Below, piece by piece: positions 1 to 50,439 of a stretch of 50,439 nt of DNA. The notes beneath the pieces are model-generated. The model made no database searches. It saw only the letters and a list, made by a program, of their open reading frames with translations, and was not told the DNA's origin. The DNA is taken from contig MQRK01249570.1 in assembly GCA_001938485.1 (NCBI GenBank), positions 1-50,439 of the forward strand, written 5' to 3'. Source of the DNA: Girardia tigrina (taxonomy: Eukaryota). How positions within the stretch are numbered: position 1 is the first letter of the stretch; each line of letters begins with the position of its first letter. The translations under genes and the position numbers were made by a program.

Positions 1-17
1 TTCAAAACAAAAGCACC

Positions 18-110
18 AAATAGTAGGTGTAAACCAATATTGGGCGGCTTTTCAATTTTTTTTCCACCTACTATTAAAATAGTAGGTGTCCTACTATTTC
101 ATGTTATCCG
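18..110. repeat. Palindromic repeat cluster, likely a transposon end cut by the window edge
   Basis: AATAGTAGGTG at 18 and 78 and its inverse CACCTACTATT at 65 (hairpin 65-88), plus a partial copy at 91-99. Confidence 0.55.
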
Positions 111-1644
111 TTAATTAATTTTGATTTTCATCATACAGGTAATTATAAAACAGAATTTTAAAGAAAGTTACTTATATATAGAAATTAGTAATTAGAAAAT
201 CAATAAGTCATAAGTGCCAATTTAAAAACTCAATATAGTTTCAGAGAGAACTGTATGTTTATTTTAGGATTGTTAGTCACGTGACGTGACTCACGTCAAT
301 ATTATTAGGCATGAAAAGCGCCATTTTAATAATTTTTATTACAAAAAAATTAAAACAAAATTTCATTTTCCTTTTAATAATCAATTCTCCGATATTTTTT
401 TAACTAATCTTTTTCTTTTAAATTCAAATTAATCTTTTTAAAAATGAAAATTTAAAATAATATATTTAATTCAATTTTTTAGTTTAATCTTATTTAATCG
501 AAAATAATATTTACTTTTAAAATAAAAAAGCATTTATTCTACATTTTATAACCTGAAACATTAAAAACAATTAAATTTCAATTCAGGTAAAATATATTAT
601 TATCAATTAAATTATTTAAAATTAAAATTTAAAGTTTAAAATTATTATTTTTAAATATTATATACCTTTTAAAATAAAATTTATTTTAATTATATTACAA
701 AACTTAATTTTAAAATGTTGTTGAAAAAATTTTAAATGTTACCTTTTTTGAATTTTTAAATTATTTAAATTTTGTCAGCGGAATGAAAATTAACTAGTTA
801 ATTCGTAAAGATTCAGATATCCTATAAATTTTTCTGCATATGACCCTCTCCCAATAATTTATGAATTGAGCGCAAAGAATTTCATAATATCGACAATTTA
901 CATTTAAAATATTTTTTTAATGTTAATCTATATAAAACGTTTTAATGTAATAAATGTTCTTTTCTTTTGTCTATTCATTTTTTCTCACAGACATTCTTTT
1001 GTTCTCAAATAGTTGTATAAAAAAGAGTGGAAAATAAAGTTAAATATATTAGCATAAATATTTATTTATTATTTTTATTTTGCATTTTTTTCAGTTTATT
1101 TATGCTCAGATGTCGTTAAAATAGAGTGAAATAAAATTAATATACGTTACAAAAATATTTCCTAAACCAAAAAGAAATTCCATATGAGATTAATTAGAGA
1201 AAGGGAAATATTTCGAATTAATTAATAATATTAATGTTTCAATAATAAAGTCGTGTAATTCTACCATTTGAACTGTCAGATGATTTTTGCGCTGTAGGAA
1301 TTTATTATCAGATAAAGTCTTAAAAAAATCTCAGAAGAGACTTGAAGTCGGATCAAATTTTAAAATTGCGCGTGACGTTTTATTAGAGAAATTTAATATT
1401 ATTATATTTCCCTGAAAATAAATATATCATTTGGGAATGATCGAACATCGTACAATTTCGATTTGTTTATTCTTATATATTTAATTTATTGTCATATGTA
1501 AGTTCAAAACAACTATGTATAATTTCCTTCGACAAATTCTACAACATAACTAAAATTAACAAGAGAAAAGATTTCTTCAGTCTTTACAGATATCCGATTT
1601 CCGTACATTATGTTTGACAAATAATCCTTTTTTAAAGGTATTTC

Positions 1645-2180
1645 TATTAAGAGCACTAATACGATTTCCAATACTTTTATTGACATCACAGCTCGAATTG
1701 CCTCCAGGACAATTCTCTAAAAAACTTTCGTAGTTAGAAATCGTTCTTGATTAATAAATTTTAATTCTATTTCTAATCCTATAATTAAAATAATTTAAAA
1801 TTATTTTCAAAAATATTTTAAATTCATTTAAAATAATATTATTGATGATTAAATAAATCTTTACGTTATAATTCACTATTAAAATATTTCTAAACACTTT
1901 CAAATAGATTTCGAATATTTTAATTAAAATATTATTATATGTTTATTGAATAAAATATACTAAATTAATTTTAAAATTGTTATTTACAATTTTTTGTTAA
2001 TTAATTTTTTTAGTGAAACTAGTTCATTGGTGAAATAAAATCATTGGTAAAATTAATTCTGCACCCCTTCAAAACAATAAAAAATAAATCTTCAATCTGG
2101 GTGCGAGAAACACAATCCTAAAAACAACATACCAAAGACAACAGACAGTAAAAACCATTCGAATATATATATTTTGTATC
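1645..2180 (-). mobile_element. Solo-LTR-like element, family A (relative of C) copy 1
   Basis: Aligns in reverse to 24299-25094; shares the TATTAAGAnCA end and ATCTGGGTGnGAGAA box with family C; right boundary approximate. Confidence 0.65.
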
Positions 2181-2668
2181 ATTTTAAAGAGAGTAATATT
2201 AGAAAAAGCAGAAATAAATATTTTAAAAATTAAAAATTCTTATATTGTAGTTGCTATTCGCTACTGGCTGTGCATGTTTGAAAATGCTATTTAACTAGCA
2301 AAATTAAGTAAATTAAAAACAAAAATTAAAACTAATTCAAACTAAACTAAGAAAAATTTTTCGAGGACAGGCCGTTTCTCCTCCGAAAAAAACATTGATG
2401 TAATTTAATACCTCATAATTAAATAATTAAAAAAACTTTAATTATATTTTTTTATCAAATAAAAATTGAAACTGTTCAAATTTTGCCATTGTATATAAAT
2501 TTTTCGTCAATCGTTCAAAATTTCGTATTTCTAAATTCATATTTCTTCATTTTATATAAAGATTTTGTCTTTAAATATTAATTTTTTGTCACTTTTTTTC
2601 AAATTTTGTAATTCTAAATTTATATTTTTTTCATTTTATATAATGATTTCGTCCTTGAACATAACAAT

Positions 2669-2806
2669 CGGAAGAGGAACGTCGGATGAGAAACGATCGG
2701 AGGAGAAACGTCGGGAGGAGAAACGATCGGAGGAGAAACGACCGGAGAAAAAACGATCAGAGGAGAAATGTCGGAGAAGAAAATACCGGAGAAGTGATAC
2801 GTTCCC
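2669..2806. repeat. Tandem ~15-bp array (CGGAGGAGAAACGAT), ~8 units; probable subterminal repeats of a foldback/MULE-like transposon end
   Basis: Directly visible; one inverted unit at 2373-2386; array ends in ...GATACGTTCCC. Confidence 0.75.
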
Positions 2807-4689
2807 AATTTTGTTTATAAAAAAATTAAATATAAAATGATACAATTGAAAGACCAGAAAATTCAAAACATATAAACTAAAAAACCAATGAATTTTTGTT
2901 ATTTTTAATTTATTTGAAGCTTGTCTGTTGATGAAGAAAAGAACAAAGGTCGCTTTCTTTTTCTCTTTTAAAAGTTTTGTTTTTGATTTTGCTTTCCCCT
3001 AACAGCAATCTTTGTAAGCATAGTATATTCATCAAAAAATTTAAATAAAATTTTCCTAGTTTGTTGTAAATTATGTGTCACCTCATTCTCACAATTATGC
3101 TCTTGTGCATCAGTCACCTAACTTGAAACAATGGCAGTTGTTTCAGTGTCATATTCATTTTTCCTCATGTTTTTAACTATTAGCCTGTCATTTTTTACAA
3201 AATGTTAATCAATATTGGAGTGCGCTTCATCCTCTTCCATGGGATTAATTTAATATTTTTGTTGAATTACATTACATGGGCATTACATTACATTACATTA
3301 CATGGGCATTAAAAAAACGCCTAATTTTACCCTTTTTGCATCTGAAAATAGCATTCTCAAATAGACCAAGCCGCTTTGGCAAATTACACTTCGTCCACTT
3401 ATTTATGAATATCCTGTTATCATTTTACTCCTTCACAAACTGAATCTAATATCTTCAAGAACTTAAACACTGAGAGAATATATCTATAGTCTAATAGTTA
3501 AATGGTTTGGTAAACGAACTGTTTTACAGAAACGATAATTTGTTATTTAAAATGTAGAAATAGAAAAGGATATATCATTTATGAAATAATAATTATGATC
3601 ATTCATTTGGTTCAGTTCTTGCATGAATATAAATTTGTCAAAGCGTATATAGTACTGTTAAGTTATGTAAATAATATGTCATTTTATAAAATATTGTTTT
3701 ACTTTATTTGCTTATTTAACAATATATTTTTGGTTATATTTTGTCTTTTTTAGTAAATAATAAGAATTATTATTTACCCCAACGCGTGATAATTATTAAT
3801 ATTATATTATTATTTATATTAAAAAAGTAAATATTATTATTTATAAATAAGAAGGAAAGACAAGAGCAAGAAGATAACCTTAAAAAATTTAAAAAGAAAT
3901 AAGATTTAACTTTAAATCAAAGGCCAAATCTAGGCCAACAAGAAAATACAATTTAGAAAGACGTAGGTACGACACATACACGGATTAAAAGCGTATAAAA
4001 AGAAGACGCGCAAAAGTATGAGTGCACAAGCATAACATTTTGTTCAGATCAACTGAAAATTTGCTAGTGGAAAGAAAATTCTATCCCTAGAAGAAAGATT
4101 AATTATACCCTTTGGAATCGAAGGATATTGCCTGAGAAAAGAGAATTTCATGATTCAGAGGAGAAAATAAAATTGTTCCCGCGACATAGAATACAAGGTG
4201 AAAAAATATTATTTAAAATCTCTAATTTTATTTATATTTAATAAAGTAAATATTATTAAAATTCTTAATTTTTATCTATATAAATTTAAAACTTCTTTTA
4301 TTGTTGATTTTTATTGGGATAACCGTTTTACCTAAAACATTAAAGGCTCTGGACGAGAACCAGTCCTTTAACGTAACTGGGTATAAGTAATAGGATACAT
4401 ATACATTTTCTTCTAACCAATTTGTAATTATTGTAAAACGTTGTAAAAAAATTGTAATTGTTGTAAACGATATAAAATATTATCTTACTAAACAATTGTT
4501 GACTTTTGATTTGAATTGAGTTAAATTAAGATTTTATTTAAAATCATATAGTGATATAAATAAAGTCTTTTTGATGAATATCGACAGAGGGTTGTAGAAG
4601 AAGAATTTATTCAGCCCCAGATAATTTCAACAGTACAAATGAAGTCTTTCATAAGTTATAATTTCGGACTATACGTGTTGTTTCCATTG

Positions 4690-4860
4690 ACGCAGCAGAA
4701 TTAAGCCGAACATTTTAATCATAAAAAATGACGGTTATGATTTTGTTATACAACTTAGTTCTTTAACTAAGAAACATTTTTACCTTCAATTTATTTGAAG
4801 CCTGTAATACATCAATTATCGGTGGTCAAGCCCACAATGTTTAACTTGCATGATTGAAGC
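4690..4860 (-). mobile_element. Possible ancient hAT transposase remnant
   Basis: LNIVGLTTDN followed ~40 codons later by KCSA* (TDN...CxxH-like spacing); many stops. Confidence 0.3.
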
Positions 4861-6062
4861 ATTGGACATTTCACTCATACTTTTTTACTTTTTTCTACGT
4901 TTTCGCTAATTATTAAACTGTAAACACAAAATATTACATAATTTATTTTTATATTGATTCACCTAAGTCTTTTGTATTATAATTCTTTTTACTTAGAAAA
5001 TTTCCAAAGCACATGTATGCTCATAACAATAAATATTTAACCTAAAATATCTGTGACGATATTATGATGAAATTGCGAAAATATTATAAAAAATAATTTA
5101 TTGTATATTTGTTTTAGTCTTCAGATATTTGTATTTGAATTCAATAAAGTATATTCTTGTTGCCGTTTTATTTATCTTTATATAACAGTTCAGGAACCAT
5201 CGTCAAATTGTAACCCTAAAGTACTTGGAGGAATTATAATTTTTACATATAAAATGTTTTTTCCACAAAATAATTTATGACTAGAAAAAAAGAAAAAATT
5301 ATCGTAATGATAAATGAGTTAATTCTTCTTTTTTTGATGAAATTCAGTAATTTAAATTTCAATTTGTCAAATTTAATTATTAATAACAAAATATATTAAG
5401 TTAATATTTCAAATAAATTTCAAAAATAAATTTAATTTAACATTTTAGAAGAAAAACTTCACAATGCGACTAAATATTTTATAAAATAAACAACTTTTTT
5501 TTAATTTCATTCGAACGTAAAGTTTAATGATTTTTTTTCTAATTTTATTTAATAATTTAAATAAATAACACATTGGAACTAATTAGTTAATAAAAATGAT
5601 CAAATGTTTATGATTAACATGTAGGACGAATTAAAATAATGCAAATAATCGATAGCAAGAGCCGTAGTTATAATCGAAATTCCGTTTTCTTGGTCCATTT
5701 CTATTCGAATTATTCATCAATGTAAGGTGACTTTCAAATGTTGAATTTCAAATTGAATTTCAAAGAAAATGTCTCAATCCTACAAAACGATTTTGAATAG
5801 AAATTTCTTTACTTCTTACGACAATCAAACCTGAAAAGTTTTTTTTTAAAAAAAACTCCGTCACAATGGACTCAGACAAAACAAAAAATGACAAGAAAAT
5901 GTTCATAAAAATTATTTCATAGGGCAACACACAAAAAATGTTACCATTTATTTACATCAATCGATCATAAAATTCTTGTCATAAATTTAACAAAAAACGA
6001 AATAAAAAAAAGATGGCTCTAATAATATTGTCCACGAAATCAGTCAATAATTATTTCTGATA

Positions 6063-6200
6063 CAGTGAAAGCCGCTTAATAGGACCAACCGCTTAATAGA
6101 ACCAAATTCTGTGGTACCGAATCATTTCCTATGTTTCGAATATTAAAGCAGCCGCTTAATAGGACCAGTAAAAGTCGGTTAATTGGACCACTCATGAAAT
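6063..6200 (+). mobile_element. pogo/Tigger-like transposon end
   Basis: TA + CAGTGAAAG followed by 3-4 copies of CCGCTTAATAGGACCA (6072, 6089, 6152, 6176); other end not found. Confidence 0.6.
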
Positions 6201-7117
6201 TGTTTGACCCTTCAAACAACATGAAAGTCATGAAAAACGTGTTTTTAGCGTAGGTGATACACCCACCCCAATCAATATACACATACACACGTAACAAAGA
6301 AGCAGGTCTTGACTGAATTTGTATTTACTGTATTTGTTCTTATCTCTTTAGCTGCAGAGAGCACCTGCTACATTTGTAGCACACACACAGGACACAGTAA
6401 GAGGAAAAGTGTACTGCAAGCAAACGTACAGTTAGTGGCGGTAGCCCCATACACTTACCATCCCAGGTACGCATGTGTGTGTGTCGCCTAACTCGACATC
6501 AATCTTGCTAGAGCACTATGGAGAGGGTTGCAGACTGGCTGCTGACGAGAGCTGCAGCAAGCTCACACCTTCTTATGAAATCGTCACCACCAACTTCTCT
6601 CTTGTAGAAACTCGAAAAGAAACAAAATCAAGCAACCAATCAAAGCTGCACACATAACGAATCACGTGACTCAGTTAATCAATTTCTAAACGAGTTTACT
6701 GAGCTAAACTCAGTATTTTTCTAATATGTTTTTTTTTATTTTATTTAAAAGCTTAATTCTTTCTTTTACTTTATTTAATGATATTGTTTATTTAAATCAG
6801 TCTTTTTATTTTACCACGTTTTACTTAACTTGCTTTGGGTTCTGTCTGTCTTTCTGTTTGTTTGTGATGTTTCACTTTTCACACGCTTTTTTAGACCACT
6901 TCCACTCATCCGATCGTTCTGAAATTTTTTATGTAGGCTTCTTCTGCCTGACATTTTGAGATTTTAGCATCTCTGCATTTCAAAAATGCTCTAATAATTT
7001 CAAATTAATTAATTTTAATTTTATATGGACTAAATTAAAATATAAAATTTATAAATTATAAAATTAAATCTTGGTATACTACTTATAATAATAAGTAGTA
7101 TAATAATACTAAGTAGT

Positions 7118-7215
7118 NNNNNNNNNNNNNNNNNNNNNNNNNNNNNNNNNNNNNNNNNNNNNNNNNNNNNNNNNNNNNNNNNNNNNNNNNNNNNNNNNNN
7201 NNNNNNNNNNNNNNN
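7118..7215. other. Assembly gap (others at 16680-16729, 36439-36488, 37493-37674)
   Basis: N runs. Confidence 1.
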
Positions 7216-7217
7216 GA

Positions 7218-7355
7218 GAAATTTTATACCTAACCAAAAACGTGGGGCATAGAAATAATCGATTGTTACTAAAAAGCAGTAAAGAGGAAATAGCAGTTAC
7301 TAATAGCAGTAATTCAGAAATCTGCCCCACGTTTATGGGTTAGGTATAAAATTTC
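7218..7355. repeat. 138-bp foldback / tiny MITE with 32-33 bp arms
   Basis: GAAATTTTATACCTAACCAAAAACGTGGGGCA (7218-49) is the near-perfect reverse complement of 7323-7355. Confidence 0.8.
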
Positions 7356-7599
7356 GCATATGTCTAGAAAAAAATTATTTTCCTCTTTTTAGTCCATATG
7401 AAAACGTGGTTTTTAAAACTTTTTTTATTTATTATTATTTTTTTAAACATTTAATTACATATTTACATTTATAAAAAAAGGAAAGCGAAACAAAAAGCAA
7501 ATAAATTATCATAGACTGTCATTCGAATTATTTCGGTTTTTTTCGAGACAGGAGAGAGAGGTGAAGGAGTCAATAGATATAAATTATGACAAGGATAAT

Positions 7600-8150
7600 G
7601 TATATAATGATAATAGCCATTTGAATCCAAACAATGACAAGAAGCCTATCTTCATCATACTTAAGAATTACTTTATCATGTCTTTGCTCTTCTTCCAGTC
7701 GTTTGTCTCATAATTTACTGATGAAACAAATCAGTTGAAATCTATAAACATTACTCGTAATTGAATCACTAGCACATGTAACCACATTATGGTTAAACCA
7801 GATACACGATAGAAGCTTCAAAAGATATTTCGCTTAAGCATTGATGATTAGATCTATAGCAATTATTGATCTCTCACATCGTAATACTTTTTTTCTTGAG
7901 CTTAAAATGGAATATCCCTTCTTAAAACACTGTCCCAATCTCATGTAAAAATCCATTTTTTGTTGTCTTTCAATACAAAACATAATCATATAGAATGACT
8001 TCTAGCGTAACTTTTAATGGTTATGCAAATATATTTTGAGTTTGACTTGTATCTCAATTAAGTAACGTCTCTAATTCCTTGCCTTCAAATTGTTTTGGAA
8101 TGTTCAACGATAAAATTAACATTTTATGTGACGAAACTTTTTTCTACATT
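7600..8150 (-). mobile_element. Ancient mariner remnant, Mos1/mauritiana-like
   Basis: Fragments PKQFEGKELETLLN*DTSQTQ and VYRFQLI...KRLEEEQRHDKVILKYD resemble Mos1-type transposase segments; boundaries approximate. Confidence 0.6.
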
Positions 8151-9344
8151 GTTTATCAATTAAACTATTATTATCATAAAATTCTGGAATCAAACTACAA
8201 TAATTGAATATTACATGTAAAACCACCAAAATCGGCTTACAATCAGAACATTGTTTTGAAACCTGACCTAACTAATTTATAATCTTACTAAATTCAAATA
8301 AGAGTTTATTTTTATGATTAATATTTTTGATATCACTAATTTTAATACATATTGGATGTACAGAAAATTTTTTTAAATGCGTTGTTTTATAAAAATCTTC
8401 CTGACGTTTTCATCTACAAGGTGCCTAGTAGAAAACCAAAGGATTTTAGGAAACCAAAGAGTATTTAATTAAAGACGTGTTAAATGCGAACAATTATATT
8501 TTCATAAATAGGCTTGCTGTCCAGAGATGTTCAAAATGTTCTTCTTCATGCCCTTCTAAAGTATAGTAATTCAAAAGACCTTTTAATTTTAGAAAAATCT
8601 TAAATATATTTTTATTTGAATGTTTTTTATCAAAAATAAAAATTTAATATTATAAAAAAAAATAATTTGACATCTTTCTTTTTTCATTTTTAAAAGTTTT
8701 TTAAAAAAATAAAACTGATTGATTATATAATTTATATATAAACTGTATGTATGAAACAGTCAAAACTTTCAAAATTTCTTTTCTAAATTTTAATAAATCC
8801 TTTTATTATCAAAGAATAATCCACAGACTTACTCCAAAAAGAAAATGGAAAATTCTTTAATGTTCTGAATTCTAATTAAAAAAAAGATATTCTTTTTCTT
8901 TATAACGCATGATAAGTTTTTAATTGGAACTCATTAAAAAGATTTTTTGTCGAAAAAAATGATTAAGAATAAACCCATATAAATAATACAAAGTATTTTG
9001 AAAAATTTTATAAAATTCTTTGTCATACAAAAATCCTGTTGTCTGAAAAGTAAAAAAGAATTTGAGTTAATTCAGTTTTTATTTTTTTTCTTCATTAAAT
9101 AATGAAAAAGAAAAGTGTATTCGGTCGTTTCAAACTTTAAAAATTTGTTCTTATATCAAGAAAAAAAATCTTGGAAAATGTTTAAACTTATAATAAATGT
9201 TATATTTATACCACCCTTATTTTAATTCGCTAAGTTTACCTGCTTGACACAAATCTTTTAGCAGTCATTTCTAAGATTTTTAATTATTGGATAGAGCTGA
9301 AATTTTACAAATTTATTCATTCCTAACTATATGGTAATAATTTA

Positions 9345-9829
9345 TATTAAGATCATTTAGACAAGTCTCGTTTGAATTTTTGTTGCAATCACATTTAGAG
9401 TCATACTACTCTTAGAAGGTCTTTCATCGTTTGTCATCATTCTAATTGGTTTTCTTATTTCTATTTTTAATCATGATTATTCGAACAACTTTTCTAAGTC
9501 ATTTTTTAAAATATTAAACTTCTAACAAATATTAATTAAAATTAATAATTTTAACCATTTTTCAATAAAACTCAAAACAATAAAAACTTTATAAAATTAT
9601 TAAAAATTTTACAAAAAATATTAAACTTAATTTTAATTGTTAAATTAAAAATATGAACTTATAAAATGATTATTTTAATTATGTTCGAATAGTCAATCAC
9701 TTTAAATTTAATAAAAAAATACCAATTTCCATCTGGGTGGGAGAATCACCATTCTAAATTCAACATACTTAAATCAACACACAGCATCACTACATTTACA
9801 CATTCAAACAACTTAAAATATTCCTCACA
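9345..9829 (-). mobile_element. Solo-LTR-like element, family C copy 1
   Basis: Termini TGTGAGGAATATTT...GATCTTAATA; TSD ATTTA; aligns along its length to the other two copies. Confidence 0.8.
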
Positions 9830-10050
9830 ATTTATAAAAATTCACCAATTTATGGATTAATTAATAAAAAATTATTTGATTATGGAAAATGATTTTTTTG
9901 AGTTTTGATTATTTTGGAAATTCGGAACATTGTTGTCAGTGACTTGAATAATTTTTACGAATGGAATTTGGTAGCGAGAATCGTAATTGAAATTATTGAT
10001 TGTAAAGAAATTTAACGTGAAGGTGGTTAGACGAATTTTCTTGAGAAATT

Positions 10051-10137
10051 TCAAACGAAAATACAAATGGAAATTGTCGACAGATGATATACTAAACGAG
10101 CATATGATGAATTGTATATTTTGGAACTGTTTTTTAA
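10051..10137 (-). CDS. Possible terminal coding exon (LKNSSKIYNSSYARLVYHLSTISICIFV*)
   Basis: Strong acceptor atttttcag| at 10137; phase 0 gives 28 aa then TGA. A longer phase-1 frame to 9872 would need an unseen intermediate exon. Confidence 0.4.
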   Translation of the reverse strand, partial: LKNSSKIYNSSYARLVYHLSTISICIFV

Positions 10138-10199
10138 CTGAAAAATATTGAATTCTTAAAAATAAGATTTATAATGTATAAAAGAATTATTAGAAATGT

Positions 10200-10465
10200 G
10201 AGCGATCTAAATTTTTAATCGATCTTTGATTGAAAGGCATTTGTAAAATTGTTGTTTACGTTCAAGACATCGAAATTTTCTTAGTCTCATACATTTTAAT
10301 TTTAAACATCTGTCTGATGACACCGGAATCTCGTTCGGCAGTCGTTGTGAGATTGTCTATGTTCAATTAAAATTTAAAATTCAACCACAGTGAGAATAGA
10401 TTTTCTGTAATTAATCCATGACCTAGTAACCTCCCACCAGCGCGTAATTGTGTCATTCTGTCACT
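10200..10465 (+). repeat. Dispersed repeat B copy 1
   Basis: Reverse-complement similarity to ~20860-21180 (AAACATCTGT, TCGTTCGGCAG and AGAATAGATTTTCTGT blocks). Confidence 0.7.
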
Positions 10466-11333
10466 ATATATAAATATATGTAATTTATAATTATAATACT
10501 AATTTTATTTTTATAATAATAATAAGAAAAATAATTATTTTTCACAAAATATACTTCATGAAGAATGTCTAGATATTTTGAAAGCTTATATGTAGCATTA
10601 TATAAATCATTATTTTCCTTTTTATTTATTTTTCGACAAACAAAATAAATAAGAATATAAAAGGAAACATAAACTATTGTCGTCGTTACTCAATGACAAG
10701 CTTGATTTATTAATGAAATATAAAATCAATAAATCATTATTTTTATTATTGGACTTTTAAAATTTTTAACTTTTAATTTAGAATCCATTATTTTTTTTAA
10801 ATTATTAAGTTTAAAATTATTAAAAAGAAAAATAATATTTCTAAATAATTAAATAATAAATTACAATATATCAAAATACTTAAGAATTTCTTTTTAAACT
10901 TGTTTATGCAGAAGTTGACCAAGCTGTATGGTTTATTTTTATTTATTTATATTTTTTTAAAAAATTTGTTTTGTTTTTTAAATAATAATTACATTTCGGA
11001 ATTTATTCTAAAAATTTTTTTCATGGAAATTTGTAAATTTTTTCACTGATTCAGAAATGTAAAAGGAAACGAATAAAAAATCTTTCTGTCAATTAAATTA
11101 AAAAGACAGATTTCCACGATCGGGAAAAAAAGTCTTCTGATCCTAAAATTCAAAATTTATTTTTTGTACATTTCGAATAAAATTGGTACTGATGAATAAA
11201 TTAATAAGTTTTGGCTTTTAATATCTATTTTAATTAATATTTACAAACTACATATGATGAAATTATTATAGTGAAAATATTATAATTATTTTATTATTTT
11301 AAAACTTTTTTTCATTATTGACTTTGTTAGTTC

Positions 11334-11619
11334 TGTCGCTATAATCAATAATTAAATAATTCAACGATATTACAATTTGTATTTCAAAACACACAACCCC
11401 GTCCATTTATAGTTATTGTATCACAATACTATTACACGACTTCTGAAGCTTTCCAATTGGTGAATTCACACGCGTACTCAACATACACATTAACAAATTC
11501 ACATGCATGCTCAACATATACATCACACACTACAACTCTCATCATACTCTCAGTAATTATCTCATAGGTTAATTATGTCATAGATCTCTTCATCATCTTA
11601 CTCTTCGCACACATCAACA
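11334..11619 (-). mobile_element. Candidate short solo LTR
   Basis: TGT...ACA termini; flanks GTTC/TTTC (one mismatch); TATAAAT on the - strand at ~11404-10; internal ~29-bp direct repeat (11463, 11496). Confidence 0.4.
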
Positions 11620-12441
11620 TTTCCTAACTCACAGACTTTTTTTATTTAATCTCAAATATTTAATTTCAAATTTAAGTATCCAATGTTTTTTAAAACGAAT
11701 TTTTCCCAAATTATAAGTAAGCAAGTAAAAGATAATTATTTATAATATTTAACTTAAATAATACACGAGCCAGCTAAATCCGAAATTAGTGATACTTTTC
11801 ATTAAAATTATAATATTATTAATTTAAATAAAAAGTACTTAGTTAATAGCATGGACTTTGATAACGCTTTAAGCAGAGGTAATCCCATTTATAAGCAATA
11901 TTTTTATTAAAAAGAGACTATCAATTCTAAAAACTGTATCGCAAGAGTAAGTAGACTTCAACGATGACTATCTGGAGTTCATTTTTATTGTTGGCCATTA
12001 ATTATTAAATTAATTATTATTAAACCATGTAGCAAACATAAAATTTAAGAGAACAATGATATGAGATATTGATTATATCGTTTATTTTTGCATTCTTGCA
12101 CTTTGAAAAATAGGATATGATGAAAAGACTGTAAAAGTTAACATTTTTTATGATCGACACTGCGACTTTATAGTCCTTGGCCAACTTTCTCACTGGCTTA
12201 CTTACTTTTGTCTCTTGTGGAATCGCACATCTTATTTGTTTTTGGGCTCAACAGAAAAACAATTGAGGTCATATTGATTTTTAAGAAATATGGATATTTA
12301 GACTTTAAATATACATGTAGATATATTTCTAAGTATTGATTTTAAATTTGTTTTGGTTTTTTTATTTAATCAAGTAAAATCACGTTGAGATTTAATTTAA
12401 TCATTCATCTTTTTCTATTCTTTTTATTAGCTTACTTTCTA

Positions 12442-13012
12442 TTGGGTTGGCCAAAAAGTCATTGCATTTTTGAGTACGTCCTAATAAAAAGCTTGAAAAT
12501 ATAAAACGATGTGATAAAATTTAAATTTAATTATATATTCTGAAACCTTAATTTTCAGACTATGTTTATACAAAATATTAATTGATTTTGTTTTAATTTA
12601 TTACTTTACCGTCAATTCGAAATGGAAAATCAAAATGAGAATATTCGTCATGTTTTGTTGTATTATTTTCGCAAAGGGAAAACTGATGTGTAAGCTCATG
12701 AGAAGATATGTTTTGTATATGGTAGTGGTGACTCATTAAAACTTCGACAGTGTCAATACTGGTTTTCTAAATTTCGTTCTGAAAAATTTCATCTGAAAGA
12801 TGCACCATGCATCGGTCGACTATTTGAAGTTGATGGCGACAAAATAACAGCACTGATCAAATCTAATCCACATATGACGACAAGAGAAGTTGCAGAGACT
12901 CTGGAAATATCGAAATCAAGTGTTGGAAGTCATTTAAAGAAACTTGGATTTGTCAGTAAACTCGGTAAATGGATTGTTTACAACAATGTGGAACGCCGAC
13001 GATCATGGACAA
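12442..13012 (+). mobile_element. Mariner 5' half (family M1), internally deleted and truncated
   Basis: TA + TIR TTGGGTTGGCCAAAAAGTCATTGC; MENQNENIRHVLLYYFRKGK from 12622 with an in-frame stop; nearly identical to the reverse complement of ~22440-23003. Confidence 0.95.
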
Positions 13013-14034
13013 TAAACCTTTGCCAACGTTGCACATGTTTATTTATTCCGATTCCCTAAAATTCTGGCTTTCTAGATGTGACGAAATCGTTATAGGCAGT
13101 TTAGCATTCCCTTATTTTTAAAGTATTTCTCCTGGAGGAAAATGTCAAGATATTTGAAAAAGTGATAATCAGAGGTCAGGTGAGTATGGTGAATGACTCA
13201 AAGTTTCGTAGCCAAGTTCGTTCAACAGTTGCATTGTCATACGTGCGATGTGTGGTCGAGCGTTGTCGTGGAGAAGAATAGGTTCCTTCCTATTGACTAA
13301 TGCTGGTTTGTTATTGTTGGAGTTTCTGGTTCATTTTGACAATTTCCTGACAGTATCTCTCTGCTGTAATTGTTTCTCCTAGATTTAGAAAGCTATGATG
13401 AATAACACCGGTTGCAGACCACCAAACCGTCACAATCATCTTTTTTTGTACGATTTCGGCCTTGGAAAGGGTTGTGGAGCTTGATCGTGGTCCAGCCATT
13501 GAGATGAATGTCTCCGATTGTCGTAGAGAATCCACTTTACATCACACGTTACAATTCGGTCCAGAAACGCATCCTTCTTGTTCCGCAGAAGAAGTGAAGA
13601 CGATGCCTCAAAACAACGAATGTTTTGATTGTCATTTAATTCGTATCGAATCCATTTATCCAGTTTTTTCGACTTCCCAATGTAGCGCAAATGGTTTAAA
13701 ATTGTTTCTATCGTGACACCTAGTTCCTTCGCAAGCTCTCGAACTGTTGTGTGTGAATTTGCTTCTACCAAAACCTTCAAATTTTCATTTTGAATAGCAA
13801 GTTTCCTTCCACGGTCATCATAATCTTTGAGGGTCTCATCTCCTTCTTGAAACTTTTTGAACCAATGTTCTAGTATACGTTCTTTTGTTGTTCCATCGCC
13901 CAATGTACCGTTGATATAACGGGCTTCCTACGATGCTTGTGGCCAAGTTTGAATTCATATAAAAATTGCTCGTAATTGCGTTTTTTCCATATAAATCAGG
14001 ACCATTGCAAAAAACATTATTTTTAAACAACCTA
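13010..14034 (-). mobile_element. Degenerate mariner (family M2), 3' TIR lost
   Basis: TIR TTAGGTTGTTTAAAAATAATG with TA at 14035-36; motifs KWIRYEL (WVPHEL-like), FLDRIVTCDVKWILYDN, VTVWWSATGVIHH, a YSPDL-like segment and GINKHVQRWQ. Confidence 0.95.
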
Positions 14035-14469
14035 ATATATATATATATGTGTGTGCATCCATGGAATTTAGAAACCTATTTTTGAAGACCTTCGATTCAA
14101 TCAATTTTCTTCAAAATTTGCACACTTATTCATTCTCAATGACAATAAATGATAATGTGGAAATATGATCAAAAAAACTTTTTAAAGTTCTAAAATGGGA
14201 AAAAACGGAAAATTCGGAGTTCCCGTACAATATTAATTGTAAGATATCTACTTATAAATTATAAGTAGTTTATATTAATTTTTATTGTATTTTTTAAATT
14301 AAAATTTTTTAAATCTTAAATTTTTAAATTTTAAAAACTTTTTTGGCAAAGTAGAGTTCTGTCTGCATAAAGAATGGATTTAAAAAATTTAATTTTTTGA
14401 TTTAATAGTTTTGTGTTAAATAATTACAAGAGTGTCACTACATTCATGTTGATTGTTAAGAAAAGTATA

Positions 14470-15901
14470 TGATCATAAAGTAATCACAGAGTTTAATCTA
14501 GAAAATTTCCGAAAAAATTAAATCACGTAAATAAAGATTTTAATTAATTAAATAGAGAGATAACGAAAACTGTCCGATCCAAAGTTTGAATTGGATGATA
14601 ATTTCTAAAGATTTTCAGTTCTTAAGTTAATAACTGTAGAGTTTTTGGTGATTAATTGAGTTACTATTTTTGCGGATATTGGAACTGTAATTTTTAAAAA
14701 ATCTTGATACTTCATAAAATGATACAAACTACTGAAGTCCATCAAAATTAAAGCCAACTTCATCCATGATACCGGTCACAGTGGAAATAACCTGGACGAA
14801 AATTTGAGTTCTAATTAAACGACCGATTTCTTTTACCAGTAAAAAAGAACCCGAATCATTAGAACCGACTTTATATTTCTCAAAGTTTCCGACGATAAGT
14901 ACCATAAACAGAAACCGATGAAAAGTAATGAAGTTTATTGGATTCTTGCTCACAAGACATTATAACGAACACCAAAATTTATTTCTATAACAATTAGAAT
15001 TTTTTTAAACAAATATTTTTTGAGGAACTTTTGTATTTTGTGTCCACGAGTGGGTTTTGTTTTCGGTGGTGCTACCATTAGGTTTTTTCTAGATGTCGCT
15101 TGTGCTGGCGAATGTGTCGACCAGGGGATTAGGAGTGCCCACGGAGGTCAGTGTTTATCAGTGGAGAAGATATCCAATGGCGCTCTGGTGATTATATGGG
15201 AAAATGTGAGTGTTACAGTTGTCAATCTGAGGAATGTTACGGAGGCCGGTATTTCGTTAGGAAACTTTTCGCCGCGCAAAGAACTAGTGGTTGGTCTTGG
15301 TCGGTGCTTGTCGTGTGCCCCCAGTAATTGTCGGAGTGCGTCAATCATTGTCGGATCGGATGATTGTCGAGACGAAGATATTGAGTTTTTGTTGCTGGAG
15401 GATGATTACATTCATAGTTTTTGACTAAGTGTTCTCCACAACGAAAGTATACCAAAGCGATTATCAACAAGATTGTTATTAAAAAAGCTGTGTTTGAAAA
15501 ATTCAACAAAAAATTCCATGTAGAATCAAAACAATTGACGATTCATTTAAAGAATTTTGATTTGTGTAATAATATCTGTTGTGATTTGCGAGTGGAAATA
15601 ACGAATCTGGTTAATGAAAGAATACTATTTCTCGGTTAAATACAATAGAAATATCTAAAGTTTGAAGGAAAAGTGGAAATAGTGGTAATCAAACACAAAC
15701 AGAAAGGTCCTGCTCAACCATACTTTCTTACAGTAGTAAGAAATAGTAATAAAATCCTGATCGTCGATGTCCTTCGGGAATTTCTCAACGATGAGCGATA
15801 TTTGGTACCATTTTAGGGTGAACTACTTTGTTGATATTTTGTTCCGCCCCAATCCCGGGGTGTCGCAATCACGCAAGTGCTGCGCCTGCTCTGTTATCAC
15901 A
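14470..15901 (-). mobile_element. Possible LTR-like element T4 (1432 bp) with a decayed long ORF on the + strand
   Basis: TG...CA termini with 4-bp TATA flanks (weak in this composition); GC-rich right end; near-continuous + frame ~14966-15816. Confidence 0.4.
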
Positions 15902-17934
15902 TATATTAGTTGCACATTGGTATATGCGGGGTTAATACATTGATGTTTTACACCATGTCCTTAAACTTTTAGTCGGTAAGTCACTACAACGTCAACATGA
16001 CAGTACATTACATAAACACAGATTTAAAGGATTCAATTTTTATTTCTCTATTAAAAGTCGTCTTTGAGATAGATTAATTTTAAATCTTTGTAGTTTTAGG
16101 TTGTGCTCACTGTAAAAATTAATGTGATAAAATGTTTCATTAAGTGGCACTTTAAAACTTTTTCTTATTCATTCTTATTAAAATGTTCCATTAAAATTAA
16201 AAAATGGAATTATAATTTCAAATTAACTCATTATAGTTGAATAAATCAAATGAATTTCACCAGACCTCATGTGTTTTACAATAATTTTTCTTGTCAACAT
16301 TTCGATTACAAAACACTAATTTGATAGACAAATAAAATATTTTTATTATGTAAAATGAAATATCATAATAAAAAATAATTAAGCCATTTTGATCAAATGA
16401 ATTATCGAAAATCTAATATTTTTTTATTTTCAAAGATTTAATAGTGATCATTAGAACACATAATTTTTAATAGGAAGTTGGGGTTGCATATTAAATACAT
16501 CACCACCTATAAATTATTAAAAAATCTTAATCAAGTTGTATATTGTAGTTTAGATATTACTTTTTCGGTTAAAGTAATATTTCTTTATGTGAGAAGTGGT
16601 TGCAACTTCTATATCAGAATTCATTTTTTTAAACACCAAAATTTATTTATATTATTCACATCTTTAAAATAAATTTTCCNNNNNNNNNNNNNNNNNNNNN
16701 NNNNNNNNNNNNNNNNNNNNNNNNNNNNNATTTAATAGATACATTAAAAGATATTTTTTATTTTTAAATAGATATTTTATTTTTTTATGATTTTCTTTTA
16801 TTATATCATTTTTAATTTTTTTAAAATATTTAAGAACACATTAAAAAAAATATTTTATATTTAAAAACTTTTTGATTTTTTAATAGTTGTTTTATTATAT
16901 AATTTTTAATTTTAAAATATTGAATAATCATATTAACATAAAAATATTTTACCCTTTAAATTAAAAAAAAATAATAAATTATTCAGACGAGATAAAAATT
17001 TAAATTAACCCCTCATACTTTATAAATGTTAGTAATTCTTTTTTTATTGTTGAATGAAGATTTAATTTCCTTAAGATATCAGTCGGAATCGATTTGATTT
17101 CCAAAACTTACTGATTTGATTGTAAGCATATTTTAACACTAAAATAGCCACGAGGACATTTTTGACAAGGTAATATAAAACCACGTCTATTTTATGACTA
17201 TAATTCCCAAAGATAATTTGTAAATTTTTCTAAATTTGCTAATAAATTTTTATAGGAGCTTGAAAAAATGAAGTCAATATGTAATGTCTTAAAATGGGTA
17301 TCATTTGAAACTATCATGTGGTATAAAATGAGCCCTTGGCTGTTCTACTGGTACGTTAACCACTACGTCAATCTACTTTATTTACATAGTAAAACGAAAC
17401 AAAATAACTCGATACAAATTCACAAAATTTATTATTTAGCACAGATCGATTTCAATTCAATTTTACCGCGTTTCCAAATTCGTACTCAAAAAAACATTCA
17501 AATACCACAGATAAACAAATTTAAGAAATTTTAACAAAGAAAATTCATATTAAAACATTAACATGAATTTATTCATTGGAAAATCTAAATTCGAAAAATT
17601 AATAATGTTACATTTTTATCATTTAATTCGTTTTAATTTTCAAATATTTTAAATAGTTTAAATTGTTTTCATTTTTTTAATTTGACTTAATTTTTTCTTT
17701 TGCTGAAACTTAATTAATTTGAAATAAATATAAATAATAAATATAAAATCATTTATTTAAAACAGTACTCAATATTTTTTGATCGGTTTTTATGGTCTGT
17801 TTCAAGTCAAACCAAATTTCCGTTTCTAATTAATTTCGATCTATTTTAATCTATTATTAAATGATTTTTAATAGAAATATGTGACAAAATTAATTAAAAA
17901 TTAAATCATCATAAAAAACTTATAAATCACCAAC

Positions 17935-18411
17935 CTGGCTGTGTGTTAAAAGGTAGGAACTGTTTATTATCAGACTGCTCATATTCATGTTATGAATTTT
18001 AGAGTTGATTAGAGCATAATTATTTATATAATCACTGATTTTCTTTGATATTAAGTTGATTAACCATTGAGACTTTTGAAGAACTTCAAGATTCTGTTTA
18101 TATACATCGGGATTATAATGTCTGATATACCAATAATTGGTAACGATAACAAACGTCAACAATGCAACAAGTAATACGAAAACGATTGTTACAGCAATAA
18201 AATGCATTTGTCCGAAACTTTGAAAGTACCGTCTTGATTTGAAACAGGAACTATAACTGGAAGGGTTTTGATTAATTAAAGACCAATCTGGAAATCGATT
18301 TTGGCTAATAATCCTTAAAGATAATTCGGTAAATGGTAGAAATCCATAGTTTGGTTGATTCGGAAATTTGGTGGCATCATTTTGGTTTCGAGTAAAATTT
18401 TCTATTGGTTT
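17935..18411 (-). CDS. Next exon of the same membrane protein (phase 0/0, 159 codons)
   Basis: Acceptor attacag|AAA; open frame KPIENFTRNQ...FIAVTIVFVLLVALLTFVIVTNYW...THSQ; donor CAG|GTTGGT; phase matches. Confidence 0.8.
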
Positions 18412-19667
18412 CTGTAATTATATATATGTTAAAAAATTAAATAAAAAATAAATTTAATTAATTTTTCTAATTCAACTTTTTTCAATCGTTTAGAATGCCT
18501 AGTGTAGTTAGAAAAAGAAATGTAATTTTGCAATGATTTAAAATTTAATAAAATTTTAAATTAAATTTAAATTAAATAGTGAAAATAATGAGATTGGCTA
18601 ATAAACTATTGATTTATTTTTTAAATAAACTGTCTGGTTTGTAAATATGTTAAAATATTATCAATTTAAAAATTTTGTCTCGTAATTTATTGCCATTTTA
18701 ACCTGGAGAATTTTATCTATTTCGGAAATGAGCTTTGTAAAAATTTTAAATCAGTTTTATAACTGGTAGGAATTTCTTTTACAAATACGTCATCCGTAAA
18801 TCAGGGTTAGCTCCGATTAACGCGTTCGAGGTTGCAGCTCTTTGTATTTGTTGCAACTATTAATGATATTTTCCTTCAATTATATCAAAATGAAATTTAA
18901 TCGAAAACTTGATATGGTTCTTAAAATTCGATTGAAACAACAAAATATTATGGCTAGTGTGGTTCTGCAGGACATTAAGGTTTGTCGGACAGAAGACCAT
19001 AATTATTTATATAATCACTGCAGGGTAGAAGACCATTTAACTGTGGAGGGTCTTATCAGCCACGGATCTGAATCGAATGCCTCACCAAATTCGTAGGACC
19101 ACTCTGTTATCTCGGATGCCCAACGTGTAGAGGACCAGTCCCATAGTAAGGAGGCCGCGGTGCTCAACGACTTGATATCATCGAGAATCGGGCCACTGAC
19201 GGAAACTGTTGCAAATATTTCACCGAGTTTTGTAAACCGTTCGAATACTTAATCAAGTCATAGTGCACATCACCCTCGATTGGTGTTGCTTCAAGCGAGG
19301 ACCAAGCAGATACGTTATTGTATGTTTCATTTGTTTTAGAATTACAACGGAGAAGTTTGATTAAGCATTATTCGTAAAGAAAGCAGAACTGATAAACATT
19401 TTTTTATTTTAATTTAAAATTGTGTCCAAAAACATGAATTTAAAAAATTCTGTAATTTAATTTGCAAAAACAATTTTTTTACATACAGTATTTGCACAGT
19501 AATATTTTTTTGACAAAATTAACCGGATCACCACAACTAGTTTATTCATTTTGGTCATTAATTCACACAGTCATGTTTGAACGAGGTAACTCGTCCACAA
19601 TCATGAATGGGTTAAAATATAGCTAAATGAAAAATAGTAACTGAAAACAGTTATTAATATTTGTTAA

Positions 19668-19893
19668 CCTTCCAATGGTGGTAAAAATGACACCTTGTTA
19701 ATCCATGCCAAATTTGCTTTAAATTATCTTATTAACCTTCGACAAGCCAAGCAATTTCATGCCGCATCATCCCAACGTCCCCATTTTGACAAATTTTGTA
19801 TTTTGCTAAATTAAAAGTAAATAAAAACATATTTTGATATAATTTGTCACGGATTAAAAAGGTGTCATTTTTACCATCATGGATACCGGAAGA
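19668..19893. mobile_element. piggyBac-like MITE
   Basis: TTAA on both sides (19664-67, 19894-97); ~45-bp imperfect TIRs containing ATGRTGGTAAAAATGACACCTT. Confidence 0.8.
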
Positions 19894-20859
19894 TTAATGA
19901 ATACAAATTTATCAAATAAGTGACCGTTAATATCCAAATCGTAAAGTTGAAGGGTTATATATTCTATTAAATAAAACGTACAATTTTAAGTAAAGCTACT
20001 TTTTTGTCAGACATATTCTGTTCGTAACAACGAAAACAGTTGATATATCAACTTTTAGGTATTTCAACTTTCTTCTAGTGACTGACTCGATTACGGTAAT
20101 TTAGACATAAATAAATCGTTTTTTATTGCTTGTAAATCTTTCTTCGTAAATCAATCATCGTTTGAAGGAAAATCTTGTTCAATAAATTCATTTTTATTTA
20201 CCATGAAAATATATTTTCAGATTCGTTTGAAAAAAATTTTGTCTTAATTTGTAAGATTTAGGTATTTTAATCTTAAATAAATAATTTTTCATTTATTTTT
20301 TTTGTAAATATAAATATTGAATTAAAGCATAATTATTACGGCTTTTTTCAACAAATTTTATTCAACAAACAAGATAAAAAATAATTAACAAATAAATGAT
20401 TTAATGATTATTTCAGATTGTAGTCAATATCCCGTTTAAGAACTGTTCTTATTTGATTGAAAGACGGTCGATCCCATGGGTTAAAAAGTGATGGTTATTA
20501 AATGCAATGCACTCTTTGACATCGGTTACTTCGTAATCCAAATAATTGTAAATTTTGTTCGTTTGCCAGATTTCAACGAACGATTGACGTGATAGTTTGT
20601 TAGAGATCTTATTGGTGAAAGAGAAATTTAGAGAACGGACATTACAGTGGTTGAAGACTCATTGTTCTTTAATGTGGTCATTCCGTCTCGATCGCAACGT
20701 GAAAGCAGTCAAGCTAAGCCAAATAGACAACACTATTGTTATTAAACAGCCGCTTGCCCTTCTTGTCGGGAAGCCACAAATTTGGACTCTCCATGTAATC
20801 ATTTCATCAATAATAAATTATGTTTGAGGTCGCTTTTGTTCTACTATACAAACTGAATA

Positions 20860-21180
20860 TAGAGTGGGCATAGTTACAAGTTTGCGGAATTGCAGCTCTA
20901 GTGGTGGTCCCTGGGTTATGAGTAAATCACAGAAAATCTATTCTTACCATGTTTATCTCTGAAATTCAAATGATACATAAACAATCACACATTCTGCCGA
21001 ACGATATTTCGATGTCATCTGACACAGATGTTTCAAATTAGAATCGGTGAGACTGAGAGAGAACTCAATGTCTTCAACAGTATCAAAATGTTGACTAATG
21101 CGCATCAATTTATAATTGACACGCTTATAACGTCCAGGAATTAAATCAATGATCGATTAAAAATTTAGTTTACTCGAATT
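20860..21180 (-). repeat. Dispersed repeat B copy 2 (probable DNA-transposon end)
   Basis: Same blocks as copy 1, in the same order on the opposite strand. Confidence 0.65.
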
Positions 21181-21618
21181 TTCTAATAATTGGTTTATGC
21201 TTAAAACATCGAAGGCAGATGGCGTGAATTGACGTTTTTCTTCTTTTTCAACCGTTAGAGACGGATGACATTAATTAAAACATGGTAAAAAGGCGTGTAC
21301 AGTATAATGTTGAATAACAATATAATGTTGAATAATAACCACTTCATGCTATTCAATGTTATATTTAACATAAAAAGTTTAGAAAAAAATATTAAAAAAT
21401 GGAAAATTCGGAAATGTAAAATATACTCTCTTCGTCCTATATAATATACCGTGTTCAATGTGATAACAAAAGTTATTTTAAGGAATAGAATATTCCTCTA
21501 TTTTATTTCCCTGATATAAAAAACAGTTACAAATTATATTCGCTTAAATTCCCAATAGAAAACAAATCAGCGTTTATCGTGTAACAATTCAATTATCCGT
21601 CGACAATTTACTTTTGTA

Positions 21619-23003
21619 TTGGGTTGGCCAAAAAGTCATTCCGTTTTTTAGTAAAATATTTATTATCAAAAAATGACATGGATGCACAAATATTTTTACA
21701 CGATATACTGTCAATTATTTTCAATAACTTTCTTCCACCTTTCCGGTAGCTTCATTATTCCTGATTCATAAAAACCTTTGCCTTTGTCAGCAAAAAAGCC
21801 GTCTAGGAACGATTTGATGTCATCATCACTGGCGAATGTTTTTCTGTTTAAGGAATTCTGCAGTGATGTAAATAAGTGAAAATCCGATGGTGCCAAGTGT
21901 GGAGAATACGGTGGGTGCGGCAAAACCTCCCAACCCAGTGATTAGAGTTTCTGGCGAGTGGTCAAACTTGTTTGCGGTCTTGCGTTATCATGCTGAATTA
22001 CAACTCCTTTTCGATTTGCCAATTCAGGACGTTCCTGTTGAATTGAATGAGCCAATTTCTCCAGCTGACCACAATATCTGTCTTAGATGGAAGGACAGAA
22101 TTATATTTATGCGGGTTTGATAAACATTCTAAAAATTTATGTTTATGTAAATAATGTGTATTATCATGAGTGATATCAAAAGATCAATAATAATTTAGCG
22201 TATATAAATATATAGATTAGATTTATAAGTTATAAAAAGAAAATACGATTTAGGAATGTTCTCTATCAAAGAAAAAAAGGTTTCTTTCAAAATACTCAAC
22301 ACAGAAATTATGATGGAATATCATTCCTCGGAAGGAGTTCAAAAAACACAATTCCTTTAAAATCCCACCAGACGGAAAGCATAACCTTCTTTTGGTGAAT
22401 TTATGCTTTTGGGATCGTTTTTGTAGGCTCACCACGTTTTGTCCATGATCGTCGGCGTTCCACATTGTTGTAAACAATCCATTTACCGAGTTTACTGACA
22501 AATCCAAGTTTCTTTAAATGACTTCCAACACTTGATTTCGATATTTCCAGAGTCTCTGCAACTTCTCTTGTCGTCATATGTGGATTAGATTTGATCAGTG
22601 CTGTTATTTTGTCGCCATCAACTTCAATTGGTCGACCGATGTATGGTGCATCTTTCAGATGAAATTTTTCAGAACGAAATTTAGAAAACCAGTATTGACA
22701 CTGTCGAAGTTTTAAGGAGTCACCATATACAAAACACATCTTCTTATGAGATTGCACAGCGGTTTTCCCTTTGCGAAAATAATACAACAAAACATGACGA
22801 ATATTCTCATTTTGATTTTCCATTTCGAATTGACGGTAAAGTAATAAATTAAAACAAAATCAATTAATATTTTGTCTAAACATAGTCTGAAAATTAAGGT
22901 TTCAGAATATATAATTGAATTTAAATTTTATCATATCGTTTTATATTTTCAAGCTTTTTATTAGGACGTACTCAAAAACGCAATGACTTTTTTGCCAATC
23001 CAA
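21619..23003 (-). mobile_element. Mariner family M1, both TIRs, non-autonomous, carrying a 219-bp insert
   Basis: TA TSD on both sides and matching ~28-bp TIRs; ORF fragments MENQNENIRH..., QHDNARP, HPPYSPHLAPSDFHLF, GIMKLPERWKKVIENN. Confidence 0.97.
22093..22311 (+). repeat. 219-bp copy of 29273-29491 flanked by the 7-bp direct repeat GATGGAA
   Basis: Direct comparison shows about 5 substitutions; GATGGAA at 22086-92 and 22312-18. Confidence 0.95.
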
Positions 23004-24298
23004 TATCTCTTTTTAAAACGGATTTTAAATTTGAATTGTCTAACAAAGCCTTTTCCACAAAACTTTTATTTGATTTAAAATTCATTGACAACAAAATTCG
23101 CCATGTTACGTTCGAACATTATTTATTTTTAATCAACAATTTCAATTAAAATTCTCGCCACAAAATTTCGATTCACAATTTAATTTGAAAAACAATTCTA
23201 TTAATAGATTTGCATTATCCTCTGAATTTTGATTGATAAAAACAACTTTTTGATTCTCGAGTACACACCGTATAGCCTTTTTAGTGTACCTTTCGAAAGA
23301 AAACCTAGCTTCATTCTTATCCAGGTTTGGAACAGTAGGAATGGTTCATTACTCTTGACAAGATTCAGCTTAAAAAAACATGTTTCAAAGTTTTGTCCAT
23401 CACTGGCTCATTGTAAAAGCTAAGTGTGTGTTACATATATATATATGATATATAAAAGAGCCGTAAATTCCTACTGTCAATCTTCAACCGTTGAAGTTCA
23501 AAGTGCGGATTATCTAATATGGTCACAGTGTTTTTTAAATGGAAAAAGAATATGTTCATATGATGTCACATGTTAAAATAAAACGGTTTCCGAACGAGTG
23601 CACTGCAAGCAGTTCAGGTAAGTACTAAAACTGTGTCGTAAATATGTCACCCATTCTATAAAACTTTAATGTTGAGCCAGACTTGACTCAGTGAAGAGTC
23701 GCATTTTCCCATCACAGATATAAACTATGAAAAATTTAATTTCTCTCAAACAAGTCAAAATACCGTAGTACTAAATGTAACAGTCCGTTTTAATATTTTT
23801 TATTTCTAACTTCAAAAAAATTTTATTGCTTAAGAGAGATAAAAATTTAATATTTCTGAATGTTTTCCAAGAGACTTTCTTAAAGAAAAATATTTATAAT
23901 TTAATCCATAAAATAAATTAAAAAGAAAATGGTTTTCTGCTAGATTTTATCTTTAATATTTGAACGAATAAATTTATTATATATTTATATTTTCAAAGAA
24001 TTTTTGACTGCAAAATTAAAATAAAAATAATGTATTTATTTCCTAACATTATTCTAACAATTAAAACAACCAAATAATAATTCACTTTAAAAACTTAAAT
24101 TATTTATTCAATTCTTGTTAGATTTAATTAATTTCCTTTTATATTGATAAGAATGAATATTATATCCGATTATGTAAATTGCATTGAATTATCAATGACT
24201 AAAATAATTTTAGGGGGCGTAAAAGGTTATGGCGGTTTTTACGATTCACCTTTTAAACTATATCCTTAAAAAATTATTTTATCATTATATATCACATA

Positions 24299-25094
24299 TG
24301 TGCAGAATATTTTCGAATGGTGTTTATAGTATGTTGTGTTTGGTATGTTATTTTAGGATTGTGTTTCTCACACCCAGATTGATGTTTTTGAATGTTTTGA
24401 AACGTCAGATAATTCGGACAATTTTGAAATTTAAATAACAAATTTGAAATTAAATTAATATATTTTAATTAAAAAATGTATTGGGTTTGTAACTAAGTAA
24501 TTGCTGATTTCAGATATAGATGTTTCTCATGCCCATTTTTATGTTATGAACTTCTTCTTATATATGTTATAGGAAATGTCCGGTGTAATTTGAGCTGCAT
24601 CCAAGGAACCAAACTTAAAATTCGGATGTCTACTGTCGGCAACTTAGTTTTTGACCGAAAAGAATCATACTTTCGACGAGCGTGGAATTTCAAATTTTCA
24701 GGAAGATTGCAAAAGCTCATTGAGCAAAATAGGAAAACTTCATAGATTAAAGTTAATTTCAAGTAAAAAAACTTTTTTATTTCATTGAACAAATCGACAA
24801 TTACCTGGTTGTCAACCCAATATAATAATATTTTAAAAGTGCGTTATAACTTAAAGATTTATTTAATAATTTATTATTTAAAATTGGAAAATGAATTAAA
24901 AATATTTTTGAAAATAATTAAAAATTATTTTAGTAAGGAATTGTAATTTCAATTTGTTTGAATAATTAGAAGTTTAGAAATAGAATTAAAAATTTATTAA
25001 TCAACTACGGTGACTAACTAGGAATGTTTTCTTGAGAATTGTCCTTGTTGTTATGTCAATAAAAGTATTCAAAATCATATTAGTGTTCTTATTA
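24299..25094 (+). mobile_element. Solo-LTR-like element, family A copy 2, containing a mariner MITE
   Basis: Starts TGTGCAGAATATTTT, ends GTTCTTATTA; homologous to 1645-2180; TSD not clear. Confidence 0.65.
24481..24820. mobile_element. Mariner-derived MITE (340 bp) inserted in a solo-LTR-like repeat
   Basis: TA on both sides; ~30-bp imperfect TIRs TTGGGTTTGTAACTAAGTAATTGCTGATTT / revcomp TTGGGTTGACAACCAGGTAATTGTCGATTT. Confidence 0.8.
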
Positions 25095-25248
25095 ACTCTA
25101 AAGAGCAGGTTTCCTTCCATTTATTTATACAAAAATTTTGTTCGAATTATTTAACTATATTTAGATTATTAAACGAATTCCCGTTTCTTTTGCCAAGGAA
25201 TCAATACTTTGAACAAGCAGTTGAACTTTGGTTTTATAAAATAAAAAT

Positions 25249-26579
25249 TATTAAGAACATTTAAATCAGTCCCGTTTGAATTTTTATTACAATCACATTT
25301 GGAGTCATTATGACTATCAGAAAGTCTTTCATCCTTTGTCATCCTTCTAATTGGTTTTCTTATTTCTGTTTTTAATCATGATTATTCGAACAATTTTTCT
25401 AAATTATTTTTTAAAATATTTGACCTCTGTAAAATATTAATCAAAAAATAATAATTTTTACAATTTCTCAATAAATCCCAAAATAATAAAAAATGTCATC
25501 AAATTATTAAAAATGCAATTAATTTAAATTTTACTAAAAATTATTAAACTTAATTATTTATAATTCGAACATTTTAGTTATTAAATTTTTGTTTTTTAAA
25601 TTAATTATTATCATTATTATATATTCGTTTCAAATCAAAAGAAAATCAAATCAAAATAAATGGAAAATTAATTCAATATTTTTTATAATTTTGAAATTAT
25701 TCGATGGAAATTGAACAATTTGAATTGTAATTTTTGATTATTTAGTTATTGAAAATTATAGTGTGAAATGACCTTGAGTTTGTTTTGCGAAATTAAATTG
25801 ATGAACTTGTAAAAACGATGGAGTTTTTATTTGTTGAAATAAAATTTGATACGTGATTTAATGTCGTTTTGAATTGATTAAAAAGTGAATTTCTTTTCTG
25901 GATGCTGAATTGTGCTAATCGCGATGTTAAAAAAGACCGCAAATTTTAAAATTACAAAAACATTGAATGATACGATTTTTGATGCGCCGATTCTTCTCGT
26001 CGATATTATCAAACTCTAATCAATTTTAGATAAAAATTTAAATAGAAATAGTCAAATAAACGGCACAGTGTTTCTGTATGATCAGCGAATGTCGGTGTTG
26101 GATGAAATTTACAATGATTTAAATAGAAAGCAAAATGCCTTTGGAGAAAATTATTCCAATAAAATTAATATTTACAAAGCGAAATGTGAATCAATCAATT
26201 CGAAAATCGTTAAATCTGTGAAAGACTCGAAAGATTTAACAACAAATTGAATTCGAAAAACGTTATTTTTCATTCATTTCTCAATAAATGGGCGAAGCAA
26301 CTCATCCACAGAATTTCCCTGCGCAACCCTGCTACCTCGTCCGATTCTCGGGGCGACCTGAAGATCGGGTGGATCATTAATCTTAATTTGTGAAATTAAA
26401 AATATGAACTTATCAAATGATTATTTTAATTATGTTCGAATAGTCAATCCTTTAAATTTAAATAAAAAATAACAATTTCCATCTGGGTGGGAGAATCACC
26501 ATTCTAAATTCAACATACTTAAATCAACATACAGCATCCATACATTTACACATTCAAACAATTTAAAATATTCCTCACA
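25249..26579 (-). mobile_element. Solo-LTR-like element, family C copy 2, split by an 822-bp insertion
   Basis: 25249-25554 and 26382-26579 rejoin to a family-C unit; flanks AAAAAT on both sides. Confidence 0.8.
25555..26376 (-). mobile_element. LTR-like element T1 (822 bp), TGATCC...ATA, with a small ORF on the + strand
   Basis: Clean insertion into family C with TSD TTAAT (25550-54 / 26377-81); terminal ~63 nt similar to 33300-33363; ORF 26068-26250. Confidence 0.8.
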
Positions 26580-26719
26580 AAAAATCTACATGCGTAATAT
26601 TGTTTTAAAAAAATTAAAAAGTAACTAGCATGTCATATGGATTAAATAAAAATGAAGAATGTAAGGTTGAGGTTTACTCTACTAATTTATCGATACAAAA
26701 TTATCCATTCCTTGAACGC

Positions 26720-27180
26720 ATTTAAACTGGTGATAAAAAGTGGATTCTATAAGACAACTTTCGAGATGAAGTATCAAAACCATTCCCGAAACCTAAATTG
26801 CATCAGAAATAGTTATGGTGAACTGTTTGTGCGTCTTCTGCAAACATGATCCATGAAAATATCTTTATTCCTTATAAAGAGTAGTGGATTATTGTCTCTA
26901 AACTGATGAAAAGCATCATAAATTGCAAATTCAGTGTCCAAAAGGGATAAGAAGAAAAATATTTATTCTTTTCTAAAACAACGTTCGACCTCAAACAAAT
27001 TCAGCTATGAAACTTTATTGCCAAAATCATACCCAATCTACCTTTATTCATTCGATTACTATGTTTCAAACATCTTCAAACAATTTTAAGGGACAAACAA
27101 TATAAAAATTATCAAATAGTCCAAAACACCTTTCATAAATTCATGATCTCCATGACTCGCCTGTAGCTTCTACCGATATT
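26720..27180 (+). mobile_element. Ancient mariner remnant
   Basis: TGDKKWIL*DN...KPFPKPKLHQK from ~26726 and a degenerate SP.A.TD motif near 27157. Confidence 0.6.
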
Positions 27181-27346
27181 TTTATAAATAAAATTTATTT
27201 TAACGGAGATTTAAAAAAATAATCCTTAAAATTGCCGTAAGTTTTTACTTAACCTAATAAATTATGGATGCTAATATAAAATGAATGACAATGCATAAAT
27301 GTAAAATATTCTAAAAATTAAAATACATTAAAATTTCAAAAAATAC

Positions 27347-27716
27347 CTTTGTCTCGACATCTTTGGGTACTGAATTAAAAACATAAACTTTTCGTCCGAG
27401 AAAAATCCATTTTAATATTTCAAAAGTGTTATAAAATCGATAAATGACGATAAAACAATCGATGACCATGAGGAATATTCGAGCCTTTAATATTTTGAAA
27501 GTGGTCACAGATTTTATATTGAACTTTCCCGAATTATGAGGTTTTTCTCCACTTTCAAACATCAAACTGTTCGGATGATAGTTAACATATTTTGTATCAA
27601 ACATTCTATGATAAGATTTGAATTTGGCTTTCGCTTTATATTTAAATGGTTTTCCCTTAAACTGATTTTTCCAATAATCCCCATGTTTCTTGAAAACTTC
27701 AAATTGTTTTTCTAAA
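27347..27716 (-). CDS. Next exon of the same membrane protein (phase 2 in, phase 0 out)
   Basis: Acceptor aattttag|T; phase matches the upstream donor (AA+T = Asn); reads LEKQFEVFKKHGDYW...ARIFLMVIDCFIVIYRFYNTFEILKWIFLGRKV...VETK; donor AAG|GTATTT. Confidence 0.8.
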
Positions 27717-27970
27717 CTAAAATTACGAAAAAAAAATTATTATATCATGTATGAAAATAATGTTCATAAAAATAAATTAATTTCTTAGCTACATTATTCA
27801 TTTTTTAAGTCTCAAAATGAGATATCATATACAAGTATCGAAAAACGTTCATACTGTCCATCAATTAGTACTGTAATCTTTCGTACTGTGCGTGTTTTTG
27901 TGTGGGTTTCTCTTATTGCGGAGTCGAGTTTTTACAACCTAAATTTCAGACTACACTAGTAAAGTTTCTA

Positions 27971-29283
27971 CAGACCTGTCCAGAAAGTCTTGACCGATTT
28001 ATAGACAAGTGAAAGATAAGCATCTATTGTCATTTTCATCATCATCTCTAATGTGTTCAAAGTATTGCCACTTCTCCCACCGTTCTTGGAGTTTTCTAAT
28101 TACTTTGGTGAAGAAACTGCGAGGTTTCTGTTCAATCCAACTCTCCAACACTACTTGATTTTCTTCCGCGGAGTTGTAATTTCGATCTCGGAGGGCGGTT
28201 TTCATTGAGGATAATAAAACAAATCGGAGGGAGTGAGGTCAGGTTATTATAGTGGATGAGGCAATACACTGAACCCGATTTCTTGCAGCTTATTTACTGT
28301 TTTGTTGGCTGTGTGGGGTAATTAAGCCGCCTCCGCTTTTGTTTTATTATAGCAACAAGATGATTCAGCTGTTGAAAGTAGGTATCCACAGTAATTTTCT
28401 GTCCATGAGGAAGAACTTCCATTAGCAATACACCTTTGCAGTCCCAAAGAACTGAAATCATGTGCTTTCTGGGTGTAAGCACACGATGAACTTCAACTGG
28501 AGGACTGTCTCATTCTCCTCACCAAGAACGATAAGGTTGTGAGCCTTCATTGTCCTAATATATCAGTTGTCCAAGAAAATCAAAAGCCGATTGCTTTGCT
28601 AACAGCTCGTTGCATATTCTTTCTCTATTAGTCATTTGTTCAGGGGACAGTAGATGTGGGATCCATCGATTACTCATGAACTTTTTTCCCATATTAATGC
28701 CTCCGGGGAAATTTCCAACTCATGTGCTATGGAGCGACATGTGTTCTATTTGTCCAAATCCTGTTGTTGCAATATAGCGTCATCAATGTTCATTGACGGC
28801 CTTCTAGAGCGCTGTAGATATTCCACATTAAAATCACCGTTGTTAAACTGTGTTACCCATCGACGGCAAGTGCGGCCACTAACAGCACCACTTCCAACTT
28901 CTGCATTCATCTCTTAACATATAGTGGGTGGATTCAAATTACGTTTCCAGCAGTAATATCACGTTCCAATATCACGTTGACTCAAATTCATTTCGAATGT
29001 CATGAATATTTCGAATATTTCGAATATGACTCATATTCATTTTAACGCAATTTAACTTTAAAGCAATATTGCAAAATAATATTTATTTTCAAAACAATTT
29101 GTTAACTGATATTTTGAAATTAGTTTTCCAACAATAGGAAAAATTGATTATTTTTGAATTATATTTTACATAATCATTCACATATGTATATGTTATTTAT
29201 ACTGCAAATGTCATAGACATTTATCAATGGGTTCATGAGATACTTATAGAAAACTATCGGTCAAAATTTTCTGGACAGATTTA
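27971..29283 (-). mobile_element. Full-length degenerate mariner (family M3)
   Basis: TA TSD; 28-bp imperfect TIRs CAGACCTGTCCAGAAAGTCTTGACCGAT; MNLSQRDI..., RWIPHLLSPEQ, ISVLWDCKGVLLME, KLQERWEK; many stops and frameshifts. Confidence 0.92.
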
Positions 29284-29881
29284 TATTTATGCGGGGTTGA
29301 TAAACATTCTAAAAATTTATGTTTATGTAAATAATGTGTATTATCATGAGTGATATCGAAAGACCAATAATAATTTAGCGTATATAAATATATAGATTAG
29401 ATTTATAAGTTATAAAAAGAAAATACGATTTAGGAACGTTCTCTATCAAAGAAAAAAAGGTTTCTTTCAAAATACTCAACACAGAAATTATTGTTTGATC
29501 GATGTAAATAAAACAAGTGTTTTTTTGATAGTCGGTAGTCATGCACGGATTGATAGTTATTTGTATAACCGCTTCAACAATTATTAATAGAATTATTATT
29601 TGAGGAATGAGTGCTAAAAGATTTTTGATAAAACTAGCTAGAATCCAGACGATATGATTTAAAATTTATGTCAACGAATTAACATCTGAGTAATCAACAA
29701 AACCTCCTTTCATGAAAATATTATTTCTGATTCAAAACTGTATGATTAAAATTCTTGTTCTGAATAAAATGCATGTTGAGATAGAAAAGTCAATAGATAG
29801 CTTTGAATATGAATGATTTTTAATTTTCGGATAGCGAAGGTACACATTTATTGTCTCAAAATTATAATTCAGGATATTTGT

Positions 29882-29921
<40 letters not shown>

Positions 29922-30060
29922 CGAAAAAAAGTCATCTAGAAATTTACTACAAAAACATTAAATAATTAAGAATTTATTATGAAATTTCCGTATCGGATTT
30001 CGTTATAAATTATTTCAATATAATATTTTTTCTTGTAAGAAAAAATAATATAAAATATAA

Positions 30061-30581
30061 TGATAGGTATAAGTCATTGAGGTGACGGCTATCGGATCGA
30101 GTTTTGACGACGAAGACCCCTTATTCGTGCGGAGGTTCACCGGCGAGAAAGAACAGCGGACCGCTTCGCTGTCGGTCGTGATCCCAGCATGTAGAACGCC
30201 CGCCGGTCGACGGGTCGCTTTGGGTTGGTATTGCGATCGGTGTGTGCCTGTCCTCTGTTGTGCACCCCCAAACGCGGGGGAGGGTTGGTTCCACTTGAAA
30301 CCCTGGGCGGTCTCCACGATCCACTCTCGCAACACCGGTTCCGCTAGCGGTGCGGATTTCGGAGGATGCATGTTTTCAATCCTCAATTTTATGTCAAAAA
30401 CAAGAGACAAGAAGAGAAACAAAAAACGTCATTTAATTTTTATGTCGATTCAACAAGATGACACCAATTTTTAATTGTCTTGATTTAATAATGTTTCGTT
30501 ATTTCTTTATTTCAAAACAATAAGAAAAAAGAATAATACAAAGAAAAGTTTGCAAAAACTAAATGAAAATATGATACACTA
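30061..30581 (+). mobile_element. LTR-like element T5 (521 bp), TGA...CTA, GC-rich
   Basis: Abrupt GC rise at TGATAGG; TSD (A)TATAA at 30055-60 / 30581-86; AT-rich tail. Confidence 0.55.
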
Positions 30582-33299
30582 TATAAATAGAAATATGTTA
30601 GATTAAGATGTAAATATGTGAAATCAAAAGAATAAAAGGAATGAGTGTAAAGCCATGTACACTCACTATCAATATTTAAAAAATAAATTAAAGAATAATT
30701 GTTTTTGTTTAAATAAATTACTATTTTTTGTTATAAAGAATGATAAAAAATACAACAATATTTATATTTAAATAAAATTAAATATTTATAGATATCTTTA
30801 CATTTTTGAAAGTAAATATAATTATTTGTTTTCACAAGAAATAAAAATGATTGTTTCAAATGGAAAAAAAACAATATATTTTATTTTAAAATGAAAACAT
30901 TTTTTTCTTAAAAATAGAAATTAGATAAAAGAACGTCGCAATATTCTTAAAAATAATGCCATTGTTATAATCAATATTTTTATTTGATTAAATTTTGTTC
31001 ATTCAAAATTAAAAACGAAAGCTATTATTATACCCTTTCTTTCAAGGATACTTCGAAAGATCTAAATTCCGAAAGTAGTTCATTTTTAAATCTGATTTTA
31101 TTCCAAGTACGTCAGAAAGTAAGAAAAGAGAAACTGCACTTTAAATTTTTTTTGAACCTTCCATATCAACTTCCTCAAAATTTGCGGTCAAACGGATTTT
31201 TTGGAACAGCAAACCATGGTTTAAATATTTTAAAGGACTCTTGAAAGACAACATTTACACAAACAAAAGTTAAATCACAACATCAAAATGACATTGGGCA
31301 AATTATTTACACAAACATGAGTTAAGAAAGAACTAAATAAAAAAAAACATTGAAGAACACTAATAAAAAAAACTAGAATATCATATTCTGAATGATTTAA
31401 AGCATTTAACAAGAGTACTTCAAAGTTCAAAGCTTCCTCTCGAATAAATCGAATACAATTTGTGGATTACAAGCTAATCTGGTTTCTTAAATTTACTTTT
31501 CACGGGTGTAAACGCTCGTATATTATAGAGAAAAATCGAGATTAGTGAGGATTCACAATCAAGTCGATTGAGTAAGGTTACATTGTAAAAGTAGAATCTC
31601 TTCTGTTTCAATACATGAGTTTTCTGATTTACAGAAGGCATTTGATTCACATTATGAGCGACAGTTTTGTGAATCATTATTAATAAGACAATTCAACCCA
31701 TTATTAAACATTTAAAATGGACAAATTAAAACCGTTTCAAATTTTAAAATCTTTGATTAAAAGTTTTTAAACATTTTGAAAAATTATTATCCTATAATAT
31801 CTTTAATAAAAGCAACAGAAAAGTACATTATCCTTTTTAAACTAATTTTATAGAAAAGTAAAATTATAGCTAATAAATATAATTACTGATGATGGAAAAA
31901 GAATTTCCGAAACATTTACAATAATGGATTTCTAAAAAAATAGATTTAACAAAATTATTTTTCAAAAATATATTCATTAAAGAATAATCTCAAAAATTAC
32001 TTTTCAAATTACATTTGTAAAAGTTAAAACATAGATATTTAATTTTTAGAACGTTTAACCAACAAACTTTTGTATGAAAAAATATTTTCATCTTAAATCC
32101 CCTGCAACTGTTTCAATTTTTTAAATTTATTTTCCCTTTTTTTCTATCAACAATTATATTAAATTATTAGATTTTTTAAAATTTTATTTAATCCTTTACA
32201 ATCAGGGTACTCTGAATGATTATTTCGAAAAAACAGACATTTTATAGCAACGTAAATTTTATTTATTTAATCCAAAAAAGTAATTCTTACAAAGGCCTGC
32301 AACATCTGAGAGACAATCAATTTTAATAATGCATATTTTGTTTTAAACAATTTGATAAAAAATTGTTTTACTTTTCGTACTTAAATTCTTTCGTATCTCC
32401 ATTACTCTTAAGAATATCGACAAATTGTTTCTTCTGATGTCCATTATTAACAGGTGCATTTTATCTTACAATTTCTTCCTCCTCTAATTGATAATTGATA
32501 TTTTTTAATAAAATCAAGGAGGTGAAGAGGTGAACATTTTAAGATGTTATTACCCAGACTCTAAAATTTTTCGAACTCTAAAGAAGAAAAAAAATGTTAC
32601 ACAGTATTATGCATTTTACCATATCTGCCAGTTAAATATCAAAACTATCCATAGAAGCTTATTAATGCAGGTCAAAATAGGTTCATACCATTTTTGTCCC
32701 AATAAAATTTTCCAATACAAATATTTAGACCAATTTTAATATATACCGTCTGTTTGTTTGTTTATATGTTTGTACAATAAAAAAAATATTAAAAATGGTG
32801 TGTCTTCTTCATTTTGTTTATAAATAAATTACCATTAAATCTAAATGTTATTGAAATGAGACGCCTTAATTAAATAGTGCATAAATATAAGATATGTGTA
32901 TTTGCTACTAATCTTGCAAAGGATTAATCACACCATTCATTCGTGGTCCGTAGTTGTGTATTCTCGATGACAACACATGAATCATTGTTTTGCGAAAATG
33001 ATTTTTTTATTGTCCACTAATGTGTTTACAAATTAAATATAAAAAGATTAAATTCAAATTTTGGTTTTTTTCTAATTGTAATAACTTAATGATCTTTTTC
33101 AAATTTTTGTATTACTTGGATTCTTTACTAATTCTAGTTTATTTGGTTATTTCTTTGTAATGAGAAATTTTTCAAAATCAAACTACTGCGTTTCAGACAC
33201 AGGGGTGTTCTACCTTTTACCATAATTTACCATAAGGTGATTCCTTTGAATATTTCATATATATTTTTAAATTATTTTTTTTATTTAATTTAATATGTA

Positions 33300-34203
33300 T
33301 GATCCGCCCAACGACCAGGTTGCCCCGATAATCGGACGGAAGTAACAGGGTTGTGCAAGGAAACTTTCTCGTTGTGCTGGGCCCGTTTTAATTTGCTTTG
33401 TCGCTGATTGATAATCCGCAGCCGAATAAGATTAACAAATATCTCGTGATCTTCTTTTTCTAAGTTGATATTTTTCACTGAATATTTGAAATTAGCGGAA
33501 ACGACATCGTCAATCGATAGATCTTCAAACTCATCAATCTCGTTTGATCACACGTAAATCAACCGCCAAATGTCATCAAAGAATTGCTTCACTTCGCTTG
33601 TATTCGTGTGCCAGTACTCATTTACCAGTCGCTGCAGGATACAGCAAAATAGGAAAATCAGATTGAATTTCTTGTTGCAAGTTTCCATTAAGCGAGAGAG
33701 ACTCCTGCGGTATTCGGCAATCAGATCGTCGATTTGTGGCTCGTAAATACTGAAATAACTGCATCGGAAGAGCCCGGTTTTTCTCGAGACACTGTCGAAT
33801 ATGTTATTCAAATCGCTGATTCGTTTCATCTCATAAAAACTCCAAAGAAAATTGATAAAAACAGAAAATGATAAGTAAAAGCAATTTCGATCGATTATTT
33901 ATTCATTTCAAATTTTCAACCTTCAATATCATCCGATCTATTTAAACAAATTCTTTTTACAATTTCTTTGCATTAATCTTTTTTAAATTCATTATAATTA
34001 ATTTCCAACTAAAATTTTTACAAAATTTTCATTGTAAAGCTACAAACATAAAAAAAACAATTAGAATCACAAAAAAAATTCTCCTAGATTTTTCAAGGCG
34101 AATGAGAAAGAGAGAACGCGGTATCCATTAAATATTCATATATATACATATAGATAATTAAATGGTAATTAAGAATATAGTAACGATAATTGAATCCCGA
34201 ACA
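33300..34203 (+). mobile_element. LTR-like element T2 (~904 bp), TGATCC...ACA, with an ORF on the - strand
   Basis: Shares its terminal motif with T1; left flank ATGTA recurs at 34205-09, just after ...GAATCCCGAACA(A); reading frame 33898-33290. Confidence 0.6.
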
Positions 34204-34616
34204 AATGTATATATATGAATTGTTCTGGACCAACTCTCTGGAGATGACAGTTTAGGGTATTGATCACTAGAGTGTACTGAGTCAGGGTAATTAAATGATG
34301 TCGTGAGATATTCAAATTTTCATTTGATTTCATCAATAAATGTTACCAGAAACATGGAATCTTGTGAAACAGAAATACCAGTTTTCCTGAGCATACATTT
34401 CATGATTCAAACCTTCCATAGAAACAGAAAACCGGGACATTTTCCTTAAAAAAATTCCTGGAATGTTGAGATTTACTATCCAATTTATATTCCTGACCAT
34501 TTAGAAAAAAAGACTTGAAAATTTATCGTTGTCTTTGTCGAAAATGGAGATATTGTGTAGATAATCTTTTACATAATCTTTTTTTTAAAATATTCAATAA
34601 ATATTCTAAAATTTTC

Positions 34617-35728
34617 TGTCACATAATTACAAATCCATTCCGTAAGAATTTCAAATTCTATTTCAAATATTTAATTAAATTCAATATACAATTTATTTTT
34701 TTTTCTCTTTCATATTTTTGATAATCCATTCTCCATAATCAATAATTTTATTTTCACTTGAAAAATTCAATTTAAAATTCTCAAAGAAAATCATGACAAA
34801 AAGGAAAAAGAAAATCTTCATTTCGATTTCCGACAAAAATAAATTTAGATACCAAAAAAGAAAAAAAATTTACAATAATTTTATATTTCCTAAATCTTTA
34901 TACAATTGAACAATATTTTTTTTAAATATAAAAATCTTTAATGATTCTTATCTTGATATTTACAATCAAAACAATAAGGAATATAAATCCTTGATTTCCG
35001 ACTATATTTATTTTTATCAGATAGTATTTAAAAAATATAAAAATAGTTATTAAAAAGAATTTTCGAAAACAATTTAAATTGTAATAATAATAATAATAAT
35101 TACGGAATTCAAGACAAGAGTACCCCAACGCAACACTACTTCTTGAGATGAGGTTTAGAAACTCGTGAACACGATTTGAAACCTTCTAGTGGTGAATCTT
35201 TGAGAGAAAGATGGCGAAGATTTCAAGAGTTAATCAGGCATTATTGGATTTGATGGAAAGAAAAAGTTGTGTGGTGATTTTTAATAGTGAGGTGAGGGAG
35301 ATAAAAATGGAAAATGGAAAAGAAGGAGATTTAGTGTGGCTGTTTGATAAAAAAGACAGCAAAGTTACAGTGATCATGGTCACTGCTAATGGAAAGTATT
35401 TCGAGGGTACTTTTCGGTTGAGGGATTTTTGTTACTACTTGAAAATGGTGTTCGCTATTCAGGTCAAATGACAATGAAAAGAGGTAGTCACGAAAGCTAA
35501 CAATTCCTGCTAATTATAGGCTTCTATGGCGAGTATGTGCGGAGATTCCTAACGGCTGTCATTTGAGTCTCTATGTCGTTACTGATGAGCAGAATGTCTA
35601 TGTTCATGGTAGTCTATATTCGTCAATCGCGATATGTAATCAAATCCGATAAAAAACGAAAGGTGTCACACTAAGGCTCGACGTGTTACTTATAGCGCAA
35701 TATTGCGGTGACTAATTTAGCCAGGTCA
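34617..35728 (-). mobile_element. LTR-like element T3 (1112 bp), TG...CA
   Basis: TSD TTTTC (34612-16 / 35729-33); AT-rich left end and GC-richer right end; + strand ORF remnants resemble the T2 ORF. Confidence 0.5.
35211..35471 (+). CDS. 86-aa ORF of unknown family inside element T3
   Basis: AAAGATGG start context; balanced globular-looking composition; no recognised domain. Confidence 0.3.
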   Translation: MAKISRVNQALLDLMERKSCVVIFNSEVREIKMENGKEGDLVWLFDKKDSKVTVIMVTANGKYFEGTFRLRDFCYYLKMVFAIQVK

Positions 35729-36427
35729 TTTTCAATAGTAATAGAAAATATAATGCATTAAAGAAAACTAAAAATTTTATAGTTATTTAGTGAATTTTCT
35801 TCATGAATAATAAATAAAATAAGTTATTTTTTTTGTATAAATGATGACATATTTAAAAAAAACACTTAAATGTGAAGATGGAAGAAGACCTAATTTTGTT
35901 AAACTTGATTTCATCGGCGTTGTGTACAAAAGTGTTAAGAAATTAACAAACATATGCAGGAACCCTATGGATAGGAATATCCATCACGTTATTCATCTTT
36001 AACTGTACCAGGGACTTTAAAATGCATTAAGATCTGTTCTAGACTTATAAATTTTTAAATGAAAGCGGATATTGGAATTTGCAAACTTGGATCGGGATTT
36101 ATTCTTAAATTTCTGAATGATGAAATGTGCCAATTTACAGCGGTTTAAGAAACATCACGAAGATAAAACGCCAATTAGACTGTATATGTCCGAAGGCAAA
36201 CTGGATTCTGCTCACTCCAACAACAGAACTAAAACCGGAAGTCAGTTATATTTTGGGTCGACTGACTCCATATTTCTTTAAATTTGCATTAGGTGATCTC
36301 ATACGATGAAAGATGTAGAATAATCTGGTCTTATGTTAAAAAATGAATCTTCGTTGCATTGAATTCTATAATAAAAGTTTAATTTCGTAGCTGTTTTATT
36401 TTCTTGTTCAGTATAAGACTTATTGAG

Positions 36428-36488
36428 TATATATATATNNNNNNNNNNNNNNNNNNNNNNNNNNNNNNNNNNNNNNNNNNNNNNNNNN

Positions 36489-36541
<53 letters not shown>
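36428..36541. repeat. (TA)n microsatellite around an N gap; other (TA)n at ~29885, 39198, 39830, 42835, 50408
   Basis: Directly visible. Confidence 0.95.
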
Positions 36542-36545
<4 letters not shown>

Positions 36546-39201
36546 AAGTATGTAATATGAATTGAAAAGTAATTTTATTTATGCATTAGTTTTTTTAATA
36601 ATTAAACAATAATTTATTACTGAATCTCGGATGATAGTTTTAAAAATGTTATAATTACATTTTAGTCTATTTTATTTATAAATATATATGATAACTTCTT
36701 AATAACAATAATTGTAAAATCGTGATAATTATAATTTTTTATAATTATTTAATATCTTGTTCAATAATGAATAGAGATATAAATAATATAATTATTTTAA
36801 ATTTTAAAAAATTTCTTTCTTAAAAACGTTTTACTTTAGAACAATTAAATATTAAATGGAAAATATTAAAATGAATAAAAATTTCAAAAATAATAAATAT
36901 ATTTTCATAAGTGTCTTTTATAGATTTTCTCTTTCGTATAACAGATTTTACTTCCGGTATCGTTTTTATATGTGTTCTTAATTGTATATTATTTAAATAA
37001 AGTATCCTAAATAATATTTATATTATTTTTTAAATTATATTATTTTTTTTAAAATTAAGTACGTATTTCAGTTACATATATTTAATTTATTTTTTATGCA
37101 CATTGCGATTGTAATGTTTCAGAAATTTGTTTTAAAAGCTTTTGTTGAGATTATTTCTAATTTTCCTTTAGAAAAAAACATATTCGTCTTTATTAGAGGT
37201 TTTTGGAAACTCGTCAGAATTATTAATATCAGACATTAAAACTTTTATTATACCACAAAAAAAATGTTTAAATCTAATATTTAAACAAATTTATTTTTTT
37301 GAGAAACTATTTATTTCATAAATCTTAAACCGATATAGATAAAAATACATATAAATATTCATATTTGCTTTTATTATTACTTCTATAATTACGATAACAC
37401 TTTAAAATATTTAATTGTTTCATTTAATTTTATTACTTTTTTAAAATCGCCTCACATAAAAATTATACACTTTTTTTACTTTTTATATTATANNNNNNNN
37501 NNNNNNNNNNNNNNNNNNNNNNNNNNNNNNNNNNNNNNNNNNNNNNNNNNNNNNNNNNNNNNNNNNNNNNNNNNNNNNNNNNNNNNNNNNNNNNNNNNNN
37601 NNNNNNNNNNNNNNNNNNNNNNNNNNNNNNNNNNNNNNNNNNNNNNNNNNNNNNNNNNNNNNNNNNNNNNNNNNTTTAATATAACTTTCTTTTTTCGAAT
37701 GTTACATATTTAATTATATAAAAATTTTAATTTGTACATATTTTATATAACTTTCTTTCAAAAATTTTCCTAACATTTTTAATTCCTAACAGTCTTAATA
37801 CTAATACTATCACAATATAAATTGAAAGTAATCATGATTATACATCTTTTTATCTTGTTAAAAAATAGATGATTAAAATAAAAAGAAATATTATAAAGTT
37901 CAATTAAAATTTAAATTCATACAGCATCAAAATTTCACTACAACAAGAACTATATTGATAACTTGAAGAAAGGGTTGTTTTACAGAGTTAGGGCTTTTTG
38001 CTCTTATGATAATAGTGCAGTTGATGAACTTTATATTCTCAGAAAAAGCTTCATTAAACGTATTTATCTGATTATGACAATTAAAGAAACCACGAAAGAG
38101 GTGCAGTGTCTTGATATTGTAAAATCAAACCACTTTCTAAATAATTTTGAAGATGTTAAAATGTCATTTATAAGATTATAGGTAATCTCTGAATCTCAGA
38201 CGGAATAATATCTATAGCCTCTAAAGCGAGAAACGTCTTTATAATGAAATCGAGATGAAAACCAATATTCTCAACGAATTGAAAAGTCACGGGTGTCAAA
38301 ACTCGCCCAGTGAATAAATAAACCGTCATCTCAAAACATTGATTAGTGAATATTCACAGTTTTGGGGGTTGAATAAACTCATTACCAATTCTCAAAATTT
38401 CAAAAATGAGTGTTTCATTTTCCAAAACGAATTCTAATTCTCATTATGAGGGGTTGTATTCGGAATAAAATTCTTATCACAATGTTGTTAATTTTGATTA
38501 ACACTAATTAATATAATATAATAAGGATAATAATAATTATTTTTTAAATTATTATTATAATATTATTATGTTTACATCTAAAGGATATTAATTTAATATT
38601 GTGTCACTTAATATTAACATATGATTTATTAATTATTAATAAATTTTTATTTTTATTTTTTGTCTTTTTGATGTGAAAGTAAATAAAATTTTTAAAAATA
38701 ACTGAAATTACTCAATTCTACATAAATAAGTATATAATTTATGTTTTAAGGTTTTTTCTAGGCACCGAAGTTTGTATTTTTTGCCAAATCACGAGGAACC
38801 CAAATACTGGTTGAATTAACTTTTTTCATTGATTTTAAGCATCGGAGAACAACATTACGTTTTTGGTCAAACTCTTTGGTAATTTCATCCAATTTTTGTT
38901 TGAGAGATTCTTTAACTATAACTCAAAGAGCGGTGGACATCCAAATCTGTGGGTATTTTTCAAATTATAAATGTCAGATCGTTGCACTATACGCTCATTT
39001 ACAGGGTCAGTTTTTCATTGATGTTTTTAAATGTAATACTGTCTTTCTTTTGCGGTTTATATCTAAAAACTTGATTGCCATTTTTATTTAGTTAAAATAC
39101 ATTATAATTGTTTGGTGGAATAAACTAAATTACTTTTTAAAATGTGCGCGTTTGAAATTGTATATGAATTTGTATTATGTACTTAAAAAAATAAAAATAT
39201 A

Positions 39202-39241
<40 letters not shown>

Positions 39242-39245
<4 letters not shown>

Positions 39246-39829
39246 CGTGGCCATAATTCACCAGCCACCCTTAAAAATACTGATATTTTTGACTAACTGC
39301 TATTGTAACGAATAACTGATATAACGACGAATGATTTGTGCGCTAGGTAATTTATCAATGTTAGCTGAAAGATCAGCTTGTATTGCGCGGGAACCAGCAA
39401 ATGGATTGGTCTTGCAGGATCTCAAAATGACTCAATCTGTCACCTTGCTTGTGATATACGGCCTTCCACTGCGTTTCGTAAAGGCTAAGACGCCAGTGGC
39501 TTGATGAAAACGGAGATTGTCGGCTACTGCAGCTCGGCTAATATTGAATCACAGGGCAATTGCACGGTTCGAGACTCAAGTGTTGTGTAAAGCGACGATT
39601 TGTACCCTCAGATTGGGTAAAAGTTGGTTGCCAGTCATGTCGGAATAGTCAAAAATACTTGACACAAATACTTTTATATATCATAATAGCATATTGCGTA
39701 TGATACTAAAGCTGTATTCTTATTGGATGTTGGTTAAAAATATCATTTACATGCACTTACATACACCTGCACGTAGATATTTATTTTCTTTAAAATGCAA
39801 GAGTGACTGGTGACTTATGACCACGACTG
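39242..39829 (-). mobile_element. Internally deleted Tc1-like element in a (TA)n tract
   Basis: ~31-bp TIRs CAGTCGTGGTCATAAGTCACCAGTCACTCTT; N-terminal transposase remnant from 39638: MTGNQLLPNLRVQIVALHNT*VSNRAIA...KRSGRPYIT...KTNPF. Confidence 0.85.
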
Positions 39830-41344
39830 TATATATATATATATATATATATTGAAAAACGACATTATTTTATCAACAACCTAATATTAGTACTCGATTA
39901 TTAGCAATCTTTTAGAAGTTTTTACATTTGACGTTGATAAAAGTTTTAATCTATTGAGCAGATGTGATCTTTATTAATAAAAATAATACACTGTTTCTCA
40001 TATATTTGTAAAAATAAAAGAAATCCTTATTGTAAGAATATAAGACGCATAACACGTACAATCTATCATTATTAATATCAAAATTGTATATGTTTATTTA
40101 TATGTCTTCAAGGTAATTCATTAAAAAAAGAAGAATATCAACCCCAAGAAAGGGAGAAATAGAACAGAATAATAATGGAAGAAGCAAAAGGTATTCATAA
40201 ACTGAAAGAAACATATGCTTACAATACCAAAACAATGTTACGACATTTGTAAACATTTACTTTAATAATGTCTAAAAGATAACAAAAATAATATTCAAAA
40301 AAATTAATAAAAAAGAATGATTCCTTTTTTAAAGGAATTTCTAAAATTAATAAAATGTTTCTAATTAATAGAATTATTGTATTTATTAATTATTTATTAA
40401 AATTCATTCACTTTATTGCTTAGAGCCAAAATGACAAAACTCAAGAAATTTGAGTAAATATGCTCAAGTTTTATGCAACTTCTTTTAAGCTTTTATTAAA
40501 TAAAATATTTTTATGATAAACTTTACAAATTTATAAATGTGTATAATTAAGAAAAAAAATTAGAATAAAATAAATGAACATTAATAAATATTTCGATTAT
40601 TAATTAATATCTAATTATTAAATAAAATCTCGTTTTTATCCATAATAAAAGTAAAAATTTTCGTACCAGAAGAAAATTAAGAGCGAAATACTGATTCATA
40701 AATCAATTAATCCAGATTAAAAAGAAAGAAAAAAGGATAACAACAATCTGGAAGAAACACATAAGCTATTCTTATCCCTAAATATCCCAAATAATATATC
40801 AAATTTAGGAAACCCTAACTGAAGTGAAGATTGTAGAAACAGTAATCGCATTATTCAGTCAACATGCGGAAAGAATAATCCGAGAGACTTTATCAATAAC
40901 TACAATTAGATTATTGGTATTTGTTATTCTTCTCTGTTTCTACGCTTGTTATCTAACAAAAATATTTCTTTTTTCTGTTCTTTGTTTGAGACTATTAGCT
41001 TGACAATTAAATTTGGTAAACCTGCCAAACGTAGCCACCGCTTATCATAGCCAAAATAACCCGAAACAGAATATATTGATTGCAATACATAATAAACATC
41101 GACTTTTAACATGGCCAAATGAAAATAAAAACTAATTTAGTCAAACTAATTCTATTAGGTGTACAAATATGAAAGTTCGTTTCACTTTGTCTAATATTAT
41201 TCCATTAATAAACTTTTTTCTATGACATTTGTTTGTATCTATAATGTGGAGTGTTTTCAGCGATATCTAACACTTTTTGAATTTTAAAAAAATTATTTTA
41301 TAGTATTTATGATATTATTATTATATTATGATATCATTAGTGTA

Positions 41345-42043
41345 ATGATGAAGACACAAAGACAAAAGTGTTGACAAGTGAGCAATTTAGCGACTGGTTT
41401 AAACCATCAGTAGGAGTAAGACAAAGTTGTATTCTTTAACCAACACTGTTCAATCTTTTTGAATGGGGGAAGCGAAGAAGAAATCAGAAGCCGGATTGGT
41501 ATATCAACATGCCCATTGATTACACTTAGCATAGTTTTTAACCTCAAAGAAATCCATCTCAAGAGCAGATTAAAGATCACTAAGGCTATTGTCTGAGCAA
41601 TACTCCTCTATGGATGCGAGAGTTGGACAATAAATCAGAAGAGTATGGATAGACTTAAAGCGCTTGAAATGAAGTGCTACAGGAGAATACTGAAGATCAC
41701 GTGAAAAGAAAAGAAGATAAATGACTTTGTTTGGAGGAGAGTGACAGAAATATTGGGTAAAAGACCAGAATCAATAGAAGAGATCATCAAGAGAAGGAAG
41801 CCGAAATTCTACGGTCATCAAATAAGAAAACAAGCACTAGCAAAGGTTATGATTGAGGGAAGAGTGGAAGGAGAAAGACCAAGAGGAAGACCAAAGAGAT
41901 AATGGATAGACGATTTAAAAGAATGGACTGGACTGAGTATGGAATGTCTGAGAAAAGAAGCTACAAATAGAAAGATGTGACGAAGGCTTGTTTATAATTG
42001 GGTGCACCCACGGCCCAACGGCTAAGGTCAAAAGAAGAAAGAA
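41345..42043 (+). mobile_element. 5'-truncated, internally deleted RTE-clade LINE 3' end
   Basis: GVRQSCIL*PTLFNLF, LLYGCESWT, ALEMKCYRRILKI, KFYGH, GRVEGERPRGRPKR*WIDD; short AAG-repeat tail. Confidence 0.92.
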
Positions 42044-42830
42044 GTGTTTTGTGATATATTTATACATTTAAGACTTAATGTAGAAACATATTATACATAA
42101 AATGTTTGTTAAGATTTGTTGTTTTGTTTTATAATATTAACCTTTTAATATATTTTCATAACCAATATTATTTTTGATTCTGTTGATATTTTTATTATTT
42201 TTCTGATTTAAAATTTTATATTGTATAATATTTATAAATTTTATAAATGTTAATTTTTTAATAAAAAAAGAAATTAATATAAAACAAATATAAATCGTAA
42301 TAAAAATTTAATTTTATTTAAATCAATCAAAAGAAAATGTTATTAATTTGATATTGGTGGAATTTTATTTATAAAAATTGGTATTATTTTTTCTTCGTCA
42401 AAGCATTTGCTTTTATTTGATTTACATTTCTTAAAATATTAACATGAATTTATTATGAATATTTTCAAGTTTATTTAATAATTTCAATAAATATTCGTCA
42501 TCATTATTCGGTAACATCAAAATTTGGAAGTAGGACTACATAGAAAACAGGGTGCAGCCGAAAGACTCCCAAAGTGTAATACTTGACAATACTTGCCCAC
42601 CATATTTGCAGATTGTAATATCTTTTTTTAATTAGATCTTTTTTATATTTAGAGTTTAATAAATTAAGTGGTGCCAATAATATAAGTTAAGGAAGTAAAA
42701 ATAAAAATTTAAATGAAATAATTAAATTCTTGTTTTATAAATTTTTTTTAAGAAAACTGATTTTTATATTTCCCTATGAATTGTAATAGAATAATTAAGA
42801 ATCAAATGATAAAATTAGTCTGAAAGTCTA

Positions 42831-42867
<37 letters not shown>

Positions 42868-43180
42868 GGTTGGTTCACGACATAATGAAAATTTTTAACT
42901 TCTTTCTCTCCACAAGTCTAAATTTGTTTCATGCCATGCAAGTAACATACAGAGCAAATATGAAACTCACTGAAGAATGTTTAGAGGTCATTCAAGATTC
43001 TCAAAATTTTTAATAGTCTTTTTTCCAGCCCATAAATGTGCAAAGCCAGCTGAAAGTAACTATTGCTTAAATGATATTAGCAAGAGATTAAATGAAATGA
43101 CTAATGGTGATCATTGATAACCAAAGTAAACAATATGTGTTCCAGTTTTTCATCTGATGAGACATTAAATTTAAATTAAG

Positions 43181-43683
43181 TGTGAGGAATATTTTAAATT
43201 GTTTAAATGTGTAAATGTATGGATGCTGTATGTTGATTTAAGAATGTTGAATTTAGAATGGTGATTCTCCCACCGTGATGGAAATTGGTATTTTTTTTAT
43301 TTAAATTTAAAGTGATTGACTATTCGAACATAATTAAAATAATCATTTTATAAGTTCATATCTTTAATTTCAGAATTAAAATTAAGTTTAATAGTTTTTA
43401 GCAAAATTTAAATTAAATGCATTTTTAATAATTTGATGTCATTTTTATTATTTTGGGATTTATTGAAAAATGGTAAAAATTAATATTTTTAATTTATATT
43501 TTCATAGGTTAAATATTTTAAAAAATAATTTAGAAAAATTGTTTGAATAATCATGATTAAACATAGAAATAAGAAAACCAATTAGAACGATGACAAACGA
43601 TGAAAGACTTTCTGAGAGTCTTAATGACTCTAAATGTAATTGCAATAAAGATTTAAACGAGACTTGTTTAAATGTTCTTAATA
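43181..43683 (+). mobile_element. Solo-LTR-like element, family C copy 3 (503 bp)
   Basis: TGTGAGGAAT...GTTCTTAATA; TSD TTAAG (43176-80 / 43684-88). Confidence 0.85.
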
Positions 43684-46600
43684 TTAAGAATTAAAGAATT
43701 TAAAGTTGGATTTTAAATTTATATGTTACTACATGCGTAAATTATGTTATATTGTTTTTATTACACAGAATGGTTGAAACTCTACCCAGTGCAGAAGTTT
43801 GGTTGATTGAAAGTGGTACAGATCATGTACCAGGGTCCCAATATACCGACAAACGAAGATGTGATCATACTAATGATCTTTGGGATAGAGCACGAATTCA
43901 ACACCAGAGAATCGATTCAGCAGTTTGCATAATGGTGAATCTTCATGATGAACATGCCCAAAACAGAGTTAATCAAAAATAATTTCTAAGCCTGAAATAA
44001 TTACTGAAATAACTTTTTGATGTAGCCTCAAGTGATACAGTAACAATAGTGAGAAATGAAAAAGACACCACATTAGCACTTCTTTTTCGGTATAGCATCC
44101 CCTTTCATTACCTAAGACGCAGCAATTTATCAATTTATTTTTTGCACCACATCCTAGAAGTCAGCAGCGTAAGCAACCACTGTTACATTAGTTTGAATAT
44201 TTAACACAGTCTGCTTGCCCATTAGAGTAGTCACATACATTGTTGCATCAGTCATAAAGACTCTTGACAATGATGTCAATACTATGCCGTTATCATGAAG
44301 CTTCATCAGACGTTCTTGGTATCCAAAGCGAGAATAACAGGCAGTGTTTACGAAACCGATCCACGAGAGATATGTACATGATATCTTTCTGATTTTCAGA
44401 AATCAATCCCTCAAAAATGCATGAATTCTCTTTATCTTAATTTTAAATCAGCTACAGTATTTGATGTAAATAAGAAAACTCCATTGATTGAGCATTATTT
44501 TGTGCCAACCTAATTAGTACATTTTAAACCATGTTGCATTAAACGTTAAATATTTTTTAGCAAATGTTTCTTTTATTTTTTAAGTAATCTTGTAAACTAT
44601 TTTGTAAAAAGGGGTTTTAACAACAGATATTTGATAAATATATAATATTCCGAGTGTTTTAGTGTCACTTCTCCTTTCATGCAACAAAAAGCCTCAGTAA
44701 CTGCTAGTTAACATTTTAACATAACCAAATTTCGTTTCTTCAATACTTGTTAATTAAATATTAAAGTCAATTATGCCTTATTTATGACAGGTTCTCGTTA
44801 CCTGAAGTCTGTACAAACCTGTAGGGGATCCCTATAAAATCAAAAGTTCACATGAGGTCTGCCTAGTTAGTAGTCGCGGTCTAAAATTGATGTACTATTT
44901 CAAACCGGTACTGCACTTTTCTCGGTATTTGAAACATTATCTTTCTATAATCTAAACTTTTTATCCTTGTGGCTATGTTTAACACTGATACATTCAGGTA
45001 GAGTCACACTTATTTTATCAGTCAATCTTTTTTCATACTGTCGTAGTATTTTGTTAAGAAGAAAATTTTTAACATAAAGTCTTCATGTAACGAGAATTTT
45101 GAAAGTTATCCTGTATATTTTATTTTCATTTAATATGAATTTGGGGCCCACAGAATTTAATGTTCAACTTATTATGTTGTTTTATGTAGTTATTAAAATT
45201 TATTTCATATGTGGATTCAGGACATTTAAAAAAGATTAAGTAAAAAGTCATTCAAAGACGCACTACAACCACATGTACTCAGATTTAATAGCTCAAACTT
45301 TCTACGAGTAGTTATTTGATTTTCATTTCACTAATCGAGATTGAAATAATTTAAAACTCAAAATGGATTTACAAAATATTATAGCTAGAAAAAAATTACT
45401 ATTTAAGATTAAAGTAAATAATTTTTTAATTGATTTAAATTTAATATTTTAAAACAATTTAAAACGTTTTAAAATTAATTTGGAGCTTAAATATATATTA
45501 TTTATAATTTGTGAAAATAATTGAAATTTCAATTAAATATTTTTTAATAATTTGTAATGATTTAAAATTTAATTTTGAGTGGAATTAAATATTTAAAATG
45601 TTAATTTTGTTTAAGAATAAATAGAATATTATTTAAATCAGAGAAATGATTTTTAATTAAAATAGTCGAAACTTTTCATGTAATAGTGTTTTATTATTAT
45701 ACTAAATTACTTCAACTTTTCATATAACTAACAAGTTTATACACACATATATACACATATACATAAAAAGACTTCTCTGAGCAACTGTAAGCTCTGAATA
45801 ATATCGAACAATCATGCAACAAGCAGTATTTGAAAAAAGTACAAAAATCAATTCTTGATTATTTTCACCGCTTGTGATCGTATTAACATGTTATGCACAT
45901 TGCTTTAGACATTATGGTTTAATAATGTTTGATGCTATACCGAAATTTTGTTTTGGCAAGTGCCACTTCGATATATGGGGAGTCCACTGTATATATATAT
46001 ATATATGTGTGTGTGTATGTGTGTGTGTGTGTTAAAGCAATTTTTAAAAAAATCAACGTTAGAAATGTTTCGATCATAATCTTTGATCATCTTCAGCAAC
46101 TTTATTTGCATTTTAAAGTATTTTGTTTTATTATTATTTGTCTTTTTTAATAATCTATTTTATTTGAAAATAAAAAATTCGTGTTTTGAAATTCTATCTT
46201 TGCAACATTTGCAGGGATCAAGAACCTTACTTACTGCAATGTTCGTCTCTAATGTTCAAGTTATTACATCCATGGCGATTAGATTTGTACACAAGATTAG
46301 GTTACCCCTAAGGTAATTTCTAACTTTGCATGTTACGGACACTATTTTAACATTATCGATATTTTTTAAAATGTTATTCGTAAATCTTCTAAAACCTTCT
46401 CAATAAGGAATTTTTATAATTTTAACTTGTTCCCCTTCATCCTCCTTGATTTTTTTTATCTTGAACTCTATCAAACATCAATTTATTCTTGCTTTCTATT
46501 TGTTTTTGTCTGGTACATATTAAGATGCAAACTTTTTTTAGAAATTCAAGTCCAAATTCTATGAATTAAACTTTTGATCATACTATCTTTCTCTCTTCAC

Positions 46601-46775
46601 AGTAATTTTTGATGTTGTGTAAAGTAATGTATCTGTTACCTTTCTGTCCCAATCTGCTTCATATTCATCAGTCATTCTTTTAACAAGAATATTCAAAATG
46701 AAAGAATAAATAAATAAAAATACTTTAAAATACTTTTTTCTTAAAATTTCAAATTATTGTTCACTAGACAAAATA

Positions 46776-46894
46776 TATATGTATACACTAACAAAATTAT
46801 ATTTACCATATTATTTATATGACTCAAACAAACGCTATATGTATAACTAACAAAATTATATTTACCATATTATTTATATGACTCAAACAAACGC
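46776..46894. repeat. Tandem duplication of 60/59 bp
   Basis: TATATGTATA(C)ACTAAC...CAAACAAACGC occurs twice, differing by one base. Confidence 0.95.
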
Positions 46895-46953
46895 TTTTAC
46901 TTTAAGATTTACTATCCATTAATAAAAACCATTAAAAATCAAATAAAACTCAC

Positions 46954-48151
46954 TTTCTTAAATTTTGAAACGGATAAAAATTTAAAGATTTCGTTTCGTA
47001 GATTTCAAGAAAATTAAAGAATTCCATCAAGGAAATTTGAACAAATGTTTTATTCGTATTTTCCGTTGGAAAATTCCCATTATTTTGCTGTTGGGAAATA
47101 TTATGAACCTTTTGAATGAAACTGAAATATTGTAAATAGTAATATTGTTTGATCAACTGTTGATACTGTCCATATTGGTCGAAAAATCGACTTTTAATAT
47201 TAAATTTTAATTTATCGGATATTTTATCAATTCGATCTTCAAATTGGAAAATGGAACTTGTGGAAAAATCGATGGATTGATTGATGACGGATTTGGAGTG
47301 AAGGTTGTACCACTGCTGGATGGAATTGTTGAGGGAGGAAAGGATTTCCTTTTCCAATTTTTTAATCTTTAGATAATCTTGATTTTCACAAACCTTTTTC
47401 ATATTAGTTGAATATTGAAATTGTCTTCGAAGTTCGGTGATTGAGATTTGGTTAGTTTGTTTCGATTCTTGGTTGATCCAGTTGAAGATCTTTTGTTGAT
47501 TTCCATAAAACTCATTGGAATACGAATCGATTCCGAGAAGTAAAGATAAACTTACACTCAACGTGAAAAGAAATGTATAGAAAACACGAAAAGCAACATA
47601 AAGTAACATAAAAACCTTTCTATTACAAGATATATTTGCATAGGTCGGTTTGTTTTGTTTGATTTTCGGTCGGATTTTATCCCAGATTTTTTCGGGATTT
47701 TTCAATTTTTTCCAAATAGAAATTAAAATATAAAAGAATATTAATAGCAAATAAATCAAACTAATACACAATGTAAGAGATGTAATTTTATTGGAAATAT
47801 TGAAAAAAACCATGTTAGATTTTGGATTGTTGAAAAGGGTTTGATTGGGAAAGGAGTTGGGAAGTTTGATTTTTGTAAAATAATATAATTTATATGAATA
47901 TTTTCTGAAACAATCACGAATTTCCAATTGAAATCCAAAGTTTTTCGAGTCAAAATTGGAAAAATAGTTCTTTTCAAAATGGAAATTATTTATAAATTGA
48001 AATGGTTTTTCTTGGAAATTTTCATTGAATAAAAACTGATTCGTGTCGTAAAATGATTTATGAATTATTTGATCCCGATCAAATAAAACTGATTGGCCAG
48101 AAATATCAATTATTTTAACATTGATAAATGTAGGAATGTCCGTAACGGTAC
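46954..48151 (-). CDS. Internal exon of uncharacterised multi-pass membrane protein (phase 1 in, phase 2 out)
   Basis: Acceptor tttctag|G at 48151; frame open from (G)TVTDIPTFINVK through the 325-aa ORF; donor AA|GTGAGT at 46954; two hydrophobic segments (ITSLTLCISLIYLLLIFFYILISIW; VFMLLYVAFRVFYTFLFTLSVSLSLLLGI). Confidence 0.85.
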
Positions 48152-48940
48152 CTAGAAATAATTAAAAAAATCAAGAAAATTAATTTGTCATTTTTTTTCA
48201 AAAAAAAATTATAAAATAAAATATTTTTTTCTAATTATTTTCTAATTTTTTTGCAATTTTTTTAATTTATTAAAATATATTTTTTTGGTAATTTAAATAT
48301 TAAAAAAAATTTATTTGCCTATTTTTCTTTTTTTTTACAAAAGAAAATAATAATTTATTTATAAATTTCGAGTTAATTTTGATATTTTTATGCTGTATTT
48401 GGTAAAAGAAAAATTTACTTATCAAAATGTTCGTGATAAATTTTTTGAAAAAAATCATTTTTTAAAATAAATTACATATTTTTCAATAATTTTAATTAAA
48501 AATTACTAATGAACTAAGTTACTGATATTTAGTTTAAATTATTCATTATTTTAAAAAATAAAATAATCAACAAATTTTATTAAAATTAAATTTGATAAGC
48601 CAATTAAAATTTTTGTATTGTTTTTTAATTTCTACGCTTTAAACATCATTTTTAGAAAAACTATTTTTTTATAAAAGAAAGAAGCTTATAAATTGTATTT
48701 AATTAAAATGCAGTGTATGTCATCAATAAGTCATTTAAAAACTCTCAATAAATTTGTCTAGAATACATTTTGTAGCACTTATAAAAGATGTTTAGAACTT
48801 GGGCAAGTTCTGACTATATCTTATTCAGAAGGATTCAAAATATTTGAAAAAAGCAATTAAAAAAGAAGTAGATTATTTCATAAATTAAAAAATAATCACT
48901 CGTACCCACAAAATTGAAGGTATGCTTAGAAATATAAAAA

Positions 48941-49215
48941 GTGGCCGAAGTTTGCTTTGTTGGAGTGCTAACCAGCATAGTAAGGAGGACAAGAGCTCAC
49001 TATCCACCTCCGTAAAAGGCATGCTTCTTTGAGCGGGATTATGGAAACACTTTACGGCAGGCCCTTAATCAGTTGAGGGTAGGTGAGTTTGCTTACACGA
49101 TGATAGAACCGACTCAACTCCTGATAAGTTCTATCAGCTATTATCATGTGTAATTGCCACACGAGCAATCGTGTGCTGCCCCTGGGGGAAGAGGCCTACA
49201 TTGTACAGACGTCGC
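48941..49215 (+). other. GC-richer, highly base-paired ~270-nt segment (structured RNA or retroelement UTR)
   Basis: Five or more helices, including CACACGA-GCAA-TCGTGTG; see findings. Confidence 0.45.
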
Positions 49216-49462
49216 GTCATTTCTGTAAGAGATTATAGGAAAACAATCGTAATGAAAGTGGAATTGGCAAACAAACATTGTAAAGATGACATAAATAACC
49301 AAAACTTTAAAATTCTGTGCACTCAATTTTATAATTAATGTGGCAAAGTGACATGTGAAGGGTAAAAATATGAAATCTTTGGATCCTAAAATTAACGTAC
49401 AAAATGTACTTTCGTCAACTTTGAGAGTTTTTAAGTGATTTATTTATGACACATATATATAA

Positions 49463-50402
49463 GGACTGAGTTCGAAAAATATTACTAACTTTAAATCTCA
49501 ATAACTCCAACATAAATTCACAAACTACAAAAAATTAATAAAGTAAGCTGTTGTTTGAATACATCAAAATAAAATTCATTTTGATATTGATTTTTAAATT
49601 TCATTTTTCATGAATATTTCGTCACAAGCGGATAGTCACGAATTAATTATTCGTTTACTTCAAGAAAATACACAATCAAGTCAGAAAAGCAAAGATTTGT
49701 CAGGAAACAGTTTCTGGCATTATTAAAAACTTCAATGAGAACTTGAACGTTTTTTGAAAAATTGACTCGGGAAGAAGAAAGGGTTTTTCGTATACACAGA
49801 GTATTAAGAAATTTAAGGCTTTGTTAGAGAGAAATCCTCATCTATTAAATCAAAAACTGGCGGTAAATGCACATTGCCGCTAGAAAGCAGTTCGGAAAAT
49901 TAAACAGTCTGTGGGTTTAAAAACGTATAAAATTCAAACAGTACCAGATCGAAACGCTAACAAGAACGTAAAGGTGCAGCAACGAGCCTGAAAGTTGAAA
50001 TCTCGTTTTCTTGAGAAGATAAAATGTTGCATTATGGATGATGAGACTTATGTGCTCTGCGAGTTTTCCCAGCTACCCGGGACAAGAATTTTACTCTGCA
50101 ACTAAGAGAGGAGGAGTTGAAGAAAAATTTAGAAGCAAGAAAAATCTAAATTTCCCTAAAAAATTCTGGTTTGGCAGATTATATGAGGATGCGGGAGAAG
50201 GAGTAAATGCTTTGTCACATCAGGCACAAAATACTCAGAAGTTTACGTGAAGGAGTGCTTGCATAACTACAATTACATGTCTAATGTCAGGCATACCGGA
50301 ATACTTCACAGAATTTATTAAAAAAAAATATGTCTTAGCTTACTAAAATTATTTTGAATTAAACACATTTTTCAAAACAGTCGATATTTTTCAATCAATT
50401 TA
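49463..50402 (+). mobile_element. Degenerate IS630-Tc1-mariner element, ITmD37E-like
   Basis: CCIMDDETYV, QLPGQEFY, KFPKK-like, FLVWQ and VYVKECL segments across frameshifts; weak terminal inverted similarity (GAAAAATAT core); TA-rich flanks. Confidence 0.75.

Positions 50403-50439
<37 letters not shown>

Follow-up and report, generated by a model that had tools for sequence, protein, structure and literature searches.

Long terminal repeats of a planarian BEL/Pao family carry spliced host exons, probably held in frame with ubiquitin and Gag

Two insertions in a 50,439-nt stretch of the Girardia tigrina genome (contig MQRK01249570.1; hereafter the window) are solo LTRs of one BEL/Pao family, T1 and T2, and each holds inside the LTR an intron-less piece of host message: three spliced exons from one host gene in T1 and four spliced host exons in T2. 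Building on the observed LTR anatomy, parent elements, host-exon origin, intron loss, neutral decay and LTR-to-ubiquitin-Gag frame, we consider it probable that these LTRs carry unrelated host mRNA fragments acquired through template switching by reverse transcriptase (RT) and kept only when in the ubiquitin-Gag frame. LTR-mediated capture of host sequence is itself known; what is unusual is its site, inside the LTR, and its phase, the frame of Gag. The two LTRs and their landmarks are as follows.

25555..26376, plus strand (sense = plus): T1, a solo LTR of the BEL/Pao family; first 8 bases decayed in the window copy
25550..25554: left copy of the T1 target-site duplication (TSD), TTAAT; right copy at 26377-26381
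26289..26376, plus strand: T1 tRNA-complementary box and U5 ending in CA; 10/13 box matches in the window copy
33300..34203, minus strand (sense = minus): T2, a solo LTR of the same BEL/Pao family
33300..33386, minus strand: T2 tRNA-complementary box and U5; box at 33386-33374, 12/13 matches

The boundaries of T1 and T2, their common GC-rich end (78% over 77 nt), their TSDs and the direction of their ORFs, which read toward that end and hence in the LTR sense direction, were confirmed as first described by a reading of the sequence alone. The TTAAT repeats around T1 are perfect, and the repeat that T1 interrupts occurs as empty-site copies at ~9495-9830 and 43181-43532 of the window; T2 has ATGTA on its left and, on its right, ATGTA preceded by one additional A. 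Both elements also proved multi-copy with consistent ends, as that reading had supposed: T1 has at least 46 matches (40 scored of 2299 candidates), T2 at least 43 (40 scored of 940 candidates), and exact left-end matches of the family number at least 1451 in the genome. Among the 61 rows with both ends, redundant contigs counted in, a 5-bp TSD has no mismatch in 38 and one in 15 (0 or 1 in 53/61), while windows of 4 and 6 bp gave no perfect duplication. TG...CA termini with a short TSD of fixed length are what is expected of solo LTRs. An Rfam scan of 24000-37000 found no ribozyme or structured RNA, its two matches being at chance level.

The proposal of a retroelement lineage that left T1 and T2 as solo LTRs held up, since copies flanked by a primer site or a purine tract (PPT) and complete elements were found. 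The primer site adjoins T1-type LTRs in L035/L180, L233 and L262 and T2-type LTRs in L192, L193 and L115; LTR end plus primer site gave 42 matches at no more than one mismatch, CA-TC-TGG was read in 35 of 76 matches to the end plus TGG, and the PPT lies just before the LTR left end. Paired copies flanking gag-pol, also anticipated, exist, but complete pairs (with a 5-bp TSD) were seen only in the short-LTR relatives L185 and L188. The first 60 loci all looked stand-alone, with fixed ends and mosaic interiors, as Pack-type non-autonomous DNA transposons would; that reading was ruled out by the primer site, PPT, paired LTRs and retroelement genes, and with cargo devoid of introns and terminal inverted repeats no longer than a few bases, we give it practically no chance.

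Over 20 nt the primer site is complementary to a tRNA-Met(CAT) gene, and the 13-nt box, complementary to the same tRNA, could pair with its anticodon arm. This box, a 12/13 match in most T1 relatives, sits within the LTR about 88-91 nt upstream of the primer site and marks the cargo boundary. The internal region spans 4.3-5.8 kb between LTRs of about 0.4-1.4 kb and encodes DUF1759, aspartyl protease, RVT_1, Peptidase_A17, rve and DUF5641 domains. BEL/Pao elements are recognized by a DUF1759 Gag, protease, RT, Peptidase_A17/RNase H, an integrase after RNase H, DUF5641 and a 5-bp TSD. By predicted domain content and order, the parent family is BEL/Pao (Belpaoviridae): in L257 the integrase follows RNase H (rve E 6e-05, DUF5641 E 6e-16), L184, L187 and L188 stop after RNase H without integrase, and a Gypsy-type RT in L180 belongs to another element interrupting the leader. 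It is not one of the giant Ty3/Gypsy Burro elements, neither Gypsy-type pol nor giant size being present in the family. The family differs from known BEL/Pao elements in a ubiquitin-like domain ending in GG that stands in frame directly before Gag, fused to it, as well as in Hsp90 fragments in the leader (some lineages), variable LTR cargo and one integrase-less lineage. When lineages are compared, the ubiquitin domain gives pS 0.80-0.85 and pN 0.30-0.36; U5 has no such amino-acid constraint (pS 0.17, pN 0.26).

The cargo maps to the following exons of host loci.

26001..26054, plus strand: T1 cargo, host exon 1 of 3 (G000:C220488:5360-5412, then GT; 91% identity)
26055..26141, plus strand: T1 cargo, host exon 2 (C220488:13654-13743, AG...GT; 94% identity)
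26144..26253, plus strand: T1 cargo, host exon 3 (C220488:13801-13925)
33705..33835, minus strand: T2 cargo, host exon 1 of 4 (on C232884; 95% identity)
33592..33704, minus strand: T2 cargo, host exon 2 (AG...GT; 92% identity)
33492..33591, minus strand: T2 cargo, host exon 3 (C254124:15865-15757, AG...GT; the window copy has an in-frame stop)
33422..33491, minus strand: T2 cargo, host exon 4 (C254124:8121-8052)

In T1, host introns of 8.2 kb and 57 nt are missing at the first and second joins; exon 3 of the window copy has a frameshift and small deletions, and no source was found for the first ~30 codons of the ORF. In T2, a 7.6-kb host intron is missing between exons 3 and 4. Exon 2 derives from a single locus that is present on four redundant contigs, C204262 among them, and the cargo ends exactly at a host exon end, beyond which the locus that supplied two of the four exons continues into a WD40 exon. 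Because the T2 exons lie on three contigs, their single parent gene, perhaps one resembling TAF5-type proteins, is something we infer. In all, host introns are missing at two T1 junctions, three T2 junctions and one junction of an INTS6 cargo; contigs of sequencing runs (word shares 0.04-0.10) hold such sequences and supplied host exon joins. One splice-donor search matched a mutated LTR copy rather than a host exon.

The T2 3' junction is also compatible with splicing into an acceptor in the LTR. A host transcript would then splice into the 5' LTR of an intronic element, the chimera would be packaged, and nonsense-mediated decay would remove out-of-frame products. TTTCAG directly precedes the same point in a related 657-bp LTR, and several cargos start near a host N terminus (TMEM135, and a PIG-C-like one that is weak at E 0.023). 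However, the INTS6 3' junction falls mid-exon at microhomology to the box, and the T2 5' junction is itself microhomology around GAGATG (ATG at 33829-33827), both apparently clear; no family LTR was noted in the introns retrieved from the T2 parent locus, which include N gaps. We regard such exon trapping as improbable next to template switching.

The sequence-only reading took these LTRs to encode a single family of small, helical accessory proteins maintained by purifying selection. Retroviral-type LTRs can indeed hold accessory genes, such as MMTV sag and HTLV-1 HBZ. The T1-T2 peptide alignment has a score of 48, the mean of shuffles being 31.5, with p = 0.014 uncorrected for one chosen frame pair, which does not sustain homology, and the aligned stretches derive from different host loci; the IIDRN/ILDKN match fails likewise, T2 IIDRN lying in the LTR upstream of the ATG and T1 ILDKN in a host exon. 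The exon-matched part is free of stops and frameshifts in 18/40 T2 and 20/40 T1 copies, and the differences fixed between T1 and its host gene comprise 8 synonymous and 3 non-synonymous ones, a ratio that could reflect selection on the cargo and to which host allele or paralogue divergence contributes part. Copy variation, on the other hand, fits a neutral null: amino-acid selection on the cargo was absent from 39 T1 and 39 T2 copies (P 0.29-0.99 vs a mutation-matched null), and an apparent excess of synonymous changes in shared variants (ratio 0.41-0.45) disappeared once compared with a mutation-matched star null. T1 and T2 copies decay neutrally. Among 1.84 billion representatives the cargo part has no outside homologue, both of the two matches being to the U5 translation; further protein searches and PDB sequence searches with the cargos gave no match, the Atlas held no usable match for the T2 cargo, and its predicted fold has a pLDDT of 42.7. 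With ORFs that are spliced fragments of different host genes, and many other cargos besides, an accessory-protein family is largely refuted by the exon mapping and scarcely credible. The open frame in the LTR nevertheless looks selected, for Gag phase rather than for the peptide.

The frame runs from inside the LTR via U5, primer site and leader into ubiquitin-GG and then Gag; in L178:700-1666 it is a single 321-aa frame from LTR into Gag (ubiquitin E 4.5e-19). Cargos just upstream of the box include INTS6, OSTalpha/TMEM184, TMEM135, PHOSPHO-type and beta-propeller pieces, and the host frame coincides with that of U5 in T1, T2, INTS6, OSTalpha/TMEM184, TMEM135 and the PHOSPHO-type phosphatase, with the frames of T1 and T2 set from their host exons. 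The beta-propeller cargo is also in the U5 frame, although its identification is weak (Pfam E 0.027, PF16755; Atlas 0.95); it may resemble Nup214, a likeness without a genome match, and another LTR cargo may resemble the HECTD1 N terminus. The Hsp90 piece in the leader, internal rather than in the LTR, shares the U5 frame. In a six-frame Pfam scan of 141 ORFs, from representatives picked without regard to frame, the match nearest the box was in the U5 frame for 3/3 recognized sense cargos. Exceptions to the shared frame are a DUF7041 piece in L093 and an upstream OSTalpha piece in L148, both off frame, and a zinc finger in L099 that is antisense and sits 456 nt upstream. The longest open run is in the U5 frame in 29/36 LTR clusters, and runs of at least 44 codons number 22, 1 and 3 in the three frames; because related LTR types have off-frame stops near the box in common, the 36 clusters do not count as independent. 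The main U5 length classes of 86 and 89 (+2 spacer) and 40 (+3 spacer, one copy) keep the same phase, and the distance from primer site to leader landmark is a multiple of 3 in 16/21 copies over 78-327 nt.

The same capture from RNA could instead have placed cargo in an untranscribed U3 as a neutral passenger, with chance and ascertainment producing the frame agreement. Neutral decay of the copies, a U5 free of amino-acid constraint and the AATAAA/ATTAAA immediately before the box in T1 and T2 are consistent with this, as is the count of primer site and ubiquitin in frame in only 10/27 decayed copies, which, taken at face value, is no improvement on one third. The frame-breaking indels there are mostly small and private by appearance, one single-base loss recurring in L155, L184 and L188. 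The six-frame scan, the frames fixed by T1 and T2 host exons and the leader variants in multiples of 3 argue against a passenger, which we consider unlikely. The in-frame count was no higher (5/20) when an AT-rich GT...AG segment of the leader was taken as an intron ending at the first acceptor. The leader has Met codons of its own and Gag opens with Met after GG, so a start codon in the LTR is not strictly required.

We propose that transcription starts upstream of the cargo, which would place the cargo within a long R region. During minus-strand strong-stop synthesis, RT would quit the element RNA at or just upstream of the tRNA-Met box, copy a co-packaged host mRNA and rejoin the element RNA at a second microhomology, after which both new LTRs would inherit the cargo. 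If translation begins in the LTR, out-of-frame captures would lose Gag or RNA stability and die out; host deubiquitinases might cut after GG and free Gag, which would make the cargo's amino-acid sequence irrelevant. LTR-LTR recombination would then account for the numerous solo LTRs, T1 and T2 among them. We suggest, more tentatively and at slightly less than even odds, that the LTR is a standing in-frame exon-sampling cassette, in which the tRNA box sets the RT jump and ubiquitin uncouples Gag, so that any host fragment keeping the frame would be tolerated, given off by full elements as a separate peptide and dispersed in hundreds of solo LTRs that bear a promoter.

In known LTR-mediated capture, host sequence lies between the LTRs, usually at the cost of element genes. 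Capture in the LTR itself means that each cargo is doubled at every insertion and outlasts solo-LTR formation. If the frame rule and the ubiquitin linker hold, they offer a simple reason for the element's free swapping of first exons, and the tRNA-pairing box becomes testable as a recombination hotspot. The sense copies of household-gene exons scattered by the family could feed small-RNA silencing of their parents, and they will mislead gene annotation in the G. tigrina genome.

Among the closest precedents are the LTR-mediated retrocopies of animals (Tan et al. 2016, PMC5131818), in which spliced, truncated host mRNA fragments are joined to LTR elements at microsimilarities. They include multi-gene chimeras, one made by the Pao element BATUMI, and a recurrent BLASTOPIA switch site near exon junctions; retrocopies multiply further as non-autonomous elements, take the place of part of the internal ORFs between the LTRs, and are "in-frame" with respect to the parent protein. 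The T1/T2 cargo is likewise an intron-less host fragment, but lies inside the LTR, doubled, multiplied as solo LTRs and in Gag phase; it does not replace internal ORF sequence, only the Hsp90 piece being internal. Yeast Ty1/Ty3 (PMC4974528) are primed by initiator tRNA-Met at a multi-part binding site, which in Ty1 lies inside the GAG ORF with extra tRNA-pairing boxes 3' of it. The T1/T2 family shares the tRNA-Met primer and, it appears, a primer site within the Gag-leading ORF, whereas its box is upstream of the primer site, inside the LTR at the cargo boundary; the accessible portion of that source does not mention LTR cargo or a ubiquitin linker. In the cytopathic pestivirus BVDV (PMC13517609), host RNA pieces, often mosaic, occupy a few polyprotein hotspots, and the rearrangements that increase NS3 release include ubiquitin-like inserts at the NS2/NS3 junction; that source favors non-replicative recombination, and as BVDV is an RNA virus without reverse transcription, the comparison is an analogy only. 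Planarian Burro elements (PMC6431247) have host-like domains in the polyprotein, but are Gypsy-like, exceed 30 kb and keep the extra domains internal, unlike the BEL/Pao family with its shorter internal region and LTR cargo. Searches of the freely accessible literature, at the level of abstracts, brought up no paper on host exons within BEL/Pao LTRs or on ubiquitin-Gag fusions.

Of the three elements originally grouped as one family, T1 and T2 belong together and the third, T3, does not, being single-copy with other ends.

34617..35728, plus strand: T3, a single-copy TG...CA insertion with a TTTTC duplication, outside the T1/T2 family
35135..35360, plus strand: T3 piece ~70% similar to other LTR elements in their pre-PPT (integrase C-terminal) region
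35401..35649, plus strand: T3 piece from a PP2A/PP4-type phosphatase gene, decayed

T3 has neither family end, lacking the T1/T2 left end, box and U5, and with 14/14 candidates scored its only full-length match is itself. The peptide homology once seen between T2 and T3 is not confirmed, the T3 frames giving p = 0.26-0.61 against shuffles and the match across a frameshift p = 0.017, uncorrected, as the best of 120 joins. The piece at 35135..35360 has a weak protein likeness to DUF5641 (pairwise E 0.002-0.005) and no match in a Pfam search, and the phosphatase piece is 57% identical over 30 aa (E 7e-08).

Three LTR-like segments are present in the window, as the sequence-only reading had described:

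25555-26376 (+): T1, LTR-like segment
33300-34203 (-): T2, LTR-like segment
34617-35728 (+): T3, LTR-like segment

T1 sits inside a dispersed repeat, with TTAAT duplicated and empty-site copies elsewhere in the window; this AT-rich repeat has three copies (9336-9830, 25240-26580 and 43168-43693), the middle one holding T1. T1 and T2 have a GC-rich end of ~77 nt in common (78%), and the opposite terminus is also common to family copies, having decayed in the window's T1. We searched the Girardia tigrina assembly itself (GCA_001938485.1, here G000; 1.43 Gb, 255,254 contigs), from which loci (L-numbers) were fetched, and obtained 43 matches to T2 from 40 scored of 940 candidates and 46 to T1 from 40 scored of 2299. 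In the 61 rows where both ends are present (redundant contigs are counted), the target-site duplication is a perfect 5 bp in 38 and carries one mismatch in 15, while none shows a perfect 4-bp or 6-bp duplication. The left-end 16-mer occurs exactly 1451 times in the assembly, compared with once for its reversed control.

The junctions of these elements identify them as LTRs. There are 76 matches to the GC-rich end with TGG directly after it, 35 of which read CA-TC-TGG, and 42, with at most one mismatch, to that end with the primer site after it. This primer site is complementary over 20 nt to the 3' end of a tRNA-Met(CAT) gene from the same genome; the A1-U72 pair marks the matching tRNA-Met as initiator. 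Three tRNA-Met(CAT) genes cluster at L252:138-1066, the first being the 20-nt match. The same site directly follows both T1-type LTRs (L035, L233, L262) and T2-type LTRs (L115, L192, L193); therefore, the ORF reads in the sense direction and U5 corresponds to the GC-rich end. A purine tract precedes the opposite LTR end in several loci, and the paired copies around gag-pol genes that had been proposed as a check exist as complete elements (L185, L188) with paired LTRs and a 5-bp duplication. Internal regions encode DUF1759, aspartyl protease, RT, Peptidase_A17, rve and DUF5641 in the order seen in BEL/Pao, with stops or frameshifts in every copy read. T1 and T2 thus belong to a family of LTRs with a BEL/Pao parent and a sense ORF, and the earlier solo-LTR interpretation holds for both. 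Burro belongs to a different, Gypsy-like group (PMC6431247).

Internal structure varies among loci. L184, L187 and L188 (G000:C189076, C222569, C236425) measure ~4.3-4.4 kb from primer site to PPT and stop after RNase H without integrase, which points to a lineage that lacks integrase and is mobilized in trans; L257 has integrase. At L180 (G000:C215056:67500-77499), a T1-type 5' LTR and primer site precede a leader broken, a few hundred bases in, by a Gypsy-type element with zf-CCHC, RT, RNase H and integrase.

The proposed three-member family holds for T1 and T2, which share ends, but not for T3, which has neither family end and is single copy: 14 matches from 14 candidates were found, the only full-length one being T3 itself. 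The ends of T3 are TG...CA, with TTTTC duplicated. Positions 35135-35360 resemble the pre-PPT region of other LTR elements, and 35401-35649 come from a gene of PP2A/PP4 type, this fragment lying ~80 nt from the CA end. The LNNIF peptide read in T3 is unsupported. With its integrase-tail-like and PP2A/PP4-type pieces, T3 resembles a cargo-bearing unit; it may stem from another lineage, as an LTR or a deletion derivative.

To trace the LTR ORFs, we compared LTR types with host loci. The shortest family LTRs (~445 bp) have no long ORF, and LTR types diverge upstream of a fixed motif, the box, 86-89 nt from the LTR end. In two studies, RNA-type contigs depart from T2 at 33421 with an identical loose end, which maps to a single place in the genome, where an exon starts. 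The contig at that site contains a pair of exons that match T2, bordered by AG/GT and separated by 7.6 kb, and beyond them a WD40 exon; two upstream T2 exons were located on other contigs via predicted splice donors. T2 therefore consists of four spliced host exons, which we infer to come from one gene spread over three contigs. T1 positions 447-699 match three exons on contig C220488, with 8.2-kb and 57-nt introns missing, and the first ~30 codons of the T1 ORF are without host match. An INTS6-carrying LTR type lacks a 90-nt intron, and other types carry OSTalpha/TMEM184, TMEM135, PHOSPHO-type phosphatase and beta-propeller fragments. The LTR ORFs are thus cargo of spliced host origin, and T1 and T2 are almost certainly solo LTRs carrying host exons. 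A long T1 variant (L075-L088, ~1390 bp) has an extra beta-propeller fragment and a different 40-nt U5; in its L082/L058 copy, the PPT and primer site mark a tandem array with a 3-nt spacer in frame.

These origins bear on the claim of peptide homology. For a single selected pair of frames, T1 and T2 align with a score of 48, where shuffles average 31.5 (p = 0.014 before any correction). Frames of T3 compared with T2 yield p = 0.26-0.61; of 120 frameshift joins, the best reaches p = 0.017, also uncorrected. More decisively, the homology fails because the aligned T1 and T2 stretches stem from different host loci. Within the exon-matched part, a stop or frameshift occurs in 22/40 T2, 20/40 T1 and 7/13 INTS6 copies. 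Private and shared variants in 39 T1 and 39 T2 copies (near-duplicates removed) fit a neutral star model that includes the observed GC-to-AT bias (P 0.29-0.99). Fixed differences from host are one synonymous and five non-synonymous for T2 and eight and three for T1, the T1 synonymous excess being confounded because two host versions exist that differ at 13/380 bases. LTR copies match one of these T1-parent versions (L238 vs L241) at 4/6 scored sites and the other at 2/6. Cargo copies decay neutrally, and the suggested family of LTR accessory proteins under selection is rejected on the different parent loci and the neutral fit.

Several copies maintain a frame from the LTR into Gag. At L178, a single 321-codon frame begins within the LTR and runs through U5, primer site, 5' leader and ubiquitin-like domain (E 4.5e-19), whose GG end runs into Gag; L159, L185, L190, L261 and L264 keep this phase up to ubiquitin with point stops at most. 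Comparison between lineages shows constraint on the ubiquitin domain (pS 0.80-0.85, pN 0.30-0.36). All box-adjoining cargos with a fixable host frame, set by exons for T1 and T2 and by Pfam for INTS6, OSTalpha, TMEM135 and PHOSPHO-type, are in the U5 frame, as are, weakly, the beta-propeller cargo and also the leader Hsp90. In a six-frame Pfam scan of 141 ORFs from 34/36 LTR clusters, with representatives picked regardless of frame so as to limit ascertainment, box-nearest matches of 3/3 recognised sense cargos are in the U5 frame. Off frame are an OSTalpha piece located upstream, a DUF2949 match of borderline strength in T2 and, antisense and far upstream, a zinc finger in L099, as is the L093 DUF7041 piece. 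The longest open run is in the U5 frame in 29/36 clusters, which are not independent, with six against and one tie. The distance from primer site to leader landmark (78-327 nt) is a multiple of three in 16/21 copies, and larger shared indels of 3, 12, 15, 42, 84 and 162 nt keep phase. Most frame-breaking indels are small and differ in position from copy to copy, one single-base loss recurring in three copies. Against a frame rule, only 10/27 copies have the primer site in frame with ubiquitin, and the leader has Met codons of its own. U5 shows no amino-acid constraint, which fits a frame that simply has to stay open but is no proof of translation. On these patterns, cargo is probably in phase with ubiquitin-Gag. 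In-frame Hsp90 fragments of varied lengths precede ubiquitin in the leaders of L190 (1979-2665; Pfam E 4e-29), L191, L233, L260 and L263; ahead of leader Hsp90, six copies have an AT-rich segment bounded by GT...AG, 90-105 nt long and always a multiple of three.

Over 13 nt, the box that bounds the cargo is complementary to the anticodon arm, and the stem next to it, of the tRNA-Met that also matches the primer site; the box is retained even in the LTR variant with a different 40-nt U5. It would appear to be a cis element that is required and cannot be lost through capture, and it may also pause RT and favor a template switch. We propose that transcription would start upstream of the cargo, that template switching onto host mRNA would occur during strong-stop synthesis, that the phase of cargo with the Gag frame would be selected, and that cleavage would follow the GG of the ubiquitin-like domain. 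The 3' junction of the INTS6 cargo lies at a microhomology between host mRNA and box; that of T2 falls at an exon end, which leaves exon trapping as a possible second capture route. The full in-frame ubiquitin-Gag model, every mechanistic step included, is a tentative proposal from sequence comparison that, taken whole, we lean slightly against. The nearest described process to this cargo capture is LTR-mediated retroposition, in which pieces of host sequence take the place of internal ORF sequence at points of microsimilarity (PMC5131818). Ty1 and Ty3 have multi-part tRNA-Met binding sites, with the Ty1 primer site within GAG (PMC4974528), and BVDV has ubiquitin-like inserts at a polyprotein junction (PMC13517609). 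No report of host exons within BEL/Pao LTRs or of ubiquitin-Gag fusions was found in an incomplete, listing-level survey of the open literature.

Elsewhere in the window, Mariner-type pieces with Mos1 HTH matches occupy 12440-13012 and 22439-23005 (inverted copies, 96-99% identical) and 13436-13927. GC-rich islands at 14966-15424 and 30073-30474 are open on both strands, the tested frames giving no significant Pfam match. Open frames at 46950-48161 (-) and 17920-18417 (-), of 403 and 165 codons and with no significant Pfam match, are possibly host exons, and at 2684-2773 a 15-bp unit is repeated five times within an open frame.
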